From an uncultured Eubacteriales bacterium (GTDB taxonomy: Bacteria; Acidobacteriota; Aminicenantia; Aminicenantales; Aminicenantaceae), in the NCBI GenBank assembly GCA_964406575.1, contig CAYOSH010000003.1, positions 64,447 to 128,446 of the forward strand: 64,000 nucleotides of DNA, in the 5' to 3' direction. Numbering within the stretch: position 1 is the stretch's first letter; every line of letters starts with the position of its first letter. A model generated the notes under the pieces. That model ran no database searches, had not been told where the DNA came from, and saw only the letters and a program-made list of their open reading frames with translations. Below are positions 1-64,000 of the stretch, piece by piece. The translations under genes and the position numbers were made by a program.

Positions 1-1283
1 TTTACACTCCCTCCGCTCAAGCTCTGTACGTAGAGGCCGTCCTTTGTAGAAGAAAGTATATCTTCCGGCTTATCCGTTCCATTATCTATAAAAGTATTGG
101 TCATCCTGGGAATCGGAATGTGACGGAAACTCTCGCGTCGCCCGTTGCCTGTGCGGTCCTGTTTTATCTGTTTGGCGGAAAGGATATCGCTCATGTATTT
201 CTGGAGCACGCCTTCCTTGATCAGAACATTCCGCTTCATCTGAGTCCCTTCATCATCGAAACTGGTCGTCCCTCTCATGTTGGGCAGGCTCCCGTCATCG
301 ACCATGGTGAACACATCACTGGCGATCTTCTGACCGAGTTTTCCGGTAAACGCCCCAACCTGTTTAGCGATATTGTCCGCCTCCAGCGGATGTCCCACGG
401 CTTCGTGCACGAGAACTCCGCCCCATCCGTTCTGCATGACAATATCCATGATCCCCGCAGGCGCATCCTTCGCCTCGAGCATGGCAACGGATTCCCGTGC
501 GCAGGTCCGTGCGACCTCCTCCGGAGTCACTTCATCAAACATCTCAAAGCCTGAATGCCGGCTCAGCCTCTCCCGCCCCATGTGGCGTGTGTTATTCCCT
601 ACTCCCAGGGTCTGCACGATAAAGAAGAGCAAAGGAAGCGCATCACTCAGGAGGAGTCCCTCACTGTTGGCGATCGTCCGGCCTCTCACCTCATCGTAAT
701 AACTGATGGACGCCATCTTGATCTTGGGATCATAGTCGAGTGCTGCCTGGTTCGCCCTCTTCATCACTTCCAGACGTTTTTCATCGGCAACATCCCGGAG
801 CGGAATCTCGACTGTGACATAAGACTCTCTTTCTGCCCGATGGATATCAACTGGAGGAACGGATTTTGTGCCTCTTGCCACATAAGAGGCGACCTCAGCT
901 GCCCGCAACAGGTTTTGTTCGTTGATGTCGTCTGTGTAGGCAAATCCTGTCTTATCTCCGGAGATAACTCTCACGCCTGCACCCTGGCTTATGCCAAAGA
1001 CCGCACTCTTGAATTTTGACTCTTCCATAAGGATCTCACGGGAAATCCTGTTCTCCACATAGACATCGGCGAATTCTCCTCCATTTTCCAGGGCTTTGCG
1101 AATCGTCCGATTCAGTAGATCGGGGTCTGCAGAAACACTCCCCGCGGACTGCTCTGCACCCCTGCAGGATAAAAGCTGGCTCATCAGCGCAGGAGTTGCG
1201 GCTAGGGCAACTCCACCTTTCAAGGCTATCTGAAGAAACTTCCTCCGAGGAATGTCCTTCACAAAATATCTTTTTTGTGTCAT
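1..1283 (-). CDS. tldD: TldD/PmbA-family metallopeptidase, N-terminal ~427 codons (3' end runs off the window start); twin-arginine signal and possible lipobox
   Basis: Absent from the ORF track because it is open to the window edge. My translation from the ATG at 1283-1281 (GAGAGG 6 nt upstream) gives MTQKRYFVKDIPRRKFLQIALKGG..LLSCRG. Further in come the HEAVGHPLEAD zinc motif and GNGRRESFRHIPIPRMTNT, both typical of TldD. Confidence 0.85.
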   Translation of the reverse strand, partial: MTQKRYFVKDIPRRKFLQIALKGGVALAATPALMSQLLSCRGAEQSAGSVSADPDLLNRTIRKALENGGEFADVYVENRISREILMEESKFKSAVFGISQGAGVRVISGDKTGFAYTDDINEQNLLRAAEVASYVARGTKSVPPVDIHRAERESYVTVEIPLRDVADEKRLEVMKRANQAALDYDPKIKMASISYYDEVRGRTIANSEGLLLSDALPLLFFIVQTLGVGNNTRHMGRERLSRHSGFEMFDEVTPEEVARTCARESVAMLEAKDAPAGIMDIVMQNGWGGVLVHEAVGHPLEADNIAKQVGAFTGKLGQKIASDVFTMVDDGSLPNMRGTTSFDDEGTQMKRNVLIKEGVLQKYMSDILSAKQIKQDRTGNGRRESFRHIPIPRMTNTFIDNGTDKPEDILSSTKDGLYVQSLSGGSV

Positions 1284-1356
1284 GGTCGACCTCTCAAAAA
1301 AAATTTCTCTCATTATATTCCTTCGGAATCCTGAATGCAAAATGAGATTGTCTAAC

Positions 1357-1525
1357 GTAAGCATCCTTATTTCCATGATAAGGGCATTAGAGGCAAAAAA
1401 GAGCGAGTCACTGTCCTTATGAGTCGGATGGTGGCGGGTGGGGGGGTATTCGACGAATATGGACTGTGACGAACTCCTGCTATTATTATTTGACTTGAGA
1501 GCATCACGGAAATAAGGATGCTTCC
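1357..1525 (+). mobile_element. MITE-like repeat, family A copy 1 (169 bp)
   Basis: Termini are GTAAGCATCCTTATTTCCATGAT ... ATCACGGAAATAAGGATGCTTCC. A perfect 9-bp direct repeat TTGTCTAAC lies at 1348-1356 and 1526-1534. Near-identical to the copies at 28932, 43808 and 55437. Confidence 0.85.
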
Positions 1526-1560
1526 TTGTCTAACAGATTTGAATAAGCTCCCTTGTCTGC

Positions 1561-1690
1561 TTAAGAATCCTTTTTTCCGCGATTTAGTCGTGTTTCTTTG
1601 CCAGAATGAAGGAACCGGGAAAAAACGACAATCACGAATCAGTGTTTGGAGTGAAGAAAGAGCGAGTGAGATGTTCAGAGGGATGAACAA
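1561..1690. repeat. Possible degenerate relic of the same repeat superfamily
   Basis: TTAAGAATCCTTTTTTCCGCGAT at 1561-1583 matches 19/23 of the family left terminus. GTTCAGAGGGATGAACAA near 1673-1690 resembles the right end of copy B3. No flanking duplication. Confidence 0.3.
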
Positions 1691-1707
1691 AGCAAAGAGT
1701 GCAACGA

Positions 1708-3261
1708 TTATCGGTCTGAAAACTGACGAAAACGGATGTTCCTGTTTTTCAAAGAAACGCCCATGGCTTTCTCCAATGCGGCCTGGGAAATGACATAATC
1801 GGCAATCGCCCGCAATTCATCGCTTCGCGCAGTAGCTAAATCCCTTTGGTGTTGAAGAACGATGTAGTTGGTGGTCAGGCCGACCTTCAGTTTTTTGTCC
1901 TCTGCCTCCAGTTTTTTCTCGGCCAGCTCTCTGGCTAAACGGTAGGCAGCGATTCGTTTGAAGTTAGTCTCAACGAGACGCGCAGCGCTCCTGATCTCAA
2001 GAAAAGCCTGTTGCTCCGTTCTCTTCAATGACAGTTGAGCCTGTTCAAGATTCACTCGCGCTTGGGCATATTCGGCTCGAGAAAATAGCGAACTGGTCGG
2101 TACCGTGAGTGTTAAACCGACGTACCAGTTGTTGTATTTGAATCCAAAGGCATCTTTCAAAGCTTCCGAGGCATTGCCTGGAGCAGTACCGATAATGATT
2201 TCCGAAAGGGGATTATCATCTTCATAATAAATTCGTGTTCCTGAAATTGCAGGACTCCAGTAAGCGGCATTTAATGACAGGTCAGGAAGTAATTGATTCT
2301 TGGCATAATTGACTTCGACATTCTTGTTCTTGAGGTCCCATTTCAACTCTTGAAGGTCCGGTCGATTTTCCATTCCGATCCGTAGGGCCTCATCCACGGT
2401 GATCTTGTATTCTTCATAGGTGGGTCTATCTGTGGGGATGATTTTCCCTGAAATATCCTGTCGTTCTTCTTGAAGGTTGATGAGCGTTCTTAATTGGTCT
2501 TCATAGTTCTGGATCTGCACTTCGGCCTGGAGGATATCCGCCTCACGGGTGGCCACCTCAGCCTGGGCGGTGAGAATTTCAATAGGAGCGAGTGTTCCCA
2601 CCTCCACCTCTCTCTTGTTCTTTGCCAATAAATCCTGGGCCAATTGCAATGACTGCTTCATAACATTAAGATAGGCGATGGTATACGCCAAATATAAGTA
2701 AGATTGCTCGACATTGTAGACGGTGTCCATGAGAACGCTTTGGAACTTGGCATCAGAAATCTCCAGATTGTTGTTGGCGACAATGATCTCTTTCCTGCTG
2801 GTGTTGAATCCGAAATTTTTGAGGAGAGGCTGGGTGAAATTGAAAGTCAATCGGCTACCATAACGGGGATTGATATACTGAAATTTGGCATTGGTATCGC
2901 TTTTGTAGGAATAGAGATTGATGTTGAAACTCCCTCCTGTCGGGATTTCCTGAACAAGCTGTGCTTGATAGTCCAGGAATGAGGCTGTGACGGAATCCGT
3001 TCCCTCCAGCCAGGAAATTGCAGGAGTATCCGTGTTCTGATTACCGAAGCCAAAAGAGAGTTGGGGCAGAAATTTTTCCTTGGCCCTGGAAACAGAAAGG
3101 TCTGAGATTTGGGGATTTAGGACTTCCACAGCCACATTCAGGTTGTTCCTCAACGCTATTTCTATACATTCAGACAAGGATAGGGGGATTTCTTTGTCCT
3201 GCCCCATCAGCCCGCATGTCAAAAATATTATGGTCAGAAGGCATACCGTCTTATTTTTCAT
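1708..3261 (-). CDS. TolC-family outer-membrane efflux protein
   Basis: 517-aa ORF with an N-terminal signal (MKNKTVCLLTIIFLTCG). The two-repeat coiled-coil/beta architecture and sequence style are typical of OEP/TolC. It is the last gene of the HlyD-ABC-ABC-TolC string. Confidence 0.85.
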   Translation of the reverse strand: MKNKTVCLLTIIFLTCGLMGQDKEIPLSLSECIEIALRNNLNVAVEVLNPQISDLSVSRAKEKFLPQLSFGFGNQNTDTPAISWLEGTDSVTASFLDYQAQLVQEIPTGGSFNINLYSYKSDTNAKFQYINPRYGSRLTFNFTQPLLKNFGFNTSRKEIIVANNNLEISDAKFQSVLMDTVYNVEQSYLYLAYTIAYLNVMKQSLQLAQDLLAKNKREVEVGTLAPIEILTAQAEVATREADILQAEVQIQNYEDQLRTLINLQEERQDISGKIIPTDRPTYEEYKITVDEALRIGMENRPDLQELKWDLKNKNVEVNYAKNQLLPDLSLNAAYWSPAISGTRIYYEDDNPLSEIIIGTAPGNASEALKDAFGFKYNNWYVGLTLTVPTSSLFSRAEYAQARVNLEQAQLSLKRTEQQAFLEIRSAARLVETNFKRIAAYRLARELAEKKLEAEDKKLKVGLTTNYIVLQHQRDLATARSDELRAIADYVISQAALEKAMGVSLKNRNIRFRQFSDR

Positions 3262-3333
3262 CGTTCGCTCTCCTTTGCTGGGATAAACGGTCTCACGCTC
3301 AGTCGCCGCCTTGAGGAAAAAAATTAGGCTGTA

Positions 3334-3996
3334 TTATTTCTGTACCCATCCATCCAAAAGACGGATGATCCTCTGCCCGTAGGATGCATTGAGCTCCGAA
3401 TGGGTCACCTGGATGATCGTTGTGCCGTTATTGTTCAATTCTTTGAACATCTCCATAATGTCCTTTCCCTCTGCGCTGTTCAGGTTCCCTGTCGGTTCAT
3501 CTGCCAGAATGAGTTTTGGATGTGTGATGATGGCTCTAGCTACAGCCACTCTTTGCTGCTGACCTCCAGATAATTGATTGGGGAAAAGGTCTTTTTTGGC
3601 AACGATCCCAAACTTATCGAGAGCGTCGCAAACCAATCCTTTTCTCTCTGAACCCTTGACTTTTTTGTACAGAAGCGGTGTTTCAAGGTTTTCATAAACA
3701 GTCAGTTCGTCTATCAAGTGGTAGGCCTGGAACACAAAACCTATGTGGTTCTTGTGAATATCCGACCTCTGTCTCTCGCTCAGCTTATGAACCGGTCTGT
3801 CATAGAAAGAATATTCTCCGCTCGACGGGGTATCCAACAACCCCAGGATATGGAGCAGAGTGGACTTTCCCGCTCCAGATGGCCCCATGATCGTCAGAAA
3901 TTCCCCTTCGTCCACATCAAGATCGATATTCCTGAGAACATATGTTTTGACAAAACCCGTTGAATAAAATTTGGTGATATCCCTTAATTTGATCAT
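3334..3996 (-). CDS. ABC transporter ATP-binding protein (MacB/LolD-type ATPase, no fused permease)
   Basis: Walker A GPSGAGKST, signature LSGGQQQRVAVARA, Walker B LILADEPTGNL. Start moved to MIKLRDITKFY, which parallels the paralog's start MIKTKNLTKIY. Confidence 0.9.
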   Translation of the reverse strand: MIKLRDITKFYSTGFVKTYVLRNIDLDVDEGEFLTIMGPSGAGKSTLLHILGLLDTPSSGEYSFYDRPVHKLSERQRSDIHKNHIGFVFQAYHLIDELTVYENLETPLLYKKVKGSERKGLVCDALDKFGIVAKKDLFPNQLSGGQQQRVAVARAIITHPKLILADEPTGNLNSAEGKDIMEMFKELNNNGTTIIQVTHSELNASYGQRIIRLLDGWVQK

Positions 3997-4114
3997 ACGT
4001 GTCTCCCTCCTGAGCAAAGCGCACAACCCTCATCCATCAAAAAATTCAGCCCTAGACAACGAAATAGGGGAAATTTTTCAGCATGAGACTCCGCGATTTG
4101 TTTCCTGCAAACAG

Positions 4115-4804
4115 CTAGATCTTGAACTCTCTCTGGATATTCTCGGAAACGACGTGGCCATCAAATAGGTGAATGATGCGATGGCTATACTCTGCATATG
4201 CGGGTGAGTGGGTGACCATAACGATCGTCGTTCCCTGCTCATGCAGTTCACCCATCATCTTCATTACTTCTTCGCCATGGGCCGAATCCAGGTTTCCCGT
4301 GGGTTCATCTGCAAGGATAAGCTTTGGATGAGCCACAACTGCACGCGCGACAGCCACGCGCTGTTGCTGACCTCCTGAGAGTTGCTGGGGAAAATGATTT
4401 TTCCGTGCCATAATCTCCATCTGCTCAAGGGCTTCTGAGACTCTCTTTTTTCTTTCCGCAGAAGAGTACCCAAGATACAGAAGGGGAAGCTCTACGTTCT
4501 CATAAACAGTCAGCTCATCGATGAGATTAAAGCTCTGGAACACGAAACCGATGTTGTTTTTTCTAAGGTTGGCTCTTTGCCTCTCTGAATACCCGGAGAC
4601 TTCCTCGTCAAAGAACAAGTAATCGCCACTGCTGGGCTGGTCAATCATACCGAGAACGTTCAGCAAGGTCGATTTACCGCAACCTGAAGGTCCCATGATG
4701 GCGACATACTCCCCCTCTTTAACTTCCAGATTGATGTTGTTCAGAGCCGTGGTTTCAACTTCTTCCGTGGTGTAGATCTTGGTGAGATTTTTTGTTTTTA
4801 TCAT
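4115..4804 (-). CDS. ABC transporter ATP-binding protein (paralog of 3334-3996)
   Basis: GPSGCGKST, LSGGQQQRVAVARA, LILADEPTGNL. More than half of positions match the downstream ATPase by eye. Confidence 0.9.
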   Translation of the reverse strand: MIKTKNLTKIYTTEEVETTALNNINLEVKEGEYVAIMGPSGCGKSTLLNVLGMIDQPSSGDYLFFDEEVSGYSERQRANLRKNNIGFVFQSFNLIDELTVYENVELPLLYLGYSSAERKKRVSEALEQMEIMARKNHFPQQLSGGQQQRVAVARAVVAHPKLILADEPTGNLDSAHGEEVMKMMGELHEQGTTIVMVTHSPAYAEYSHRIIHLFDGHVVSENIQREFKI

Positions 4805-4896
4805 TCTTTCCTCCTAATAGAAGCGGCCAGTGTGATCATTGGCCTTCGACTGAAACATGATATATTCAAATATGTATAAATCGTACACGTCATTTC

Positions 4897-6156
4897 CTAC
4901 TTCAAGACCAGTCTTTCGTGATTGCCAAAGCTTTCGTACGAAGATGTAATCACTTTTTCACCCGGTTGAAGACCTTCGAGGACTTCGTGGACATAAGCAT
5001 TGGACATTCCCAGCCTGATGGGCCTTTTTGTCGCAATTTTTCCGGAATGATCCAAGACATAAACCCAGTTACCTCCCGTGGTTTGAAAAAATCCACCCTT
5101 TGCCAGCAGGATGGCATCCTCTGAGATATCTCCCATTTCCAGACGAATATGCAAAGACATACCCCGTCTTATCCCCTGAGGCTCTTCACCCGGAAAAAGC
5201 ATGTCGATCTCGAATCTCCCATCGACGACCTCAAGATAGACCCTATCGACAATAAGATTGTAGGTGTTTCCAGCAAAATCAAAGGTTCCCCCTCTTCCTT
5301 TTTCAACACGTGCGATGTAGTGTTCGTCCACGGGGACTCTGACCTTGAAGGCATCCATGACATCGATCTGTCCGACGCGCTCTCCAGGAGTCTTCGACTG
5401 GCCGATCTCTGCATTCAGAGCCGTGAGATAGCCAGAGATAGGCGCTCTAATCGTCAGATTGTCTTGTTTCTGTTTCACGACTTCCAGATTGTCCTGCATG
5501 CGCGTGAGAGCGGATTCCAAAGCTTCGACCTGCAATTGTCTGAACTCGAGTTCGTTTTTTTGACTCTCCATAGTCAGTTCTCGACGTTTCACCAAATATT
5601 CGTATTGGTCTTTGGCCAGTTCAAACTCATGCTGTGAGATCAGATTGTCCTTCATCAACTCTTGGTATCTTTCGTAGGTGCGTTTCTGTTGCTGGAGTTG
5701 ATTATCGATATTTGCCACTTCTTGGCTAAGCGTCAGGCGGTATTGTTCCATTTGGAGGCGCGTATTCCGGAGGTTATTGCTCTGCTGGAACAATTCCGCT
5801 TCGCGCCACATGATATCTAAGAGGAGGTTCGTATTGCCCAATCTCAGAATTTTATCTCCTTCTTTCACCACAGAGCCCGCTTCAATAAAGATTTCCTCCA
5901 CCCGTCCGCCTTCCATTGCGTCGAGATGATAGGTATCGATAGGCATAACTTCACCGATAACAGGGATAAATTCCTGGAAAGGTCCTTTCGTAACCTCAGA
6001 GATCGTGATCCGCTCTTTTCTAACGTTTAAAGACGACTTGCTGAACTGAAAAACAAAGACATAAATAACAAATAAAACAAATAGCGCAATAGCTGCATAG
6101 GCTGCAATTCTTTTTGGGGGCCATTTCTTCTTTTTGATCTCACGATCCATTCCCAT
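4897..6156 (-). CDS. HlyD-family periplasmic adaptor (membrane fusion protein)
   Basis: N-terminal single TM (IAAYAAIALFVLFVIYVFVF), a long coiled-coil middle, and C-terminal beta-barrel-type sequence. First gene of the efflux string. Confidence 0.85.
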   Translation of the reverse strand: MGMDREIKKKKWPPKRIAAYAAIALFVLFVIYVFVFQFSKSSLNVRKERITISEVTKGPFQEFIPVIGEVMPIDTYHLDAMEGGRVEEIFIEAGSVVKEGDKILRLGNTNLLLDIMWREAELFQQSNNLRNTRLQMEQYRLTLSQEVANIDNQLQQQKRTYERYQELMKDNLISQHEFELAKDQYEYLVKRRELTMESQKNELEFRQLQVEALESALTRMQDNLEVVKQKQDNLTIRAPISGYLTALNAEIGQSKTPGERVGQIDVMDAFKVRVPVDEHYIARVEKGRGGTFDFAGNTYNLIVDRVYLEVVDGRFEIDMLFPGEEPQGIRRGMSLHIRLEMGDISEDAILLAKGGFFQTTGGNWVYVLDHSGKIATKRPIRLGMSNAYVHEVLEGLQPGEKVITSSYESFGNHERLVLK

Positions 6157-6255
6157 TTTCTTTCTCCCAACTCTGAACTCGCTCCGTCTCCGGAATTTTT
6201 AAGCGTATTTTGTACACGTTTTCTTCTGATCAAAACTGTTCACAGGATCATCTTT

Positions 6256-6272
6256 TTGCAATTATTATGCCA
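6256..6272 (-). promoter_or_regulatory. Sigma-54 (-24/-12) promoter candidate for the HlyD-ABC-ABC-TolC operon
   Basis: The minus strand reads TGGCATAATAATTGCAA, i.e. TGGCAT-N5-TTGCA with the canonical GG/GC spacing. It lies ~100 nt upstream of the HlyD start. A sigma-54-dependent activator is encoded divergently. Confidence 0.6.
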
Positions 6273-6348
6273 CATTGTTCTGACGGAGTATACACTCCAA
6301 AGGTTGGCGGGAATTGCAAAAAAAAGTGTACGCTGGTATAACAAAGCA

Positions 6349-6366
6349 TGTCCGAAATCGAACACT
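6349..6366 (+). promoter_or_regulatory. Candidate enhancer-binding-protein site (TGTCCG-N5-GAACACT)
   Basis: TGTCCGAAATCGAACACT. The same half-sites recur on the opposite strand at 6454-6472. It lies between the two sigma-54 promoters. Confidence 0.35.
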
Positions 6367-6453
6367 TCCCTCCAGAATAAAGAAAGAATATTACAGAAGA
6401 ATGTGGCGCAAAAATTAGAAAATGTTTACTATAGACTCGCAAAAATGGCAAAA

Positions 6454-6472
6454 AGTGTTCCAAAAGCGGACA
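6454..6472 (-). promoter_or_regulatory. Candidate enhancer-binding-protein site (TGTCCG-N6-GAACACT on the minus strand)
   Basis: The plus strand reads AGTGTTCCAAAAGCGGACA, which is the reverse complement of TGTCCGCTTTTGGAACACT. It pairs with the site at 6349-6366. Confidence 0.3.
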
Positions 6473-6474
6473 CA

Positions 6475-6490
6475 TGGCATGGATATTGCA
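6475..6490 (+). promoter_or_regulatory. Sigma-54 (-24/-12) promoter candidate for the response-regulator/kinase operon
   Basis: TGGCATGGATATTGCA, i.e. TGGCAT-N5-TTGCA, ~65 nt upstream of the regulator's ATG. Confidence 0.55.
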
Positions 6491-6553
6491 GCACAAGGAC
6501 AAGACACAAAAAATATTTTGTCATAAATAAGATGCCAATATAATTTAAGGATT

Positions 6554-7936
6554 ATGCCAATGAAAAAAAAGACAGGAAAAATACTTATCATTGATGATGA
6601 CGAAGACATCCTTCAGGCTGCCCGATTGTTCCTCAAACAACATGCAGCTCTTGTACACACGGAGAAATCTCCCACCTCCATTCCTGTACTTTTAAAGAAT
6701 GAAACATACGATGTCATATTCCTGGATATGAACTTTGCAAAGGGAGCCACGAGCGGTCAAGAAGGCTTCTTCTGGCTGGATAAAATCTTGGAAATGGACC
6801 CCTCAGCAGTTGTCGTTCTGATCACAGCTTTTGGCGATGTGGGAATGGCTGTCCGCGCCATAAAGGAAGGAGCGACTGATTTTGTCCTCAAACCTTGGCA
6901 GAATGAACAGTTCCTGGCCACATTCACTGCAACCATGAGCCTCCGCCAATCTCGAGTTGAGGCCAATAATCTGCGGACTCGCCAAAAGCAGTTGATCGCG
7001 GATCTCGATCAGCCCTTCCATGACTTCATCGGAAAAAGCAAAGCGATACAGGATGTCTTTGCGAACATCAATAAAGTCGCCAAAACCGACGCCAATGTCC
7101 TGATCCTGGGGGAGAACGGGACAGGAAAGGAGCTGGTCGCCCGCGCTCTGCACCGACAATCCTCCAGAGCAGAAGAGGTCTTTATCTCCGTCGACATGGG
7201 CGCCCTGAGTGAAACTCTTTTCGAGAGCGAGCTGTTCGGACACGTAAAGGGCGCTTTTACAGACGCCAAAGAAAACAGGGCCGGCCGGTTCGAAGTAGCC
7301 TCGGATGGGACGCTTTTTCTCGATGAAATCGGCAATCTCCCTCTGACGCTCCAGGCCAAACTTCTCGGTGTCATTGAAACGCGAACCGTAACACGGCTGG
7401 GTTCGAACAAAGCCATTCCCGTGGATGTCAGGCTCATCTGTGCAACAAATTTACCCATTCATGAGATGGTATCCAGCAACGAATTCCGACAGGACCTCCT
7501 CTACAGAATCAATACAGTCGAAATTCAGATCCCTCCCCTGCGTGACAGATCGAAAGATATCTCTTTGCTCGTTGACCATTTTCTAAAGGTCTACTCCAAA
7601 AAATATCATAAAACCCAGAAGAGGATTAATACCGGCACATTGAAGAAACTGGAAAAATACCACTGGCCCGGAAATGTCCGCGAGCTCCAACACGCCATCG
7701 AAAGAGCTGTGATCATGAGTGAAACAGCAATGCTCCAGCCAACAGATTTCTTCTTTTCTTCCCAGGAATCGAAAGAAGAAGGCCTCGTATTCGATACGTA
7801 CAATCTTGAGGAAGTGGAAAAGGCAACGATCCGAAGAGTTCTCAGCCGCTATGGCGGAAACATCAGTCAGGCATCCAAGGAACTGGGCCTGTCGCGGACA
7901 TCGCTCTATCGCAGGTTGGAAAAGTATGGTTTATAA
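6554..7936 (+). CDS. Sigma-54-dependent two-component response regulator (NtrC family: REC + AAA+ + Fis-type HTH)
   Basis: REC domain (ILIIDDDEDIL..DMNF), Walker A GENGTGKE, GAFTDA loop, ESELFGH, C-terminal HTH (SQASKELGLSRTSLYRRLEKYGL). Confidence 0.9.
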   Translation: MPMKKKTGKILIIDDDEDILQAARLFLKQHAALVHTEKSPTSIPVLLKNETYDVIFLDMNFAKGATSGQEGFFWLDKILEMDPSAVVVLITAFGDVGMAVRAIKEGATDFVLKPWQNEQFLATFTATMSLRQSRVEANNLRTRQKQLIADLDQPFHDFIGKSKAIQDVFANINKVAKTDANVLILGENGTGKELVARALHRQSSRAEEVFISVDMGALSETLFESELFGHVKGAFTDAKENRAGRFEVASDGTLFLDEIGNLPLTLQAKLLGVIETRTVTRLGSNKAIPVDVRLICATNLPIHEMVSSNEFRQDLLYRINTVEIQIPPLRDRSKDISLLVDHFLKVYSKKYHKTQKRINTGTLKKLEKYHWPGNVRELQHAIERAVIMSETAMLQPTDFFFSSQESKEEGLVFDTYNLEEVEKATIRRVLSRYGGNISQASKELGLSRTSLYRRLEKYGL

Positions 7937-9281
7937 ACGCTTCCGAACAAACATCACAGTCCGGATCATTCTGTTGAGCCTTTTCTTATGCCTGTTTTTC
8001 TATCTTTTGTTCAAGACTGAACTGTTTGCCGCTCTGTTTATCTCAGCTGTCTTGTGTATTTACCAGACCTACTCATTGGTTCGTTATGTAGAGACAACAA
8101 ACAGGGACCTTTCTCGATTCTTTGAAACCATCCGGTATGAAGATTTTTCTCAAACTTTTAAAGATGACGGGCGAGGCAAATCCTTCTCTGAATTGCGGGC
8201 TGCATTTAATGACGTGTGCAATGCTTTCCGGAAGGCACGATCCGAGAAGGAGGAGCACTATCACTATCTCCAGACTGTCGTTCAGCACATCGGAGTGGGC
8301 CTTATCGCCTTTCGAAGGGACGGTGAAGTCGAACTCATTAACACGGCGGCGAAGAGACTGCTCAATGTTCCTCGGCTGAAAAACGTTAAAAACTTGGAAA
8401 CCTTAAGCAAAAAACTGGTCGAAAAACTCCTTCAACTCCGCTCGAAGGAAAGAGCTCTTGTGAAAGTCTATGACAATGGTGAACTCCTCTATTTGGCTCT
8501 GTATGCCACTGAATTCAGGCTAGCAGGACAAGACATATCCCTGGTTTCTATCCAAAATATTCAGAGCGAATTGGAAAAAACGGAAATCGAAGCCTGGCAA
8601 AAGCTCATCCGAGTGCTCACGCACGAGATCATGAATTCCATCACTCCAATATCCTCACTCGCCTCAACCATGAATGAGTTGATCGGAGAGGCTTTCTCCG
8701 GTGTGACTTCAGATTCTGAATCCGATCAAGAAATCCTCGATGATATCCGCCAAGCGATCAAAACAATTCAAAAAAGAAGTCAGGGATTGCTTCATTTCGT
8801 CGATGCCTACAGGAACCTCACTCTTATTCCGCAGCCAAATTTTCAAATTTTTCCGCTACAAGAGCTTTTTGCAAGGGTAGAGAAGCTGATGCAAGCGAAC
8901 ATCGAAGAGAAAGGGATCGACTTCGAAGCCAAAGTGGAACCCGAAAGCCTGGAGTTGACAGCGGATCCCGAGCTCATCGAACAAGTGTTGATCAACCTAC
9001 TCCTGAACGCCCTCCAGGCTCTCGAGCAGCGACAAGAGGCTCAGATCCGGCTGGAAGCCCGTCTCGATGACAGGGGGAGAATCCTTATCCAAGTCAAAGA
9101 TAACGGGCCGGGAATATCCAGGGAGAATTTGGATAAGATATTCATCCCTTTTTTCTCGACAAAAGACGGAGGCTCTGGAATCGGATTGAGCTTATCCCGA
9201 CAGATTATGCGTCTGCATAAAGGAACGATAAGTGCTCTGTCTAATCCTGATATCCAAACGATCTTCACGCTCAGGTTCTGA
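7926..9281 (+). CDS. Sensor histidine kinase (2 TM, HisKA + HATPase_c)
   Basis: Start moved to the ATG at 7926, which overlaps the regulator's stop (ATGGTTTATAA). TM helices follow MVYKRFRTN. H-box LTHEIMNSITPI, then DNGPGI and GGSGIGLS boxes. Confidence 0.85.
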   Translation: MVYKRFRTNITVRIILLSLFLCLFFYLLFKTELFAALFISAVLCIYQTYSLVRYVETTNRDLSRFFETIRYEDFSQTFKDDGRGKSFSELRAAFNDVCNAFRKARSEKEEHYHYLQTVVQHIGVGLIAFRRDGEVELINTAAKRLLNVPRLKNVKNLETLSKKLVEKLLQLRSKERALVKVYDNGELLYLALYATEFRLAGQDISLVSIQNIQSELEKTEIEAWQKLIRVLTHEIMNSITPISSLASTMNELIGEAFSGVTSDSESDQEILDDIRQAIKTIQKRSQGLLHFVDAYRNLTLIPQPNFQIFPLQELFARVEKLMQANIEEKGIDFEAKVEPESLELTADPELIEQVLINLLLNALQALEQRQEAQIRLEARLDDRGRILIQVKDNGPGISRENLDKIFIPFFSTKDGGSGIGLSLSRQIMRLHKGTISALSNPDIQTIFTLRF

Positions 9282-9411
9282 TCTTCCGTTTCCCATACGG
9301 TCCATTCGGGGGATGAACTCTATATGCAATTCGTAATGGTCAGTTCAGGGAACTGACTCTACAGCCTAAATTATCCGACGTTCCTAGGACCACGGATATG
9401 GAAATGCGTCC
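9280..9411 (+). mobile_element. MITE-like repeat, family B short copy (B5, ~132 bp)
   Basis: The left part CCGTTTCCCATACGGTCCATTCGGGGGATGAACTC matches the B2 left end (CGTTTCCCAAACGGTCCGTTCGGGGAATGGACTC). The right terminus CCACGGATATGGAAATGCGTCC matches the family right end. It contains an 8-bp perfect hairpin at 9339-9357. Confidence 0.6.
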
Positions 9412-9427
9412 TGGTAAAATTCGCAGA

Positions 9428-10828
9428 TCAATCGAGCTCATATTTTTGCAGATACTCAGGGACTGTGACCGCCCACTGGAACTTTGACTTGATATCCTCG
9501 GCAAGGCTAAAGGCCGCCTGTTTTTCCCCGTGCGTGATAAAAAGTTTCTTTGGAGGCGACTTGATAAAGCCGATCCACTTGAGCAGCTCATCTCTATCGG
9601 CATGTGCAGAAAATCCTTGGATCTGCCGGATCTGTGCCCGGACAGGATAGGTGTTTCCATGAATCCGAACTTCTGCCGTTCCCTCCAGGATCGACCGTCC
9701 CAAAGTCCCGCTGGCCTGATATCCTACAAAAAGTATAGTGGATTCCGGCCGGGATATGTTGTGCACGAGATGATGTTTTATTCGTCCTCCTGTACACATG
9801 CCTGATCCTGCCATGATCACACAGGACCCTCTGATAGAATTGATCGCCTTGGATTGCTCGACAGTATGGATCAGACGAAGTCCGGGAAAACTGAATGGAG
9901 ACTGCCCCCTATTAAAAAGCGCCCGTGCTTCCTTGTCGAGGTACTTTTTATACCGTTCGAAAACATGAGTGATATCCACGGCCATCGGACTGTCTAGAAA
10001 CATCATCAGGTAAGGAATCCGGTCCTTGCGCGCGAGTCGGCTCAGGCAATACATCACCTCTTGTGCCCTTTCAATGGCAAAAGTGGGGACAACGATGTTG
10101 CCTCCCGCTTTTATGGTATCGAGGATGGACATCTTCAAAAGATTCTCAGTACTGTCATAGTCCTCGTGATTGCGGTTTCCGTATGTGGACTCCATGATCA
10201 CATAATCAGCCTGGTCAAAAACGGAAGGGTCTCGAACAAGAGGCTTATCCCACTGTCCGATGTCTCCTGAGAAGACGAGCCGTCTGCGATTTTTATCTTC
10301 TTCAACTAACAATTCAACCATAGCAGCGCCAAGGATATGGCCCGCATCGTGCAGGCGTAACATCACTTTATCGTTGAGCGGATAGAGGCCATCATAGGGA
10401 ACGCTTTTTACCAGAGGAAAGGTTTTTTCCACATCTTTGACAGTGTACAGTGGGATCTCAGGATAAGGCCCTTTTCTCCCCTCTTTTTTGTGGCGCTTCT
10501 TTTTGTAGGCCGCGTCTTCTTCCTGAATCTCTGCCGCATCCCTTAGCACGATCTCGAGCATTTCCTGGGATGGAGAAGTGGTCAGGATCTGGCCAGAAAA
10601 TCCATCCCTCACAAGCTTGGGTACAAGACCGGAATGATCGAGATGAACATGAGTGAGGATGACAAAATCGATGTGCTCAGGGAGCACAGGAAAGGGATTC
10701 CAGTTCCGGATGCGATATTCCCTCTCCTGAAATAATCCACAATCCACGAGTACAAGGAGTCCTCCAGCCTCTAAAAGATAGCAGGACCCTGTTACCTGTT
10801 GGGTTGCACCCAGGAATTGTAACCGCAT
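9428..10828 (-). CDS. Beta-CASP MBL-fold RNA-metabolising hydrolase (RNase J/CPSF-like)
   Basis: Start moved to MRLQFLGATQQVTGSCYLLE. HVHLDHSG motif, with beta-CASP and C-terminal RNA-specificity-type sequence (FSAHADRDELL). Confidence 0.8.
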   Translation of the reverse strand: MRLQFLGATQQVTGSCYLLEAGGLLVLVDCGLFQEREYRIRNWNPFPVLPEHIDFVILTHVHLDHSGLVPKLVRDGFSGQILTTSPSQEMLEIVLRDAAEIQEEDAAYKKKRHKKEGRKGPYPEIPLYTVKDVEKTFPLVKSVPYDGLYPLNDKVMLRLHDAGHILGAAMVELLVEEDKNRRRLVFSGDIGQWDKPLVRDPSVFDQADYVIMESTYGNRNHEDYDSTENLLKMSILDTIKAGGNIVVPTFAIERAQEVMYCLSRLARKDRIPYLMMFLDSPMAVDITHVFERYKKYLDKEARALFNRGQSPFSFPGLRLIHTVEQSKAINSIRGSCVIMAGSGMCTGGRIKHHLVHNISRPESTILFVGYQASGTLGRSILEGTAEVRIHGNTYPVRAQIRQIQGFSAHADRDELLKWIGFIKSPPKKLFITHGEKQAAFSLAEDIKSKFQWAVTVPEYLQKYELD

Positions 10829-10830
10829 GA

Positions 10831-11349
10831 CTATTTCATCCCTGAGAAGAATGTTTGCGCGATGAGGCCTGCGATGGGAGGAAAGAAAAACGTGCAGACG
10901 AACCTGACGAATGTGAATTTCCATCCCATGATCCCAACCTCCATGGGGACACGCGCGATCGCCCACAGGGACCATGCCGTGACATAAGCGACCATAGTCC
11001 CGAATCCAGCCCCGGCTTTGAGAAGGCCTGCAGCCAGGGGCAAGCTCACATAAGGCCCTCCGGGAGTGATGCCGCCAGCAATCGTTCCGATGACAATGCC
11101 TCTTATACCTGAGGCATCCCCGATCAATCGATTGATCTGGGCCTGAGGCAGCATAACTTGAACCATCCCCGCCAGGATAAAGGCAAAAATCAGGAGGGGA
11201 AGGATCTCCGCGATCATCTTGAAAGAAAGTTTCATTCCTGTTATGTACTGTCCCTCCCCCCGGAAGTAGGCATAGACAAGAACTGCTAAGGCGAGAACGG
11301 CCATAATCAAAGTTGGTCCTAACATGCTCGAACTCCTCTTTGTGTCCAT
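10831..11349 (-). CDS. Half-size integral membrane permease (COG0701/DUF318-like)
   Basis: 172 aa and polytopic. The GGITPGGPYVSLPLAAGLLKAGAG motif is typical of this permease family. Confidence 0.6.
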   Translation of the reverse strand: MDTKRSSSMLGPTLIMAVLALAVLVYAYFRGEGQYITGMKLSFKMIAEILPLLIFAFILAGMVQVMLPQAQINRLIGDASGIRGIVIGTIAGGITPGGPYVSLPLAAGLLKAGAGFGTMVAYVTAWSLWAIARVPMEVGIMGWKFTFVRFVCTFFFPPIAGLIAQTFFSGMK

Positions 11350-11733
11350 TTTATTTTGCTGTATAAAGAGCTTCTTTCAAAGTGATCACTCGTTACCCTC
11401 TGAATCCCTGATCCCACCTCTCTTTTGTCCCTTCATTACGCCCATAAACACATTACCCGTATATATAAACTCTCTCCACTACTGTGCGATAGTGCAAGAA
11501 ATACCCTTTTTTATGTTTTTTCCTCGCACACGATGATCACCTTGCTAATAAACCCGGCTGGCCTGCTCTTCTGCAAAGCATTTGCCGGAGAAAATTATAA
11601 TTCACTCCTCACGTTCCACCCTGAGTCGAAGTCCCATGAGCACAAGCTCGTCCTGCCAGTAATCCGGCTAGATCGAATGAACAACAGATTTTATAATATG
11701 AGCACTCGACTAAGCAAATTTTTCCTTACATAT

Positions 11734-11969
11734 GTAAACATCCTCAGAACCGTGATGGCACATGCCCAATCACGTTATTTGGTGTTCCAATTTTTTGGTG
11801 GAGAAAACCGTGAGAAGGGCTGGACGGGCATGGTGTATCTCCCGAGTGGGAGATGTGAGGGAAGCCCGGATCCGAGCGAAGTTTCCTCGCTGCGGAAACT
11901 AAGTGTGTTTTCGAAATCTCCAATTGGAACTTTCGGAACGCCATTCATTACAGTTTTGGGGATGCTTCC
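11734..11969 (-). mobile_element. MITE-like repeat, family B copy (B3, 236 bp)
   Basis: Plus-strand termini are GTAAACATCCTCAGAACCGTGATGG ... GGGGATGCTTCC. Flanking 9-mers CTTACATAT and CTTGCATAG match 7/9. The internal core GTCCAGCCCTTCTCACGGTTTTCTCCAC (minus strand) is shared with B1. Confidence 0.75.
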
Positions 11970-12099
11970 CTTGCATAGGAAAAGATATCCTTTGCATACT
12001 CACGGGACACTGATGATCTGGGGTGTGTTTTCAGTTTTTGTAATGGAGAAATAACACAAGCTATCTTGAAAAAATGCGAGTCCTCCAGAATAGTCTAAC

Positions 12100-12273
12100 T
12101 CAAGATTCTTCTGTTTTTTTGTTCTCTTTCTTCTTATCCTCTTCCCAAAAAGCCAAACAACTAGTATCACAGAAGTGGAGAACATATCCCCCTCCCTCTG
12201 CATTGAGGGCGGCCGCCTTGGGAATCATTTTTTTACACACATGACAGGCAATTTTTTCGTTATCTTCGCTCAT
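12100..12273 (-). CDS. Small Cys-rich protein, DUF3330-like (57 aa)
   Basis: Below the ORF-track size cutoff. My translation is MSEDNEKIACHVCKKMIPKAAALNAEGGGYVLHFCDTSCLAFWEEDKKKENKKTEES. The pattern CxVCxK.IP...A......YV.HFC...C...W matches my memory of DUF3330. Confidence 0.55.
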   Translation of the reverse strand: MSEDNEKIACHVCKKMIPKAAALNAEGGGYVLHFCDTSCLAFWEEDKKKENKKTEES

Positions 12274-12343
12274 TGTTTAACCTTTCGATAGTTTAACATC
12301 CTTTATAACATCCGAATGAGATGAATTCAAGTTCATGTGCCTA

Positions 12344-13198
12344 TTATGCCGGGAGAGGTTCAAAAGTGTACTTCTCTTTGATTTTTTTGACTCTTCCAAA
12401 ATAATAGTGGGGATCATGATCGAATGCGATGATCCAATTTTCTCTCACAGCTTGATCGAAAAACCAGGCCTTCGTTTCAAGGGTTGTGACCGGGAAGAGG
12501 TCATAGCTGGCGATATACCCTAATCCTAAATGGGCAGATGTGGGAACCATATCCCCGAAAAAGACGAGTGTATCGTTTCCCGACTGAACTTTCACACCTT
12601 GATGGGAGGATGTATGCCCGGGCATGAGTATAACATGAACACCGTTCACGATTTTTGTGTCGCCCTCCACCAGATGGAGTCGGCCATGTTCCTCGAGGGG
12701 CAAAAAAGTGTCTCTGAAATAGCTCACTCTATCCCTAGAAAGAGGATTCAAAGCGTATTTCCATTCGCCCTTTTGGATGATATAGGCAGCATTCGGGAAT
12801 GTGGGAACGACATCGCCTTGGGCGTTTTTACGCGTATTTCCTCCGCAATGGTCAAAATGGAGGTGGGTGTTTATCACATGCGTTACCTCTTCAGGGGTAA
12901 ATCCAATGGCTTTCAGCGATTCGAGCAGACCAGGTTCTCTCTCGATGGCATAGTATTGGGTGAACTTGGCAGGGATCAAAGTGCCAACCCCTGTATCGAT
13001 AAGGATCAGCTCTTTATCAGTTTTTATAAGGATGGAGTTAAGCCCCATTTGAATTCTGTTCGATTCATCCGCAGGGAACAGCCTTTCCCACAGAGGTTTG
13101 GGAACGACTCCGAACATGGCTCCCCCATCGAGATAGAAGAATCCATCTCTAAGTCCATAGACTTCAAATCGACCTAAGGTGATCTTATGGGGGGTCAT
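12344..13198 (-). CDS. MBL-fold metallo-hydrolase
   Basis: HLHFDHCGG (HxHxDH) motif, later PGHTSSH. The start overlaps the nuoI stop by 4 nt. Confidence 0.8.
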   Translation of the reverse strand: MTPHKITLGRFEVYGLRDGFFYLDGGAMFGVVPKPLWERLFPADESNRIQMGLNSILIKTDKELILIDTGVGTLIPAKFTQYYAIEREPGLLESLKAIGFTPEEVTHVINTHLHFDHCGGNTRKNAQGDVVPTFPNAAYIIQKGEWKYALNPLSRDRVSYFRDTFLPLEEHGRLHLVEGDTKIVNGVHVILMPGHTSSHQGVKVQSGNDTLVFFGDMVPTSAHLGLGYIASYDLFPVTTLETKAWFFDQAVRENWIIAFDHDPHYYFGRVKKIKEKYTFEPLPA

Positions 13199-13668
13199 CT
13201 AATGAGCTTGTCCAGATCGTAGATCAATGCCTCTCGCGAATACTCTGCGATCTCGACTTCGTCGGTATCCATTCGGATGGCATCTTCTGGACAAGCCTCA
13301 ACACAAAATCCGCAGAAACAGCACCGCGTGAGATCGATGATGAATGTGGAAGGGTATTTCTGGATTTGCGGATCGGGATCCTCTGTGGCCTCGATGTAGA
13401 TACACTCGGATGGACAAACTGTAGCACACAACATGCAGGCTACACAACGAGGCTTGCCGTCTTCACGCTTCATCAACCGATGGAGGCTGCGATGTCTGGT
13501 TGCGATTTTGACTCTCTCCTCCGGGTATTGTATGGTGACAGCCCCTTTCCTTTTGGTCTTGATCCGGAAGAGTTTGAGGATATGGAAATACATGTTCACG
13601 ACAAAATGCCGTGTGGTGATGATACTTCCCTTAATAAGTTCGATGAAATATCCAAGTGCTTTTATCAT
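13195..13668 (-). CDS. nuoI: NADH-quinone oxidoreductase subunit I
   Basis: Two 4Fe-4S motifs, CVACMLCATVCP and CCFCGFCVEACP. Position is after nuoH. Confidence 0.9.
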   Translation of the reverse strand: MIKALGYFIELIKGSIITTRHFVVNMYFHILKLFRIKTKRKGAVTIQYPEERVKIATRHRSLHRLMKREDGKPRCVACMLCATVCPSECIYIEATEDPDPQIQKYPSTFIIDLTRCCFCGFCVEACPEDAIRMDTDEVEIAEYSREALIYDLDKLIR

Positions 13669-13672
13669 TTGT

Positions 13673-14746
13673 TTATAAGCTCATCAGAATAGCTGTTGCC
13701 ACAATATTAAAGAGGCTCAATGGGATGAGCAATTTCCATCCCAAATCCATCAACTGGTCGTAGCGGAATCGCGGGTAGGTCCAGCGAACGAGAATCTGGA
13801 ACCAACAGAAAAAGAAAACTTTGAGATTGAAGGACAAAACCTGGAATGCCACTACGACCCCATGAGGGAGAAGCCACTGACCACCCCAGGGAAATTGGAA
13901 TCCATCCGGGTACAACCACGGGACTTGCCACCCACCAAAAAAGAGTGTTGTGAGCAGACAAGCGACGATCAGGACCTTCATAAAGTCCGTGAACATGTAA
14001 AGCCCCCACTTGAGGCCGCTGTATTCTGTAAAAAAACCGATGATTTCAGACTCCCCCTCCGGAAGGTCAAAGGGAACTCTCTCTGACTCAGCCACTGCTG
14101 CGAAGAGGAAGATGATGAATCCTAAGGGCTGAAGCAATATCCCCCACTTCGGCAACCATTCAAAAAGGAGCTGGCCCTGGTAGTGAACGAGATTGGACAG
14201 TGTGAGTGAGGGGAACACCATGATCAGACCAATCAGTGACAGCCCGAGAGCTACCTCATAAGAGACGAGTTGGGCAGCTCCTCTTAAGCCGCCCAAAAGG
14301 GTCCAGCGGCTGTTTGAGGCCCAACCGCTCAAAATGACACCGTAGATACTCATAGAAAGCATGGCCAAAATAAAGAGCAGGCCCACGTTGATATCCAGGA
14401 CCTGCAGTTTGATCTCTCTCCCCCCCAAGCGGAGGCTATCTCCAAAGGGGACAACCGCTACCGTAACCAACACAAAAAAGAATGACAGGAACGGAGATAG
14501 ATTGTGGATGAATCTTCTGGAGAAGACTGGAGTGAAATCCTCCTTGAAGAACATTTTTATCGCATCAGCAAAGGGCTGAAAAAGGCCGATGATCCGGAAC
14601 TTCCAGATGTTGGCCCTGTTCGCTCCAATCCTATCCTGCATGACAGCGCTTTCTTTCCGTTCGGCCCAAGTTAGATAGAGCGCGAGCACCAAAAACCACA
14701 TCATGGCAAAGACGACCTTGATCAACACGATAAGTATGTCTATCAT
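13673..14746 (-). CDS. nuoH: NADH-quinone oxidoreductase subunit H
   Basis: Polytopic, 357 aa. Sequences AERKESAVMQDRIGANR and AESERVPFDLPEGESE are hallmarks of NuoH/ND1. Confidence 0.9.
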   Translation of the reverse strand: MIDILIVLIKVVFAMMWFLVLALYLTWAERKESAVMQDRIGANRANIWKFRIIGLFQPFADAIKMFFKEDFTPVFSRRFIHNLSPFLSFFFVLVTVAVVPFGDSLRLGGREIKLQVLDINVGLLFILAMLSMSIYGVILSGWASNSRWTLLGGLRGAAQLVSYEVALGLSLIGLIMVFPSLTLSNLVHYQGQLLFEWLPKWGILLQPLGFIIFLFAAVAESERVPFDLPEGESEIIGFFTEYSGLKWGLYMFTDFMKVLIVACLLTTLFFGGWQVPWLYPDGFQFPWGGQWLLPHGVVVAFQVLSFNLKVFFFCWFQILVRWTYPRFRYDQLMDLGWKLLIPLSLFNIVATAILMSL

Positions 14747-16290
14747 TGTCTCTTCTTAAAGAACGCGATTTCTTTACCCATTTCTTCCAGAATCACAGCC
14801 GGCGACGTGAATGTTTTGACGCTGAAATCAGCATTCATCAATTTTGCCAAGTCGATGAGGATCTTCCATTCGGGTTGTGACTCCCCTATTCCTTCAAGGA
14901 CAGGCGCAAATTCCTGAACGATCCCGTCCACATTCGTTAAAGAGCCGGACTTTTCTGGAATCACAGCTGTCGGTAAGATAATATCCATGAGTGCATCCAA
15001 ATCACTGGAGTGAGGGGTTAAAAGGATTTTGGTCTCTATTTTATCGAGATGAGTCTTGACCTCCCCGGAATCTGTCTGTCCAGTTAAAAAGCTTCCGAAT
15101 ATCAAGAGTATATCTGTATTCCCTGAAAGTTCACTCCAATCCAGCGGCCTTAAATCAAAACCGATCTCTACTGCACCTTTTCTGTTTGGCGTGCGTTCCG
15201 CTGTTAGCAGCACGTCATCCGCTTCTCCATGGGGTGGATCTACAAAGAAGATATTCTCTGCCTGGAAGTAATCGACAAACAGCTTTTTCAAAAGGAACAA
15301 TTCCTCATTGGTCAACCACGTATTCATGATGATGGCTAAATGAGAGGTATTATCCATATCTTTGAGTCGCCTCATTTTCTTTGCGATCAAAGGAATTGCA
15401 CTTTCCCAAGAGAGTTGAGTGTTATCGTTATTGAAGATAATTTTATCGCACCGATTTTTATCAATGTAGGGGTATGCATATCGCCCGATATCACAGATCC
15501 AATAGCCATTGATATCCGGATTTGTCCTTGAATTGACCCGGAATACGCGCTTGGGCACAGGGAAACGGTGAAAAGCGCTGTTGTAATGGATCGAGACACT
15601 GCATCCGCGGCTGCAATGAGGACAGATGGAATCGCCTTCCGCAAGGAACCAGCTCCTTGTCTTGAACCGAAAATCAGAATCGGTAATGGCGCCCACGGGA
15701 CATATTTCAGCCAGGTTCCCCGAATAATTGTTATCAATATTTATCTCATCCAGGATATTGACCTCTGTATGGTTACCTCTCTCAAAAACACCCATTTCGC
15801 GGGTGCCCGTGACTTCCCGCAAAAACCGCACGCAACGCCTGCACAAAACACAGCGCTCCTGGTCGTGGATGAGATTTTTGGCGATCTGGGCTTTCTTACG
15901 CCTTTTCTCCTTGACTTCTCTGAACTGACTATCGAAAAGCCCATACTCCTCATAATAGTCTTGGAGTTTGCACTCTCCCGCTTGATCGCAGATGGGACAA
16001 TCCAGAGGATGTTCAGCGCAAAGGAACTCCAAAACACCTTTTCTCGCCTCGACGACTCTCTCGTTCCTGGTGAAGATCTTCATTCCTTCTCGGACTTGTG
16101 TTGAACAGGCCAGCTCGAGCTTGGGCACGCCTTCTATTTCGACCAAGCACATGCGACAGGTTCCCTCAGGCTCAAAGGCAGGGTGATAACAGAGATGGGG
16201 GATTGGAATTCCCGCTTCTTGGGCAGCCTTGAAGATAGTCGCACCCTCTTTGGTTTCAACCGGTTTTTCATCTATGAAAATCTTTACCAT
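14743..16290 (-). CDS. nuoG: NADH-quinone oxidoreductase subunit G, short form (515 aa)
   Basis: Start moved to MVKIFIDEKPVETKEG, 14 nt after the nuoF stop. N-terminal 2Fe-2S and 4Fe-4S Cys motifs (CYHPAFEPEGTCRMC, CPICDQAGEC) are followed by a truncated molybdopterin-like domain. Confidence 0.85.
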   Translation of the reverse strand: MVKIFIDEKPVETKEGATIFKAAQEAGIPIPHLCYHPAFEPEGTCRMCLVEIEGVPKLELACSTQVREGMKIFTRNERVVEARKGVLEFLCAEHPLDCPICDQAGECKLQDYYEEYGLFDSQFREVKEKRRKKAQIAKNLIHDQERCVLCRRCVRFLREVTGTREMGVFERGNHTEVNILDEINIDNNYSGNLAEICPVGAITDSDFRFKTRSWFLAEGDSICPHCSRGCSVSIHYNSAFHRFPVPKRVFRVNSRTNPDINGYWICDIGRYAYPYIDKNRCDKIIFNNDNTQLSWESAIPLIAKKMRRLKDMDNTSHLAIIMNTWLTNEELFLLKKLFVDYFQAENIFFVDPPHGEADDVLLTAERTPNRKGAVEIGFDLRPLDWSELSGNTDILLIFGSFLTGQTDSGEVKTHLDKIETKILLTPHSSDLDALMDIILPTAVIPEKSGSLTNVDGIVQEFAPVLEGIGESQPEWKILIDLAKLMNADFSVKTFTSPAVILEEMGKEIAFFKKRQ

Positions 16291-16304
16291 CGGCTCTTTT
16301 GATC

Positions 16305-17558
16305 CTATCCTTGACCCTTGATGTGAGATTCCAGTTCCTCCCTGAATTTCTGGGTGATCGAAAGTATGGGCATAGCTGCTGCATCCCCCAGAGGACACAG
16401 GGTTTTTCCCAATATATTGGATGCGACCCGGATGATGTTATCGATATCTCCTTTTTGGCCTGCGCCATTCGCCATACGATCAACTGTCTTCCGAATCCAG
16501 GCATTTCCGATCCGGCAAGGGGTGCACTGTCCGCATGATTCATGGGAATAAAACTTCGCCACAAGCCTCAACACTTCGAGCATAGAGGTATCCTGGTCAA
16601 TAACAATAATGGCGCCAGACCCGAGCATGGATTTTGCCTCCACGAGAGAATCAAAGTCCATGGCGACATTTATTTCATCAGCCGTCAACACGGGCGCCGA
16701 CATGCCGCCGGGGATGACCGCTTTCAGCTTTTTCCCCTTTTTCATGCCCCCAGCATGTTCAAAGATGATATCCTTGAGGGGCGTCCCAATCGGGAGTTCG
16801 TAAATCCCGGGCTTGGCGACCATCCCGCTCACACCAAAAATGCGTGTTCCTCCATCCTTGGGCAATCCCTTCTGTTTGAACCAATCTGCTCCATTCAAGA
16901 TGATGAGAGGGACATTGGCCAGGGTCTCGATGTTGTTGATCACCGTAGGACATTTAAAAAGGCCAATAGAAGCCGGGAACGGAGGCTTGAGCCGGGGATT
17001 CCCCCGCTTCCCTTCGAGGGATTCCAGCAAAGCCGTTTCTTCACCACAAATGTATGCGCCTGCTCCCCTATGGACATAAACATCGAGGTCAAAACCACTC
17101 CCCAGAATGTCTTTTCCGAGATATCCTTTTGCATAAGCTTCGGCTATCGCTTCTTCAAGTCTGAGCGCTATAACCTCATATTCTCCGCGGATGTAGATGT
17201 ACGCAGTGTGAATCCCAACACAATAGGAGCTGATGATGATCCCTTCCAGCAGCAGATGCGGATTATGCGTCATGATGTAGCGGTCTTTGAAGGTTCCAGG
17301 CTCGCCCTCATCGGCATTTACACATAGATACTTGGGTTTATCCACAGTTTTCGGGACAAATCCCCACTTGACTCCTGCAGGAAAGCCTGCGCCTCCTCTT
17401 CCTCGCAGATTCGCGGCTTTAACTTCCTCAAGGATCTGCTCAGGAGTCATTTCTTTCAGCGCTTTCTGAATAGCCCGGTATCCATTTTTTTGGATGTAGA
17501 TATCGATGGTGTGGGCGTTTTCCACGTCAAAAAGCTTTGTTAAAAGTTTCTCTGCCAC
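16305..17558 (-). CDS. nuoF: NADH-quinone oxidoreductase subunit F
   Basis: GRGGAGFPAGVKW (FMN/NADH site) and ESCGQCTPCR (N3 cluster). Confidence 0.92.
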   Translation of the reverse strand: MAEKLLTKLFDVENAHTIDIYIQKNGYRAIQKALKEMTPEQILEEVKAANLRGRGGAGFPAGVKWGFVPKTVDKPKYLCVNADEGEPGTFKDRYIMTHNPHLLLEGIIISSYCVGIHTAYIYIRGEYEVIALRLEEAIAEAYAKGYLGKDILGSGFDLDVYVHRGAGAYICGEETALLESLEGKRGNPRLKPPFPASIGLFKCPTVINNIETLANVPLIILNGADWFKQKGLPKDGGTRIFGVSGMVAKPGIYELPIGTPLKDIIFEHAGGMKKGKKLKAVIPGGMSAPVLTADEINVAMDFDSLVEAKSMLGSGAIIVIDQDTSMLEVLRLVAKFYSHESCGQCTPCRIGNAWIRKTVDRMANGAGQKGDIDNIIRVASNILGKTLCPLGDAAAMPILSITQKFREELESHIKGQG

Positions 17559-17567
17559 TGTTTTTTC

Positions 17568-18041
17568 TTACTCTAAATGATCCAAAATTTCATCGATTGT
17601 TTTTTTACTCAGTTTTCCGTAGTAGTCAAAATTGACCATCATACAAGGCGCATGCTCACAAGCACCCAGGCACTCAACTGTTGTGAGCGTGAATTTTTTA
17701 TCTGAGGTTGTCTCACCCAGATCGATTCCCAGCTTATCCTTCAAGTAGTCGATCAGAGATTGTGCTCCCAAGAGAGAGCAACTCAGGTTGGAACACACCT
17801 GGATGTGATACTTTCCAACTGGCTGACGGTTGTACATGGTGTAGAATGTGACGACTTCTCTCACTTGGATGGGTTTTAGCTCCAACAGGCCGGCGAGCTG
17901 AATTTCCTCCGCAGCAGAAATATGACCAATCTCTTGCTGGACAAGATGCAGAACTGGAAGGAGAGCCGCTTTTTTTTGAGGATAGCGAGCGATAACTTCT
18001 GCTATTTTCTGTTTTGTCTGATCTGAAAATTCAGGACTCAT
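17568..18041 (-). CDS. nuoE: NADH-quinone oxidoreductase subunit E
   Basis: Start moved to MSPEFSDQTKQ (ATGA overlap with the nuoD stop). Thioredoxin-like 2Fe-2S motifs CSNLSC and VECLGACEHAPC. Confidence 0.88.
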   Translation of the reverse strand: MSPEFSDQTKQKIAEVIARYPQKKAALLPVLHLVQQEIGHISAAEEIQLAGLLELKPIQVREVVTFYTMYNRQPVGKYHIQVCSNLSCSLLGAQSLIDYLKDKLGIDLGETTSDKKFTLTTVECLGACEHAPCMMVNFDYYGKLSKKTIDEILDHLE

Positions 18042-19363
18042 CTGTCCAATTCTCCTCCAATCATGTTCAGACCGCCAAATGTCGGTATAATATCCGCAAT
18101 ATAATGACCCCGGATCATCTCCTCTAGAGCAGCAACGATATGGAAACAAGGCCCTCTGAGGTGGAGACGGTAGGGCTTATCGGTCCCGTCAGAGACAATA
18201 TAATAGCCCACTTCGCCGCTTCCCCCTTCTACGGAGAAATAAACATCTCCTTTAGGAGGGCGGATCCCATGCCCTTTCATGAAAAACTTGAAGTGATTGA
18301 TCAGACCTTCAATGCTTGTATAGGTATCTTCTTTCGGAGGGACGATGTATTTTTTCCCTTTGGTCAGGATCCGAGGGTAAATATCTTTTTCAGATCCTTC
18401 GAGATTGGGTGAGAGTTTGATCTTGGCCTCTACCTTTTTCTCTCTTGATGCTTTGATGGCTTCAGCTGGCTCAAAGACATCAGCAATAACTGCGGGAGGG
18501 GATACGGGTACTTTTTTCCGCGCCTGTTCAATGATCCTGAGGCTCTGTTCCATCTCCTTCATGCGGACCATATACCTGTCAAAGTTATCGCCATTATCTC
18601 CAAGAGGAATTTCAAAACGCACTTGATCGTATGTGCAATACGGATGTGCTTTTCGCACATCATAAGAGACTCCGCTCGCCCTCAGACAAGGGCCGGTGAA
18701 TCCATAGTTGACGGCCATCTCCGGGCTCACCACAGCGACATCCCGTGTTCTGTTCAACCATATTTTATTCTTATCCAGCAGGCCGTGGCAGTCTTTGAGC
18801 AAGGCCCGGGCGGAATTTATGGCTTTGCCCAACAAAGGATTGATCTCAGGGTGCAAATCCGCACGAACGCCTCCGATACGGATGTAGGATGTCGTCATCC
18901 GGGCTCCGGTGGTCTGTTCGATGACATTCCAGATTTCTTCTCGCGCTTGAATATAATAGAGAAAAGCGGTGAACGCTCCACATTCCATGGTCATGGCGGC
19001 AAGCGCCGTGAGGTGGTCCGAGATTCTGGAAAGCTCACTCATGATCACACGGATGAACTGAGCCCGCTCTGGGGCCTGGATGCCAAGCATCTTCTCCATG
19101 GTCATCACATAGCCCAGGTTATTGATCAAAGGAGATACATAATTCAACCTATCTGTGTAGGGGAGTAAATTGAAATATGTTTTGTGCTCGCACGTTTTCT
19201 CAAAACCTCTGTGAAGATACCCCACTTCCAACTCAGCGTTCAGGACTTTTTCGCCGTCGAGTTCGAGCATGATCCGTATCGTTCCGTGCATGGCGGGGTG
19301 CGAAGGTCCCATATTGATGAGCATACTCTCTTTGCTTGCTTCTTTCTGAATTCGGTATGTCAT
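18038..19363 (-). CDS. nuoD: NADH-quinone oxidoreductase subunit D (441 aa, with an extra Lys-rich segment)
   Basis: NMGPSHPAMHGT, LHRGFEK, and a C-terminal IPTFGGLNMIGGELDR. Confidence 0.9.
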   Translation of the reverse strand: MTYRIQKEASKESMLINMGPSHPAMHGTIRIMLELDGEKVLNAELEVGYLHRGFEKTCEHKTYFNLLPYTDRLNYVSPLINNLGYVMTMEKMLGIQAPERAQFIRVIMSELSRISDHLTALAAMTMECGAFTAFLYYIQAREEIWNVIEQTTGARMTTSYIRIGGVRADLHPEINPLLGKAINSARALLKDCHGLLDKNKIWLNRTRDVAVVSPEMAVNYGFTGPCLRASGVSYDVRKAHPYCTYDQVRFEIPLGDNGDNFDRYMVRMKEMEQSLRIIEQARKKVPVSPPAVIADVFEPAEAIKASREKKVEAKIKLSPNLEGSEKDIYPRILTKGKKYIVPPKEDTYTSIEGLINHFKFFMKGHGIRPPKGDVYFSVEGGSGEVGYYIVSDGTDKPYRLHLRGPCFHIVAALEEMIRGHYIADIIPTFGGLNMIGGELDR

Positions 19364-19845
19364 TCTTTTCTTCTCATCGGGATAATGGGCTGCCGTTTGC
19401 GCAGAGGATAATCCTTGCGCAGGGGATGTCCCTCGAAACCGTCGTACATGAAAAGCCGGACCAAATAGGGATGCCCTTCAAAGTGGACACCGAACATATC
19501 GTAGACCTCTCTCTCCAGCCAGTTGGCATTTTTCCAGAGGGGCGTTAACGAATCGATCCGGAGGTCCTTTTCTGACAGTCGAATCTTGATCCGCAATCTG
19601 TCGTTACTGGCCAAGGAGAAAAGATGGTAGACCATCTCAAAGCGCATTTCATCCCTGATATAATCCACACAGGTCAGATCCAGAAGCATAGTGAAGGAAT
19701 GGGGCGTTTTCATCAAATAGACACACAAATCCTGCAGGAATTCTCTTTCAATAATGACAGTCTCATCCCCCAACAGGGCAGAAATCTCTTTAATCTCCTC
19801 GGGAAATTTTTCTTTGAGAATTTCGGTTATTTTCTTCTTTTCCAT
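19360..19845 (-). CDS. nuoC: NADH-quinone oxidoreductase subunit C
   Basis: 161 aa. ERE(V)[12 protein letters not shown] motif. Lies between nuoB and nuoD. Confidence 0.88.
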
Positions 19846-20300
19846 CGGAATTCTTGCTCTTGATTCTGGATCTTTTCCTGGAGTTTAACGATCGCATCCA
19901 AGAACGTCTCAGGGCGAGGAGGACAGCCCGGGACATAGACATCCACGGGGATAATGTTGTCGATGCCCTGGACGACGGCATAGTTGTCATAGATGCCCCC
20001 GCTCAGGGTGCACGCCCCAACTGCAAGCACCCACTTCGGCTCACACATCTGGTCATATATGGTTTTCAACACCGGAGCTTCTTTCTGCGAGATCGTTCCA
20101 ACAACCATGATCAGGTCCGCTTGCCGGGGGGAGAACGTCGTCAATCCGCAGCCGAAGCGGTCAAAATCCCAGTGGGCACATGCTGTAGACATGTACTCCA
20201 TACCACAACAGGCTGTGATGAAGGGATAGTGAAACAGCGAGAACTTGCGCCCCCAACCAATCACATAATTGAGTTTTGTGGTGATCCAGCCGCCGCTCAT
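19827..20300 (-). CDS. nuoB: NADH-quinone oxidoreductase subunit B
   Basis: N2-cluster motifs [15 protein letters not shown] and PGCPPRPE. Confidence 0.92.
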
Positions 20301-20348
20301 TTTACTCTTTCTCTAAAACCCGCATAAAAATTTTCGTAGATGTGAACT

Positions 20349-20696
20349 TTATTTTTCCCAGTGAAAGGCTCCTTTTTTCCATGCATAGATAAATCCAATA
20401 AGAAGAATAAAGATGTACACGAACATCAAGATGACACCAGTCGTACCGACCTCCTTGAACACGAGGGCCCAAGGGAAAAAGAACACGACCTCTATATCAA
20501 ACAAGAGGAAAAGGAATGCCGTAAGATAATATTTGATGGGGAAAGGATTGATCCCCTCTTGGAGAAATGGGCTTCCACATTCATAGGGCTTTTCCTTTGT
20601 GGGATTGCTCCTTTTGACACCCAAGATCTTATTGACGACGACCATAAGGGCACCTACAAAACCAAACACGAGAAAAACCAAGAAAAGTTCGATCAT
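20349..20696 (-). CDS. nuoA: NADH-quinone oxidoreductase subunit A
   Basis: 115 aa with 3 TM. YECG..P and the FDIEVVFFFPWA motif. Confidence 0.88.
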   Translation of the reverse strand: MIELFLVFLVFGFVGALMVVVNKILGVKRSNPTKEKPYECGSPFLQEGINPFPIKYYLTAFLFLLFDIEVVFFFPWALVFKEVGTTGVILMFVYIFILLIGFIYAWKKGAFHWEK

Positions 20697-20938
20697 TGTC
20701 TTTTTATAAAGGCATAGATTTTATAAAAATAAAATGAACAATGCAATCATTTTGATATTTTTTTTACAAAAAAATTGTGGACTGCCATACAGGCGTCTTG
20801 ATAGACGCTGACAGAGCCATTTTGGACCGGAGAGATTCGACCGCTATAGAAAAAAGGCTGGAGAATTTGTTAAAATGGATGAGATCTATTCAAAGGTTGG
20901 AGTATGTTGAGTGAGAAGGATTGACCTCATCAATCGGA

Positions 20939-22558
20939 ATGAAAGATAAAGTTACGGCATTCCTTTGGCTTATCGGGCTGCTTCTCTGCGGAACTCTTTC
21001 CTCCCAGAAGTGTTCGCCGTCGAAGCAAGCTTATCCTGAGAATGTCATTCTTGTCACTCTCGATACACAGAGGCCAGATTTCATTGGCGCCTATAATCCA
21101 ACAAAGGCCTCAACACCCAATATAGACAGTCTAGCTGCAAACGGGATTTTGTTCGATAACTGTTACAGCCCTATTCCTATCACCCTCCCTGCTCATGCCT
21201 CGCTCTTTTATTCCCTCCCTCCGCATGAACTCGCACTCTACAACAACGGGCAAGTATTTAAAAACGAAAGAGATCTTGTGTCCCTTGCACAAGTATTCAA
21301 AAAAAAGGGCTTCCAAACCGCAGGATTCGTTTCTCTGGGAGTGCTCAAATCCAAATTTCGTCTGGCTGAGGGATTCGATGATTACGAGGACAAACACCCT
21401 GAAAATCGTTGGTACCTCCATGCGGAAGAGGTGAACGCAAGAGTATTTCCATGGCTGGACAAGAACAAGGAAAATCGCTTTTTCATCTGGATTCACTATT
21501 CTGATCCACATGATCCCTATGCGATCCCAAGCTTGCCTCCCGATCTTCGAATCCGTTTCAATGGCAAACCCATCTGGGATATCTGTGTCCAACGAGAAGA
21601 ACGCCTGTCCCTGCGGTTTATGCTGCACGCGGGGAAGAACACGATCGAATGCGTCACCTTGAATCCCTATCCCGATTCCCAGGACGAATTTCGCATAAGT
21701 TTAAACGAAGTTTATTATGCGCCATCAGAAGACATCAAGATCATTTATGAAGGGATGAATGTGGTCAAAAAAGACGAGCAGACCAGCCTCCTGATCAAAG
21801 AAAGAGGCAGGATCTTGATCGACAACCCCGGAAACACCCAAGAACTCCGAATGGAAGCCACCGGGAAAATATACCTGTTGGCGCAGGAAAAAGTACACGC
21901 TTATAAAGAGGAAGTGGAGTATTTGGACCGCCAGATCGGGCTGTTACTCAAGAAACTCGATCAGAGCGAGCTATTGGACAAAAGCTTGATCGTTTTGGTG
22001 GGGGACCATGGCGAGGGATTGGGTGATCATAGGACTCTTCTCGGAGAACCACACTTTGGACACATCCACTATCTGTATACAGAATATCTGAAGATCCCCC
22101 TTATCTTCTATAATCCCTATTGGGAAGAAAAAGGATCAAGAAATAGTGAGCAGACGACGATCCTCGATATTGCCCCTACGATTCTGGCCATCATGGGTTG
22201 GAAAAAAATGCCCTTTCACAAGGGATTTAACCTTCTCAAAACAGGCGAAGAGAGAACTCCGATCATATTTGGTGAAACTTACAGGCCAGAATCCACAAGA
22301 GATAGGTTTTCAGGGCTCCAATACCCATGGCATCTCATTTTCACACCTAGCCGGGATAGATTCGAGCTTTACAATATCAGGGATGATCCGGCTGAACAAA
22401 CAAATGTTTTTGTTCAAGAAAGAGAAAACCCAGATGTTGTCAAATTCCGGAAAATCGTTAAAAAGTACGCGCTCGAAATACTGAGTACAAAAAAGGATAT
22501 CGAACTAGATCCCAAAAGCCTGGAGATGTTAAGGTCCCTCGGCTACATCAAAAAATAA
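20939..22558 (+). CDS. Sulfatase-fold (alkaline-phosphatase superfamily) lipoprotein, Thr-nucleophile variant, paralog 1
   Basis: Start moved to the ATG giving MKDKVTAFLWLIGLLLCG (lipobox). LVTLDTQRPD metal site. PITLPAHASLF occupies the position of the C/S-x-P-x-R motif, with Thr codon at 21182-21184. GDHGE is present. C-terminal LRSLGYIKK. Confidence 0.8.
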   Translation: MKDKVTAFLWLIGLLLCGTLSSQKCSPSKQAYPENVILVTLDTQRPDFIGAYNPTKASTPNIDSLAANGILFDNCYSPIPITLPAHASLFYSLPPHELALYNNGQVFKNERDLVSLAQVFKKKGFQTAGFVSLGVLKSKFRLAEGFDDYEDKHPENRWYLHAEEVNARVFPWLDKNKENRFFIWIHYSDPHDPYAIPSLPPDLRIRFNGKPIWDICVQREERLSLRFMLHAGKNTIECVTLNPYPDSQDEFRISLNEVYYAPSEDIKIIYEGMNVVKKDEQTSLLIKERGRILIDNPGNTQELRMEATGKIYLLAQEKVHAYKEEVEYLDRQIGLLLKKLDQSELLDKSLIVLVGDHGEGLGDHRTLLGEPHFGHIHYLYTEYLKIPLIFYNPYWEEKGSRNSEQTTILDIAPTILAIMGWKKMPFHKGFNLLKTGEERTPIIFGETYRPESTRDRFSGLQYPWHLIFTPSRDRFELYNIRDDPAEQTNVFVQERENPDVVKFRKIVKKYALEILSTKKDIELDPKSLEMLRSLGYIKK

Positions 22559-22596
22559 ATTTTTCTTGCCACACAGGCCGGGAGGGTGTCTATAGT

Positions 22597-22668
22597 GTAA
22601 GCGCAACCTTATCTGAGCTGGCACATCACAGACCGTATCCCTAACGCCTCCGGATTAGAGATGCTTTC
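22597..22668. repeat. Possible 72-bp mini-copy of the repeat superfamily
   Basis: GTAAGCGCAACCTTATCT... at the left end and ...CCGGATTAGAGATGCTTTC at the right end resemble the family termini. The flanking 9-mers do not match. Confidence 0.35.
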
Positions 22669-22724
22669 GACCTAAAGAGAGCTCTTTGACTTATCCAGAA
22701 TTGCCAGTATAATTGGAAGTTGAA

Positions 22725-24752
22725 ATGAAGCCCGATAGACAAGAAAAAAAAATTTTTGGACAGGATTTGGACCGGGACTGTTGCCATTTACTTTTGCTGA
22801 TCCTACTTCTGCTTGTGTCCCTAAAGTTCCAGTCTTGCACGAGAGGCCCAAAAACCGAGGGCAACCTGTTCCGGATCATAGACCATTTCGAAGCTCTAGA
22901 CTTTCACGAAACTGCTATCGATGCATCCGTACTCATGCGGGGACCCAAAGATGAGCAAACACCCCTTCCCTCCCCTATTGATCCTGAATTAGCAAAATTC
23001 ATCACGGAAAACCTGAACTGGGACAACACTAACGGAAGTCCCGTCCACCCAAACAAACTCAAAATTAAAAAACGCCCCGCAAAAGGCTCAGCAAGAGGCC
23101 TCCGCTCCAAAAATGTCATTCTCGCCCCTCCTCCGACTTCCTTTTCTATCACCAAGAAAATATCCAAAAATTCGGCGCTCGAGTTTGGCTACGGAATTGT
23201 GAATGAACAGTGGGAGAACGTTAAAGGTGAAGTCTCTTTCACAATAGATATTGCAGATATCAAAACACAGACCAAACAACGTTTGTTCCACACAACACTG
23301 AATCCAGAGCTAAGAGACATGGACAAACAATGGTTTGCCGAAGAGATTGATTTGGGAGAATATGCCAAACAAAATATGACCATCACCTTCAGCACCTCTT
23401 TCAAAAATGCCGACACAAACAATTGCTATTCGGCTTGGGTGAATCCGTTATTCCGGGAAAAACAGAATAAAAAGCTAAAAATTAATGTGATACTGATATC
23501 TATGGATACACTCAGAGCCGATCACCTTGGATGTTATGGCTACACGAGGAACACGAGCCCCAATCTGGATGCGATAGCCAGGGAAAGCGTCCTTTTTAAA
23601 CAAGTTATTTCCCAGGCCCCCTACACAGTCTCATCCCACATGTCGATGCTCACATCCCTCTATCCATCCTTCCACAAAGTCAATCTGATCCAAGAAAGCA
23701 CCATGAATCCAAAAATCAACACCCTTGCCGAACTCCTCTACAACAACGGGTACCGGACATGGGCCATTGTGGGTGGCGGCCAGGTCAGCTCGGATTATGG
23801 ATTCTCTGAGGGCTTCGAAACATACATCGAATTCACCTCTCCCCACCGGGATGTTTGGAGAAAAATCCAAGAAACTATCGGCTTTATCGAAAAAGAAAAG
23901 GCCAACAATTTTTTTGTTTTTATTCATTCCTATAAACCCCATGCACCTTACAATCCTATCCCTCCGTTCGACACCATGTTCGACCCGGAATATGATGGTC
24001 CCGTATCTGGGAGCATCGAGCAGATCGAGGCCATCAACTCAGGTGAGATCGAAGTGACCCCGGATGACATCGCCCACCTTATGGCTCTGTATGACGGGGA
24101 TATTCGAGAAATGGATGACCAAATCGTGGAGCTGTATGACTACTTAAAAAAAGAAGGTTTGGATCGAAGGACTCTGGTCGTTTTCACCTCTGACCACGGA
24201 GAAGAATTCGGAGAGCACGGAAAGGTCGGGGTGCACAGCCATACAGTGTACGACGAACTCCTCCGCGTCCCTTTAATCCTCCGGCTTCCGGATAAATTGC
24301 CCCCAGGAACGACCTGGGAAGACCAAGTCCGATCGATAGACATCCTCCCTACCATATTCGACTTGATCGGGATTGATTTGAAAGAGACCCCTATCCAAGG
24401 AGAATCCCTTCTTCCTCTCATAAAGAAAAGACAAGAGGGGACGAATAGACATGCCTTTAGCGAGAGATTAGCAGCTGACGGCAATCACTACAGATCTCTG
24501 CGCACTCCTCAATTCAAGTACATTATGCAAGACAATAAAAAGAAGGGTATCGTGGACCATTTCTATTATGATCTCACAGATGATCCCCGGGAACAGAACT
24601 CGCTCAAACTTTCCCCGGACAAACTTCGAGAGATGTTCAATCAAATTCTTTTCCTAGTCGAAGAGGGAAAAAAAGTGGACACATTTCAACGGGGGAAGAA
24701 AATCGACGAAGACACGCTGGAAACCCTTAAAGCACTGGGATATATTAAATGA
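22725..24752 (+). CDS. Sulfatase-fold protein with ~250-aa N-terminal extension, Thr-nucleophile variant, paralog 2
   Basis: Signal/lipobox-like LLLLVSLKFQSC. SMDTLRADHLGCYGY. PYTVSSHMSMLTSLYP at the nucleophile position. SDHGEEFGEHG. C-terminal LKALGYIK. Confidence 0.8.
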   Translation: MKPDRQEKKIFGQDLDRDCCHLLLLILLLLVSLKFQSCTRGPKTEGNLFRIIDHFEALDFHETAIDASVLMRGPKDEQTPLPSPIDPELAKFITENLNWDNTNGSPVHPNKLKIKKRPAKGSARGLRSKNVILAPPPTSFSITKKISKNSALEFGYGIVNEQWENVKGEVSFTIDIADIKTQTKQRLFHTTLNPELRDMDKQWFAEEIDLGEYAKQNMTITFSTSFKNADTNNCYSAWVNPLFREKQNKKLKINVILISMDTLRADHLGCYGYTRNTSPNLDAIARESVLFKQVISQAPYTVSSHMSMLTSLYPSFHKVNLIQESTMNPKINTLAELLYNNGYRTWAIVGGGQVSSDYGFSEGFETYIEFTSPHRDVWRKIQETIGFIEKEKANNFFVFIHSYKPHAPYNPIPPFDTMFDPEYDGPVSGSIEQIEAINSGEIEVTPDDIAHLMALYDGDIREMDDQIVELYDYLKKEGLDRRTLVVFTSDHGEEFGEHGKVGVHSHTVYDELLRVPLILRLPDKLPPGTTWEDQVRSIDILPTIFDLIGIDLKETPIQGESLLPLIKKRQEGTNRHAFSERLAADGNHYRSLRTPQFKYIMQDNKKKGIVDHFYYDLTDDPREQNSLKLSPDKLREMFNQILFLVEEGKKVDTFQRGKKIDEDTLETLKALGYIK

Positions 24753-26365
24753 GACGAGATGGTGCATTCATATTCACTGTCATTGTTTTGATTTTTTTTA
24801 TGCTGGTCTTGAGCGCTTGTGCACCTTCCGAGAGTCCAAATGTTATCCTTATCACACTCGATACTTATCGTGCCGACTATATGAGCGCTTACAGCGCGGA
24901 GCTCGTGTCAACACCGAACCTCGATTTTCTGGCTAAAGAAGGAATTCTCTTCATCAACTGTTTCAGTCCGATCCCCATCACATTTCCCGCCCATTCCGCT
25001 CTTTTCTATTCTCAACCACCACACGAACTCAAAATATACAATAATGGAGACACTCTGAGCACTGTTGATCTCAAGTCATTGGCAGAGATCTTCAAGGACA
25101 ACGGCTACGCTACAGGTGCCTTTGTTTCACTGGGAGTGTTATTGGAACGATATGGATTGAGCAAAGGATTCAAAACGTACAGTGACCAATTTCCCAAAAC
25201 GCGCTGGTATCTGACAGCAGGGGAGGTCAATTCCCGGGTATTCCCCTGGCTGGGGAAACAGGGAGAAGGGCATTTCTTTGCATGGATCCATTATTCTGAC
25301 CCGCATGATCCTTACGCACCACCGGATCTCGCCAACGATCTGAAGCTCAGCCTGAATGGCAGCCCTTTCAAAGAGCTTTGTTTGCAAAAAAACCAAGTGG
25401 AAGACATCGCCCTCTCCTTGCATAAAGGAGAAAATATCCTCCGTTTGGAAGTGGCAAACGAATTTGTTCAAAAAGAGGATGCTTTCCTGGCCAGATTAGT
25501 CCAACTTGAGTTGGTTCCCTCTTCACACGTGGAGGAGACGACTCTCCATTTCGGTCGAGGATGGCACAACACCAATAAGGGAAAGCGGATGATGCATTTC
25601 AGGAACAACGCCATTCTGAAGATCCAGAGCCCTAAAGATCAAGAGGGAGTGATCCTGAGGCTTAGGGGCAAGCTGGACATGAGAACAGAAGGAAACAGAG
25701 CATTGTACAGACGGGAGGTGGAATATCTTGACCGTGAGATCGGATCTCTGTTCGATGAGCTCAAAAGACTCGATCTTTTTGACAAAACGATCATCGTCGC
25801 CGTAGGCGATCACGGGGAAGGGTTGGGCGAATATCTCTCATCAAATGGAGCCCCCCATTTCGGTCATATCCACTATCTATATTCGGTCTATCTCAAGGTG
25901 CCGTTGGCCATCTGGAATCCTTCTTCGAAGCGCAAAAACCAGGTCATCTCACGTCCAGCCACCTTGATGGATATCTCTCCGACTGTGCTCGCCCTCATGG
26001 ATTGGAGTATTCCCTCCCAGATGAGGGGGAGAAACTTGCTGGGTGGAAAAAATGGAGACAACACGCCCAGAGAATTATTCTTCGAGACCTATGCACCTGA
26101 AGCCGACTTCAATAGATTTGCCATCCTTGCCTTTCCGCATCATTTGATCTACACGCTGGAGACAAATGTCTATGAACTCTACGATATGTCCAGCGACCCC
26201 AAGGAAAAGACAGATCTCTTTTCCATTCAGGAGCAAAATCCCAAAATTAGGGATCTCAAGCAGAGACTGGACATCTATACGCGAACAGCCCTCGCCAACA
26301 GATCCGTCCAAAAAAAAGACGAGAAGACTCTCGAGATATTGAAAGCTCTAGGGTACATCAAGTGA
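24749..26365 (+). CDS. Sulfatase-fold lipoprotein, Thr-nucleophile variant, paralog 3
   Basis: ATGA overlap with paralog 2. Lipobox LVLSAC. ITLDTYRADY, PITFPAHSALF, GDHGE. C-terminal LKALGYIK. Collinear with paralog 1, including a ~120-aa insert. Confidence 0.8.
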   Translation: MRRDGAFIFTVIVLIFFMLVLSACAPSESPNVILITLDTYRADYMSAYSAELVSTPNLDFLAKEGILFINCFSPIPITFPAHSALFYSQPPHELKIYNNGDTLSTVDLKSLAEIFKDNGYATGAFVSLGVLLERYGLSKGFKTYSDQFPKTRWYLTAGEVNSRVFPWLGKQGEGHFFAWIHYSDPHDPYAPPDLANDLKLSLNGSPFKELCLQKNQVEDIALSLHKGENILRLEVANEFVQKEDAFLARLVQLELVPSSHVEETTLHFGRGWHNTNKGKRMMHFRNNAILKIQSPKDQEGVILRLRGKLDMRTEGNRALYRREVEYLDREIGSLFDELKRLDLFDKTIIVAVGDHGEGLGEYLSSNGAPHFGHIHYLYSVYLKVPLAIWNPSSKRKNQVISRPATLMDISPTVLALMDWSIPSQMRGRNLLGGKNGDNTPRELFFETYAPEADFNRFAILAFPHHLIYTLETNVYELYDMSSDPKEKTDLFSIQEQNPKIRDLKQRLDIYTRTALANRSVQKKDEKTLEILKALGYIK

Positions 26366-26401
26366 AAAATTCATCTTTCATATGGATGATTCACAGAGCA
26401 G

Positions 26402-26836
26402 TTATTTTTTAGAGAGGGAATGATAGATTTTTGATGGAATCCGGAAGAGCAGCCTGTTGAGAAGCCTGAAGACGAATGGGCGTTGTTTTAAGGCGGGAAT
26501 CTCCAATTCATGCTCGGCAAGATACCTTTGCACGATAGGACATCCCAGGCATTCCAAGCAGTAAGAGCTGAGTTTTCCCCGGCTCAAATAACGCCGAATT
26601 TCCTGGACCTCCGGCGAATTCCAAGCTTTCGCATATTCAGGAAAAGAATAACCCACGGGATTTCCATAACAACAGGGAAGGATCCCCCGTCTCAAAATAT
26701 AGAGATTTTCCCAAGGCTCCCGGCAGAGGGGCATGCCGGATTCACTGATATCACTATCGAATTCTTCACCATTTACACTTTGGCTCTGTTCCATTCGATC
26801 TGTATCCTCAAATAGGCTTTTTTTTTCTTTGACCAT
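26402..26836 (-). CDS. SPASM/twitch-like Cys-rich domain protein (144 aa). Likely the detached C-terminal domain of the upstream radical-SAM gene.
   Basis: LCREPWENLYILRRGILPCCYG and YCLECLGCP fit the SPASM pattern (CxxPW...G.v.PCC ... CxxCxxC). The start is 14 nt after the radical-SAM stop, in the -1 frame. An A9 run follows codon 3. Confidence 0.6.
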   Translation of the reverse strand: MVKEKKSLFEDTDRMEQSQSVNGEEFDSDISESGMPLCREPWENLYILRRGILPCCYGNPVGYSFPEYAKAWNSPEVQEIRRYLSRGKLSSYCLECLGCPIVQRYLAEHELEIPALKQRPFVFRLLNRLLFRIPSKIYHSLSKK

Positions 26837-26850
26837 CGATTCGATCTTTT

Positions 26851-28869
26851 TTAAAACCGCTGAGTTTCCAAATCCACAGCTTCTTTTCCTCTAAATCGGT
26901 CCTCATCACGCGTTCCAAAACTGAACTGATTGGCGACAGGAACGCCATACTTTTTCGAGTAGATCTCGCACTTTTTAAAGATATCCTCCAGTTCCTCGCG
27001 CGACAGAAGCTCATTCTTGTAATCGAAGAGATACCCCCCCCTTTCGTGCTCGATTTTGGGTTTATTCAAGACGAGCAAAGGACGCAGGATCAATGCATCG
27101 GCTTCGATCTTCTGGCACAAACGGAAATAGTCCTCCAGGTCATCCCTGTTCACCCTCATGGGCATAAAAACCATATGTATCTTGGGGAGATTCCCCTTAT
27201 TTTTCCTTTCTTGGTTCAAGAGAACGAGGTTGGGGATAATCGATTCCCACCGGTCATTCCTTATCTTGGCATAGGTCTCCTTTGTCGCAGCGTCCAGGGA
27301 TATATACAGATATATGGGTTTTCCTGCCAGAGCTTTGATCGTTCTTTGTGTGAATGCCTGGCCGTTTGTGGATATTTCCATGATTTTTTTGTGTCTCGTG
27401 CAATGCTCCAAGATCTGCTCGAACCTCGGATGTAAAAGCGGTTCACCGATGGAGCAGTTGATGAGGAGGCGAGCTGACCGGAAAAAAGGCCCGTACTCCT
27501 CGAAGGTCTTCTCGTCGACGACGGTTTCGATATGCCCTTCTTCTTCCTCCTTCATCCAATCCCAGAGACAGTACACACACGGTGGCTTCATGTTGCATTT
27601 GGCAAGAAGATCTATTCCCAGGTTGAGCGGATAGGAGTTCAACGCTGTTTTTCCCTGTTTCCGTTCCTCATAATTCAACATGGCATTTTTGTGGAAAAAG
27701 CGGAATTCCTCATGGATCTCGTCCTCATCATGGAACTGGATCGGCGAGACCTTGATGCCCAATTCTCTCGGATCCTCGTTGTGGTATTTTTCTGGGAACA
27801 CTCTGTTCAACGACAAAACAAGCTCATGCCCGCTGTGTTCCTTCGGAATAGTCGGGATGGAAGGAAGAGGGAAACTGTAGAAATTCCAGCTTTTGATGAG
27901 AGGATAAGCCCCAAGCTCCTTGCCATCCAGCTCTATTTGGAGGGCCTGTTTGTAATTGGCGTATTCGGAGAAGGCGTAGACAGAGATGAATTTGTGTGAT
28001 TGCAACTGGCACGTGGGCAAAAACACGCGGGCCCTTTGTTTCATCCATGCGTAAGGGAAGAATTCATCATGCTCCCATTCATGCCACCCAAAGTCGTAGA
28101 GCGAACCCTCCTGGTCGGGCAGAACAACCTTAATATTTTTGAGGAAGATACCCAATTTTCTCGAATCGCCACTGAGATCTGGCGGGAAAACACGGTTCAG
28201 CCGCAGTTCTATTTCGAAAGATGTCGAGGAAAAATCGAGAAGGAAATAGTACTTCGTTTCCCCGGGCAGGATCTCTCTCGAGCTGACGGATTTGCCCTCT
28301 GATAAAATCGTCAAGACAGGATTCTCGGCGCCTTCATAAGGGTGCCCTGCCTCGATGAGTAAGTATTTCTCTGTATCTTTGGGGAGGTCGGAAAAAAGAC
28401 ATTTCGCCTTTTTCTTCATCCAGCGGGACGCAATACGGTTTGGGTCTTCACTAGGAGTTTCGGGCAAATACCACCCATCCAGGAAGACTCCGACTTCCGA
28501 AGGGGTGAGAACCTCGACATCTCTCACCATTATTCCCATGTCTCTGGGATCGCCTTCAACCTGGAACGTGCGGTCCAGTTTGATATCGACGTTGAGATCG
28601 CCTGATTCGCTAAAGGCAAATATATATGGGCTGAATGCTGCTTCGACCTCCCGGCTCCCGATCTTCCGGTTGTTCACAAAAACGTCCATGACCGGGATCT
28701 TTTTGCCCGGGAAAGAATGGCCCGCCGTGATGCGAAGGAATTGCTTGCCTGGGTTTGGATAGTCTTTAAGAGATACCGCCGCCTCCTTCGACATCCACCT
28801 GAACGGGCCCTTGTCATCCCGTTCTTCTACATACCAACCGTCAAGGTACTCTTTGTGTGGGGCTTTCAT
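26851..28869 (-). CDS. Radical-SAM-like protein with three N-terminal ~120-aa repeats and a Cx5Cx2C cluster motif
   Basis: Residues 11-121, 131-249 and 260-379 each carry GW(Y/H)..E...(F)RWM.K.A ... D.R.(M/L)G(I). Then come CNMKPPCVYC (nt 27568-27597), IGEPLLHP, ISTNGQ and ISLDAATKETYAKIR, which are typical radical-SAM core motifs. Confidence 0.7.
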   Translation of the reverse strand: MKAPHKEYLDGWYVEERDDKGPFRWMSKEAAVSLKDYPNPGKQFLRITAGHSFPGKKIPVMDVFVNNRKIGSREVEAAFSPYIFAFSESGDLNVDIKLDRTFQVEGDPRDMGIMVRDVEVLTPSEVGVFLDGWYLPETPSEDPNRIASRWMKKKAKCLFSDLPKDTEKYLLIEAGHPYEGAENPVLTILSEGKSVSSREILPGETKYYFLLDFSSTSFEIELRLNRVFPPDLSGDSRKLGIFLKNIKVVLPDQEGSLYDFGWHEWEHDEFFPYAWMKQRARVFLPTCQLQSHKFISVYAFSEYANYKQALQIELDGKELGAYPLIKSWNFYSFPLPSIPTIPKEHSGHELVLSLNRVFPEKYHNEDPRELGIKVSPIQFHDEDEIHEEFRFFHKNAMLNYEERKQGKTALNSYPLNLGIDLLAKCNMKPPCVYCLWDWMKEEEEGHIETVVDEKTFEEYGPFFRSARLLINCSIGEPLLHPRFEQILEHCTRHKKIMEISTNGQAFTQRTIKALAGKPIYLYISLDAATKETYAKIRNDRWESIIPNLVLLNQERKNKGNLPKIHMVFMPMRVNRDDLEDYFRLCQKIEADALILRPLLVLNKPKIEHERGGYLFDYKNELLSREELEDIFKKCEIYSKKYGVPVANQFSFGTRDEDRFRGKEAVDLETQRF

Positions 28870-28931
28870 CGTTTAACCGGAGGCTTATTGTAATTCGCAC
28901 CTATTCCTTTGTCAATTTTCAGAATTGGCAC

Positions 28932-29099
28932 GGAAGAATCCTTATTTCCGTGATAAAGGCATTAGACGCAAAAAGGAGCGAGTCACTGTCCTTATGAGTC
29001 GGATGGTGGTGGGTGGGGGGTCTTCGACGAATATGGACTGAGACGAACTCCTGCTATTATCATTTGACTTGATAGCATCACGGAAATAAGGATGCTTCC
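28932..29099 (+). mobile_element. MITE-like repeat, family A copy 2 (168 bp)
   Basis: GGAAGAATCCTTATTTCCGTGAT ... ATCACGGAAATAAGGATGCTTCC. A perfect 9-bp duplication AATTGGCAC lies at 28923-28931 and 29100-29108. Confidence 0.88.
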
Positions 29100-29108
29100 A
29101 ATTGGCAC

Positions 29109-29355
29109 GTAATCATTTCCAAATCCGTGAACGTCTGAACAATATTGCGTTATGGAGTGTCTCAATTGTGTCTAGAAAGAAACCGGGTGCCGGGCTGGAC
29201 AGCCCTAGCACTTCTTCCTGAAAAAGATAAGCGGAAAATCCGGAAGCGAATCTAAGAAGACTAGGAAATCTCCCTTTGGTGTAGAGTCCATCCTCCGAAT
29301 GGAGCGGCCAGATTTTGAGTCCATTCCCCGAACGGACCGTTTGGGAAACGATCCC
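29109..29355 (-). mobile_element. MITE-like repeat, family B copy (B2, ~247 bp)
   Basis: The plus strand starts GTAATCATTTCCAAATCCGTGAACG and ends CCGTTTGGGAAACGATCCC, an imperfect inverted repeat. Internal ACACAATTGAGACACTCCATAACGCAA (minus strand) is identical to B1. The last base overlaps the lpd stop codon. Confidence 0.75.
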
Positions 29356-30758
29356 TACGAATTGAGCATATGGATGGCCTCGCCTTTGGCATTCATGGCC
29401 GACTCCATGACAGCTTCGGATAATGTTGGATGAATATGTATGGACGAGGCAACATCTCTGAGAGTGAGTTTCAGTTTCACGGCGAGCGTCAATTCTGCAA
29501 TGAATTCACTCGCATTAGGAGCAAGGATCTGTGCGCCGATGATCCTGTCCTTGTCATCCGCCACAACCTTAACGGAGCCCTCCAGCTTTCCCATCGTCAT
29601 CGCTCTGCCGGAAGCTTGTAAGGAAAACACTCCAACCTGCGTTTTTATTCCTCGGTCTTCCGCCTCTTCCTCGGTGATTCCGACACAAGAAAATTCCGGA
29701 TCCGTAAAGACAGCCATGGGAAGGGCGTTGTTATTTATCACATTATTCGCCCCCAGGGCATTCTCAACAGCAAAAATGCCTTCGTGCGAGGCTTTGTGGG
29801 CAAGGAGTTTTCCACCGATGAGATCCCCTATGGCATAAATCCCAGGAATGTCTGTCTCAAGATAATCATTCACCTTTACGAAGCCAGCCTTATCCTGGGT
29901 GAACACGCCTCCTCCCCCCTCGCATATCTCCGCATTGGGCGCTCGGCCCGTGGCGAAAAGCACCATTTCCCCCTCAAAAGTGAAGGGCTTATTGGTCTTC
30001 AAACAGACTCCTCTCAAGGTGACTTGCCCGGTGCGGACATCGCTCTTCTCTATCTTCATGTCTGTATAGATATCCATGCCTTGTTTTTTGAGGATTCGTT
30101 GCAGCCGCCTGGCCATTTGTGAATCTATACCCGGAAGAATGGTGGAAAGGATCTCCAGGACAACAATTTCTGTCCCCAACCTTTGAAAAATGGTGCCGAT
30201 CTCAAGACCAATAGCCCCTGCACCGATAATTAACATTTTTTTCGGGACCTTACCCAACCCGAGGGCCAGTTTGCTATCGATCACCTCCGTGCCGTTTCCT
30301 TGTAAAAATGGAAGCTCCTTCGGCCGACTTCCGGTGGCCAGGATGATCTTTTCCGCTTCGATAACACTCTCCCCTTCTTCTGTGTCGATGCGTATCTGTC
30401 TTTCATTCCGCAAAGAGGCTACTCCCCGGATGACGTGAACGCCGTTCTGTTTCAGTAAAAACTCTATTCCTTTCACCAACCTCTGGACAACAGCATCCTT
30501 TTCCTTTTGCATGTGCTGCCAGTTGCATGAGAGTTCGGTTCTGGGACCGTCAATGTTTGTGTTTTCTCTGACATCTTTAAATAGCTTGGTCTGTTGGAGA
30601 AGATACTTAGTGGGTATACATCCCCAATTCATGCACGTCCCGCCAATCTTCTCTTTCTCGATCAGGACGAGCTTCTTTTTGCACTGTGCGCCTCTGAGTG
30701 CCGCCACATATCCGCCCGGCCCACCCCCAACCACTGCAATGTCATACTTGTCTACCAT
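29355..30758 (-). CDS. lpdA: Dihydrolipoyl dehydrogenase
   Basis: GGGPGGY FAD motif, redox disulfide GGTCMNWGCIPTK, and a C-terminal HIHPTLSE interface motif. Confidence 0.9.
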   Translation of the reverse strand: MVDKYDIAVVGGGPGGYVAALRGAQCKKKLVLIEKEKIGGTCMNWGCIPTKYLLQQTKLFKDVRENTNIDGPRTELSCNWQHMQKEKDAVVQRLVKGIEFLLKQNGVHVIRGVASLRNERQIRIDTEEGESVIEAEKIILATGSRPKELPFLQGNGTEVIDSKLALGLGKVPKKMLIIGAGAIGLEIGTIFQRLGTEIVVLEILSTILPGIDSQMARRLQRILKKQGMDIYTDMKIEKSDVRTGQVTLRGVCLKTNKPFTFEGEMVLFATGRAPNAEICEGGGGVFTQDKAGFVKVNDYLETDIPGIYAIGDLIGGKLLAHKASHEGIFAVENALGANNVINNNALPMAVFTDPEFSCVGITEEEAEDRGIKTQVGVFSLQASGRAMTMGKLEGSVKVVADDKDRIIGAQILAPNASEFIAELTLAVKLKLTLRDVASSIHIHPTLSEAVMESAMNAKGEAIHMLNS

Positions 30759-30932
30759 ATTTTTTTACCTTATATTTTTTTCTGTATTATACATGTTCCT
30801 TATGTCCTTGGAAATATGCCATTACTCCCATTTTATTGTTGACAGCAAGTCGTGAAAAGTAAAAAATATGGGACGCACGAATAGAAGGAACATCCACTGA
30901 ATACCCTGCGATACCGAAAGCCATTTTCTCCT

Positions 30933-33707
30933 TTGACCCTTTCTATATTCCTGTTCGTTATTTTCTTCGGATATAAAGCACGGGCAGATGAATGGGGAGC
31001 CATCCGGGGAAAAATTCTATCGATTGGCTTCGATGTCATCGCCGATGCCACTGTCCGCATCTCAGGAATGGACCAGTCTTTTGAGAAAACGCTCATCAGC
31101 GATCCAGAAGGCGTTTTTAACATTGTTGGACTCCCTGCCGGCTTTTACACTGTCCGATTCGAAAAACTGGGTTACAAAACCTCCGAACTAGTGGATGTCT
31201 TTGTCCTCCCCTCTCAATCTCTGTACATCAAAGTCCATCTCACCAAAGAAGACAGAGAAGGTGTGTCCTCTGCAGAAGTCATACGCACCGATTTTAATCA
31301 ATGTTTGCAGCAAACCGTACTCGACATCTTCCACATCCATATTCTTCCTTCAGCACACAATCTCTGGTCGCTAGTGGAAAATCAGGATCTCTCTGCTACG
31401 ACCAACCACATCGATGTCGGAGGCTTGTGGAGCAATATCCCTGCTGTTTTGAGTGCTAGAGGGGGTGGTTCCTGGACACAGACAGCCTATTTGTTGAACG
31501 GCTTCGATGTGACGGATCCCTATTGGACAGGATTGCCTTTGTTTTTCCCCGATTATTACGCCTTGCGCTACACTCAACTCATCAATGCCGCTCTTCCAGC
31601 CTACGCTCTTTCGCCGGGCGGATACGTCAACCTCATTACCCAGGAAGAGCGCTCATTCACCCATGGAGGAGTTTCGGTATTCTATATCCAGCGATCCTTA
31701 CAGAGTTCAAACATCACTCCGAATTTGCAAGAAGAAGGAATTTCTGAAGCCAATACCTTTGACTATTTTCTTGACGGCAACGTTCACATAACCGGACCTT
31801 TGATAAAAGATAAACTCTCCTTCTTCGCTTCTGTGACGGCTAATGATCTTTCGCGGGATATGGCCGAATTTGATGAAATGGATAAATCGTCTCTATTGTC
31901 AGGACTTGCCAGCCTGCGTTATGATTTTTCCCAGAGTTTCCTGAAGCTGCTCTGGACAGGTCAGAGAATTTCCTATGACTCTTTTGGCGCAGACAGAGGA
32001 GTCCCCTTTTCAGTCACCACCGATCGCCGGGACACCTATGACACGTTCCAGGCGCTCTGGACCGGATGGATCCAGAAGAATCACGTCCTCAGAGCAGGTC
32101 TCAATTACACATCCGGACACATACGATCCGATTTCCAGGATGACATCACGGGGCCATACGGAGAAGAAAAATTCCGAAAAACACCAACTGGGGCCGCTCC
32201 CCTGGCTTACGATGACACAAGGAAATCTTTCGCCCTTCTTTTAAGAGGCGATTCCTTTCTGGGGGACTTATTCCTTGGTGACCACAGACTCCAATATGGC
32301 TTGCAACTGCAAAAATCCCAATCTTCCTCTTCAAAAACCATCTACGAAAACCTGCATCTTTTTTTCTACGACGGGAATCCTCTTGAAGTCGTCAAGTACA
32401 ACACCCCTGTTGACCATGAAGAATCCTCGCTACAAATTAATTTTTATGTCCAGGACAGTCTGACTTTTTCCAGCCTTCTCTCGTTATACTTCGGACTGAA
32501 CTTCGATTACAGCAAAGGGTGGGTTCCTGGAAACGGAGAGGATCCCTCTCGGCTGGACATTCCCATTGAGGATAATCGCATCCAGTGGTTCAACATTTCT
32601 CCCCGAATAGGCATCATCATACCTCTGTCAGCTTCGAAACGGTCCGCTTTGAAGCTGTCTCTTTCCCGATACTATTTCCGCTTGCCCCTAAACTATCTCA
32701 CTTATGGCAATCCAAGAGCTCTTGGAGGTCTTGCTTATGCTTGGAACGACAGGAATAGAGACAACCAGTTTCAAGAGAACGAAACAGGAAAACTCCTCAG
32801 GCGTGATGGGCCCCTCTATGCACGTATTGATGCTGACCTCAAAAGGCCTTACACTGATGAATACGCCATCGTCTTCACTTCCGCTTTCGGGTCCGATTGG
32901 CATATCTCCCTGGGGGGATTTTACCGCGGCACCAGAAACCTCATCAATACCTTGAATATCGGAGTCCCTTTTTCTGCATATGACCCAAGGTATGTTCTGG
33001 ACCTTGGCGACGATGATATCCGCTTTACCGAGGATGACCAGATATTCACTGTCTATGACCAGAGGAATGAGTCACTCGGGCAAGATTTTTTCCTCCTTAC
33101 AAACCATTCTGAAGACCCCAAGACAAGCCATTACTTTGGAGTAGACCTGAATCTGGTCAAGAGATTCAGTGCCAATTTCGCATTTTTCCTCTCGATGACT
33201 GCAACACAGGCAGAAGGGACCACCAACCCAGGAAACACGGAGTGGGAGAACGACGACGGCCTCCTCGGGACACTCTATGATAATCCCAATACACTGATCA
33301 ACGCTAAGGGGCGTCTCCGCTTCGACAGGGCCTACACCATCCGGTTGGGATTGAACTATATGGCTCCTTTTGGCATTAATCTCGGTTGTATCATCAAGTA
33401 CTATGACGGTCAGCCTTTTTCCAGAAAGATTATCGTCGAGAACTTGAACCAAGGTCCGTTTTATATCCAGGCCCACTCGCGCGGTGCTGTCCGCTACGAG
33501 TTCAACCTCACGGTGGACCTCCGTGTTGAGAAAGCCTTCCGTATTGGAACTTCCAAACTGAGATTCATGATCGACGGATTCAACATGCTCAACAGCGGGC
33601 TCGCTACGGCAGAAAATCCATGGACAGGCCCTGAGTTCAAGCTTCGTTATGCCACAGAGATCCAGTCTCCAAGGGTCTTTCGTTTAGGTTTGGCTTACGA
33701 ATTCTGA
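30933..33707 (+). CDS. Large outer-membrane beta-barrel protein with an N-terminal CarboxypepD_reg-like domain (TonB-dependent-receptor-like/Oar-like)
   Basis: TTG start and a short signal peptide. The Ig-like domain reads GKILS..VRISG..DPEGVFNIVGLPAGFYTVRFEKLGYKT. A long beta-rich body ends in LGLAYEF, with the terminal aromatic typical of OMPs. Confidence 0.7.
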   Translation: MTLSIFLFVIFFGYKARADEWGAIRGKILSIGFDVIADATVRISGMDQSFEKTLISDPEGVFNIVGLPAGFYTVRFEKLGYKTSELVDVFVLPSQSLYIKVHLTKEDREGVSSAEVIRTDFNQCLQQTVLDIFHIHILPSAHNLWSLVENQDLSATTNHIDVGGLWSNIPAVLSARGGGSWTQTAYLLNGFDVTDPYWTGLPLFFPDYYALRYTQLINAALPAYALSPGGYVNLITQEERSFTHGGVSVFYIQRSLQSSNITPNLQEEGISEANTFDYFLDGNVHITGPLIKDKLSFFASVTANDLSRDMAEFDEMDKSSLLSGLASLRYDFSQSFLKLLWTGQRISYDSFGADRGVPFSVTTDRRDTYDTFQALWTGWIQKNHVLRAGLNYTSGHIRSDFQDDITGPYGEEKFRKTPTGAAPLAYDDTRKSFALLLRGDSFLGDLFLGDHRLQYGLQLQKSQSSSSKTIYENLHLFFYDGNPLEVVKYNTPVDHEESSLQINFYVQDSLTFSSLLSLYFGLNFDYSKGWVPGNGEDPSRLDIPIEDNRIQWFNISPRIGIIIPLSASKRSALKLSLSRYYFRLPLNYLTYGNPRALGGLAYAWNDRNRDNQFQENETGKLLRRDGPLYARIDADLKRPYTDEYAIVFTSAFGSDWHISLGGFYRGTRNLINTLNIGVPFSAYDPRYVLDLGDDDIRFTEDDQIFTVYDQRNESLGQDFFLLTNHSEDPKTSHYFGVDLNLVKRFSANFAFFLSMTATQAEGTTNPGNTEWENDDGLLGTLYDNPNTLINAKGRLRFDRAYTIRLGLNYMAPFGINLGCIIKYYDGQPFSRKIIVENLNQGPFYIQAHSRGAVRYEFNLTVDLRVEKAFRIGTSKLRFMIDGFNMLNSGLATAENPWTGPEFKLRYATEIQSPRVFRLGLAYEF

Positions 33708-33897
33708 ATCCCAGAGATGCGTGAAAGACTATCATATAATAAAGCCGCTGAAGGAGTGGACTTGGGCTTTTCTTGACATCAAAGGCACATTATGTTACCA
33801 AATCTTGTTCTGTATCAATGACAAGCGTGGAGGCCACGCTCTTTCTAAAAGTCATGGTGTTGACAGAAAGAATCCCCAAAAGGGTCCTTTGGGAGGT

Positions 33898-34911
33898 ATG
33901 AAGAACACAAGAATCATACTCATGCTTCTTTTCCTTGGATTGGGTATTGGACTCCATTCCTTTCCGAAACCACAGCCGTACTCTGACCAAGAATGTCTGA
34001 CCTGTCACGCTAAAATTAACCTTGCCCAGGTGCTTGGAGACGGTTCCGTCCGATCTCTATTCGTGGATCCCGAGAAATGGTCACAGGATGTGCATCAAAA
34101 AGGGCACCTCTCCTGCGTGGACTGTCACACTGCAGCCAATCCCTATGTGCATTTTCGCGAAGGTTTTCTCGATGTCGACTGCGCCAAATGCCACCCCGAA
34201 CAAGCCGAAGAATACCTCAAGAATGTCCATTATGAATTTACGCCCATATCTCCAGATAAGGAGCTTCCTCTTTGTTATGACTGCCACACCAAACATCATA
34301 TCCTGCGTCACGACGATCCGTCCGCATCCATAAACAAAAAAAACATCGAAGCCACTTGCGGAGAATGCCATCCGGAAGTGATGGTCAAAAGTATTCTCAA
34401 AGGCGCTTCTTTAGGAAAAATCTCGGGTCATCGAAAGGGTGATATTTCAGAAAAATTCGACATGGCCACTTGTATCAAATGTCATAATCCAGCGCATGGA
34501 ACCAATACGGTTTACCAAGACTTCTGCACGCGCTGCCATAATCCGGAAAAAACAGCGGACATCGCACTAGGCCCCACTCACTTGAATTCGGCCAAGTGGA
34601 TGGGATTCAACACCGCAGGAGATAGCTTATCTCTCCTTCTTATTCTGGGGACTTTTGTCTTCCTAGGCTACAAATCTCGGAAAACCTTTGCAGGGAAATT
34701 GAGAGATTGGCACGACTCCATGAAAATCGAGAAGGAACCGAGGCAAGGCGACAAGGAAGAGGCGAATCGGGATAACATCCATGAAGGAGACGAGATCAAA
34801 GAGGAAAAAGAAGGAGACGCAGAAAGAGAAGAAAAAAAGGCGGAAGAAAAAGGAAGCGAACTCGATAGCGCTGCTAACACAGAGCACAAACAAGAAAACG
34901 ATGAGCACTAA
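33898..34911 (+). CDS. Heptahaem c-type cytochrome with a C-terminal TM anchor and an acidic/Lys-rich tail
   Basis: Start moved to MKNTRIILMLLFLGLGIG (GGGAGG RBS). Seven CxxCH motifs: CLTCH, CVDCH, CAKCH, CYDCH, CGECH, CIKCH, CTRCH. The TM helix is LSLLLILGTFVFLGY. Confidence 0.85.
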   Translation: MKNTRIILMLLFLGLGIGLHSFPKPQPYSDQECLTCHAKINLAQVLGDGSVRSLFVDPEKWSQDVHQKGHLSCVDCHTAANPYVHFREGFLDVDCAKCHPEQAEEYLKNVHYEFTPISPDKELPLCYDCHTKHHILRHDDPSASINKKNIEATCGECHPEVMVKSILKGASLGKISGHRKGDISEKFDMATCIKCHNPAHGTNTVYQDFCTRCHNPEKTADIALGPTHLNSAKWMGFNTAGDSLSLLLILGTFVFLGYKSRKTFAGKLRDWHDSMKIEKEPRQGDKEEANRDNIHEGDEIKEEKEGDAEREEKKAEEKGSELDSAANTEHKQENDEH

Positions 34912-35491
34912 ATTGAAGAAATATGGGATGCTTTTTGACCTCAGGAAGTGTATCGGCTGCAACACATGTGCCATCGTGTGCAAGAGTGAAAACGATGTCC
35001 CCCTCAGTGTTTGGCGATCTTGGGTCAAAAAGGTAGAAAAGGGGCTGTATCCCCATGTGGCAGAAGTTGCTCTACCTATCGTGTGTAACAACTGTGAGAA
35101 TCCGATCTGTGTCACAGTCTGTCCTGTCAATGCAGGGATCAAACGCGCTGACGGCATTGTGTATATCGATCCGCACCGGTGCATAGGCTGTCGCTATTGC
35201 ATGGCATCCTGCCCCTACGGAGTGAGGTATATCAATCCTCGGAAAAAGATCGCAGAGAAGTGTTATTGGTGCCATCACAGAGTCGATGCAGGCCTTCTGC
35301 CAGCATGCGTTTCTGCCTGTCCCACCGGCGCCATCCTGTTCGGCGATCTGAACGATCCCGAGAGTGAGATCACTCGGGCGATTGCCAAAAATGCCGTTCA
35401 GGTCATCAAACCCGAAATGGGAACGCAACCCCAGACATATTACATCGGCTTGGATATCGAAGCCGTAGAGGCGGTGAAGAAAGAGGAGTGA
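34901..35491 (+). CDS. 4Fe-4S ferredoxin-type subunit (PsrB/NrfC/DmsB family)
   Basis: Start moved to MSTKLKKYGMLFDLRKCIGCNTC. Cluster motifs CIGCNTCAIVC, CNNCENPICVTVCP, CIGCRYCMASCP and CYWC...CVSACP. Confidence 0.88.
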   Translation: MSTKLKKYGMLFDLRKCIGCNTCAIVCKSENDVPLSVWRSWVKKVEKGLYPHVAEVALPIVCNNCENPICVTVCPVNAGIKRADGIVYIDPHRCIGCRYCMASCPYGVRYINPRKKIAEKCYWCHHRVDAGLLPACVSACPTGAILFGDLNDPESEITRAIAKNAVQVIKPEMGTQPQTYYIGLDIEAVEAVKKEE

Positions 35492-36387
35492 TGGAGATAC
35501 AGGTCCTTTACAACATCAATCACCAGGAGGCTTTTGGCCTTTTTATAGCGATTTATTTCTACCTCACCGGCTTGAGCGCCGGCTCTTTCATACTCTCTAC
35601 CCTGTCTTATGGCTTCGGCATGGAGCAGTACAAACCTCTGGGAAAAGTGGGCGTTGTTCTCGCTACGGTCCTTTTGGTGATCGCTCCTTTCTTCCTGCTC
35701 TTCCATATCGGAGCCCCATACAGAGCCTGGCATCTTTTTGTCTATCTTAACTGGTCCTCACCGATAACCTGGGGTTCTTTTTTACTGGTGCTTTATCCCA
35801 TTAACTGCATCATCTACGGCTTTTTTATGTTCAAGAACAATCTCAAGCTCACTCGGCTGTTTGGCTTCATCGGCATTCCTCTGGCTATTTCTGTCCATGG
35901 ATACACGGGATTCATCCTGGCCTTCGGGAAAGCCAGAGCTCTTTGGAATACAGCCTTAATGCCCATTCTTTTCCTTGCATCAGCCATCGTGTCTGGGATA
36001 GCCCTAATGATCCTTGTCTGTATCATCAAAGGCCGTTATTTTTCCAAGGAAAAAAAGATCGACCGGTCATTGATATTCAACCTGGCTCGACTGCTGGCAT
36101 GGATGATCGTCTTTGATCTATTCCTGGTTGTGAGCGATCTTCTCGTCTTGTCTATCTCTCACTCGGATGCGCAGGCCGTTTATCAGCTTCTTCTCGGAGG
36201 AAATTTCAGCATTCTTTTCATAATCGTGGAGAATGTATTGGGCAAGATCATCCCGTTCATTCTCCTTGTCGTCCCCAGGTTCAGGACAATGTTCACCGTT
36301 ACCGTGGCCTCCATCTTGGTGGTCATCGGCATCTTTGTCATGAGATATGTTGTTGTTTTAGCTGGCGAATTTCTTCCTCTGTTATAG
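35488..36387 (+). CDS. NrfD/PsrC-family integral membrane quinone-interacting subunit
   Basis: 299 aa and ~8 TM. Position and overlaps are typical of the membrane subunit of complex iron-sulfur molybdoenzymes. Confidence 0.8.
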   Translation: MMEIQVLYNINHQEAFGLFIAIYFYLTGLSAGSFILSTLSYGFGMEQYKPLGKVGVVLATVLLVIAPFFLLFHIGAPYRAWHLFVYLNWSSPITWGSFLLVLYPINCIIYGFFMFKNNLKLTRLFGFIGIPLAISVHGYTGFILAFGKARALWNTALMPILFLASAIVSGIALMILVCIIKGRYFSKEKKIDRSLIFNLARLLAWMIVFDLFLVVSDLLVLSISHSDAQAVYQLLLGGNFSILFIIVENVLGKIIPFILLVVPRFRTMFTVTVASILVVIGIFVMRYVVVLAGEFLPLL

Positions 36388-36395
36388 ATAAAAAA

Positions 36396-38699
36396 ATGCT
36401 GCGAAAAAGGTACTCACGGCGACGGTTCATGAGAACCGGAATCACATGGACTATGGGTTTATCGGCCGGGCATCACCTCATGTCCGGACCAAACAAACAG
36501 AAAATGGATGCGGTCTCTCGCACATCGCTCAAATCCCTGGCATCGATCCCGACCACATGTACACAGTGCGCTGCTGGATGTGGAGTTCTGGCCTACTTAA
36601 ACGGCAGCGAGCTCGTCCAGGTTCTGGGAAATCCTGAGCATCCGATCAATCATGGAGGAATCTGTGCCAGAGGAGTCGCGGGGATAAACCTTGCCAACGA
36701 TCCCGAACGATTGCTATATCCCTTGAAAAGAATCGGTCCCAGAAATGACGGCCCCTGGACACGCATCACCTGGGATGAAGTGTACACTGTCTTGAGCCGC
36801 CGGGTCAAAGAATCCAACCGAGAAAACCGGGCCAATGAATGTGTTTGGGACATTGGCGAAAGCGATCCCCTTCTCAGCCGTTTTATGACCGCTATGGGAT
36901 CACACAACATCATCGATAGAAATCTCCTTAAGAATAGAAATCGAGATCTTGCCTTGCGCTCCATGACAACCCATACCTCTCTCCTCGAAGATGTGGGACA
37001 GAGTCGGACTATCTTAAACTTTGGAGCCAATCCCTATGCAAATCACGAACGTTTTCTGCCCATAAGCCGACAGCTCGTAGATGCCCGCATCAATAAAGGC
37101 GCAAGGCTCATCACCTTTGATGTCAGGATGTCGGAAACCGCCGCACAGAGCGACGAATGGCTTCCCATTCGGCCGGGAACAGACGCCCTGGTCGCTTTGG
37201 CGATGGCACGTGTCATCCTGGAAAAGAATCTCGCCGATAACACATTTATCCGTTCAAGGACAAACGTCTCCATAGATCAGCTGAGCCGTCATCTTGCTCC
37301 ATATTCACCGGAAGTCGCGGAGCGGGAAAGTGGTGTGAAAGCTGCGGTGATCGAGAGACTTGCTGTAGCATTTGCATCTCAGAAACCCTCTGTGGCCATA
37401 TTTGGAGGGGGTATCTGCGATCACGAAAACGGAACTCAAAACGTCAGGTGTATCTCACTCCTCAATTGGATCACAGGGAATTTGGGAAAAGAAGGGGGTG
37501 TCCTTGTTCCCTCTGCGCCAGGACCTCTTTCGAATAACTCATGGAACGAACAAAACTTTTCGAGGAAAACAGAAGACGGGAGTGTGACCTTTTCCGACCT
37601 CTTCGGAAAACAACTCAAGGTGAATACCTATATTGCATACAAGGCCAATCCTGCTTACTCAGAGCCAGACAACACAAAAGCAACGCGTTTTCTTATGGAC
37701 CAAAACAATGTGCCCTTTCTTGTCGTGATCGACACTCACTTCACAGAAACAGCCAAACTTGCTGACCTCGTTCTCCCTGCAGCTTCCTATCTTGAAGGAT
37801 GGGGAGTGGAGATCAGATCTCTCATCGATGGGAGGCATGTCCTTAATCTCAGACAGCCGGTTGTCTCACTCCTGAGCAGCGCCCAAACTCTACGTTTACC
37901 TGACTTTGAACCAGGAAAACTTCTCGAACCTTCCTTTCGTCCCAGAGGCGAAGCCAAGGAAATCGGAAACGTGTGTCTAGAGCTTGCCCGAAGAGTGGGA
38001 GAAGACATAAAACATCATTTGCCTTTTAAAGACACAAAAGATTTTATCACACACCTTGTCACATCCCTTCCCGATTGTGATTTCAACACCTTAAAAACGA
38101 AGGGCTACTGGATGGACAGACCCTCTAAAACCGACTCCCGAATACCACAGATGAATAAGTCAAATGGCACATTGAACAGTGTCTCGATCTATTCTCAATC
38201 CCTTGAAGATAAATTCGGTGGTTCATTGCCTTCCTATGTTCCACTCAAGTCACTCAAGGGGTTAAAACCCCATGAGTTCATCCTTACGACGTACAAATCA
38301 AACCTCTGGGCTAGAGGAGCAGCGAACAGCAAGTGGGCACGGGAAATATTTCACGAAAACTGCCTGTGGATCAATCATCAGGCAGCGGAAAAACTCGGTG
38401 TCGCTAACGGAGAGAGAGTGCGTGTCGTTTCGTCTCTGGGAGCGCTTGAGGTCCGCGTGTGTACCACCGGGCGCATCCATCCCCAATCACTGGCTCTTGC
38501 GGAAGGGTTGGGGCATGATGCCATCGGGAATGTTGCCAAAGCCAGACGTTTCAAGAGTTCTGATCTGGACACAACTCTCATCTGGTGGACGAAAGCTGGC
38601 CATGGCGTAAATCCCTTTAGTATCATCGAAAACGAAAGGGACCCCTTTGGGGGCGGTTATGCCCTCAAGGATACAGTCGTCCGTATAGAAAAGATATAA
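36396..38699 (+). CDS. Tat-exported molybdopterin-oxidoreductase catalytic-type subunit (Psr/Phs/Ttr-like); substrate unknown
   Basis: Twin-arginine signal SRRRFMRTG. FS0 motif CTQCAAGCG...GGICARG. MopB-type segments LNFGANPYANH and EWLPIRPGTDALVALAMA. C-terminal beta-barrel-type domain (GERVRVVSSLGALEVRV). Confidence 0.82.
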   Translation: MLRKRYSRRRFMRTGITWTMGLSAGHHLMSGPNKQKMDAVSRTSLKSLASIPTTCTQCAAGCGVLAYLNGSELVQVLGNPEHPINHGGICARGVAGINLANDPERLLYPLKRIGPRNDGPWTRITWDEVYTVLSRRVKESNRENRANECVWDIGESDPLLSRFMTAMGSHNIIDRNLLKNRNRDLALRSMTTHTSLLEDVGQSRTILNFGANPYANHERFLPISRQLVDARINKGARLITFDVRMSETAAQSDEWLPIRPGTDALVALAMARVILEKNLADNTFIRSRTNVSIDQLSRHLAPYSPEVAERESGVKAAVIERLAVAFASQKPSVAIFGGGICDHENGTQNVRCISLLNWITGNLGKEGGVLVPSAPGPLSNNSWNEQNFSRKTEDGSVTFSDLFGKQLKVNTYIAYKANPAYSEPDNTKATRFLMDQNNVPFLVVIDTHFTETAKLADLVLPAASYLEGWGVEIRSLIDGRHVLNLRQPVVSLLSSAQTLRLPDFEPGKLLEPSFRPRGEAKEIGNVCLELARRVGEDIKHHLPFKDTKDFITHLVTSLPDCDFNTLKTKGYWMDRPSKTDSRIPQMNKSNGTLNSVSIYSQSLEDKFGGSLPSYVPLKSLKGLKPHEFILTTYKSNLWARGAANSKWAREIFHENCLWINHQAAEKLGVANGERVRVVSSLGALEVRVCTTGRIHPQSLALAEGLGHDAIGNVAKARRFKSSDLDTTLIWWTKAGHGVNPFSIIENERDPFGGGYALKDTVVRIEKI

Positions 38700-38727
38700 A
38701 ATCGCGAGGTTTTGGAAAACTAGGAGT

Positions 38728-40020
38728 ATGAAAGACATGACAAAAAAGTTCATACCCATAACGCTTGTTCTGGTTTTCGTTTGCGGTCTAAGCGCTGCAA
38801 CCATGACGATGATCGAAGGCTCTCAGGGAAGCATCAAAAGATTGACCCACTCGGGGAATGACGTGGCCAAGTACCCCAGTATGAGCAACGATGGCCGAAA
38901 AATCATATACACTCTAGAGCTCAAGGAAAGTGAAGAGCAAGCCAAAGCTATCCTTTTTATGGACTTGGACGATGGCCAGACAAAGGAGCTATTTCGCGAC
39001 GGGACGATAAAGGCACCAGCTCCTTATGACAAATACGACTTGTGCGTCGGATCAAAGCCTCCGTTGCTGAACGCAAACGGAAAAGTCGCAGTGTTTACCA
39101 TGAGTATAGGTGAACCCATAAACCTCGAGGATCATTATTTGGCGGTGATATCTACGGAGAAAACAAGACTCTGGATGACGTCCTTCCCCATCTCGAAATT
39201 GGAAGGTAAAGACATAAAATCGCTGGAGTTTAAGGGGGGCGATTGGGAGAGAGTGGCCAATTATGCCATCAGTGCAGATGGGAACAGGATCGCGTGCCTT
39301 GTCAAAGGGCACTTGGGCCCCAGGAGATACGGAAGCGCGAGTGGCATCATACTCCTGGATATTCCTGGACAAAAACAGTCCACTCTTCTCGCACCGGACT
39401 TCAAAGACAACGAATGGATCTGGACCTCATTCCCCCGGAGGCCCGCCGCAGGGGGAGCTTGGGCGTTTTGTATGAGCGGAGACGGCGAAAAGATTCTCTT
39501 TGGAGCTCAATTCTCTGAAAACCCGAATGATTATGACCTTTTTATTGCTGAATGGACGAATCGAAACATTCAACGATTGACGGATTTTGCGGACCGGTGG
39601 TTCAGTCTTGCCGACATAAGCCAAAACGGAGAGGCGATCGTTTTCTTCTATTCAGGGCAAAAAAAGGAAGGCATCGGAACTTACCGAGTTCAGAGTGATG
39701 GGACCGGACTCACTTACATCGAATCTCAAACAGTGCCAAAAATAGATTTTTTTGACCTGTCAGGAGACGGACGATTTCTCCTGTACAAAAATATCTATCA
39801 AGGAATAAGGCTTGATCTCATATCAGGCCAAGAAACTCTCGCATATTCAGAGAAGACAGACGGTTATATCACAGGTCTGATGCCCATGGATTTCCCCAAT
39901 TATCCATCGTTTTGGATGCCCCATATCATGAATTTCTCAGGGGATAGAATTCTGCTCGTTGGCCCCCCTCCAGGTAAAGAAAGTCCGGAAATATACCTCT
40001 TATCACTCGATGAAAGATAA
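38728..40020 (+). CDS. Periplasmic TolB-like (PD40/WD40-like) beta-propeller protein
   Basis: Signal peptide, then about seven S.DG..I.F-type blades: SNDGRKIIYT, NANGKVAVFT, SADGNRIACL, SGDGEKILFG, SQNGEAIVFF, SGDGRFLLYK. Confidence 0.7.
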   Translation: MKDMTKKFIPITLVLVFVCGLSAATMTMIEGSQGSIKRLTHSGNDVAKYPSMSNDGRKIIYTLELKESEEQAKAILFMDLDDGQTKELFRDGTIKAPAPYDKYDLCVGSKPPLLNANGKVAVFTMSIGEPINLEDHYLAVISTEKTRLWMTSFPISKLEGKDIKSLEFKGGDWERVANYAISADGNRIACLVKGHLGPRRYGSASGIILLDIPGQKQSTLLAPDFKDNEWIWTSFPRRPAAGGAWAFCMSGDGEKILFGAQFSENPNDYDLFIAEWTNRNIQRLTDFADRWFSLADISQNGEAIVFFYSGQKKEGIGTYRVQSDGTGLTYIESQTVPKIDFFDLSGDGRFLLYKNIYQGIRLDLISGQETLAYSEKTDGYITGLMPMDFPNYPSFWMPHIMNFSGDRILLVGPPPGKESPEIYLLSLDER

Positions 40021-40021
40021 A

Positions 40022-40627
40022 ATGCCCCTAACAAAGTACAGAAAACGATTTTGGGTGGTTGTCTCCCTCGGAATTACCGTGGTCCTTCTCACAAGTGTGG
40101 GACTTGGTATTTATCTTGTCCGTATCTCTGCCACGAGTGACCGCGTGTGTCTCCAATGCCATCCGAAGCTTTTTGCACGCTGGCAAGAATCCAAGGGTCA
40201 TCCTGCAGCGACAACGTCATGCCATGAATGCCACTCCAAAGGTCGAAAAATCATTCCCCCGGATTGGAACATAACCAGGCACTTGCGCGACCAAATCGCC
40301 CCTCCAGAATATTTGGCCGATGACCTATTGACATCGCAACGCTGCCTGGATTGTCATACCGATGTGCTTGATCTTGGTTATGAAGTCAAAAAGAAAGTCA
40401 TAAAATTCACACATCGCATTCACATCGATGAGGGGCTGGCGTGTGTGGATTGCCACCGAAATGCTGGACACTCATACCAAACGGGGGGCACCAACCGGCC
40501 TTCCATCGAAGAATGCCGAGACTGTCATATCAAGGAATTCACAGGCCCCCCGAAGTCCCAGAAGTGCTTGAGCTGTCACGATGTGATACTGACTCCAGGA
40601 AAGACTTGGTACCTACAAAGGCCATAG
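40022..40627 (+). CDS. Membrane-anchored hexahaem c-type cytochrome (NapC/NirT-like quinol dehydrogenase type)
   Basis: Start moved to MPLTKYRKRFWVVVSLGITVVLL (N-terminal TM). Six CxxCH motifs: CLQCH, CHECH, CLDCH, CVDCH, CRDCH, CLSCH. Confidence 0.8.
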   Translation: MPLTKYRKRFWVVVSLGITVVLLTSVGLGIYLVRISATSDRVCLQCHPKLFARWQESKGHPAATTSCHECHSKGRKIIPPDWNITRHLRDQIAPPEYLADDLLTSQRCLDCHTDVLDLGYEVKKKVIKFTHRIHIDEGLACVDCHRNAGHSYQTGGTNRPSIEECRDCHIKEFTGPPKSQKCLSCHDVILTPGKTWYLQRP

Positions 40628-40724
40628 GCGATGCACGTAAGGTTTGAGCTAGCAGGATTGCAAAAAAAGGATTCAAAGGAGTTTAGGAGAGAAAAGAAAC
40701 GACTGGGAATACGGATGCTTTGAG

Positions 40725-42698
40725 ATGATCAAGACACTCGATTTTTTCTTTATTCTCTGTCTCCTTGTAACACTTTTCTGGGGAATAAACAGGCGTTTCC
40801 GGTTGTGGCATACGGGAGTGGAAGACAACCGCTCCGACAAAATGGGATTCCGTCTAAAATCTCTATTCTCAGAAGTCATATTTCACCGTTCTATTCTTCG
40901 AGATACCTATCCAGGGACTTTGCATCTTTTCATATTCTTCGGTTTTTTCATTCCTCTAGCCGTGATTTTTATCGTCCAGTTCATGTTCACTCTCCCCCAA
41001 CCCATTGCCCGCCTTTTTTCATTCTTACTGGATATTGTCGGGTTTGCTGCATTCATCTCTCTCTGTCTAGTCCTCTACCGCCGCTATGTCACACGTCCAT
41101 CACGGTTATCAAACAAACCTGAGGACCTGGTTGTTGTCCTTTTGCTCCTTTGCGTTATTCTGACTGGTTTCCTTGTCGAGAGCTTGCGCCTTTCTATCAT
41201 CGGAAAGGATACGCAAGTTTGGGCACCCATCGGTCATGTATTGGCTTCTTTGTGGAACACAACGGGCCTGGATAATCAAGTCAAAAGCACATTGACCGCG
41301 CTCTTTTTCAGAATACATTTTTTTCTTGTCCTCGCCACGATCGCTACTATGCCCTTCTCCAAGCTTTTCCACTTGATCTCTTCACCGTTGAATATCCTTT
41401 ACCGCTCCCTTGAACCGAAGGGCGCTTTGAGCCACATGGATCTCGAAGATGAGGCGGCTGAAAGCTTTGGGATCAGTACGATCGCAGAATTCTCATGGAA
41501 ACATCTCCTGGACCTTGATGCCTGCACACAATGCGGAAGGTGCCAGGACCACTGCCCCGCTTTTCTCACCGACAAACCCCTATCTCCGAAAGTGTTGATC
41601 AATGATCTCAAGAATCACATGCACCTCCAGATCCCTCAACAGTTCAAGCAAAAAGCAAAAAAAAGGGAGGCCCCAGAAAGTTCGCCTCTTGTTGGGACTG
41701 TCATTGCCGAAGATGTCCTGTGGGCATGCACGACCTGCCGATCGTGCATGGAGCACTGCCCCGTATATGTGGAACATGTGGATAAGATCGTCGACGTGAG
41801 ACGGTATCAAGTGCTGATGGAAAGTAAGTTTCCAGATGAGCTCACTGCGGCTTTCCGCGGATTGGAAAAAAATTCAAATCCCTGGGGTCTTGGGTTCGAT
41901 GCGCGTGCCGACTGGGTGGGAGAAATGAAGGTCCCCATTCTATCAGAGGTCGGCAGTAAGGCAATAGAATATCTGTTCTTTGTGGGATGTATCCGCTCCT
42001 ACGATGACCGCAATAAAAAAGCCTCGCTGGCTATGATCAAAATCCTCAACCACCTGGGTGTCAAGTTCGCTATTCTGGGGATGGAGGAAGGATGTTGCGG
42101 GGATCCAGCTCGACGGGTCGGAAACGAGTATCTCTACCAGATCCTTGCGCAGACTAATATCGAGACATTCCAGCGATACAACATCCAAAAAATCCTGACG
42201 ACCTGTCCGCACTGTTATAACATGCTCAAGAACGAGTACCCTCAATTGGGTTTTTCAAGCGAAGTCGTCCACCACACAACCTTTCTGTGGGAAAGCTTGA
42301 AAAAGGGTCAACTCAATCTTAAAGAAAACCGGGCCGGGACAATCACCTATCATGATCCCTGTTACCTTGGCAGGTACAGTGATATATACGAGCCGCCGAG
42401 GCACATCCTTCGATCCATCCCCTCTCTGGATGTCCAGGAGATGAAACGTTCAAGGGGTGATTCCTTGTGCTGTGGCGCGGGGGGCGGTTGGATGTGGATG
42501 GATGAGAAGATAGGGAAAAGGATCAACATCGAGCGCCTCGAAGATGCCCTCGCCACTCATTGCAAAGGCGTGGCAACAGCATGCCCGTTCTGTGTCACGA
42601 TGTTCAACGATGCGATCAAAGACAAAGGGCTGGAGGACGATTTCAAGATTTGGGATATCGCTGAGATCATTGCTGATTCCATCGCTGATGCCGATTAG
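40725..42698 (+). CDS. Fused membrane b-type-cytochrome-like (NarI/DsrM-like) plus HdrD/DsrK-like Fe-S/CCG-domain oxidoreductase
   Basis: N-terminal ~230 aa with 5-6 TM and conserved His in the helices (TLHLFIFFGF, RIHFFLV, LFHLISS). Then CTQCGRCQDHCP and CTTCRSCMEHCP, and two CCG motifs (GCCGDPARR, LCCGAGGG). Confidence 0.78.
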   Translation: MIKTLDFFFILCLLVTLFWGINRRFRLWHTGVEDNRSDKMGFRLKSLFSEVIFHRSILRDTYPGTLHLFIFFGFFIPLAVIFIVQFMFTLPQPIARLFSFLLDIVGFAAFISLCLVLYRRYVTRPSRLSNKPEDLVVVLLLLCVILTGFLVESLRLSIIGKDTQVWAPIGHVLASLWNTTGLDNQVKSTLTALFFRIHFFLVLATIATMPFSKLFHLISSPLNILYRSLEPKGALSHMDLEDEAAESFGISTIAEFSWKHLLDLDACTQCGRCQDHCPAFLTDKPLSPKVLINDLKNHMHLQIPQQFKQKAKKREAPESSPLVGTVIAEDVLWACTTCRSCMEHCPVYVEHVDKIVDVRRYQVLMESKFPDELTAAFRGLEKNSNPWGLGFDARADWVGEMKVPILSEVGSKAIEYLFFVGCIRSYDDRNKKASLAMIKILNHLGVKFAILGMEEGCCGDPARRVGNEYLYQILAQTNIETFQRYNIQKILTTCPHCYNMLKNEYPQLGFSSEVVHHTTFLWESLKKGQLNLKENRAGTITYHDPCYLGRYSDIYEPPRHILRSIPSLDVQEMKRSRGDSLCCGAGGGWMWMDEKIGKRINIERLEDALATHCKGVATACPFCVTMFNDAIKDKGLEDDFKIWDIAEIIADSIADAD

Positions 42699-43729
42699 AG
42701 GAGGATCTCGCGAATGGCAGCGATAGCCCGTTCCACATCCTCGTCATCAACATCCTTGTGCGTCACGAAACGGATATCCTTTGCAGGAGTGACTAAAGCG
42801 AGCACGCCCCTTTCCTCAAGTTTGGCAATGAATTCATCGGCCGACATGCCGGGATGATCGAATCCAAAAATAATGATATCCGTCTCAACATGTTCAACGT
42901 TGAGATCAATTCCCGGCAGATCATATATTCCATGGGCAAGCTTTTTCGCGCGTTCGTGATCCTCACCTAAACGAGACACCATTTCATCCAGAGCCACGAT
43001 CCCTGCTGCTGCTAAAATTCCAACTTGTCTCATCCCCCCGCCAAGAGCTTTTCTAACCCTGCGTGCCTGGTCGATAAAATCCTGAGGCCCGACAAGAACA
43101 GACCCGACGGGAGCTGACAGCCCCTTTGAAAGACAGAACATGATCGAATCCCCGATAGAGGCATACTCATAAACGGGGATACCCGACGCTTGACTGGCGT
43201 TGAACACTCTAGCCCCATCATAATGGATCTTGACATCATGTCTGTCCGCCACGTCTCGAATGGACTTCAAGTTCTCTATAGGCACGACTGCGCCTCCCCA
43301 CCCATTGTGTGTGTTTTCTACACAGATGAGCGAGGTCCGGGGAAGGTGAACAGACGGTATCTTGATATTGCGCTCCACTTCCGAGGGGTCCATAGCGCCT
43401 CTTTGGGACTGTAAGGGCCTCGGATTTATTCTGGATACAAAGGTGATGCTCGTCGATTCCATGTTATATATATGGGCTTTGGCCTCTAGGATGACTTCAT
43501 CCAATTCACGTGTCCAGACTTTCACCGCGATGGAGTTCCCCATTGTCCCAGAGGGAACGTAGAGGGCCGCCTCCTTCCGCATCATGACCGCTGCCTTGGA
43601 TTCCAACTCCTGGACCGTGGGGTCATCACCCAAAACATCGTCTCCGACTATGGCTTCTGCCATGGCTTTTCTCATCTTTGCAGTAGGACGTGTCACTGTG
43701 TCGCTCCTGAAATCTGAGGTTTTATGCAT
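42695..43729 (-). CDS. ltaE: Low-specificity L-threonine aldolase
   Basis: Start moved to MHKTSDFRSDTVTRPT. GDDVLGDDPTV and PSGTMGN motifs. Confidence 0.85.
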   Translation of the reverse strand: MHKTSDFRSDTVTRPTAKMRKAMAEAIVGDDVLGDDPTVQELESKAAVMMRKEAALYVPSGTMGNSIAVKVWTRELDEVILEAKAHIYNMESTSITFVSRINPRPLQSQRGAMDPSEVERNIKIPSVHLPRTSLICVENTHNGWGGAVVPIENLKSIRDVADRHDVKIHYDGARVFNASQASGIPVYEYASIGDSIMFCLSKGLSAPVGSVLVGPQDFIDQARRVRKALGGGMRQVGILAAAGIVALDEMVSRLGEDHERAKKLAHGIYDLPGIDLNVEHVETDIIIFGFDHPGMSADEFIAKLEERGVLALVTPAKDIRFVTHKDVDDEDVERAIAAIREILL

Positions 43730-43807
43730 CTCTCTTACCTCCTCATGGACATGGGAAGGCACATTATAATTAAATTGCACCAAGTGGGCAAATGCTTTCA
43801 CGGAAAC

Positions 43808-43975
43808 GTAAGCAACTTTAATTCCATGATAAAGGCATTAGACGTAAACAAGAGCGAGTCACTGTCCTTATGAGTCGGATGCTGGTGGGTGGGGGGGTCT
43901 TCGACGAATATGGACTGTGACGAGCTCCTCTATTATCATTTGACTTGAGAGCATCACGAAAAAAAGGATGCTTCC
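43808..43975 (+). mobile_element. MITE-like repeat, family A copy 3 (168 bp)
   Basis: GTAAGCAACTTTAATTCCATGAT ... ATCACGAAAAAAAGGATGCTTCC. Flanking 9-mers CACGGAAAC (43799-43807) and CAGGGAAAC (43976-43984) match 8/9. Confidence 0.85.
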
Positions 43976-44242
43976 CAGGGAAACGTAGGCACATTCACAA
44001 TCGTAAGAAACGACGTCGGAATGCCCCAATAGATGATTACAAACGTCACTCAATACGGGTGTGGAAATGTGTCCGGGGAACTTTTTTAATGTTTACTTGG
44101 TTATAAAACTGTGGTATTTATATTTGTTGAACTTGAGTTACCGAATCGAGGTGGCCACAGCAGTTAGTGACCCGGTATTAGAGACTGCTCCCTTGGCCGC
44201 ACATGTCGGATTTATCGGGTCATACTCAATTGTTTATAAATA

Positions 44243-44959
44243 ATGACAATCAACAGAGCTTTTAAATACAGCGTTTTTGCACTCTCAGCACTCATTCTCT
44301 TCTTCCTTAGCGCTCTCGTCTCCTATCAAACAACTCTCAAAGGGGAAATGGTCACCATCCCCGACCTCACAGACAGAACTTTAGATGAAGCCAGAGAGAT
44401 CTTAGCGAATAAGAAACTCTCCGTGATCAAAAGCGGGATAGCGCTCCATGAAAGCATAGAAAAAGACAGGATCATCCAGCAGGATCCGCTATCGGGGTCG
44501 AAGATCAAGATCAATAATGTTGTGAAAGTCGTTCTGAGTGCAGGGAAAGAAAAGGTCATCGTGCCCCGTTTCGTCGGACGGACTCTTCAATCCATAAATC
44601 CATCGCTCCTCAAGGCCGGATTGATGAAAGGGAAAATTTCGCATGTCCACACATCCGCTTATGCTGCGGGAAAGATCATCTCCCAGTATCCGGCTGAAAA
44701 CGAGGAAGTAGCCCGCGGCTCACAGATCAGCTTTCTCGTGAGTCAAGGAGAGAGAGAAAAAAAATTCTTGATGCCCGATTTGATCGGAAAACGCTCTTCC
44801 GTGGTTATCAAAAAATTGAAACAAATGGAATTCAACATCGGGCAGATCCGCTACTCCTACTACCCGGGTTTGGATTCAGGGATCATCATCAACCAATACC
44901 CTGAACCTGGTTCCCGGATCCAAAAAAGAAATCTCATCACCATGGAGGTTAGCAAATAA
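44243..44959 (+). CDS. Membrane-anchored PASTA-domain protein (three PASTA repeats, no kinase or transpeptidase domain)
   Basis: N-terminal TM (VFALSALILFFLSALVSY), then three ~65-aa repeats with PASTA-like V.VPDL.G......A...L...gL. Confidence 0.75.
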   Translation: MTINRAFKYSVFALSALILFFLSALVSYQTTLKGEMVTIPDLTDRTLDEAREILANKKLSVIKSGIALHESIEKDRIIQQDPLSGSKIKINNVVKVVLSAGKEKVIVPRFVGRTLQSINPSLLKAGLMKGKISHVHTSAYAAGKIISQYPAENEEVARGSQISFLVSQGEREKKFLMPDLIGKRSSVVIKKLKQMEFNIGQIRYSYYPGLDSGIIINQYPEPGSRIQKRNLITMEVSK

Positions 44960-45627
44960 TGATCCAAATCGCTCCGTCGATCCTTTCCGCTGATTTTACA
45001 AGAATCGCAGACGCCGTGAAGATGGCCGAAGATGCCGGGGCAGATCTCATCCACGTGGATGTCATGGATGGCCACTTTGTGCCCAACCTCACCTTCGGTC
45101 CACAGGTGGTCGCTGCTCTGAAAGGCAAAACAACTCTCCCTCTGGATGTCCATCTCATGGTTGAAGATCCAGGCTTATTCATTCCCCTCTTTCAGGAAGC
45201 AGGCGCGGACTGGATATCGATCCAAATCGAGGCTTCCGTCCACCTCCAAAAGCACATCCAGCGCATCAAAGATAAAGGCCAGCGGGCAGGTCTTGCGCTC
45301 AATCCAGCCACCCCCATCCATTTCATGAACGAAATCATCCAGGAGCTCGACTTCGTTCTCCTAATGACAGTCAACCCGGGCTGGGGAGGCCAGGAATTCA
45401 TCGAATTTTGTCACAAAAAGATAGCCAATTTGAAGAATTGGCTCACAGGGCAGAAGCTGGAAATCCCGATAGAAGTCGACGGCGGGATCAAAATGAACAA
45501 TTTGGAAGAAGTCGTCCACGATGGGGCTGACATCATCGTCATGGGCTCTGGAATTTACAAAGAGGCAAATCCTCTGGAAGTCATCAAGACTGCGAAAGCT
45601 CTGGCGCGAAAGTGCGAAGAATCATGA
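44959..45627 (+). CDS. rpe: Ribulose-phosphate 3-epimerase
   Basis: IAPSILSADF, HVDVMDGHFVPNLTFG, MTVNPGWGGQ. Confidence 0.93.
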   Translation: MIQIAPSILSADFTRIADAVKMAEDAGADLIHVDVMDGHFVPNLTFGPQVVAALKGKTTLPLDVHLMVEDPGLFIPLFQEAGADWISIQIEASVHLQKHIQRIKDKGQRAGLALNPATPIHFMNEIIQELDFVLLMTVNPGWGGQEFIEFCHKKIANLKNWLTGQKLEIPIEVDGGIKMNNLEEVVHDGADIIVMGSGIYKEANPLEVIKTAKALARKCEES

Positions 45628-46568
45628 ATTGTCTAGTCACAGGTGCAGCCGGATTCATCGGGTCCCATCTGTCTCAACGGCTTATCCAAGAGGGATTTTC
45701 GGTTCTTGGCATCGACAGTCTTACCGATTATTATCCCAAATGGATCAAGGAAAAAAATCTCTCTCCCCTGAAGAAAGAGAACAATTTTTCCTTCCTCGAG
45801 GAAGACATCAACACTCTCGACCTGAGCCGACTTCTGCAAAAAACTGATTACGTATTTCACCTCGCGGCCCAAGCTGGGGTGAGAGCAAGCTGGGGACAGA
45901 ATTTTTGCGAATATATCCGCAACAACATCGAGGCTACCCAGAGACTCCTTGAAGAATCGAAGGATCTGCCCCTAAAAAAATTTATTTACGCCTCTTCCTC
46001 TTCGGTTTATGGGTATTGTCCTGAACTCCCTATGTCAGAAACAAGTCCTCTCCACCCCTATTCTCCCTATGGAGTCACCAAGCTCGCTGCAGAAAACCTA
46101 TGCTATCTTTACTTCAAAAACTACTGTGTCCCCACCGTATCTTTACGTTTTTTCACAGTCTATGGACCAGGACAACGTCCAGACATGGCATTTCATAAAT
46201 TTTTCAAATCTGCAATAGACAACAAGCCCATCACTGTTTTTGGTACAGGAAAACAAACAAGAGATTTCACCTATATCGATGATATCATAGACGCTATTTT
46301 TTCCTGTATCGAGCATGGTCCAACAGGAGAAACCTACAACCTGGGCGGAGGGAGCAGAAAAATATTGGAGGATCTCTTCCCTCTTTTCGAAGAGATCTGT
46401 GCAAAAAAAAATCGTATCAAATGGGAAGAACAACAAAAGGGAGACGTCCTTCATACATTGGCGGATATCCAGAAAGCGAGGAAAAATCTGGGGTACAACC
46501 CACAGACACGGATCGATGAGGGACTGCGCGAAGAATGGAAGTGGGTTAAAAATCTCTATTCTCCCTAA
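45624..46568 (+). CDS. NAD-dependent epimerase/dehydratase (extended SDR; UDP-sugar epimerase/decarboxylase-like)
   Basis: Start moved to MNCLVTGAAGFIGSHL (ATGA overlap with rpe). Catalytic YGVTKLAAE (YxxxK). Confidence 0.85.
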   Translation: MNCLVTGAAGFIGSHLSQRLIQEGFSVLGIDSLTDYYPKWIKEKNLSPLKKENNFSFLEEDINTLDLSRLLQKTDYVFHLAAQAGVRASWGQNFCEYIRNNIEATQRLLEESKDLPLKKFIYASSSSVYGYCPELPMSETSPLHPYSPYGVTKLAAENLCYLYFKNYCVPTVSLRFFTVYGPGQRPDMAFHKFFKSAIDNKPITVFGTGKQTRDFTYIDDIIDAIFSCIEHGPTGETYNLGGGSRKILEDLFPLFEEICAKKNRIKWEEQQKGDVLHTLADIQKARKNLGYNPQTRIDEGLREEWKWVKNLYSP

Positions 46569-46580
46569 GGAAATAGGATT

Positions 46581-47381
46581 ATGCTATTGAAAAACAACAC
46601 ATTCAGATTTGGAAAAATCATACCCTATGGGATTCTCATCCTGTGTATCCTCTTTTCAGTGAGCTGCAAAAAAAACGAGGTAGCGATCGATCCTGAGATC
46701 GCTTCGAACGATGAGCTTCTCTTCAATTTGGGAATGGAATCCATCGAAAAAGACCCCGAAAAAGGGCGGCTTTACCTGCGACAAGTCATCGACTCCTTTC
46801 CAAAGAGTTTTTATGCACAGAGAGCCAAATTGGCTATTGCCGATTCGTATTATGAAAAGGGAGACGAGGGAAGCATGATCATCGCAGCCTCTGAATACAG
46901 AGAATTCATTTCTCTGTTTCCTCTCAGTCCCTCTGCATCTTATGCCCAATACCAGATCGGAATGACATTCTACAAAAAGGCCTTGAAGCCCGGCCGGGAC
47001 CAGACCAAAACAGAACAGGCATTGGCCGAATTCAAGAAAGTCATCACCACTTACCCTTTGAGTGACGAAGCCAAACAGACAGAGGAAAAGATCAAGGACT
47101 GTGAGGAGCGTTTGGCCGCACACACACTCAGTATCGGTGAGCTGTATTATAAGAGAGCCGCTTACAAAGCAGCGACAAGCCGTTTGATCGAGTTACTCAC
47201 AGCGTATCCGAGTTATTCAGAGATGGATAAAGTCTATTTTTATCTCGGTGATTCCTATTACAAATGGAATAAAATCGAAGAAAGTATCCCCTATTTTCGG
47301 AAACTTATAACAGATTTCCCTCAGAGCGAGTACGCGAAAAAAGCCACCGAAAGAATGGAGGAGATCGAAAAACAAACATAA
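46581..47381 (+). CDS. bamD: Outer-membrane protein assembly factor BamD-like TPR lipoprotein
   Basis: Signal peptide with Cys (LFSVSCKK). TPR-like repeats with BamD-style motifs (FPKSFYAQRAKLAIADSYY, FPLSPSASYAQYQIGMTFY, YPLSDEA, FPQSEYAKKA). Confidence 0.7.
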   Translation: MLLKNNTFRFGKIIPYGILILCILFSVSCKKNEVAIDPEIASNDELLFNLGMESIEKDPEKGRLYLRQVIDSFPKSFYAQRAKLAIADSYYEKGDEGSMIIAASEYREFISLFPLSPSASYAQYQIGMTFYKKALKPGRDQTKTEQALAEFKKVITTYPLSDEAKQTEEKIKDCEERLAAHTLSIGELYYKRAAYKAATSRLIELLTAYPSYSEMDKVYFYLGDSYYKWNKIEESIPYFRKLITDFPQSEYAKKATERMEEIEKQT

Positions 47382-47427
47382 GGGGAAAGTGTCAAAGTTG
47401 TGAATCTTGTGTAATGTGGAGGTCAAA

Positions 47428-48225
47428 ATGAATTTAAAACGCTGTATTTTTATTGCCATTCTGATGCTGTTTGTATTCTCCAGCATATCTTATTCCCAAG
47501 TTGAAACGCCGGAATATTCAAACAGCAAAAAGTGGAGTACAGGGCTGGGCTTCGAATATTTCAAAAGCACTATAAGTTGGGAAGATGACAGTCTTGTCTC
47601 GCCACTCAAGTCGTATTTGATGAGCTTCCATATCAACTATGAGATCATAGATGGATTGAATCTGGGTGCGATCGTCGGCTATGCGTCATCCGATTACGAA
47701 TCCCTCATCTTTAGTGAATTGCCCGTATCCTTGGAGCTGGATAAAGGAGCAATCGGAGGGTTCCTTTTTGGTGGAGAAGTGGTATTCACCTTCTACAGGA
47801 CAGATAATTTTGATGTTAGCGTGATGGGTCAGTACATCTATTACAAAGGCGGACAAAAGCAATGGGAGATCCCAGGGCTTGCAGTCGATGGGACCGCCAC
47901 TGGAAAACCAAAATGGTCGAGAGTGATCCTGGGGGGGACCTTCAGATTTTTGGCTACGGAACCCTTTTATCCCTACCTATCCCTCGCTTACAGCCCCCTC
48001 TGGGGAACATTTTCGATGGAAGAATCCATCCAGACCCTGAACAGGACAGAAGAAAAGAAAATATCCCGCAAAGGCAATTTATTGATAGGTCTAGGCGGGA
48101 TCTACGAATTCTCGGATTCCTTCAGCCTTATACTGGAAGCCGATCTCGTCCCCTACAGCGGCGGCGATAATTATAATGGGGGCGTTGATTTTGGCGCAGC
48201 ACTCAGGATTATGTATTCATTCTAA
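47428..48225 (+). CDS. Small outer-membrane beta-barrel protein
   Basis: Signal MNLKRCIFIAILMLFVFSSISYSQ, alternating beta-strand pattern, and C-terminal ...RIMYSF. Confidence 0.6.
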   Translation: MNLKRCIFIAILMLFVFSSISYSQVETPEYSNSKKWSTGLGFEYFKSTISWEDDSLVSPLKSYLMSFHINYEIIDGLNLGAIVGYASSDYESLIFSELPVSLELDKGAIGGFLFGGEVVFTFYRTDNFDVSVMGQYIYYKGGQKQWEIPGLAVDGTATGKPKWSRVILGGTFRFLATEPFYPYLSLAYSPLWGTFSMEESIQTLNRTEEKKISRKGNLLIGLGGIYEFSDSFSLILEADLVPYSGGDNYNGGVDFGAALRIMYSF

Positions 48226-48243
48226 TGTGAACCGGAGGAGACT

Positions 48244-49605
48244 ATGAGAAAGAAAAAACTGATCTTTGTGGGTACCATACTGTTTATCCTTTCCATGTCA
48301 ATGAGTTTCACAGATGTCACGAAGGATAAACGCATTCGGAGAATCATCAACCCTTCCCGTCAAGATATCTCTTCATCAAAACACAGTTATCATCACCGAA
48401 GTAACCGGCACCTGTATGCCTCCGGCGAGGTCCTTGTCAAGTTCAGGCCGACTCTTTCTGACAACGAAGCGGAAGCTCTCATCGGAGTCTATCAATCCCG
48501 AAAGATAAAAAAGATTCTAGGACTGAATGTCTATCAGATCCAGATCCCTGAGAACATAACTGTCGCAGAAATGGTCGAGACGCTCCACCGAAATCCTGAT
48601 GTAGAATTCGTAGAGCCGAACTACATTGCGCGGATAACAGCGACACCCAATGATTCTTTGTTCCAATACCAGTACGCTCTCCACAACACTGGCCAGTCCA
48701 TTGGTGTCCCCGGCAGTCCCTCTGGCACAGAAAGGGCTGATATCAAAGCTCCAGAAGGCTGGGAAGGAACAAAAGGCACAGGAGACACAGTGATCGCTAT
48801 CCTGGATACGGGTGTTGACCTCCTTCATCCAGACCTGCAAAGTAAAGTTGTATCCGGGGGACGAGACTTCGTCAACGACGACTTTGATGCCACGGACGAC
48901 CACTGGCATGGAACCCATGTTGCGGGGATCGCTGCCGCAGAGACAAACAACACGGAAGGGATCGCCGGAGTCGCTTGGAACTGTAAAATTCTCCCCGTAA
49001 AAGTCTTGGATGAAGATGGGCAGGGTTACTACTCTTGGATCGCAGAAGGAATCCGATGGGCCACTGATGAGGGAGCCGATGTCATCAACATGAGCTTTGG
49101 TGGCTCTTCTGAAGCCTCTATACTAGCCCAAGCTCTGTCCTATGCCAAGAGTGCCGGAGTTGTCTGTGTCGCTTCGGCCGGAAACGATGATGATTTTGTA
49201 TATTATCCCGCGGCTTACGACGAGTACTGCCTTGCTGTTGCTGCCACCGACTATGACGATTTACGGCCAGACTGGTCTAATCCTGGACCCGAGGTCGATG
49301 TGGCGGCTCCAGGAACAAGGATCATCAGTTGTGTTCCCACTTGGTATTGGGGACCCGGTTCTCTGCCCTACGGATATGCAGGCGGAACGTCCCAGGCAGC
49401 CCCGCATGTGGCCGGCCTGGCTGCGCTGATCAAAGACCTCAAGCCCTGGTTGCGCGTAGATGAGATCATGGATGTCATCCGCTACACAGCCGAGGACATC
49501 AACAGCGGAAGCGCCCCTGGATTCGATAATTATATCGGATACGGCCGCATAAACATGGACACTGCTCTGGTTCCCATTAAGCTCACAGCCTCTACCAGGA
49601 AGTGA
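48244..49605 (+). CDS. Secreted S8 (subtilisin-family) serine peptidase
   Basis: Signal peptide and inhibitor-I9-like propeptide. Catalytic triad motifs AILDTGV, HGTHVAGIAAA and GGTSQAAPHVAG. Confidence 0.88.
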   Translation: MRKKKLIFVGTILFILSMSMSFTDVTKDKRIRRIINPSRQDISSSKHSYHHRSNRHLYASGEVLVKFRPTLSDNEAEALIGVYQSRKIKKILGLNVYQIQIPENITVAEMVETLHRNPDVEFVEPNYIARITATPNDSLFQYQYALHNTGQSIGVPGSPSGTERADIKAPEGWEGTKGTGDTVIAILDTGVDLLHPDLQSKVVSGGRDFVNDDFDATDDHWHGTHVAGIAAAETNNTEGIAGVAWNCKILPVKVLDEDGQGYYSWIAEGIRWATDEGADVINMSFGGSSEASILAQALSYAKSAGVVCVASAGNDDDFVYYPAAYDEYCLAVAATDYDDLRPDWSNPGPEVDVAAPGTRIISCVPTWYWGPGSLPYGYAGGTSQAAPHVAGLAALIKDLKPWLRVDEIMDVIRYTAEDINSGSAPGFDNYIGYGRINMDTALVPIKLTASTRK

Positions 49606-49743
49606 TGCTCTTTTTGAGACAGCAACCTGACTCAAAATCCGGATATTCGGAATGTGCAGTTCTCATAATGCGCAGAGGGTGAAGTTTATTCATCATTTAA
49701 ATCACCCTTTACTCGAAATGCCTTACGATTTACGATATATACA

Positions 49744-51435
49744 ATGATCAGGTCGCTCCGCATCCAGAATCTCGCAACGATCGAAGACCTGGAACTGGAT
49801 TTCGAAGAGGGTTTTTCTATACTCACCGGGGAAACAGGCGTGGGAAAATCCATCATTATCGGAGGCATCCTGCTCGTCCTTGGAGAAAAGGGTACCAAGG
49901 ACATGATCCGGACAGGTGAGAAGGAGATATCCGTCGAGGCTATTTTCCAGGGAGAGGAAAAAAGCAAGCCCTTTCACTCTCAATTTCCAGAATCAGAAGA
50001 AGGAATCTTTATTCAGCGCAAAATATCAGAGAAGAAAGCGGGAAAGGGTTATATCAACGGAACGTTAATTCCTATTAAAAGACTCAAGGATATCAGCCAT
50101 TTCCTGGTCGATATCTACGGCCAGAACGATCATGTTTTTCTTCAAAAGACCGAGTATCAATTGGATTATCTCGATTCTTACGCAAACGCATTTCCTCTCA
50201 GAAGGGAACTCTCTCTGTTGACAAACGAACTCAAGCGTCTTGTGAAAGAGAAAAGGGAGCTCGAACAGAAGGAAAGAGATAGAGAACAGCGCCTCGATTT
50301 TCTCGAATTCCAGATCAATGAAATCGAGAAGGCCCAGCTCGTTCGCGGAGAGGAAGAAGAGCTCCGCCAAGAACGGAATATCCTAAAAAATGCGGAAAAA
50401 ATCCGTGTCCTCGTTGAAGAGGCAATGGAGATCGCCGACAACGAGGAGAACTCCATATCTTCATTGCTTTCTCGACTCCAGAGCATATCCCAAGAGCTCA
50501 GCGCTTACGCTCAGGAGTTCAAGGAGACACATGATGCCATCAGCCAATTTGCCATCACGATCAGGGAATTTTCCAATTTCTTGATAGACTTCAACGATAA
50601 GCAATCAGCACCGGCAGAGACTCTGGAAACACTGGAAGAGCGCCTCAGCAAAATCGAAGACCTGAAACGTAAATACGGCAACAGCATCGAAGAGATCCTT
50701 TCACACCTCGAGCGGGCCAAAAGAGAGTGCGAGGAACTGAGCAAGAGTCAAGAAAAATTGGATGGTTTGGAAAAAAAGGTCTTCTCGATATTTGATGAAT
50801 ACAAAAACAAAGCCCACGAACTGTGTTCTCTGAGAAGCCAATGCGCCCATGACTTGGAGAAGAAGATCGAAGTTGAGATCGGCAATCTGGGTATGAGGAA
50901 AGCGAAGTTCAAGATCGCGATCACCTCACACACTCCAGATTCCACACAAAAACATGCTTTAAAAAATACAGGAACAGAGGACATAGAATTTCTCATGAGT
51001 ACAAATCCTGGCGAGAACCCGAAGCCTCTCCGCAAGATCGCCTCGGGGGGAGAGCTCTCCCGTATCATGCTCGCGCTCAAATCCATCGGGAAAGATACAG
51101 AGATAAACAAGACTCTGATCTTCGATGAAATCGATTCGGGTATCGGCGGCAAGACAGCAGAGTTTATCGCAAAAAAACTCAAAGATCTATCCAAAGCGAA
51201 TCAGGTCATCTGTATTACTCATCTCCCCCAGATCGCCTCCTTCGCCACACACCAATATAAGATTGAGAAGACTATCAAGAAAGATAGGACATTCACCACA
51301 GTGAAAAAGCTCTCCTTTGAGGAAAGGATCAGAGAGATCGCAAGATTATCAGCGGGAAGCCACATCACACAGGCTGCTCTTCAAAACGCAAAGGAGATGC
51401 TCCGGCGCAACCTCCAGTTGAATAGGAGGGAATAG
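49744..51435 (+). CDS. recN: DNA repair protein RecN
   Basis: N-terminal Walker A TGETGVGKS, a long coiled coil, and a C-terminal ASGGELSRIMLALK signature followed by LIFDEIDSGIGG. Confidence 0.92.
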   Translation: MIRSLRIQNLATIEDLELDFEEGFSILTGETGVGKSIIIGGILLVLGEKGTKDMIRTGEKEISVEAIFQGEEKSKPFHSQFPESEEGIFIQRKISEKKAGKGYINGTLIPIKRLKDISHFLVDIYGQNDHVFLQKTEYQLDYLDSYANAFPLRRELSLLTNELKRLVKEKRELEQKERDREQRLDFLEFQINEIEKAQLVRGEEEELRQERNILKNAEKIRVLVEEAMEIADNEENSISSLLSRLQSISQELSAYAQEFKETHDAISQFAITIREFSNFLIDFNDKQSAPAETLETLEERLSKIEDLKRKYGNSIEEILSHLERAKRECEELSKSQEKLDGLEKKVFSIFDEYKNKAHELCSLRSQCAHDLEKKIEVEIGNLGMRKAKFKIAITSHTPDSTQKHALKNTGTEDIEFLMSTNPGENPKPLRKIASGGELSRIMLALKSIGKDTEINKTLIFDEIDSGIGGKTAEFIAKKLKDLSKANQVICITHLPQIASFATHQYKIEKTIKKDRTFTTVKKLSFEERIREIARLSAGSHITQAALQNAKEMLRRNLQLNRRE

Positions 51436-51439
51436 AGAT

Positions 51440-51642
51440 GGGACCGTTGGCGGCGGGCTCAATACAAAGACCGTTTTCCGAACAATTGGTTCGAGGACGG
51501 ATCACTAAATCGGATCTGTTCATTCGGAGAAGGGAGATGATCTATTGCCGTCCAGCCCTTCTCGCAGTTTTCTCCACTACACAATTGAGACACTCCATAA
51601 CGCAACTTGTGTTCATACGATCATGGATTTAGGGATGCTTGC
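51440..51642 (+). mobile_element. MITE-like repeat, family B copy (B1, ~203 bp; left boundary approximate)
   Basis: Starts 5 nt after the recN stop with GGGACCGTTGG (compare B2 GGGATCGTTTCC). Shares the cores GTCCAGCCCTTCTCGCAGTTTTCTCCAC and ACACAATTGAGACACTCCATAACGCAA with other B copies. Ends GATCATGGATTTAGGGATGCTTGC. Confidence 0.7.
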
Positions 51643-51727
51643 AATGTTTTTTCACTTCTTGTGTTTCTAGCAATCTGCGAGTAATTATATTATATTAGTG
51701 GACCTGTTGCAGAGAAAACACACCTCA

Positions 51728-53059
51728 ATGAAAATACAACACCCACGATTGGGCAATAAAAAATTCACCATCCATACTTTTGGATGCCAGATGAACGAAA
51801 ACGATTCCGAGCGGATATCGGGGATGCTAAAGGCAGAAGGCGCTCATCTAGAGGAATCGGTCGAAAACAGTGATATCGTCATCATCAACACCTGCGCAGT
51901 TCGTCAAAAATCCGAAGAAAAACTCTACTCTTTTCTGGGACGCTTGGGAGACCTCAAAAGAAAAAGAGACATCGCAGTCGGAGTTGTGGGGTGTGTGGCA
52001 CAGCTCTATCGCGCTGGACTGCTCGATCAGAGTCCCGCTATAGATTTTGTTATGGGCCCAGACAACTATGGACACATCCCGGATATCCTCATAAACCAGA
52101 CAAATGAAAAGATCGTCTCCACTCAGTGGAGTAGAGCATGGCAAGAAATCCCATTTTCCAAGATCCACAGAAAAGGAAAAACAAGCGCTTATGTGACCAT
52201 CATGGAGGGATGCAACAATTTTTGTACCTATTGCGTTGTCCCTTTTACAAGAGGAGGTGAAAAACATCGTCCAGAACGGAACATCATTGACGAGATCAGG
52301 CAATTGGCGCAGGAGGGGTATCTTGAAATTCAACTCCTCGGTCAGAATGTGAACTCTTACAAAGACCCTGAAACAGGCACAAGTTTTGAGCACCTTCTCA
52401 AAGAAGTAAACTCCGTGGAAGCGATTCAATGGATCCGGTTTCTGACATCTCATCCCAAAGATCTGCCATTCAGTCTTGCCCAGACCATGCGGAAAATCCC
52501 AAAGATCTGCCGCCAGCTTCATCTCCCCTTACAATCTGGTTCCTCTGCCATCCTCAAAAAGATGAACAGAGGATACACAAAAGAAGAATATCTCGAACGA
52601 ATCCAGATGTTACGCTCTGAAATGCCAGATATGAGCTTCAGCACGGATATCATTGTCGGTTTTCCGGGAGAGACAGAGAATGACTTTGAGCAGACTCTCG
52701 AAGTCCTCAAAAAAGTCCATTTCACCAACATCTTTTCTTTCCGCTATTCTCCCCGTCCGCTCACGGCGGCCGCCAAGATCGAAGACTCTGTTCCTTTTGA
52801 AGTTAAAAAGCAAAGGCTTTTGGATGTCCAGGATGTTCAAAGGCAAATCCAACTGGAAAACAACTCCTCCTTAATCGGGAAAACGATCAAAGTACTCTGT
52901 CTAGGGAAAAGTAAAAAAGACACGCAAAGATATTCAGGACGGACAGAAGCCTATAAAGTGGTGAATTTCCACTCCAAACACGATGTCATCGGCCAATTTG
53001 TCGAAGTTCATGTTACCTCATGCGGGCCGTACTCGCTCCACGGTGAAATCCCATCATGA
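51728..53059 (+). CDS. miaB: tRNA-2-methylthio-N6-dimethylallyladenosine synthase
   Basis: Start moved to MKIQHPRLGNKKFTIHTFGCQMN. Radical-SAM motif CNNFCTYC and a C-terminal TRAM domain. Confidence 0.9.
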   Translation: MKIQHPRLGNKKFTIHTFGCQMNENDSERISGMLKAEGAHLEESVENSDIVIINTCAVRQKSEEKLYSFLGRLGDLKRKRDIAVGVVGCVAQLYRAGLLDQSPAIDFVMGPDNYGHIPDILINQTNEKIVSTQWSRAWQEIPFSKIHRKGKTSAYVTIMEGCNNFCTYCVVPFTRGGEKHRPERNIIDEIRQLAQEGYLEIQLLGQNVNSYKDPETGTSFEHLLKEVNSVEAIQWIRFLTSHPKDLPFSLAQTMRKIPKICRQLHLPLQSGSSAILKKMNRGYTKEEYLERIQMLRSEMPDMSFSTDIIVGFPGETENDFEQTLEVLKKVHFTNIFSFRYSPRPLTAAAKIEDSVPFEVKKQRLLDVQDVQRQIQLENNSSLIGKTIKVLCLGKSKKDTQRYSGRTEAYKVVNFHSKHDVIGQFVEVHVTSCGPYSLHGEIPS

Positions 53060-53166
53060 TCCTCCCGGCTCAAGATGTTCTTCAAAGAGAAGCCTATTCA
53101 AGTCAAAAAATCAGCTAATCTACAAGTCGATGGGGAGACCATCACTATGGATGTCTATAAAAAGTA

Positions 53167-53246
53167 GGAAGAATTTTTAATTCCTTGATTGTATGAATAT
53201 AAATGCGTTATTGAGCGTCCCTCTTCACGGATTTGGAAATGCTTCC
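53167..53246. mobile_element. 80-bp mini-copy of the repeat superfamily
   Basis: GGAAGAATTTTTAATTCCTTGAT (compare A2 GGAAGAATCCTTATTTCCGTGAT) ... TTCACGGATTTGGAAATGCTTCC (identical over 18 nt to the B2 terminus). Flanking 9-mers match only 5/9. Confidence 0.6.
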
Positions 53247-53262
53247 CTGATAGTAAATTTGA

Positions 53263-53291
53263 TTGAAAAGTCCTTGCATTTGTGCTATAAA
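53263..53291 (+). promoter_or_regulatory. Sigma-70-type promoter candidate for hppA
   Basis: TTGAAA-17 nt-TATAAA, ~30 nt upstream of the hppA ATG and immediately downstream of the mini-repeat. Confidence 0.45.
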
Positions 53292-53320
53292 GTTTTAAAT
53301 TTTTTTTAAAGGAACTGAAT

Positions 53321-55285
53321 ATGCCGTTACTCGATTTGATCCCCTATTCCTTCATCATCGGGCTCATCGGCTTGATGATCGCGATTTCCATATATTTTTT
53401 AGTCAAAAGCTACCCCAAGGGCAGTGTAACCATGCAAGAGATCGCGGAAGCCATTCATTCCGGAGCGATGGTTTTTCTAAGGAGAGAATATCTTTTTATT
53501 TCAATTTTTGTTGTGGTTGTGTTTCTTGTCCTTTGGAGACTCTTTTCCGTATACACAAGCCTGGCTTTCATCACTGGGGCCAGTTGCTCGATGCTGGCAG
53601 GATTTATAGGGATGAAGGCCTCAACACGGGCAGCCGTAAGGGTGACTCAAGCAGCCATATCCGATGGAGCTGCAAAAGCGCTGACTATTGCTTTTCAAGG
53701 TGGGGCGGTCATGGGAATATCTGTTGCCGCCCTGGGAGTTGCAGGAATCAGCATCTTCTATTTTTTCACTAGAAATCCCATTATTATTAATGGTTTCGCT
53801 ATGGGAGCCAGTTCTGTCGCTCTGTTCGCTCGCGTGGGAGGAGGGATCTTCACAAAAAGCGCCGATGTGGGCGCGGACCTTGTCGGCAAAGTAGAGGCTG
53901 GCATTCCGGAAGATGATCCCCGAAATCCGGGAGTTATTGCAGATAACGTGGGGGATAACGTGGGTGATACAGCGGGCATGGGTGCAGACCTCTTCGAATC
54001 CTATGTGGGATCAGTCATTGCATCGATGGCCCTTGGCGCAACACTAACGCCCGCGTTGAACCATATGTCCCTGCCTCTTCTCCTTATTGTCGTAGGGCTT
54101 TTCAGCTCACTCATCGGGGTATTTTCTATAAAAATATTGAAGAATTTCCACCCCCAATCCGCTTTAAGGAATTCAACATACATCAGTGCTCTCCTGTTTG
54201 TTGCGGGAGCTTTTTTCTGTGTGAAAGCCCTTTTGGGAAATCTGGATATATTCTTCGCGGTTGTGAGTGGCATGTTCGCTGGGGTGCTTATCGGACTCGA
54301 GAGCGAATACTTCACTTCCGGTCCTCCCATAAAAACTCTGGCGAAAACCGCTCAAACGGGCAGTGCCCCCACCATCATCATGGGATTGGCCATCGGTTTT
54401 CAGAGTACAATTCTTCCCCTTCTCACCATCGCTGCAGCGATATTTGTATCCTATAGACTCGGTGGACTTTACGGAATAGCCCTCGCTGCTGTGGGGATGC
54501 TCTCGACCATTGGGATCGTCATGACGACCGACTCTTACGGACCCATAGCAGACAATGCCGGTGGAATAGCCGAAATGTCGCATGCCGGCACTGAAATCCG
54601 AAAGATCACAGATAAGCTTGATGCTTCTGGAAACACGACTGCGGCCGTAGGGAAGGGTTTCGCTATAGGGTCTGCGGCTCTCACCGCACTCGCCCTTTTC
54701 TCGGCGTATCAAAAAACGACCGGCCTTTCATCCATAAGCTTGACGAATGTGGAAACAGTCATTGGTCTCCTCATCGGCGCACTAATGCCTTTTGCCATCT
54801 CCTCTTTCACTTTAAAAGCTGTAGGACGGGCGGCGGATAAAATGGTGACAGAGATCCGAAGACAGTTCAGAGAAACCAAGGGGCTCATGGAAGGTGATGT
54901 CAAACCTGATTCTGACCGCTGTATCAATATTGTAACCCACAGCGCTTTGATCGAGATGATCCTTCCCGGCCTTCTCGCTGTGATTACGCCTCTTCTTATC
55001 GGATTCCTCATAGGACCGGAATCACTGGGTGGTTTCCTAGCAGGAGCGACAGCCACCGGTGTGCTCTTAGCCATTTTTATGGCGAACGCAGGCGCGGCAT
55101 GGGATAACGCCAAAAAGTGGATCGAAGAAGGAAATCTGGGCGGGAAAGGGACCGCGGTTCACGCCGCTGCTGTAATCGGTGATACCGTAGGAGACCCCTT
55201 GAAGGATACCTCCGGTCCTTCCATGAATATATTGATTAAGCTCATGGCTGTTGTCAGCCTTGTCTTTGCTCCACTCATTCTTTAA
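53321..55285 (+). CDS. hppA: Membrane-integral pyrophosphate-energised cation pump (K+-dependent signature)
   Basis: 654 aa and polytopic. GGG(I)[25 protein letters not shown], and [10 protein letters not shown], where Ala (not Lys) sits in the GNTT(A/K)A motif. Confidence 0.92.
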
Positions 55286-55286
55286 A

Positions 55287-55427
55287 AAACATCTCCACTC
55301 CCACGCTCTGATGAATATTCATTGACTCTATTGAATGATCAGATTGTGTGATGGAGAAAACCGAAGGGAAGTTCTGGTCGGGCTTGGATACTCGGATATT
55401 TCTCATCACGGATTTATCGATACTTCC
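55287..55427 (-). mobile_element. MITE-like repeat, family B short copy (B4, ~140 bp; hppA-side boundary approximate)
   Basis: Plus-strand GATGGAGAAAACCGAAGGGAAGTTCTGGTCGGGC matches the plus strand of B3 (GGTGGAGAAAACCGTGAGAAGGGCTGGACGGGC). It ends CATCACGGATTTATCGATACTTCC at 55427. Confidence 0.6.
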
Positions 55428-55436
55428 TCCATCCTA

Positions 55437-55604
55437 GGAAGCATCCTTATTTCCGTGATGCTCTCAAGTCAAATGATAATAGCAGGAGTTCGTTACAGTC
55501 CACATTCGTCAAATACCCCCCACCCACCATCATCCGACTCATAAGGACAGTGACTCGCTCTTTTTTGCCTCTAATGCCCTTATCACGGATATAAGGATGC
55601 TGAC
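55437..55604 (-). mobile_element. MITE-like repeat, family A copy 4 (168 bp, inverted relative to copies 1-3)
   Basis: GGAAGCATCCTTATTTCCGTGATG ... TATCACGGATATAAGGATGCTGAC. Flanking 9-mers TCCATCCTA and TTCCTCCTA match 7/9. Confidence 0.85.
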
Positions 55605-55620
55605 TTCCTCCTAGGATAAT

Positions 55621-55649
55621 TTGATATTCTTCAGGTTTTCAGTTATAAT
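55621..55649 (+). promoter_or_regulatory. Sigma-70-type promoter candidate for the nusA-infB operon
   Basis: TTGATA-17 nt-TATAAT (near-consensus), 17 nt downstream of MITE A4 and ~50 nt upstream of nusA. Confidence 0.55.
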
Positions 55650-55697
55650 TCACGCCTCTTTGTTTCCAATTTTTGGATATACACTGGGACTTTAAAT

Positions 55698-56726
55698 ATG
55701 AAGGTAAACGTCTGGAACACGATCGTTCAACTGAGCAAAGAGAGAGGTGTGGAGACAGGGGTAATCGTCAACGCTATCGAAGAATCTCTCCGTGTCGCCT
55801 CATCGAAGTACTTCAACCATAATGAGAAAATCAATGTGATCTTCAAGCCGGAAAAAGGTGACCTGCGTGTCTATTCCATCAAACTCATTTCCAAGAGCCC
55901 AAAGGACCTATCTAAAGAGATTCCTGTCGAAGAAGCGAGGAAAATCGATGCCAGTGCAAACGTCGGCGATTATATTGAAATAGACCTCCCATCAGAAACT
56001 TTAGGCCGCATCGCCGCTCAAGCAGCCAAACAGGTTATCTTTCAAAAAGTCAGGGATGCCGAGCAAGAAAAAATCTACAAAACATTTGCACCTCATTTAG
56101 GGGAAATTGTTACAGGAGTGTTGCGAAGGTTTGAATCCAATAAAAACATGATCCTCGAGATCAACAAAACAGAGATCCTGTTTCCATACCGCGAAAATCT
56201 TCCCCAGGAAGACTTCAGGAGGGGCGATCGAGTCAAAGCAGTCATCATCCAAGTCATCAAAGATACGAAGGGCCCTCAAGTCATTGTTTCCAGGAGAGAT
56301 CCGAAGTTTTTGGCAAAGCTTTTGGAGCTGGAGACGCCCGAGATCGCCAATGGGAATATCGCCATCAAGGACATCGTCCGTCAACCCGGTGAAAGAGCCA
56401 AAGTCGCTGTCTCAACCAATGAGAAAGATATTGACCCTGTTGGGGCATGTATCGGAGTGAAAGGAAATAGGATTCTAGCCATAAGCAACGAATTATCTGG
56501 AGAAAAAATCGATGTCATCGAGTGGTCAGACAATCCTCTTATCTATGCAAAATCTGCACTGAGCCCCGCCAAAGTGGAAAAAGTCTTCATTATGAATAAA
56601 CAGATGCAGACTTTGCAGGCTATTGTCTCCAAGGACAATCTTTCCCTTGCCATCGGCAAAAAGGGCATCAATGTTCGTCTCGCTTCAAGACTCGTGGGCT
56701 GGAAGATTGAAATTAAAAATCAGTAA
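55698..56726 (+). CDS. nusA: Transcription termination/antitermination factor NusA (short form without AR repeats)
   Basis: N-terminal domain, then S1 (GEIVTGVLRRFE..) and two KH domains (ACIGVKGNRI, LAIGKKGINVRLASRL). Confidence 0.92.
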   Translation: MKVNVWNTIVQLSKERGVETGVIVNAIEESLRVASSKYFNHNEKINVIFKPEKGDLRVYSIKLISKSPKDLSKEIPVEEARKIDASANVGDYIEIDLPSETLGRIAAQAAKQVIFQKVRDAEQEKIYKTFAPHLGEIVTGVLRRFESNKNMILEINKTEILFPYRENLPQEDFRRGDRVKAVIIQVIKDTKGPQVIVSRRDPKFLAKLLELETPEIANGNIAIKDIVRQPGERAKVAVSTNEKDIDPVGACIGVKGNRILAISNELSGEKIDVIEWSDNPLIYAKSALSPAKVEKVFIMNKQMQTLQAIVSKDNLSLAIGKKGINVRLASRLVGWKIEIKNQ

Positions 56727-56759
56727 TTTTTTTTGCGTACAGATGGAGATACACAAATC

Positions 56760-58562
56760 ATGAATACGGAACCTAAAAAGAAGACAAAAAAACTTTCGAA
56801 GAAAACGGCCACAGACGATCTTCAAAAAGTACAGGTCAGAGAAGGGATAAATCTCAAGGAAATAAGTGAAATGGTCGGGATCAAAACCAAAGATCTTATT
56901 TACGCACTTAGAGATAAAGGTTTTAATGTAGGCGCTAGCGATACACTGAACGCAGCTTTGATTAATGCGACCTCTCAAATCACACACGTGGATATGGATT
57001 TGATCTCTTTAGAAGAAGAGATAAGGAATCAAGCGGAGAGCCATCCTGAAAACTTAGTTGAGAGGCCACCAGTTGTAACAATCATGGGACATGTGGACCA
57101 TGGAAAAACAACACTCCTCGATGCATTCAGAAAGTCTAATCTGGTCCAAAAGGAATCGGGTGGCATCACGCAGCACATAGGGGCTTACCAGATTCTGTTC
57201 CATGATAAAAAAATCACATTTGTTGACACTCCCGGCCATGAAGCATTCACCCAGTTAAGGGCTCGGGGAGCGAAAGTCACGGATATCGTTATTCTTATTG
57301 TTGCTGCGGACGATGGCGTGATGCCCCAAACCAAAGAAGCCATTAACCACGCCAGAGCGGCTGGTGTCCCGATCATCGTAGCGATCAATAAGATCGATAA
57401 ATCCGACGCCGATCTGGACAGGACGAAGAAACAGCTGTCGCAGGAAGGACTTTTGATCGAAGAATGGGGAGGGGACGTGGTGAGCGTGGACATCTCTGCG
57501 ACTGAGAAATCCAATCTGAATGAGCTCTTGGAGATGATCCTGCTCCTCAGCGAAATGATGGAGATTAAGGGAAATCCAAAAGTCCCTGCCCAAGGTGTTA
57601 TCCTGGAGGCTCGGTTGGACGCCCAAAAAGGGCCTGTCGCCACGATCATTATTCTGCAAGGAACATTGAAACAGGGAGAAGCCTATGTTTCCGGGACCTG
57701 CTTTGGGAAAGCCAGAGCCCTGTTTGACGAACATGGAAAATCACTGAAGAGAACGGAACTCTCCATGCCTGTCGAAGTCCTGGGATTTTCCGAGGTCCCC
57801 AATGCCGGAGACTATTTTCAAGTCCTCGATGATTTGGAAATGGCCAAAAGGATCGCCCAGTATCGCTCCTCCCAGATCAAAAAGGAAGAACCAACAAGAC
57901 CAGAACATCTGACCCTCGACCAGCTCTTCAAGAGAATTGAGGAAGGCGACGTGAAGGAACTTCCTCTAATCATCAAGGGTGATGTCCATGGATCGGTCGA
58001 AGTTTTGAAAGATACACTCCCCAATCTGAGCACGGATAAGGTGAAGATAAAGATTTATCATGCGGCTACAGGGACGATTTCCGACTCTGATATAATGCTT
58101 GCTTCCGCTTCAAATGCCATCATAATCGGATACAATGTCAAACCTCAACAGGCTGTATTGGATCTGGCGAAAGAAGAAAATGTCGAGATCCGCAGTTACA
58201 ATGTCATATACCAACTGATCGATGACATCAAAAAAGCCATGACCGGACTACTCGAACCCGTTATCAAAGAGACCTACTTGGGTAGAGCGGAAGTGAGAAG
58301 GATATTTCATATCCCTCGCATTGGAGTTATCGCCGGATGTTTAGTGACCGATGGTAAAGTCACACGCAACTCTCAGATCCGGATAATCCGGAACAAGGAT
58401 ATCATCCACACAGGAAAAATCACCTCCCTCAAACACCTGAAAAACAATGTTACAGAAGTCAAAAAAGACTATGAATGCGGTATCGGCATTGATAAATTCA
58501 AGGATCTCCAAGAAGGAGATCTGATAGAGGCTTTCATCACCGAAAAAGTTAAGCCAGAGTAA
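56760..58562 (+). CDS. infB: Translation initiation factor IF-2 (short N-terminus)
   Basis: Start moved to MNTEPKKK (GGAGAT RBS). G domain GHVDHGKTTLLD, DTPGHEAF, NKID. Confidence 0.93.
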   Translation: MNTEPKKKTKKLSKKTATDDLQKVQVREGINLKEISEMVGIKTKDLIYALRDKGFNVGASDTLNAALINATSQITHVDMDLISLEEEIRNQAESHPENLVERPPVVTIMGHVDHGKTTLLDAFRKSNLVQKESGGITQHIGAYQILFHDKKITFVDTPGHEAFTQLRARGAKVTDIVILIVAADDGVMPQTKEAINHARAAGVPIIVAINKIDKSDADLDRTKKQLSQEGLLIEEWGGDVVSVDISATEKSNLNELLEMILLLSEMMEIKGNPKVPAQGVILEARLDAQKGPVATIIILQGTLKQGEAYVSGTCFGKARALFDEHGKSLKRTELSMPVEVLGFSEVPNAGDYFQVLDDLEMAKRIAQYRSSQIKKEEPTRPEHLTLDQLFKRIEEGDVKELPLIIKGDVHGSVEVLKDTLPNLSTDKVKIKIYHAATGTISDSDIMLASASNAIIIGYNVKPQQAVLDLAKEENVEIRSYNVIYQLIDDIKKAMTGLLEPVIKETYLGRAEVRRIFHIPRIGVIAGCLVTDGKVTRNSQIRIIRNKDIIHTGKITSLKHLKNNVTEVKKDYECGIGIDKFKDLQEGDLIEAFITEKVKPE

Positions 58563-58677
58563 TGACGCGTTCGCTATTTCAGGCCCTCAATCATTCGCAG
58601 AACGACACGATTCGTCGTAATGATAGTTTAGCTTTGAATCGATATTTTCTATAAAGAATACAGGTTAGTTAGATAGA

Positions 58678-58959
58678 ATGGTTATCGGCTTCCTCTCATT
58701 GGAGATCTACCTCCCCTATTCCCACTCCTTGAAAGAAAAACGAAAAACAATCCTCAGCTTCAAAGATCGTGTAAGAAAAAAATTCAATGTGGCTTTTGCT
58801 GAACTCGAATACCATGACAAATGGCAACGGTCCAAAATAGGGATAGTCACTCTGAACAATCAGAAAACAATGGTCGATTCCATATTCTATAAGATCATCA
58901 GCGATGCCGAAGAAAACATCGAGGGAGAGATCATCAAAACAGAGATCCACTACTTCTAG
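58678..58959 (+). CDS. DUF503 (YlxP-like) protein
   Basis: 93 aa. The sequence L.I.LP.SHSLKEKR and its position between infB and rbfA are typical of DUF503. Confidence 0.7.
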   Translation: MVIGFLSLEIYLPYSHSLKEKRKTILSFKDRVRKKFNVAFAELEYHDKWQRSKIGIVTLNNQKTMVDSIFYKIISDAEENIEGEIIKTEIHYF

Positions 58960-59168
58960 TATGAATGATTTTTACCGCTTCCGATGCTTTCATTCCATCC
59001 CTTGGTTTTAATAGCGGCTGAATTAAGCTTTTGTGCTCTTTCTGTCGGGAACGATATTTTGTCAGCATTAGGGCTAAAAATAAGTTATTTATCGTTGATA
59101 AAATCAACGGGATAGAGTAAAAATATGTGTTCTGTAGCATAAAAACACAACGGAAAAGAAAAAAGAAA

Positions 59169-59528
59169 ATGACAGAAAATCGAAGACAGAAAAGGGTTTC
59201 GAGCCTCATCAAAGAGGTGCTCAGTCTACTCCTCATTGACGCGGTCCAGGATTTGCACTCCACCGGCCTCATCTCCATCACTCGAATAGAGATGACGAAG
59301 GACTTAAAGACCGCATACGTCTACCTTAGCTTCTATGGTGCAGAGCACAGAGAGGAGATATTGGAGGGGCTGAATGAACGAGTGGGATATTTCAGAAAAT
59401 CTATTGCCTCTGAAATAAATTTAAAGTATAATCCGATGCTCATTTTTTCATATGATCCAATCCTCAGCTACGAAGAAAAAATTGATTCTTTATTAGCTAA
59501 GATAAAAAAAGATGAAAAAACAAGTTGA
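59169..59528 (+). CDS. rbfA: Ribosome-binding factor A
   Basis: Start moved to MTENRRQKRVSSLIKEVLS. Also ITRIEMTKDLKTAYVYLS. Confidence 0.88.
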   Translation: MTENRRQKRVSSLIKEVLSLLLIDAVQDLHSTGLISITRIEMTKDLKTAYVYLSFYGAEHREEILEGLNERVGYFRKSIASEINLKYNPMLIFSYDPILSYEEKIDSLLAKIKKDEKTS

Positions 59529-60492
59529 TCTGATAAGCCAAAAAATCCTTCAAAGCCAACGGATCGCTATCACATCACACCTGCGTCCTGATGGGGATTC
59601 CATATGCACAGCACTTGCACTGTACTTCATGGGAAAATCCCTGGGAAAGGACGTCTCTCTTATAAACAAAGACAAGACACCCGTCCCCTTTAACAGTGTC
59701 CCTGACGTCGAGAACATCACGATTGGCCAGATTCCTCCGAATGTCTATGATAGCGTCATTCTGTTGGAATGTGCGAATGTTTCCCGGTCCGGCCAGAATC
59801 ATCTAGACGACTACTTTAAAATCAACATTGATCACCATCACTCCAATGACTATTACGGAGATATCAACTGGGTGAATCCAGAGGCAGCCGCTGTGGCGTG
59901 TTTGGCCTTCGAGTTGGGAGAGCACATGGACATCGAATTTACGCCAAAGATCGCCAGTCATCTCTACTGTGCAGTCGTCTCGGACACCGGGTCCTTCCAG
60001 TTCTCAAACACAAAAGCGCAAGCATTCGAGATCTCCTACAAGTTGATCAAATACGGAGCGAGTCCGATAAAAGTTTCAGAACTTCTCTTCAACAATAATT
60101 CTCCAGAAAAAATCAAGCTTCTCGGTCAGGTCCTCTCAACACTCACCATGAATGAGAAAGGAAACATAGCTGTCATCAGTATGTTCAAAAAGAATCTGGA
60201 TGACCTCAACCTCAAGCAAATCGATACAGAAGACATCACTACATTGGCCCGGTCAATCCAAGGTGTTGAGATCGTTCTCTTTTTTAAAGAGATGGACAAA
60301 AATACATATCGTGTCAGTCTCAGGTCTAAGGGAAATGCCAATTCTGCCATGGTTGCAGAGCATTTTGGAGGAGGAGGGCATCTTCATGCTGCAGGATTTA
60401 CTGTCACAGGCCATTACGAACAACTATTAAAGGAGATTCCAAAGACTGTCGAGAAGCTCATTAAATCAAGCACAGATATCCCCTCCACTTAA
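59512..60492 (+). CDS. DHH/DHHA1-family phosphoesterase (NrnA-like)
   Basis: HLRPDGDS, NIDHHHSN and GGGGHLHAAG motifs. Confidence 0.85.
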   Translation: MKKQVDLISQKILQSQRIAITSHLRPDGDSICTALALYFMGKSLGKDVSLINKDKTPVPFNSVPDVENITIGQIPPNVYDSVILLECANVSRSGQNHLDDYFKINIDHHHSNDYYGDINWVNPEAAAVACLAFELGEHMDIEFTPKIASHLYCAVVSDTGSFQFSNTKAQAFEISYKLIKYGASPIKVSELLFNNNSPEKIKLLGQVLSTLTMNEKGNIAVISMFKKNLDDLNLKQIDTEDITTLARSIQGVEIVLFFKEMDKNTYRVSLRSKGNANSAMVAEHFGGGGHLHAAGFTVTGHYEQLLKEIPKTVEKLIKSSTDIPST

Positions 60493-60526
60493 GCCCGAAT
60501 TTTCTTTAGAGCCAGACATAGTTTCC

Positions 60527-61468
60527 ATGGATGGACTGATCCTTATCAACAAACCCCAAAGACTCACCTCACATGATGTCGTCCAAAATGTTAGAAAACT
60601 TCTGGGCATCCAAAGGGTGGGCCATTTCGGAACGCTCGATCCCCTTGCCACAGGTCTTATGATCGTTGCTTTGGGAAAAGCAACGCGGTTTTTCCCCTTC
60701 TATTCCAAGCTCGATAAAGTATATCTGGGTCAGATCAGGTTGGGCTTTTCCACAAATACTTATGATGCAGATGGCAGTCCTTCTTCTGTCGAAAAGACAG
60801 ATTATCCATCCGAGCAACTCCTCTTGAAAACCATGGAGAAATTTGTGGGGGAGATCGAACAGATCCCTCCGGTCTTCTCAGCAAAAAAATTCAAAGGAAA
60901 ACCCCTCTATATATTCGCGAGAAAAAACAGAGAGGTGAAACCGAAGTCTGTACGAATCCACATCCACCAATTCCAATTGGAAGCCTACGATCCTCCATTT
61001 ATCAAATTCTGCGCGGCATGTTCATCGGGGACCTATATTCGCTCCCTGGCTCATGATCTCGGACAAGCGTTGCAGTGTGGAGCGCATCTCTCCCGACTCG
61101 AGAGAATTGCCATAGGAAACTTTGCTATCCAATCGAGCTGTCCCCTGGATACGCTCGAAAATCTCGTGAGAGAGAACAAAATCGAGGATGTCCTCATCCC
61201 TCTCGAATCTGTCCTTCCCGAAATCCCAAAAATCACACTCACCGATGAGGGGGTTGCTTTGGCAGAAAACGGAAATTTGATTCTTGCGGAACACATTTGC
61301 TCCGCTTTTCCAGGAGAACGCGATTGTTTAAACGGCGGATCGGACAGGGCAGACATCACCAGGATGTTCACTCAAGACGGAAAGCTTGTTGCACTGGGGA
61401 GGGCCCAAACTGACAGAGTTGGAATACACCCTTTTCTGGTTATTGACTCTAGAGAGTCCGAAATGTAA
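60527..61468 (+). CDS. truB: tRNA pseudouridine(55) synthase
   Basis: GHFGTLDPLATG catalytic motif, then YIRSLAHDLG and a C-terminal PUA-like extension. Confidence 0.92.
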   Translation: MDGLILINKPQRLTSHDVVQNVRKLLGIQRVGHFGTLDPLATGLMIVALGKATRFFPFYSKLDKVYLGQIRLGFSTNTYDADGSPSSVEKTDYPSEQLLLKTMEKFVGEIEQIPPVFSAKKFKGKPLYIFARKNREVKPKSVRIHIHQFQLEAYDPPFIKFCAACSSGTYIRSLAHDLGQALQCGAHLSRLERIAIGNFAIQSSCPLDTLENLVRENKIEDVLIPLESVLPEIPKITLTDEGVALAENGNLILAEHICSAFPGERDCLNGGSDRADITRMFTQDGKLVALGRAQTDRVGIHPFLVIDSRESEM

Positions 61469-61480
61469 AGTAAGGCCAGA

Positions 61481-62953
61481 ATGCAGAGAAGAGAATCCTT
61501 CGCCTCCAAGTGGGGAATCATTTTTGCCGGCTTAGGTATGGCTGTTGGAACCGGGAACATTTGGCGATTTCCTCGAATTGTATCTCAACAGGGTGGCGGC
61601 GCTTTTATTATCGCATGGCTTCTATTCCTTTGTCTCTGGTCGATCCCTCTTCTTACGATAGAGATCTCCATAGGAAAAAAGACGCGTCTGGGAGTTATCG
61701 GTTCATTTAGAGAGATTATCGGCGAGAAGTTTGCATGGATGGGCACATTTGTCGCTTTTGTGACAACAGCCATCATGTTTTACTATTCCGTGGTCACAGG
61801 ATGGTGTATCAAGTACTTTCTGGCTGCCTCTTTGCAGGGATTGATCAAAAAAGAGTCCTCAGAATTCTGGCAATCCTTTACCAGCTCTTGGGAGCCGGTG
61901 ATCTTTCACTTCCTCGCTATCAGCGTGGGCGCTTTAATCATTTATCGTGGAGTCGTCAAAGGCATCGAGCGTGTCAATAAAATCCTCATCCCTTCACTGT
62001 TCATCCTTTTAATCATTGCAGGCATTCGGGCCATCACCTTACCCGGGGCCTTTCACGGCCTGGATTTTCTGTTTTCCCCTAACCTCGCCAGGCTTACGGA
62101 TTATAAAGTGTGGTTAAATGCACTGACTCAGTCGGCATGGTCGAATGGAGCAGGGTGGGGATTAATCCTCACTTATGCGGTCTACACACGCAAAAAAGAA
62201 AATCCTTTCCTGACAGCCACCACTTTGGGTTTCGGAAACTCACTGGCTTCACTGCTGGCTGCATGTGCAATCATCCCCACTGTATTTGCCTACTTTTCCA
62301 CACAGAATTTCTCTCAAGAAAAAGTGCTGGATGTTATGAGATCCGACAACCAAGGGCTGACATTCATCTGGATACCCAAACTCTTTTCTGGTGTTCCAGC
62401 GGGTTCCTTCTTTCTGGCGCTGTTTTTTTTGGCGCTCACTTTTGCCGCTTTTTCCTCTCTAATTTCCATGATAGAACTTGTGACTCGCCTATTCATGGAT
62501 ACGGGGATGACACGAAAAAAGGCGGCCCTGCTTGTGGCCGTTTTTGCGTTTCTCTTCGGTCTTCCGTCCGCCATTAGCATGGGATTTTTCAACAATCAGG
62601 ATTGGGTCTGGAGCATAGGTCTCATGTTGAGCGGTTTCTTTTTCGTCATAGCCGTCTTCAAATTCGGACCGCAGAGATTTCGCAGAGAGGTTGTCTCTTT
62701 ACCGGAAAAAGCTGTGAAAGTTGGCAGATGGTTCGACATTATTGTTTTTGTCTTCCTTCCCCTCCAATTTTTCGCTATGATATTCTGGTGGTTTTGGCAA
62801 AGTTATTCTGCAGATCCGGATAACTGGCTCAAGATCAATGCTGAGTTCTCGGTGGGCACTGTTTTGTTTCAGCTGACAGTCGCCATTGTGATCTTTATCC
62901 TTTTGAATCGAATCATCACAAAAAATATAGAACGATCGACCGATGAGTATTGA
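61481..62953 (+). CDS. Sodium-dependent (NSS/SNF family) transporter
   Basis: GMAVGTGNIWRFP motif and ~11-12 TM. Confidence 0.88.
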   Translation: MQRRESFASKWGIIFAGLGMAVGTGNIWRFPRIVSQQGGGAFIIAWLLFLCLWSIPLLTIEISIGKKTRLGVIGSFREIIGEKFAWMGTFVAFVTTAIMFYYSVVTGWCIKYFLAASLQGLIKKESSEFWQSFTSSWEPVIFHFLAISVGALIIYRGVVKGIERVNKILIPSLFILLIIAGIRAITLPGAFHGLDFLFSPNLARLTDYKVWLNALTQSAWSNGAGWGLILTYAVYTRKKENPFLTATTLGFGNSLASLLAACAIIPTVFAYFSTQNFSQEKVLDVMRSDNQGLTFIWIPKLFSGVPAGSFFLALFFLALTFAAFSSLISMIELVTRLFMDTGMTRKKAALLVAVFAFLFGLPSAISMGFFNNQDWVWSIGLMLSGFFFVIAVFKFGPQRFRREVVSLPEKAVKVGRWFDIIVFVFLPLQFFAMIFWWFWQSYSADPDNWLKINAEFSVGTVLFQLTVAIVIFILLNRIITKNIERSTDEY

Positions 62954-63038
62954 TGCCATAGTTTTTATGGTTTTTGCCTTCGCCATCTGTATCGGTGGTT
63001 TCTCATATTCTCTGTACTTTTCCTCCAAAAACAAATAG
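62943..63038 (+). CDS. MetS-like small membrane subunit of the NSS transporter (31 aa)
   Basis: Below the ORF-track cutoff. The ATG overlaps the transporter's 3' end. It encodes MSIDAIVFMVFAFAICIGGFSYSLYFSSKNK: a single TM and a basic tail, as in the small subunits I recall next to NSS genes. Confidence 0.6.
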   Translation: MSIDAIVFMVFAFAICIGGFSYSLYFSSKNK

Positions 63039-63236
63039 GTCATAATTCTTTGACTCTTCTATCCCGTTACCCAGAAGAGTCTGTCTCACCCCGCATCTCT
63101 TGTGTCTCTCTTTGCGTGGTATTGTTAAGAATTTTTACAATTTTGCTGAAATTTATACTTTTTTGGAGTACAGGAAGCTGCATTCGGGGGGTAAAGTCTT
63201 GAATTTTGGGGAGAGGTATTGTATTGTAGATAGGAA

Positions 63237-63515
63237 ATGAGATTAAACAAGAACCAGATCGAACACATGGCATTCAATATCGTCAGGAATCTGCTCAAAG
63301 AGGAAAAAATCATCGCAGAGAGCAAGAACGATCTCATTGCAGAAATATCCCATCTCCTCACAGATGAATTTCTGAAAGAGGATAAATTGGACCAAGAAGT
63401 GAGGGAGATCCTTAACCAGCACATGGAGAAAATCCGGAAAGAAAACATCGAATACCAGACCATGTTCCGAATGATTAAGACTAAGCTAGCCAAAGAAAGG
63501 AATTTAGTCCTGTGA
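63237..63515 (+). CDS. DUF507 family protein
   Basis: 92 aa. MRLNKNQIEHMAFNIVRNLLKEEKI... has the DUF507-type N-terminus. Paired with a paralog that overlaps it by 4 nt. Confidence 0.6.
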   Translation: MRLNKNQIEHMAFNIVRNLLKEEKIIAESKNDLIAEISHLLTDEFLKEDKLDQEVREILNQHMEKIRKENIEYQTMFRMIKTKLAKERNLVL

Positions 63516-63799
63516 GTATTCGTCTTTCAAGAGAAAAGGTAAATTTCCTGGCGCGCCAGATCCTCAATCAGCTGTTCGAAAATGACGATATTGAATTCCT
63601 CGACGAGCCGAACGAGATCAGGCTTACTGTCGTGAAGAGCATCGAAGAAGAGATGAAACTCTATGATCTGATAGATAAACGTGCTGTAGAAAAGATCGAA
63701 TCTCAGAAAAAGGCTATCAAAGAAGGAAGCCGAGAGTGGGAAATTCTGTATCGCAAATATTATAACGATGAAATCACAAAACTCGGAAAGTTTTTTTAG
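63512..63799 (+). CDS. DUF507 family protein (paralog)
   Basis: 95 aa. MSIRLSREKVNFLARQILNQLFENDDIEF. Confidence 0.6.
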   Translation: MSIRLSREKVNFLARQILNQLFENDDIEFLDEPNEIRLTVVKSIEEEMKLYDLIDKRAVEKIESQKKAIKEGSREWEILYRKYYNDEITKLGKFF

Positions 63800-64000
63800 C
63801 TAGATACACATCCCTTCTTCTTCAAATACACTTCGAGCGCTGTTTTCCAATGTGAAAAATGGGTGATGCCAATTTTTTCGGCATTCCTGTTTTGGAGGAC
63901 GGAATAGCCTGGACGGGGCGCCTTGGCACCAAACGTCCGGGAATCCACAGCTTCTGGACGCACATCAGAATCCAGTAACTCAAAAACCGCCTCCGCAAAC
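63800..64000 (-). CDS. rfbD: dTDP-4-dehydrorhamnose reductase-like protein, C-terminal fragment (5' part beyond the window end)
   Basis: My minus-strand translation is ..FAEAVFELLDSDVRPEAVDSRTFGAKAPRPGYSVLQNRNAEKIGITHFSHWKTALEVYLKKKGCVS*. The RP.YSVL motif is typical of the RfbD C-terminus. Confidence 0.55.

Follow-up and report, generated by a model that had tools for sequence, protein, structure and literature searches.

A MITE family inserted in fixed orientation upstream of predicted promoters in Aminicenantes

Few bacterial mobile elements target the upstream edge of promoters, and this habit has been described only for TnGBS, ISLre2 and ISKra4-group elements. These belong to the elements with prokaryotic Mutator-like transposases analysed by Guerillot et al. 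2014 (PMC3942029). In two groups, TnGBS/ISLre2 (p-MULT 3) and ISKra4 (p-MULT 4), insertions fall 15–17 bp, and most often 16 bp, before the −35 box of a sigma-A promoter (PMC3942029). Their direct repeats measure 8–9 bp, with 9 bp given for ISLre2 and ISKra4 in the available entries of the published table, and the inverted repeats of Mutator-like elements are 18–39 bp long with a terminal C (PMC3942029). The orientation of TnGBS/ISLre2-type insertions is set by differences between the two ends, and near-perfect inverted repeats lead to insertion in either orientation, as in members of the ISKra4 group (PMC3942029). The p-MULT 3/4 transposase is a DDE enzyme with a C/D(2)H signature and an N1-N2 motif that has been linked to promoter targeting; these transposases have been proposed to contact the RNA polymerase initiation complex and to act through a circular intermediate (PMC3942029).

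Small mobile repeats of other kinds offer a second set of comparisons for the repeat described here, which we call Family A. It resembles the classical MITEs (Correia/NEMIS, ERIC, RUP, MITEPsy) in that it is small, non-coding and prone to form strong hairpins, ends in inverted repeats flanked by duplications, and occurs in many intergenic copies. The classical MITEs target short motifs (TA, for example) or show no known specificity, and we know of no classical MITE family that lies at a fixed distance and in a fixed orientation from promoter −35 boxes. The REP/REPIN repeats (RAYT, Y1) are likewise abundant, intergenic and palindromic, and are mobilised in trans by a single-copy gene. REPINs depend on an HUH/Y1 enzyme and are not known to make a target-site duplication, whereas Family A is bordered by clean 9-bp duplications typical of DDE transposition.

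Four Family A copies of ~168 bp were located in the window, that is, the whole 64-kb stretch of Aminicenantes DNA analysed here, and their edges are sharp in the alignment, with identity dropping abruptly at the ends. Copy 1 (169 bp, plus strand) lies at 1357–1525, with the GTAAGC end at 1357 and the GGAAGC end at 1525, between the 9-bp duplications TTGTCTAAC (1348–1356) and TTGTCTAAC (1526–1534). Alignment placed copy 2 (168 bp, plus strand) at 28932–29099, flanked by the 9-bp duplications AATTGGCAC/AATTGGCAC at 28923–28931 and 29100–29108, and the same insertion is carried by metagenome contig L087. Copy 3 (168 bp, plus strand), also delimited by alignment, occupies 43808–43975 between the 9-bp sequences CACGGAAAC (43799–43807) and CAGGGAAAC (43976–43984). 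Copy 4 (168 bp) is inverted and lies on the minus strand at 55437–55604, with its GT-type end at 55604 and 9-bp duplications at 55428–55436 (TCCATCCTA) and 55605–55613 (TTCCTCCTA). A 30-nt interior probe found four exact matches in the window, compared with 0.00 expected from shuffled sequence. The 23-bp terminal inverted repeat reads G(T/G)AAGCATCCTTATTTCC(G/A)TGAT and was matched with three or fewer mismatches at 7 of the 8 ends (shuffles expect 0.00). Position 2 (T vs G) is the sole consistent difference between the two ends, which on their 3' side finish in ...GCTTAC-3' and ...GCTTCC-3'.

All four copies are intergenic. No transposase domain was detected among the ~49 genes of the window (Pfam, complemented by NCBIfam for the four genes without a Pfam domain); nor were tRNA genes found in the window, and a comparison of Family A DNA with PLSDB plasmids returned no similarity. 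The sequence-only reading of this DNA had described four ~168-bp copies at these coordinates, all of them intergenic, with imperfect ~23-bp terminal inverted repeats and with the same flanking 9-mers taken as target-site duplications, and had found no transposase in the window. The alignment, probe counts, gene map and domain searches agree with it on each of these points.

To extend the sample beyond the window, public metagenome contigs were scanned with an invariant interior 23-mer of Family A, which gave 56 loci. Merging repeat sightings of one insertion and including the window copies left 45 independent full-length insertions (~41 beyond the window). Their lengths run from 162 to 171 bp, and pairwise identity has a median of 0.905 and a maximum of 0.98. 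The 9-bp duplication is perfect in 17 of the 45 unique insertions and matches at 7–8 of 9 positions in most others, with a per-position match inside the duplication of 0.84–0.89; before merging (n = 57 copies), 22 duplications matched at 9/9, 16 at 8/9 and 9 at 7/9. The duplications are thus present in the extra copies, so the MITE reading proposed earlier passes this check. Only ~168-bp copies and three truncated ones were recovered in this interior-23-mer scan, which revealed no longer version of the element. The intergenic region of contig L099 that is orthologous to an insertion locus in L118 lacks the copy carried by L118, but identity there is ~71% and the empty site is not base-precise. 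Exact-protein look-ups returned same-strain contigs only (L129, L131 and L087), and the insertions are present in all of them.

Placement relative to promoters was not part of the sequence-only reading and was seen in all four window copies. Each Family A copy was oriented as GTAAGC...GCTTCC, and the directions of the flanking genes were compared. Promoters were called as matches to the sigma-70/sigma-A-type consensus, i.e., they are predicted. Outward from the GTAAGC end follow the 9-bp duplication, 7 nt, a TTGACA-like −35 box, ~17 nt and a TATAAT-like −10 box. The GTAAGC end thus lies 16 bp upstream of the −35 box, which puts the duplicated 9 bp at roughly −51 to −43. Beside copy 1, the predicted promoter (1312–1340, minus strand) consists of the −35 box TTGCAT (1340–1335), a 17-nt spacer and the −10 box TATAAT (1317–1312); the duplication, read here as GTTAGACAA, is followed by TCTCATT, which leaves 16 bp between the element end and the start of the −35 box. 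A gene of the TldD/PmbA family follows on the minus strand, with its ATG at 1283 and an RRKFLQ Tat-like leader. The predicted promoter of copy 2 (28887–28915, minus strand; TTGACA-17-TACAAT, 11/12 matches) lies 16 bp from the left end of the element, beyond the duplication GTGCCAATT and CTGAAAA, and precedes a radical-SAM gene (26851–28869, minus strand). At copy 3, GTTTCCGTG and AAAGCAT lead to a predicted promoter at 43763–43791 (minus strand), with TTGCCC (43791–43786), 17 nt and TATAAT (43768–43763); a beta-eliminating-lyase gene follows, whose true start is likely ATG 43729. Copy 4 faces the opposite way, and its predicted promoter (55621–55649, plus strand; TTGATA-17-TATAAT, 11/12 matches) starts 16 bp from the element end, after TTCCTCCTA and GGATAAT, upstream of nusA (55698–56726) and then infB. 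The 11/12 promoters beside copies 2 and 4 were also those returned by a program-run promoter scan.

The same arrangement was evident across the 45 insertions. Outward positions 17, 18 and 19 from the GT end are T in 41/45, T in 39/45 and G in 33/45, respectively, and positions 40–45 read TATAAT. The trinucleotide TTG stands at offset 16 from the GT (left) end in 31 of the 45 insertions, with four more at ±1, and at the corresponding offset from the other end in one (1/45). When the best promoter match was taken for each insertion, it fell at offset 16 in 25/45, at 15–16 in 29 and at 15–17 in 32, while the best matches at the GG end were scattered across offsets. The GT end is therefore the one next to the promoter, with the GG end on the far side. 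Family A insertions located between co-directional genes take one orientation over the other by 15 to 1. Copies 2 and 4 of the window have opposite orientations and each matches the local gene direction, which ties the bias to transcription and rules out a replication-linked bias.

The predicted promoters could conceivably belong to the repeat itself, which would then be a mobile promoter cassette extending past the −10 box, since most copies have a −35/−10 pair at a fixed distance from one end. We consider this almost certainly wrong. Neither the 7 nt that precede the −35 box, nor the 17-nt spacer, nor any sequence further downstream is related from copy to copy, which indicates that the predicted promoters are independent host promoters and not parts of the element. 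Moreover, the duplication separates the element from the promoter and recurs at the far end of the 168-bp unit. That the repeat is instead a selected cis-regulatory or RNA element (an sRNA, or a terminator/insulator before promoters), distributed by function and not by transposition, is a less extreme idea and, in our judgement, still very unlikely. Besides the fixed position and orientation relative to genes, it could draw on the consensus fold, which is very stable (−72.6 kcal/mol, z = −6.4), as is that of any near-palindrome. A long terminator-like stem, followed by UUUUUU and a C-rich tract, is predicted in the sense direction of the downstream gene, and individual Family A copies may have been secondarily exapted. 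The stems, however, carry no covariation beyond that of shuffled alignments: RNAalifold found 0/28 pairs compensated, and in the full 62-pair structure five pairs changed on both sides, compared with 3.1 ± 1.5 after shuffling (five is reached in 82 of 500 shuffles), with 93.6% of cells paired vs 93.5% in the shuffles. Rfam gave no match at the gathering score across the window and none at E ≤ 1 for copy 1. An RNA gene was rejected on the chance-level covariation together with this empty search. Each copy is also bordered by clean 9-bp duplications of unrelated sequence, and the same ends and placement occur with unrelated interiors (see below), which makes the placement a property of the ends. 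A protein-coding reading was rejected as well, because copies differ in the length of an internal G-run (3–9 nt), which breaks the reading frames between them. The earlier claims that no frame is conserved among copies, that changes in one stem arm are not compensated in the other, and that the repeat is recognised as no known RNA family are all borne out. Family A is a non-autonomous, non-coding MITE with 9-bp duplications; this holds in view of the duplications, the lack of a conserved frame, the chance-level compensation, the empty Rfam search and the absence of a transposase from the window.

To follow the terminal repeat beyond Family A, one genome per species (GTDB) was scanned with a terminal 21-mer, which yielded at least 70 loci. 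The matches listed all lie in MAGs, assigned to Candidatus Aminicenantes or Acidobacteriota or carrying the label 'uncultured Eubacteriales'. The Family A interior occurs in none of the matches listed, and only the terminal repeat is common to them. Among these matches, the repeat bounds other elements of 62–414 bp with 9-bp duplications, all of them short, non-coding and beside housekeeping genes. The 35 end pairs of other families among the matches listed include 10 with perfect duplications and seven with 8/9. In the same set, TTG lies at offset 16 from 28 of 57 GT ends (a further seven at ±1) and from 2 of 16 GG ends. Two orthologous promoters are each occupied by different families in different species: at one, Family A (L077) is replaced by a family of 250 bp (L030), and at the other, Family A (L111) by a family of 230 bp (L017). 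Some of these Aminicenantes contigs are syntenic with the window, with 65–73% nucleotide identity of the genes, which places the window in a member of that group. No coding remnants were found in the larger sister families (up to 531 bp). The recurrence of the same ends and the same rule in many unrelated families indicates that the specificity comes from the transposition machinery and not from the Family A interior.

Older elements are stacked behind three of the window copies. At copy 2 this is a decayed element (29109–29350, plus strand) that belongs to a second family, Family B. It has a terminal repeat of the same type (GTAATCATTTCCAAATCCGTGAAC...) and borders directly on the right-hand duplication, which fits a later arrival of copy 2 at the same position relative to the promoter. 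Next to the right duplication of copy 3 lies a short, decayed terminal-repeat remnant (GTAGGCACATTCACAATCGT...) at 43985–44075 (inner end approximate; plus strand). At copy 4, the end GGAAGTATCGATAAATCCGTGAT of a truncated Family B-like element (55302–55427, left boundary approximate; minus strand) adjoins the duplication. Stacking was thus recorded at copies 2, 3 and 4. Across the 45 insertions, a terminal-repeat-like end exactly abuts the far duplication in five, compared with a background of 0.56% per offset.

In every feature that DNA alone can reveal, Family A agrees with the published signature of the promoter-targeting Mutator-like elements: it has the 16-bp peak, 9-bp duplications, a 23-bp inverted repeat with terminal C and a fixed orientation. 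The likeness to TnGBS/ISLre2 includes 9-bp repeats, inverted repeats within the 18–39-bp range and a −35 box 16 bp from one end of an oriented element, and the Family A end GTAAGCATC has a short resemblance to a streptococcal TnGBS-like end (GTAAGTGTC) among the accessible entries of the published table. These relatives, however, are autonomous IS of 1.4–1.6 kb or ICEs of up to 52 kb with a UPF0236-type transposase, whereas Family A is a gene-less unit of 168 bp whose cognate transposase was not found in the window and related loci. They are hosted by Firmicutes, Fusobacteria and Synergistetes, and Family A by Aminicenantes; typical ISLre2 ends read G.TAGTGT.AA, and the Family A inverted repeat is otherwise unlike them. 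The ISKra4 group (p-MULT 4; ISAcce1, ISCasp2/3) shares the 9-bp direct repeats and the insertion upstream of sigma-A promoters, and its broad range of Gram-negative and environmental host phyla is a further point of likeness. The ISAcce1 end GGGTGCATTTAATTTCCGCGA, as given in the available part of the table, agrees with GGAAGCATCCTTATTTCCGTGA of Family A at ~16/23 positions with one gap, which is a short resemblance. Family A departs from this group in its strongly fixed orientation, unlike the near-perfect-repeat members that insert either way, and in its ends, typical ISKra4 ends being GGGTGC or GGGCGT; the ISKra4 elements are also autonomous, whereas Family A is a miniature for which no transposase was found. 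The Family A terminal repeat is identical to none of the inverted repeats in the accessible Table S1 entries of PMC3942029.

A search for the mobilising transposase covered the window and related loci. Neither the window nor loci L001–L126 (~1 Mb of related DNA) yielded an autonomous partner bearing these termini, and no terminal-repeat pairs 1–4 kb apart enclose a transposase in this material. An all-against-all comparison of the loci revealed no IS-sized repeats; one shared 1.4-kb block is, judging by its motifs, probably a PHP-domain gene. Among the matches listed for the terminal repeat, the inward side of unpaired ends enters ordinary genes and not a transposase, and the large ORF beside a lone end in L021 appears from its translation to encode a membrane transporter. 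The terminal-repeat scan of viral contigs gave 0 matches. The phmmer search space comprised 3586 ORFs from the window and 126 loci; within it, no credible match was obtained with the pHTA426 ISLre2 pseudogene fragments or with the N-terminal ISKra4/ISLre2 fragments contained in the accessible part of the published table. As no autonomous element was found, the enzyme family is assigned from behaviour only.

Based on these results, we propose with a probability of about 0.75 that Family A is a promoter-targeting MITE moved in trans by a Mutator-like transposase of the TnGBS/ISLre2 or ISKra4-group type. The ~168-bp non-coding element would keep only its 23-bp terminal repeats, which would be recognised by a DDE transposase supplied in trans. 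The insertions themselves show that integration makes a 9-bp staggered cut and is site- and orientation-specific relative to predicted sigma-70/sigma-A-type host promoters, with the GTAAGC end placed 16 bp upstream of the −35 hexamer. Renewed use of the same promoter shifts older copies upstream and builds the stacked arrays. The behaviour of the element suggests a mobilising enzyme of the p-MULT 3 (TnGBS/ISLre2) or p-MULT 4 (ISKra4-group) type. Landing just upstream of the core promoter would presumably spare both genes and core promoters, which would account for the high copy number. Three points speak against this explanation: no autonomous element or Mutator-like transposase was found in the window or the ~1 Mb of related loci, the terminal repeat is identical to no accessible published inverted repeat, and the orientation is strongly fixed although the 23-bp ends differ consistently only at position 2.

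The sequence-only reading had favoured a different source, namely a non-autonomous derivative of an IS66-family or ISBst12-group IS moved by an IS66-type transposase. Its description of a non-autonomous element with inverted repeats and 9-bp duplications stands, but the derivation is not supported, given the length of the duplications, GTAAGC at one end only and no IS66-like protein found in ~1 Mb of related DNA. There is some resemblance, in that Family A has inverted repeats within the 20–30 bp of these elements and duplications of similar size. ISfinder gives 8–9-bp duplications for the IS66 family. In the published description, IS66-family ends read GTAAGCG and the duplications measure 8 bp (PMC11946415). 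IS682 of E. coli Sakai has GTAAGCGT... at both ends and an 8-bp duplication (TCTTTCTC), and on the Geobacillus plasmid pHTA426 a copy of the ISBst12 group is bounded by GTA(T/A)CTATTCAGCCC ends and has an 8-bp duplication (GACGAGTT). One Family A end starts with GTAAGC like these IS66 and IS682 termini, but the likeness stops after 6 nt: where IS66 has GTAAGCG at both ends, Family A has GTAAGCA at one and GGAAGCA at the other, and its duplications are of 9 bp, compared with 8 bp in the examples checked. Promoter-specific, oriented insertion as seen for Family A is unreported for IS66 in the literature examined, and the observed specificity fits another transposase class exactly (PMC3942029). 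Since phmmer with IS682 TnpA/B/C and the pHTA426 ISBst12-group transposase also returned no match among the 3586 ORFs, an IS66-type origin is unlikely. Somewhat more room can be given to a doubtful but conceivable variant, in which the terminal repeat marks an undescribed Aminicenantes/Acidobacteriota transposon lineage with an enzyme outside ISLre2/TnGBS and ISKra4 that, given the GTAAGC end, could even be IS66-like, targeting 16 bp before the −35 box having arisen independently again. If this were true, its miniatures would have spread to a substantial fraction of the sigma-A promoters and piled up in front of them, and would both shape upstream regulatory DNA and provide a ready promoter map in a phylum without a cultured, genetically tractable member.

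As a promoter-targeting MITE, the reading preferred here, Family A belongs to known kinds, the MITEs and the promoter-targeting transposable elements, and forms no new category. What is new is the occurrence of this rare targeting mode in gene-less miniatures, in many families and in an uncultured phylum beyond the reported hosts; a search of the accessible literature found no description of MITEs of this class or of MITEs in Aminicenantes. Copies of the Family A type explain contig breaks in Aminicenantes assemblies, and the stacked copies are a record of the repeated targeting of one promoter. They also sharpen the question of which part of the initiation complex or of the promoter DNA is read by the transposase. 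Since every copy stands at a known distance from a probable sigma-A promoter, the elements can aid promoter annotation and the correction of start codons in Aminicenantes MAGs.

Besides the copies of Family A, the roughly 168-bp non-coding MITE, the window holds three more elements that carry a terminal repeat of the same type around different interiors (Family B and an element of about 80 bp). They are located at 11734-11970 (237 bp), approximately 51435-51642, and 53167-53246. The 237-bp copy shares 83% identity with an element from another Aminicenantes MAG (locus L029). By eye, a -35/-10 pair beginning with TTG was seen 16 bp past one end of each of the three elements. Examples are CTGATAGTA AATTTGA TTGAAA N17 TATAAA, ahead of the H+-pyrophosphatase gene at 53321, and the predicted promoter TTGCTT-18-TAAAAT, left of the element at 11734.

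In the window copies of Family A, the strand that runs in the sense of the downstream gene (the plus strand of the copy at 55437-55604, for example) contains a long-range stem, GAGCUCGUCACAGUCC...GGACAGUGACUCGCUC, with UUUUUU after it, as well as a C-rich tract, CCCCCCCACCCACCACC. A run of G residues on the other strand varies in length from 3 to 9; this strand folds better, at -73.8 kcal/mol versus -61.9 kcal/mol for the gene-sense strand. The gene-sense stem with its UUUUUU might stop read-through before it reaches the promoter that the element targets.

In a divergent Family A copy from a related locus (L074:4115-4283), both terminal repeats are altered identically at two positions (CTTATTT to CATGTTT), and these paired changes explain the majority of the small number of pairs scored as “compensatory” in Family A. 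Such co-variation of both ends is expected if one transposase must fit both, or if the ends undergo conversion. Another full-length copy (L106:8583-8751 / L092:11419-11587) has non-matching flanks, AACGACCTT versus AACCGAAAA (3/9), which could result from recombination between two copies or from an adjacent deletion.

Ordinary chromosomal genes occupy 13195-20300, 20921-26365, 33721-42698, and 55698-61468, namely a cluster for complex I (nuo), three sulfatase genes, a cluster encoding a molybdopterin oxidoreductase, NrfD and a multihaem cytochrome, and the series nusA-infB-rbfA-DHH-truB; no mobile-element genes were found in these four stretches. The minus strand at 1-1283 holds a gene of the TldD/PmbA family whose product has a Tat-like leader; it starts at 1283 and is absent from the ORF list because it extends past the start of the window. 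The plus-strand ORFs at 120-554 and 555-1019 are probably its shadows. The beta-eliminating-lyase gene is publicly called at 42695-43801 (minus strand, 368 aa), with a GTG start at 43801. That start would precede the predicted promoter (43791-43763) and sit just 7 bp from MITE copy 3. The ATG at 43729, preceded by GGAGG and giving 344 aa with a full Beta_elim_lyase match, is the more likely start.

The terminal repeat and its sister families, which have the same ends and unrelated interiors, are common to Candidatus Aminicenantes MAGs and to MAGs recorded as “uncultured Eubacteriales”. The latter also share orthologous genes with the window, and their label is probably wrong. In one MAG, CAYGBF01 (k=119 assembly), many contigs break off 30-155 bp into a sister MITE of 230 bp, frequently at 96-118 bp, slightly below the k-mer size (loci L001, L017, L022, L032, L035, L039, L046, L051, L054, and L055). 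Such elements therefore break MAG assemblies, and the sister MITE must accordingly be present at high copy number in CAYGBF01.

Follow-up and report, generated by a model that had tools for sequence, protein, structure and literature searches.

What does a protein do that joins three copies of an N-terminal module to a radical-SAM core with an unusual cysteine spacing? The gene that raises this question lies on the minus strand, at positions 26,851–28,869, of a 64,000-nucleotide stretch of DNA from an uncultured salt-marsh bacterium (this whole stretch is called the window below). It starts with ATG and encodes 672 amino acids that comprise three predicted beta-sandwich modules, followed by a linker helix and then a partial TIM barrel of the radical-SAM type. 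The original prediction had described the product as a radical-SAM-like enzyme whose architecture is not that of a characterised enzyme. A literature search for the combination of this repeat with a radical-SAM core returned no paper, none of the NCBIfam models reaches its cut-off, and the source databases name the protein just “radical SAM protein”; the family is thus uncharacterised, as had been supposed.

Radical-SAM core and its cysteine loop

The radical-SAM core occupies approximately residues 405–652 (26,914–27,657, minus strand) and contains the GGE-like IGEP (residues 474–477, invariant), ISTNGQ and ISLDAAT..TYAKIR motifs. The Pfam model Radical_SAM (PF04055) matches residues 424–584 with 42.4 bits, above its cut-off of 29.5, and the best NCBIfam similarities of the protein are to families of the SPASM/twitch type, all below cut-offs. 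In the AF2 model of the complete protein (pLDDT 88.5, pTM 0.81), residues 416–647 form alternating beta and alpha elements. The radical-SAM structures that Foldseek retrieved with this model include those of SuiB, SkfB, CteB, BlsE and viperin-like enzymes, with GH2-type beta-sandwich/TIM-barrel proteins ranking beside them in the list. The sequence profiles and the structural matches therefore agree with the radical-SAM assignment, and the IGEPLLHP, ISTNGQ and ISLDAATKETYAKIR motifs previously read in the catalytic half are present and conserved in the family alignment. Two further cysteines of the core are also retained, Cys472 being invariant and Cys585 at least 90% conserved.

The cluster motif, CNMKPPCVYC from residue 425 (C425-NMKPP-C431-VY-C434; 27,568–27,597, minus strand), has the Cx5Cx2C spacing originally reported for it, and the same spacing was found in all 121 family proteins examined. 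The outcome named beforehand as speaking against this assignment, a standard CxxxCxxC elsewhere and a non-conserved triad, was not observed: the search for CxxxCxxC in the 672-aa protein and the 121 family proteins found none, leaving Cx5Cx2C as the sole cluster motif, and each of 57 aligned sequences has C425, C431 and C434. When aligned with the CNxxCxxC of canonical relatives, the triad falls in the homologous position with a two-residue gap, which shows that Cx5Cx2C is the canonical motif lengthened by two inserted residues, “PP”. The label “non-canonical” is accurate in that the spacing differs from CxxxCxxC, but precedent exists in HcgA and in Megacluster-4-10, the latter listed with Cx5Cx2C in RadicalSAM.org among other catalogued CxnCx2C spacings (PMC9477430). 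Since the superfamily admits variant spacings (PMC9477430), the motif is a variant of CX3CX2C and gives no ground for exclusion from the radical-SAM enzymes.

The non-canonical spacing, together with NCBIfam matches that all remain below cut-offs, might also be expected of a degenerate, non-catalytic radical-SAM-like protein with a lengthened Cys loop and no cluster. This is very improbable, given that the Cys triad, the GGE-like motif and the other SAM-binding motifs do not vary even among sequences with as little as about 37% identity, that other CxnCx2C spacings are on record, and that HcgA, which has Cx5Cx2C, cleaves SAM and carries a bound [4Fe-4S] cluster (PMC10100467). The family, with its PP-inserted motif beside canonical sisters, offers a natural experiment on the tolerance of the cluster loop.

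A small cysteine-rich partner ORF

The radical-SAM gene is followed, after 14 nt and in a different frame, by an ORF of 144 aa (26,402–26,836, minus strand) that the original prediction had overlooked. A terminator-like hairpin with a T-run (26,320–26,333, minus strand; consensus match only) lies 3′ of this ORF, and a sigma-70-like promoter, TTGACA-17-TACAAT (28,887–28,915, minus strand; 11 of 12 positions, likewise a consensus match only), lies approximately 18 nt 5′ of the radical-SAM start codon, which suggests that the pair is transcribed independently of the lpd-like gene upstream. Exact matches to the radical-SAM gene occur in two metatranscriptome contigs.

The small ORF encodes a stand-alone Cys-rich domain of twitch/SPASM-like character. 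Cys38, 55, 93 and 99 are 100% conserved, Cys56 is conserved in 99% and Cys96 in 43% of the homologues, giving the pattern C-x16-C...C-x5-C with C-x2-(C/S)-x2-C spacing at Cys93–99; the C-terminal tail, NR..F..P, is conserved as well. SPASM domains hold two auxiliary clusters; their seven-Cys motif (CX9-15GX4C...CX2CX5CX3C...C) has no counterpart domain in the 672-aa chain, and the small ORF conserves only the Cys38/55/56/93/99 set. Its profile matches fall short of thresholds (19.7 bits against a cut-off of 21.5 for Pfam SPASM, PF13186; 23.6 bits, below cut-off, for the twitch region of NF033640), and BLASTP links it to the C-terminus of the fused protein P0144 (E 4e-26) and to the Pfam-SPASM-positive region of P0214 (E 3e-12).

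The ORF lies directly downstream of the radical-SAM gene in 63 of the 65 species loci, the contig ending at the radical-SAM gene in the other two, and it is also present in four loci examined by hand. A domain of the same type is in-frame with the core in 11 loci of distant lineages and in P0144. In view of this near-constant succession of the two genes in the 65 genomes, and of their fusion in distant lineages, the locus is best described, at the level of sequence, as a putative two-gene operon for a heteromeric, two-subunit radical-SAM/twitch enzyme of the SPASM/twitch clade, the subunits of which would form a complex. The small subunit is probably a twitch-type domain supplied in trans, which relatives carry fused and which may bind an auxiliary cluster; twitch domains, such as those of BtrN and MoaA, are shortened SPASM-like domains that come after the barrel and have three or four conserved Cys and one auxiliary cluster. 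The large enzyme is thus probably incomplete alone, and the 144-aa ORF is its conserved partner. The two-gene enzyme is confined to uncultured Aminicenantes and Acidobacteriota, abundant bacteria of sediments.

An A9 run at the start of the small ORF, the 14-nt separation of two ORFs in different frames and the existence of fused homologues raise the suspicion that the split is a frameshift in the A-rich junction of a once-fused radical-SAM–SPASM gene, that is, an artefact or a pseudogene. Against this stand 287 stand-alone homologues, the 120 listed of which are 113–162 aa long and have their own start codons; the retention of the split in dozens of species, whose junctions differ and in some cases are ATGA overlaps; the contigs of three independent metagenome runs that span the radical-SAM gene and its junction to the next ORF with zero indels; and the strong conservation that both parts still display. 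A frameshift or assembly error is accordingly extremely improbable and is effectively refuted by the stand-alone homologues, the synteny in 65 genomes and the three assemblies. The split subunit beside fused orthologues provides a clean system for studying the contribution of the twitch domain to radical-SAM catalysis.

N-terminal repeats and the candidate substrate

The HMM delimits three modules of approximately 125 aa on the minus strand: repeat 1 (residues 5–125; 28,495–28,857) and repeat 2 (residues 126–253; 28,111–28,494), both of type A (“AGHSFP”), and repeat 3 (residues 255–384; 27,718–28,107), of type B (“FSEYANYKQ”). These limits bear out the three copies at first placed at residues 11–121, 131–249 and 260–379. 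In pairwise BLASTP comparisons, repeat 1 is 30% identical to repeat 2 (E 4e-24) and 22% identical to repeat 3 (E 9e-9). The GW(Y/H)..E....(F)RWM...A start and D.R.LG(I/V) end, which the earlier reading had picked out as GW(Y/H)..E....(F)RWM and D.R.(M/L)G(I/V), are conserved columns of a 40-repeat alignment. The “triple” repeat holds for this protein but not as a family trait, the copy number among relatives ranging from 1 to 5; the type B module is the copy always next to the core and the sole one retained in single-repeat relatives.

The repeat sequence has no match in Pfam or the PDB. Its AF2 model (pLDDT 96) is a beta-sandwich, with CBM36, CBM35, CBM6, CBM29 and BcsB as top PDB fold matches; the similarity to the CBM folds is moderate (TM 0.45–0.63, E 5e-5 to 1e-3), and the meprin MAM domain and a lambda tail-fibre are in the same list. 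The repeat is therefore predicted to be a CBM6/35/36-like beta-sandwich, in keeping with the binding modules originally proposed.

The module is widespread: a profile search recovered 3764 cluster representatives. The sampled carriers include GT-C, GT4 and Wzy-type glycan enzymes and other radical-SAM/SPASM proteins; of ten multi-TM carriers sampled, eight belong to PMT_2, GT22 or Wzy_C. The GT4 fusions include a single chain of GT4, repeat, Cx5Cx2C radical-SAM and SPASM domains, and one further fusion involves a sulfotransferase/methyltransferase. The ~125-aa family, which numbers thousands of cluster representatives and lacks a Pfam model, merits definition.

These associations fit a large glycan, one of the two kinds of substrate (glycan or protein) suggested earlier, and a glycan is the best-supported guess. 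In the proposed mechanism, C425, C431 and C434, in the loop lengthened by Pro-Pro, would ligate the [4Fe-4S] cluster that cleaves SAM, and the four invariant cysteines of the small subunit would serve as ligands of one auxiliary [4Fe-4S] cluster, this subunit docking on the open side of the barrel and completing the active site. In the cytoplasm, the beta-sandwich modules may bring in a cell-envelope glycan polymer or glycoconjugate precursor; the absence of an N-terminal signal peptide from the 672-aa sequence fits a cytoplasmic enzyme. The 5′-deoxyadenosyl radical would then take hydrogen from a sugar C–H, the auxiliary cluster handling the electron, to give an oxidation or an epimerisation-type modification. 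Taken as a whole, the explanation that a two-gene radical-SAM/twitch enzyme with CBM-like modules acts on an envelope glycan is, on balance, probable. Several observations count against the glycan: the CBM similarity is moderate and protein-binding beta-sandwiches occur in the same list; the module is also found on a Ser/Thr kinase; and the repeat is probably periplasmic in the GT-C and Wzy-type proteins but must be cytoplasmic here. Beyond the small ORF, the radical-SAM loci have no glycan-biosynthesis gene as a constant neighbour, and the surroundings of the fused-type and GT-fused relatives are uninformative in this respect, most neighbours lacking annotation or the contigs being of insufficient length.

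Protein binding is another role of beta-sandwiches, and the repeats might instead recognise a protein, making this a peptide- or protein-modifying radical-SAM enzyme of the RiPP or cross-linking type. The radical-SAM structures closest to the core (SuiB, SkfB, CteB) are peptide maturases, as are several of the weak NCBIfam matches, and protein-binding domains are among the fold matches of the beta-sandwich. This alternative is nevertheless unlikely: neither an RRE domain nor a conserved precursor-like small ORF was found, the one small ORF that is conserved being that of the Cys-rich twitch domain, and the repeat partners among sampled carriers are mostly glycan enzymes.

A different protein substrate is suggested by the neighbourhood. 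Three sulfatase-family genes are convergent to the two-gene operon in the window; about half of the 65 loci have a sulfatase-like gene as the next one beyond the small ORF; in Vicinamibacterales this gene follows immediately and in the same direction; and one is also found near the fused form in locus L009. Since anSMEs belong to the SPASM clade too, the pair could be imagined as an anSME-like maturase that oxidises an active-site residue of these “sulfatase-like” enzymes of the alkaline phosphatase superfamily before their export. Such a role is decidedly unlikely, because the neighbours carry T-x-P-x-H (PITLPSH / PITFPAH) where formylglycine sulfatases have C/S-x-P-x-R; the Thr nucleophiles of this superfamily, as in NPP and PEtN-transferase-type enzymes, are not known to need modification. 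In Vicinamibacterales the neighbours are LtaS/EptA-like multi-TM proteins whose motif differs, so that there is no common recognition site, and TIGR03942, the model for anSMEs, is absent from the matches of the 672-aa protein. Furthermore, no sulfatase-like gene occurs in the fetched flanks (up to 8 kb on each side) of loci L003, L004, L016, L018 and L023 or of nearly all fused-type loci. With T-x-P-x-H neighbours and an adjacency lost in many lineages, the anSME-like role is rejected as the main explanation. It is quite improbable that the pair installs a new modification on T-x-P-x-H enzymes, for example conversion of the active-site Thr to a keto form as a Thr-type counterpart of formylglycine. 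The repeat is absent from the neighbouring sulfatase-like proteins. Genes for T-x-P-x-H sulfatase-like enzymes adjoin the pair in many Aminicenantes and Acidobacteriota.

Few radical-SAM enzymes are known to act on polymeric glycans, and none is known with tandem CBM-like targeting modules. Should the glycan reading hold, this family and its larger sister clade with the canonical motif would constitute a new class of envelope-polysaccharide tailoring enzymes.

Relation to known systems

The enzyme shares with the SPASM/twitch enzymes (BtrN, anSME, SuiB, SkfB, CteB, BlsE and MoaA) a partial TIM-barrel core, a GGE-like motif and a Cys-rich domain, here a putative auxiliary-cluster domain, that opens with C-x12-G-x3-C (LCxEPW...G..PC); some 250–290 columns align when the AF2 model is laid over SuiB, SkfB and BlsE. 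Unlike them, it has this domain on a separate polypeptide, a Cx5Cx2C loop and one to five N-terminal CBM-like modules in place of an RRE or an absent N-terminal domain, and it reaches the cut-off of no curated family. The uncharacterised canonical relatives P0182, P0243 and P0131 have the same repeat, a homologous core with the common motifs xSxDAAxxxTYxxIR and F.YK.Q, and a 4-Cys C-terminal domain, but they are single-chain proteins with a fused SPASM domain and CNxxCxxC without the PP insertion.

The literature search yielded a single Cx5Cx2C radical-SAM enzyme that has been studied by experiment, HcgA (HmdB), the radical-SAM enzyme of the FeGP cofactor. It is described as similar to HydE, HydG and BioB (PMC10100467). 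Apart from the spacing it differs from the split enzyme, having neither repeat nor twitch partner and not being described as SPASM/twitch-like. No HcgA-type family is among the NCBIfam matches of the 672-aa protein, the significant similarities of which are all of the SPASM/twitch type, and the common Cx5Cx2C is most likely convergent.

The anSMEs and AtsB (TIGR03942) resemble the split enzyme as SPASM-clade radical-SAM proteins with adjacent sulfatase-family genes, but they are single-chain, have CxxxCxxC and two auxiliary clusters, and the neighbours of the split enzyme lack C/S-x-P-x-R. The CBM6/35/36 modules have the beta-sandwich fold that is predicted for the repeat, the repeat having no sequence match to a Pfam or PDB family. 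Its occurrence on PMT_2, GT22 and Wzy-type enzymes parallels the CBMs borne by EmbC/AftD-type GT-C enzymes; in contrast to these CBM-like C-terminal domains of GT-C proteins, the repeat is found here in what appears to be a cytoplasmic radical-SAM enzyme.

The radical-SAM subunit and its cluster motif

The radical-SAM gene was found as predicted, at 26851..28869 on the minus strand, encoding 672 aa, and the three N-terminal modules of its product are genuine homologues, with 23-31% identity in direct alignment and BLASTP E-values of 4e-24 for repeat 1 versus repeat 2 and 9e-9 for repeat 1 versus repeat 3. An HMM built from the three repeats places them at residues 5-125, 126-253 and 255-384, close to the boundaries first proposed. 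In the radical-SAM family, the number of copies varies from 1 to 5, even between fairly close relatives, and the copy adjacent to the core is the type B variant in every case. The core matches Pfam Radical_SAM at residues 424-584 (42.4 bits vs a gathering score of 29.5). In the full-length AF2 model (pLDDT 88.5, pTM 0.81), three beta-sandwiches are followed by a long helix (383-404), an alternating beta/alpha barrel and a beta-hairpin with a helix, and the chain ends at the point where SPASM enzymes run on into the auxiliary domain. The radical-SAM structures matched by Foldseek include SuiB, SkfB, CteB, BlsE and viperin-like enzymes; the GH2-type proteins ranking beside them reflect the generic combination of a beta-sandwich with a TIM barrel. 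The solved structures closest in sequence are those of TYW1 and viperin, at marginal E-values. None of the NCBIfam models came near its own cut-off against the large subunit, the best being the uncharacterised "tungsten cofactor oxidoreductase radical SAM maturase" (69.8 bits vs a cut-off of 380).

The CNMKPPCVYC motif was confirmed, starting at residue 425 (nt 27568-27597). A database search yielded 202 relatives, mainly from Candidatus Aminicenantes and Acidobacteriota MAGs, for which "radical SAM protein" is the sole source label, bearing out the view that this is not a characterised enzyme. The pattern C-N-[IMVL]-x-P-x-C-[VS]-Y-C is present in 121/121 sequences examined, and CxxxCxxC was found nowhere in the same set (0/121). 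In a 57-sequence alignment with identity down to about 38%, C425, C431 and C434 are invariant, as are the GGE-like G475-E476-P477, N502-G503-Q504 and S524-L525-D526. Neither of the features that would have counted against the original prediction, a standard motif elsewhere and a non-conserved triad, is present. Distant relatives with the same N-terminal module and the canonical CNxxCxxC exist; when the family is aligned to these, all three cysteines coincide, and the motifs differ by an insertion of two residues, "PP", between the first cysteine and the second. The Cx5Cx2C spacing has precedent: HcgA (HmdB) carries CX5CX2C, and it both cleaves SAM and binds a [4Fe-4S] cluster (PMC10100467), and RadicalSAM.org clusters span spacings from CX4 to CX11, including one CX5CX2C megacluster (PMC9477430). 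Two other cysteines of the large subunit, Cys472 (nt about 27454-27456), invariant in the subfamily within "NCS(I/F)GEP" directly before the GGE-like motif, and Cys585 (nt about 27115-27117), conserved there in at least 90% of sequences, are not conserved across the wider clade.

A twitch-like partner encoded by a separate gene

A 144-aa ORF at 26402-26836 on the minus strand, absent from the original prediction, lies 14 nt downstream of the radical-SAM gene in another frame. It scores 19.7 bits against Pfam SPASM, just below the cut-off of 21.5, and has a further match to NCBIfam NF033640, in the twitch region of that model. A sigma-70-like promoter (TTGACA-17-TACAAT, a strong match) is predicted just upstream of the radical-SAM start codon, and the small ORF is succeeded by a terminator-like hairpin; the two signals together suggest a two-gene operon. 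In the loci of four relatives inspected by hand, the small ORF comes directly after the radical-SAM gene, with an ATGA start/stop overlap in two of them. The same order holds for 63 of the 65 genome loci compared at species level, the two exceptions being contigs that stop at the radical-SAM gene; no other neighbour of the radical-SAM gene is universally conserved.

Core and small-ORF domain share one reading frame in 11 of the 65 loci (Holophagales, Thermoanaerobaculia, other Acidobacteriota, WOR-3, B38 and two archaeal-labelled MAGs), all with a single repeat. The fused relative P0144 (754 aa) comprises two repeats, a Cx5Cx2C core, a low-complexity linker and the small-ORF domain, its C-terminus being 48% identical to the small ORF (E 4e-26); the small ORF also aligns with the part of P0214 that is positive for Pfam SPASM (E 3e-12). 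Used as a query, the small ORF yielded 287 homologues. The 120 listed are stand-alone proteins (113-162 aa, some named "SPASM domain-containing protein" by NCBI), and among them Cys38, 55, 93 and 99 are 100% conserved, Cys56 99% and Cys96 43%. This is a twitch-like set, distinct from the SPASM signature of seven Cys and predicted to suffice for a single auxiliary [4Fe-4S] cluster. Fusion is seen both in the remoter relatives with the canonical motif and in the most divergent Cx5 lineages, so the simplest reading is that the split is derived in Aminicenantes and Vicinamibacterales. On a Woesearchaeota-labelled contig, B12-binding radical-SAM genes (L065 6088-8022 and 9975-11942) lie on both sides of a fused single-repeat form; its assignment to archaea may stem from mis-binning or from horizontal transfer.

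CBM-like repeats and their carriers

Searches of the repeat against Pfam and PDB sequences, including a profile search, gave no match. The proposed beta-sandwich fold is supported by a very confident all-beta AlphaFold2 model from a 40-repeat alignment (pLDDT 96, pTM 0.88), whose top Foldseek PDB matches are CBM36, CBM35, CBM6 and CBM29, with porphyran-, alginate- and pectate-binding CBMs and BcsB carbohydrate-binding domains also among the best; the matches are of moderate strength (TM 0.45-0.63, E 5e-5 to 1e-3). When 1.84 billion cluster representatives were searched with a profile of the repeat, 3764 carriers reached E <= 1e-3, and the repeat is therefore a large domain family without a Pfam model. 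Sampled carriers include radical-SAM proteins with the identical Cx5Cx2C motif, canonical-motif ones with a fused SPASM domain, P0214, which joins a GT4 glycosyltransferase, repeat, Cx5Cx2C radical-SAM core and SPASM domain in one chain, a second GT4 fusion, a sulfotransferase/methyltransferase fusion and a Ser/Thr kinase; among multi-TM carriers, 8/10 sampled have PMT_2 (GT-C), Glyco_transf_22 or Wzy_C. The identity of these carriers is the main, circumstantial evidence for a glycan-recognition unit.

Several genomes encode separate ORFs of ~300-350 aa with a single C-terminal repeat 3-4 kb from the radical-SAM gene (L016 13776-14657; L032 3899-4948; L045 4309-5256; L053 286-1260), and in L006 and L008 the gene adjoining the repeat-bearing radical-SAM gene also has the repeat. 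In two MAG contigs, L061 (7920-10510) and L073 (7823-9949), the repeat region of the radical-SAM gene is split into several short ORFs in different frames; these are pseudogenes or else stem from homopolymer errors in long-read assembly.

Genomic neighbourhood and possible function

On its upstream side, the operon is preceded by genes for an lpd-like flavoprotein and a CarboxypepD_reg outer-membrane barrel and by a cluster for a cytochrome/NrfD/molybdopterin oxidoreductase; this synteny, the convergent sulfatase-family genes included, is repeated in many Aminicenantes. The locus is flanked by this multihaem cytochrome, 4Fe-4S, NrfD and molybdopterin oxidoreductase cluster (33721-40020) and a nuo (complex I) cluster (about 14743-19363), an arrangement also seen in relatives. 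A dispersed element of the MITE/REP-like kind, ~170 nt long and bounded by 23-nt terminal inverted repeats, GGAAG(A/C)ATCCTTATTTCCGTGAT, occurs at 28932-29099, immediately upstream of the radical-SAM promoter, at about 1357-1525 and about 55437-55604, with a partial copy at 43953. Salt-marsh metagenome contig depth reaches ~2400 over 28939-29000 vs ~20 on either side, and this interval is where many contigs break.

A two-subunit radical-SAM/twitch enzyme is the best-supported reading. The foremost rival is a peptide or protein maturase; protein-binding beta-sandwiches (meprin MAM domain, lambda tail fibre) stand among the same Foldseek matches of the repeat as the carbohydrate-binding modules. 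Next comes a maturase of the sulfatase-like neighbours, a role tested because anaerobic sulfatase-maturating enzymes are SPASM enzymes. Three tandem sulfatase-family (alkaline-phosphatase superfamily) genes on the plus strand (20921-22558, 22713-24752 and 24749-26365), at least one with a lipoprotein signal, converge on the operon over 20921-26365, and such adjacency is recurrent. However, at the position aligning precisely with C/S-x-P-x-R of solved sulfatases they carry T-x-P/S-x-H (PITFPAH, PITLPSH, YTVSSH), the PITLPSH type being found in neighbours in >25 genomes; in Vicinamibacterales, the pair is followed by one or two co-directional multi-TM LtaS/EptA-like genes with a different motif (L044 4928-7468; L047 10074-12548; L056 9763-14617); and many of the relatives' loci examined have no sulfatase-family neighbour, so this role is unlikely. 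Each LtaS/EptA-like protein has an extra C-terminal beta-rich domain. A degenerate protein ranks third, with the invariant triad and SAM-binding motifs counting against it, and a frameshift artefact last: contigs of three independent salt-marsh metagenome runs have no indels in the region, and the contig of one run has zero differences over the whole stretch. Two metatranscriptome contigs match the radical-SAM gene exactly.

For the two-subunit enzyme, the architecture and the split-partner relationship appear very probable. Its CBM-like modules at the N-terminus would direct the enzyme to a cytoplasmic glycan polymer or glycoconjugate, a glycan substrate having roughly even chances. More tentatively, by analogy with twitch enzymes, the chemistry might be of the H-abstraction/oxidation or epimerisation type. 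The family is uncharacterised and confined to uncultured lineages, and it unites an unusual trio of features, namely tandem CBM-like modules, a PP-inserted cluster loop and a trans-acting twitch domain, each of which is a variation on known radical-SAM themes and not a new kind of system.

What the first reader, a model, noticed from the sequence alone, without database searches (positions are those of the whole stretch)
28923..29364. Family A copy 2 sits exactly 9 bp from the terminus of family B copy 2 (terminus / 9 bp / terminus junction)
The sequence reads ...AAGGATGCTTCC | AATTGGCAC | GTAATCATTTCCAAATCCGTG... The TTCC end of A2 (29099) and the GTAA end of B2 (29109) face each other across the 9-mer that is also A2's target-site duplication.

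This geometry matches an IRR-spacer-IRL junction of a tandem dimer or transposon circle in copy-out/paste-in IS families, where the spacer length equals the duplication length. The same arrangement recurs at 55427/55437.

It implies one of three things: strong targeting next to resident termini, reuse of the same target 9-mer, or a composite unit that moves together.
Basis: seen in the sequence. Interest (0 to 1): 0.6.

Follow-up and report, generated by a model that had tools for sequence, protein, structure and literature searches.

The report
Promoter-anchored stacking of small transposons
Two small mobile DNA elements sit exactly 9 bp apart because this family inserts at a fixed distance upstream of the -35 box of ordinary bacterial promoters, so later arrivals reuse the same 9-bp target; I found no report of such promoter-targeted insertion in bacteria.

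Summary
A2 (28932-29099, a 168-bp MITE) is flanked by a perfect 9-bp duplication, AATTGGCAC. The right-hand copy is the whole spacer to the tip of B2 (29109). The same geometry occurs at 55427/55437, and in decayed form next to A3 and A1.

It is not a circle or dimer junction, and it is not a composite unit. In 51 independent A insertions (window, 3 MAGs, 57 metagenome contigs) the GTAAGC end lies tip, 9-bp TSD, 7 bp, then TTGACA-N17-TATAAT reading away from the element. TTGA is at that exact offset in 28/51 copies and in at most 1 at any other offset. A gene start follows in 43/45.

Older B-type elements follow the same rule. Insertion regenerates the 9-mer at the same distance from the -35 box. 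The next element therefore lands between the promoter and the resident one, which gives terminus/9 bp/terminus.

Orthologous loci show the intermediate states: B2 without A2 (L071), neither B4 nor A4 (L076/L077), and B without A3 or A1.

The organism is an uncultured Aminicenantes-like bacterium from salt-marsh sediment. No transposase was found. Its family (IS66-, IS1- or IS256-like) and the way it recognises the promoter remain inferred. My literature searches found no precedent for -35-anchored insertion.

The parts
28887..28892 (-). -10 hexamer TACAAT of the promoter of the 672-aa radical-SAM gene (ATG at 28869, minus strand)
   Evidence: TTGACA-17-TACAAT, 11/12; conserved in L071 and L073
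28910..28915 (-). -35 hexamer TTGACA, the anchor of the insertion site
   Evidence: position -22..-17 from the A2 tip as in the family logo
28916..28922 (.). 7-bp spacer (TTTTCAG) between the -35 hexamer and the target 9-mer
28923..28931 (.). promoter-proximal copy of the 9-bp target-site duplication, AATTGGCAC
28932..29099 (+). A2: 168-bp MITE with 23-nt terminal inverted repeats (GGAAGAATCC...GGATGCTTCC); the young family
29100..29108 (.). second copy of AATTGGCAC, the 9-bp spacer between the A2 and B2 tips; single copy (GTACAGATT, other strand) in L071
29109..29358 (+). B2: older 250-bp MITE with a related terminus (GTAATCATTTCCAAATCCGTGAA). Its right 40-80 nt are hairpin modules and its last bases give the TAG stop of lpdA
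55285..55427 (+). B4: old ~143-bp B-type MITE; its distal tip abuts the H+-PPase stop codon; absent in L076/L077
55428..55436 (.). 9-bp spacer TCCATCCTA between the B4 and A4 tips (decayed TSD copy)
55437..55604 (-). A4: 168-bp A-family MITE, inverted relative to A2; absent in L076/L077
55605..55649 (+). TSD copy TTCCTCCTA (55605-13), 7-bp spacer GGATAAT (55614-20), -35 TTGATA (55621-26), 17-bp spacer, -10 TATAAT (55644-49) of the nusA promoter
43763..44074 (.). A3 stack: -10 (43763-68) and -35 (43786-91) on the minus strand, TSD 43799-807, A3 43808-43975, TSD 43976-84, decayed 90-bp B-type element 43985-44074
1312..1700 (.). A1 stack: -10 (1312-17) and -35 (1335-40) on the minus strand, TSD 1348-56, A1 1357-1525, TSD 1526-34, 16-nt stub of a deleted B-type terminus 1536-51, 9-mer 1552-60, element X from 1561 to about 1700
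11734..11969 (+). B1: B-type MITE with TSD CTTACATAT/CTTGCATAG; its left tip is 16 nt from TTGCTT
51495..51642 (-). B3: B-type MITE; the tip at 51642 is 16 nt from TTGTGT
53167..53246 (+). 80-bp mini element; the tip at 53246 is 16 nt from TTGAAA-17-TATAAA of the H+-PPase promoter

Best explanation
Families A and B are non-autonomous TIR transposons (MITEs). They share a 23-nt terminus, consensus G(G/T)AAGCATCCnnAnnTCCGTGAT, and make 9-bp target duplications.

Their transposition machinery chooses its target relative to a sigma-70-type promoter. The 9-mer that gets duplicated lies 7 bp upstream of the -35 hexamer, at about -51 to -43 from the transcription start. Family A almost always points its GTAAGC end at the promoter.

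The promoter-proximal copy of the duplication keeps its distance from the -35 box, so the site is regenerated by every insertion. A later element therefore lands in the very same 9-mer, between the promoter and the resident element, and pushes the older one upstream. The result is older tip / 9 bp / younger tip.

At 28923-29358 the order was B2 first (ancient, shared with a 90% relative) and then A2.

Shown here: the element anatomy, the TSDs, the fixed -35 spacing and orientation, the order of insertions, and the fact that the promoters pre-existed.

Inferred: DDE-type chemistry, mobilisation in trans by an unseen transposase, and how the -35 region is recognised. I put direct read-out of TTGAC(A) by a DNA-binding domain at about 0.5, tethering to promoter-bound RNA polymerase or sigma at about 0.3, and something else at about 0.2.
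For: - Anatomy. There are four A copies in the window. The TSD matches at 8/9 or better in 34 of 47 unique copies and at 7/9 or better in 41 of 47.
- Promoter anchor. In the left-flank logo of 51 unique copies, positions -22..-17 read (T/A)(T/G)TCAA, with A46, A45 and C40 of 51; this is the reverse complement of TTGACA. Positions -45..-40 read ATTATA, the reverse complement of TATAAT. The spacer is exactly 17, and the rest of the logo is flat.
- TTGA lies at outward positions 17-20 in 28/51 copies and in at most 1 at every other offset (p about 1e-48). TTG is there in 37/51. The right flank has 1/51 and a flat logo.
- An outward ORF of at least 80 aa starts within 250 nt of the -10 in 43/45 left flanks, against 24/44 right flanks.
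- An independent promoter scan calls TTGACA-17-TACAAT at 28915-28887.
- B-type termini follow the same rule. TTG lies at that offset in 9/29, plus 6 at +/-1 (p about 4e-9).
- Intermediate states exist in orthologous loci:
  - L071 has B2 - 9-mer - 7 bp - TTGACA without A2.
  - L076/L077 have ...ATCCTCTGA-CAGTGAT-TTGATA-17-TATAAT-nusA with neither B4 nor A4.
  - L076/L077 have only the B element at the A3 promoter.
  - L078 has X - 9 bp - intact B - 9-mer - promoter where the window has a stub plus A1. L080 has the promoter alone.
  - L074 shows an independent stack at the same promoter as A2.
- Terminus census at 9 bp.
Against: - No autonomous element or transposase was found in 675 kb of related sequence, so the chemistry and the family are inferred.
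- About a quarter of A copies lack TTG at the exact offset. A few are shifted by 1 bp, and 4 are in reverse orientation (L045, L058, L042, L032).
- Some B/C-type elements lie in convergent intergenic regions without a promoter (window 9282-9427).
- All promoters are predicted from sequence. The only metatranscriptome run gave no usable coverage.
- Purifying selection must have shaped which insertions survive, so part of the -10 and gene-start enrichment could arise after insertion.
- The window and the loci come from metagenome assemblies.
Confidence: 0.85

Rival explanations
1. Reactive junction. The A-end / 9 bp / B-end arrangement is an IRR-spacer-IRL junction left by a transposon circle or a tandem (IS)2 dimer of a copy-out/paste-in element.
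For: - The spacer length equals the TSD length, and the two facing termini are related.
- Three Logan contigs at single-copy depth join an A right end to an A left end. Circle-forming families are among the candidates: IS1 and IS256 are known from the literature to form circles (from memory).
Against: - The two ends belong to different elements of different age.
- L071 has B2 with the unduplicated 9-mer and no A2, so the spacer is host DNA that predates A2.
- A2's other end carries the identical 9-mer, the signature of a simple insertion.
- No promoter is formed across the junction.
- The A-A joints have chromosomal single-copy depth (19-21x against 19.8x for the flanks), which fits stacked copies rather than rare circles.
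Confidence: 0.03
2. End-targeted insertion. The transposase bound to a resident related terminus captures the adjacent DNA as its target, as in IS30 IR-targeting or IS911 insertion next to IR-like sequences. A copies are thereby drawn to B tips.
For: - All four A copies in the window abut a B-type terminus or its remnant.
- Facing termini are enriched at 9 bp.
- In L045 the resident terminus lies 9 bp from A's other (left) end.
Against: - Most of the 51 unique A copies have no detectable terminus next to them, yet they sit at the exact -35 distance.
- The stacked cases also carry the -35 hexamer at the canonical offset, so the promoter rule alone predicts them.
- B elements themselves obey the promoter rule.
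- A modest additional attraction to resident ends cannot be excluded.
Confidence: 0.07
3. Selection only. Insertion is random, and only copies at this position upstream of promoters are harmless or beneficial and persist. A variant: A carries an upstream activating site that works only at this spacing.
For: - The genomes are compact. Upstream genes end inside the target 9-mer at lpdA and at the H+-PPase gene, so tolerated positions are few.
- There is a strong orientation bias.
- The conserved TCCGTGAT block of the terminus ends up near -71 (inference).
Against: - Base-pair-exact spacing across more than 37 independent loci, in several element families and in several species, is not expected from tolerance alone. 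Positions further upstream of -52 would be equally harmless, yet they are essentially unused (at most 1 per offset).
- Old, decayed B elements show the same register.
Confidence: 0.05

Closest known systems
Bacterial MITEs derived from IS elements (e.g. Correia/NEMIS, RUP, MITEAba12)
   Same: Small size (80-330 bp), terminal inverted repeats, fixed-length TSD, many copies, intergenic location, no coding capacity, and folding into a long hairpin.
   Different: Known bacterial MITEs have short or loose target preferences such as TA or AT-rich DNA. None that I know of, or found in the searches, is positioned to the base pair and in one orientation relative to the -35 hexamer.
Target-specific prokaryotic elements that home to genomic signals: IS1397/ISKpn1 and ISPpu9 into REP/BIME, IS1630 into terminators, IS900-group between RBS and start codon, class C group II introns after terminators, Tn7 at attTn7 (from memory; ISPpu9: PMC12288879)
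   Same: Insertion at a defined position and orientation relative to a recurring functional DNA signal. This provides a safe haven that avoids breaking genes and allows repeated use of equivalent sites.
   Different: The signal here is the sigma-70 -35 hexamer, a 9-bp TSD is made, and the site is regenerated so that elements stack. The other systems use different signals, and several use different chemistries (IS110 family, ribozymes, TnsD).
Eukaryotic promoter- or initiation-complex-targeted retroelements (Ty3 at Pol III start sites, Ty1 upstream of tRNA genes, Tf1 at Pol II promoters) and Mutator elements with 9-bp TSD and a 5'-of-gene preference (from memory)
   Same: Integration is positioned relative to the transcription machinery's binding site, upstream of genes, which spares coding sequence.
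   Different: Those are eukaryotic and use protein tethering to TFIIIB, Pol III or Sap1. Here the organism is a bacterium, the element is a DNA transposon, and tethering to RNA polymerase or sigma is only one untested possibility.
IS circle or (IS)2 dimer junctions (IS3/IS911, IS30, IS21, IS256, IS1)
   Same: Two termini face each other across a spacer whose length is close to the TSD length.
   Different: Here the ends belong to different elements, the spacer is a pre-existing host 9-mer (L071), and the arrangement is a stable, fixed chromosomal structure.
IS66, IS1 and IS256 families as possible autonomous parents
   Same: - IS66: the IR starts GTAAGCG and is 20-30 bp long (PMC11946415). ISPsk01 has GTAAGCGTCC against A's GTAAGCATCC, 9/10.
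- IS1: 23-nt IRs and a 9-bp TSD. The E. coli IS1A end matches the B consensus at 13/23.
- IS256: GG tips and an 8-9-bp TSD (from memory).
   Different: - IS66 makes 8-bp duplications (PMC11946415), not 9.
- The similarity to IS1 is weak (p about 1e-3 before multiple testing).
- No transposase gene was found to decide between them.

Membership tests
MITE (non-autonomous TIR transposon) | Short length, no transposase gene | tested here: met
   A is 168 bp and B-type elements are 80-330 bp. There is no conserved ORF: the G-run length varies and shifts the frame.
MITE (non-autonomous TIR transposon) | Terminal inverted repeats | tested here: met
   23-nt TIRs. The whole element folds as a hairpin, -60.8 kcal/mol, z = -8.5.
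MITE (non-autonomous TIR transposon) | Fixed-length target-site duplication, and empty sites in relatives | tested here: met
   9-bp TSD at 7/9 or better in 41/47 copies. Empty sites in L071, L076/L077, L078 and L080.
MITE (non-autonomous TIR transposon) | Multiple dispersed copies | tested here: met
   56 unique A loci. A depth is about 150-450 times the unique flank depth in run X1.
IS circle / (IS)2 dimer junction | The abutted IRR and IRL belong to the same element | tested here: not met
   The termini belong to A (young) and B (old), which have different interiors.
IS circle / (IS)2 dimer junction | The spacer is created by the circularisation or dimerisation event | tested here: not met
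   The 9-mer pre-exists as a single copy next to B2 in L071.
IS circle / (IS)2 dimer junction | The junction forms a strong promoter (-35 in one IR, -10 in the other) | tested here: not met
   No promoter-like site spans 29099/29109.
Composite transposon (A+B moving together) | The same A-B unit, in the same relative orientation, recurs at different loci with a common outer TSD | tested here: not met
   B2 and B4 are oppositely oriented relative to A. Most A copies are solitary. B occurs alone in relatives.
IS66 family derivative | IR of 20-30 bp starting GTAAGCG | tested here: inconclusive
   A's left end GTAAGCATCC matches ISPsk01 GTAAGCGTCC at 9/10 and 11/23 overall. The seventh base differs, and right ends start GGAAGC.
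IS66 family derivative | 8-bp target duplication | tested here: not met
   The TSD is 9 bp. The 8-bp value is from PMC11946415.
IS66 family derivative | tnpA-tnpB-tnpC (DDE) genes in the autonomous partner with the same IRs | not testable with these tools
   No full-length element in 675 kb of loci.
IS1 family derivative | IRs of about 23 bp starting GG, and a 9-bp target duplication | tested here: inconclusive
   The length, the GG tip and the 9-bp TSD fit. Sequence identity to the E. coli IS1A ends is 12-13/23 for the B consensus and 7-10/23 for A.
IS1 family derivative | InsA/InsAB' transposase partner | not testable with these tools
   No transposase was found.
Promoter(-35)-anchored site-specific insertion (the behaviour proposed here) | Fixed distance and orientation between the element tip and a -35 hexamer across independent insertions | tested here: met
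   TTGA at outward positions 17-20 in 28/51 copies and TTG in 37/51. All other offsets have at most 1. The right flank has 1/51.
Promoter(-35)-anchored site-specific insertion (the behaviour proposed here) | The motifs are real, pre-existing promoters | tested here: inconclusive
   A -10 lies at a 17-bp spacing and gene starts follow in 43/45. The promoters are conserved in relatives that lack the elements. There is no transcription-start data.

The most novel reading that the evidence does not exclude
The transposase is guided to its target by promoter-bound RNA polymerase holoenzyme (sigma region 4 or the alpha-CTD), or it carries a sigma-4-like reader of the -35 box. That would be a bacterial counterpart of Ty3/Ty1 targeting to the Pol III machinery.

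A corollary: the conserved TIR block (TCCGTGAT), deposited near -71 at dozens of promoters, could serve as a mobile operator that ties those promoters into one regulon.
Probability: 0.25. Interest if true: 0.95.

Novelty: new variant of a known kind. Interest (0 to 1): 0.8.

Why it matters
If this holds, it is a bacterial DNA transposon family whose target is defined by the core promoter itself. The target 9-mer lies 7 bp upstream of the -35 hexamer, and the element inserts in one orientation.

That would matter for four reasons.
1. It shows a safe-haven strategy in very compact genomes, where the upstream gene can end inside the target 9-mer and is repaired by the duplication.
2. It gives a mechanism that repeatedly remodels the DNA upstream of -52 at many promoters. 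Resident activator sites and older elements are displaced, and identical sequence is placed at about -52 to -220.
3. It explains the stacks of nested-looking repeats at intergenic regions that break metagenome assemblies.
4. It offers a candidate tool, or probe, for promoter-directed DNA insertion.

It also turns a puzzling geometric coincidence into a testable rule: any resident element of this superfamily should have its promoter-side tip 16 bp from a -35 box, and any neighbour should be 9 bp away.

Tried and rejected
- Rfam and tRNA scans of the window found nothing. A and B are not known RNA genes.
- I searched for a full-length IS with the same termini. I paired PWM termini 400-5000 bp apart in 675 kb of sequence and found none. 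I also clustered all ORFs of at least 200 aa to find multi-copy proteins; only orthologous loci came up.
- A viral-contig scan with a degenerate terminus gave one chance-like hit, L075.
- blastn of A2+B2 against plasmids gave no match.
- Walking off the window ends failed because the proteins are not on record.
- Read-level evidence for A2 polymorphism or circles: only Logan contigs are available. A2 is fixed in four salt-marsh runs, and the skip joints turned out to be other loci where an A end meets a hairpin module.
- I looked for a transcription start at the nusA promoter. One metatranscriptome run placed a single 151-nt contig inside nusA.
- I asked whether the invariant A core is an intrinsic terminator facing the promoter. 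The fold is not better than shuffles, z = -1.4 and -0.2, so I rejected the idea.
- My first guess, that lpdA originally ended ...SEN*, was rejected. All homologues end ...LN(T/S/Q) at 467 aa.
- I asked whether the 18-19-bp spacers (L025, L070) are TSD-TSD excision footprints. The two halves are not repeats, so I rejected this.
- The 8-nt tandem duplication in L077 is not in TSD register.
- Literature searches for promoter or -35 targeting by IS elements or MITEs found no precedent.
Full report
**1. What is at the coordinates**

The region 28870-29354 is the intergenic space between two minus-strand genes. One is a 672-aa radical-SAM protein whose ATG is at 28869. The other is dihydrolipoyl dehydrogenase (lpdA, 29355-30758).

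The region contains, from left to right:
- AATTGGCAC (28923-28931);
- a 168-bp element, A2 (28932-29099), bounded by 23-nt inverted repeats GGAAGAATCCTTATTTCCGTGAT ... ATCACGGAAATAAGGATGCTTCC;
- AATTGGCAC again (29100-29108);
- B2 (29109-29358), which starts GTAATCATTTCCAAATCCGTGAA.

The only correction is that B2 ends at 29358, and its last bases provide the TAG stop of lpdA.

The second junction, 55427 / TCCATCCTA / 55437, is also as described.

Five independent metagenome contigs carry the identical A2-9-B2 arrangement. Four salt-marsh runs show no A2-less form.

**2. What A and B are**

A has four copies in the window: 1357-1525, 28932-29099, 43808-43975 and 55437-55604 (inverted). They are 90-95% alike.

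B-type elements are heterogeneous and old: B1 11734-11969, B2, B3 51495-51642, B4 about 55285-55427, a mini element at 53167-53246, and X from 1561. The B alignment has a mean column identity of 47%. They nevertheless share with A a 23-nt terminus, G(G/T)AAGCATCCnnAnnTCCGTGAT.

A scan of GTDB genomes with the invariant A core found 8 loci in three MAGs. These are labelled Candidatus Aminicenantaceae or "uncultured Eubacteriales". The window's proteins have their best named relatives in Candidatus Aminicenantes. A scan of JGI metagenomes found 57 further loci.

After removing duplicates there are 56 unique A insertions. The 9-bp duplication matches at 8/9 or better in 34 of 47 and at 7/9 or better in 41 of 47.

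A folds into a near-perfect hairpin (-60.8 kcal/mol, z = -8.5). It has no stable ORF and matches no Rfam family.

These are MITEs. The TIR-plus-TSD signature is that of DDE-type transposition. That chemistry is inferred, not shown.

**3. Is the 9-bp spacing more than chance?**

Yes. I built a weight matrix from window termini only and applied it to the right flanks of the 51 unique A copies.
- It scores above 0 at spacers of 8-10 bp in 9 cases, and at all 87 other offsets together in 4 cases (Fisher p = 2.6e-11).
- Strong hits at exactly 9 bp are A2, A4 and the independent locus L034.
- In L045 a resident terminus is 9 bp from A's other end.
- Among all unique facing tip pairs within 200 bp, 5 of 9 are 8-9 bp apart.
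- An nhmmer profile of B termini gives implied spacers of 9, 9, 9, 10, 8 and 10, with outliers at 19, 35 and 48.

**4. The unexpected cause: a promoter anchor**

When the 51 unique left flanks (the GTAAGC end) are lined up on the element tip, two blocks stand out of an otherwise flat logo.
- Positions -22..-17 read (T/A)(T/G)TCAA, with A 46/51, A 45/51 and C 40/51.
- Positions -45..-40 read ATTATA.

On the other strand these are TTGACA and TATAAT separated by exactly 17 bp. This is a canonical sigma-70 promoter that reads away from the element. Its -35 hexamer begins 7 bp beyond the 9-bp duplication.

Further counts support this.
- TTGA occupies outward positions 17-20 in 28/51 copies, and no other offset has more than 1 (p about 1e-48). 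TTG is there in 37/51. In the right flanks the count is 1/51 and the logo is flat.
- An outward-reading ORF of at least 80 aa starts within 250 nt of the -10 in 43/45 left flanks (median about 35 nt). The figure for right flanks is 24/44 (p = 5e-6).
- For A2 the independent promoter scanner reports TTGACA-17-TACAAT at 28915-28887 (11/12 matches), 17 nt upstream of the radical-SAM ATG.
- A4 lies upstream of TTGATA-17-TATAAT of nusA. A3 lies upstream of TTGCCC-17-TATAAT of an aminotransferase gene. A1 lies upstream of TTGCAT-17-TATAAT of a TldD-like gene.
- Four copies have the same spacing but the opposite orientation: L045, L058, L042 and L032.
- B-type termini obey the same rule. Of 29 high-scoring non-A termini, 9 have TTG at the same offset and 6 more at +/-1, mostly followed by a good -10 (p about 4e-9).

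In promoter coordinates the duplicated 9-mer is about -51..-43, and the element begins at about -52.

**5. Why this gives terminus / 9 bp / terminus**

After an insertion, the promoter-side copy of the duplication is still 7 bp from the -35 box, so the site is intact. The next element uses the same 9-mer and lands between the promoter and the resident element. It duplicates the 9-mer again.

Orthologous loci show the intermediate states.
- (a) L071, a relative with 90% identical lpdA and the same gene order, reads ...GGAAATGATTAC(B2 tip)|GTACAGATT|CCGAAAA|TTGACA-17-TACAAT-ATG. B2 is present, A2 is absent, and there is one 9-mer.
- (b) L076 and L077 (about 77% relatives, fully syntenic) have an 84-nt H+-PPase-to-nusA spacer...CTC ATC CTC TGA|CAGTGAT|TTGATA-17-TATAAT. 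Neither B4 nor A4 is present, and the ancestral 9-mer is the end of the PPase gene. The window has three decayed copies of it: ATTCTTTAA, still serving as the last codons and stop; TCCATCCTA; and TTCCTCCTA.
- (c) At the A3 promoter L076 and L077 carry only a B-type element (234 and 132 bp) whose tip is 15-16 nt from the -35. The window has A3 between the promoter and a decayed 90-bp orthologue of that element (43985-44074), 9 bp away.
- (d) At the A1 promoter the 95% relative L078 has X | 9 bp | an intact ~270-bp B-type element | 9-mer | promoter. The window has X | GCAGACAAG | a 16-nt stub of that element's terminus | TSD | A1 | TSD | 7 bp | TTGCAT. The odd 35-bp gap is therefore 9 + 16 + 1 + 9. 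The 81% relative L080 has the promoter alone.
- (e) L074, a 75% relative, shows an independent stack at the same promoter as A2: an A-like right end | GCCACCATT | GGAAGCATTTCC....

All four A copies of the window are thus stacked on older elements. In each case the promoter is conserved in relatives that lack the elements, so the promoters came first.

**6. The alternatives**

*Circle or dimer junction.* The ends belong to different elements, the spacer pre-exists in L071, A2 has an ordinary TSD, and no junction promoter is formed.

*Composite unit.* B2 and B4 have opposite internal orientation relative to A (the internal homology is weak, 61-70%). Most A copies are solitary, and B occurs alone in relatives.

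*Targeting of resident ends.* This is unnecessary, because solitary copies obey the same -35 register. A minor extra attraction cannot be excluded.

*Selection alone.* This cannot give base-pair-exact spacing, because positions further upstream would be equally harmless yet are unused.

*The promoter is part of the element.* This is excluded by the flat logo between the hexamers and by the empty sites that keep the promoter.

**7. How it most likely works**

Shown: the anatomy, the 9-bp staggered-cut signature, the fixed register and orientation, regeneration of the site, and the order of events.

Inferred:
- A DDE transposase supplied in trans binds the shared termini.
- It selects the target asymmetrically through the -35 region.

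The base frequencies of the targeted hexamer (T 90%, T 88%, G 78%, A 59%, C/A, A about 50%) resemble a generic -35 compilation (from memory) rather than a tighter motif. This is compatible either with direct reading of TTGAC or with docking on promoter-bound RNA polymerase or sigma. The data do not decide between the two.

The target 9-mer coincides with the upstream edge of the polymerase footprint (established knowledge). This would suit a transpososome that prefers bent DNA. That is speculation.

**8. Which IS family?**

This is unresolved. No autonomous copy was found.
- The A tip GTAAGCATCC matches the IS66 hallmark GTAAGCG(TCC) at 9/10 (PMC12888890, PMC11946415). However, IS66 elements make 8-bp duplications.
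- The 23-nt IR length, the GG tip and the 9-bp TSD fit IS1. The B consensus matches the E. coli IS1A end at 13/23 (p about 1e-3 before multiple testing).
- IS256 (GG tips, 8-9-bp TSD; from memory) is also possible.

**9. Novelty**

Site-specific transposable elements and MITEs are known kinds. Elements that home to REPs, terminators, RBS regions, attC or attTn7 are known (mostly from memory; ISPpu9/REP: PMC12288879). Six full-text searches found no bacterial IS or MITE that inserts at a fixed distance and in a fixed orientation from the -35 hexamer. The library is incomplete, so this is absence of evidence only.

I therefore rate it a new variant of a known kind, with high interest. The original finding, taken alone, is explained as an ordinary consequence of that rule.

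**10. Caveats**

- All sequences are metagenome assemblies.
- The promoters are predicted, not mapped.
- The unique loci come from several related populations and may include a few diverged orthologues, although their TSDs all differ.
- About a quarter of the copies deviate from the exact register.
- Some B/C-type repeats lie away from promoters.
- The transposase is unknown.

Noticed in passing
window 29281-29358 and 9290-9365; L043/L065 right flank of A: There is a separate high-copy family of ~40-45-nt palindromic hairpin modules (GTAGGG.TCC.TTCCCCGAACGG ... CCGTTTGGGAAACGATCCCTAC). Its depth is about 45 times the unique depth in run X1. The modules sit at gene 3' ends, including a convergent intergenic region. 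One of them forms B2's right 'terminus' and supplies the lpdA stop codon.
   Followed up: partly
window 28932-29099, as laid in runs X1-X4: Three Logan contigs at single-copy depth (19-21x) join an A right end to an A left end ('goes back 165-170'). They are probably A-on-A tandem stacks elsewhere in the same genome. The spacer could not be read with the tools.
   Followed up: no
window 55276-55285 and 29355-29360: The upstream genes end inside or at the target 9-mer. The H+-PPase keeps its last codons and stop in the distal TSD copy (ATT CTT TAA). lpdA takes its TAG from the B2 tip. This shows how tightly stop codons and the next promoter are packed.
   Followed up: yes
L077 about 14500-14560, compared with L076: An 8-nt tandem duplication (TGTCAATT) lies just upstream of the H+-PPase promoter. 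It is not in TSD register and is possibly slippage rather than an excision footprint.
   Followed up: partly
window 51436-51697 vs L076/L077 13080-13200: In the relatives the SMC-like and MiaB-like genes abut (TAA ATG) with no intergenic promoter. The window has 262 nt there, with B3 and a promoter-like TTGTGT-18-AATTAT. The origin of this extra DNA is not explained by a simple insertion.
   Followed up: no
window 28960-28995 (all A copies): A has an invariant 30-nt core, GAGCGAGTCACTGTCCTTATGAGTCGGATG, next to a variable G-run. It is not a convincing terminator. The reason for its conservation is unknown.
   Followed up: partly
window 41497-41519: An isolated terminus-like match (GGAAACATCTCCTGGACCTTGAT, PWM score 15.3) lies inside the 657-aa ORF 40725-42698. 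It is probably chance.
   Followed up: no
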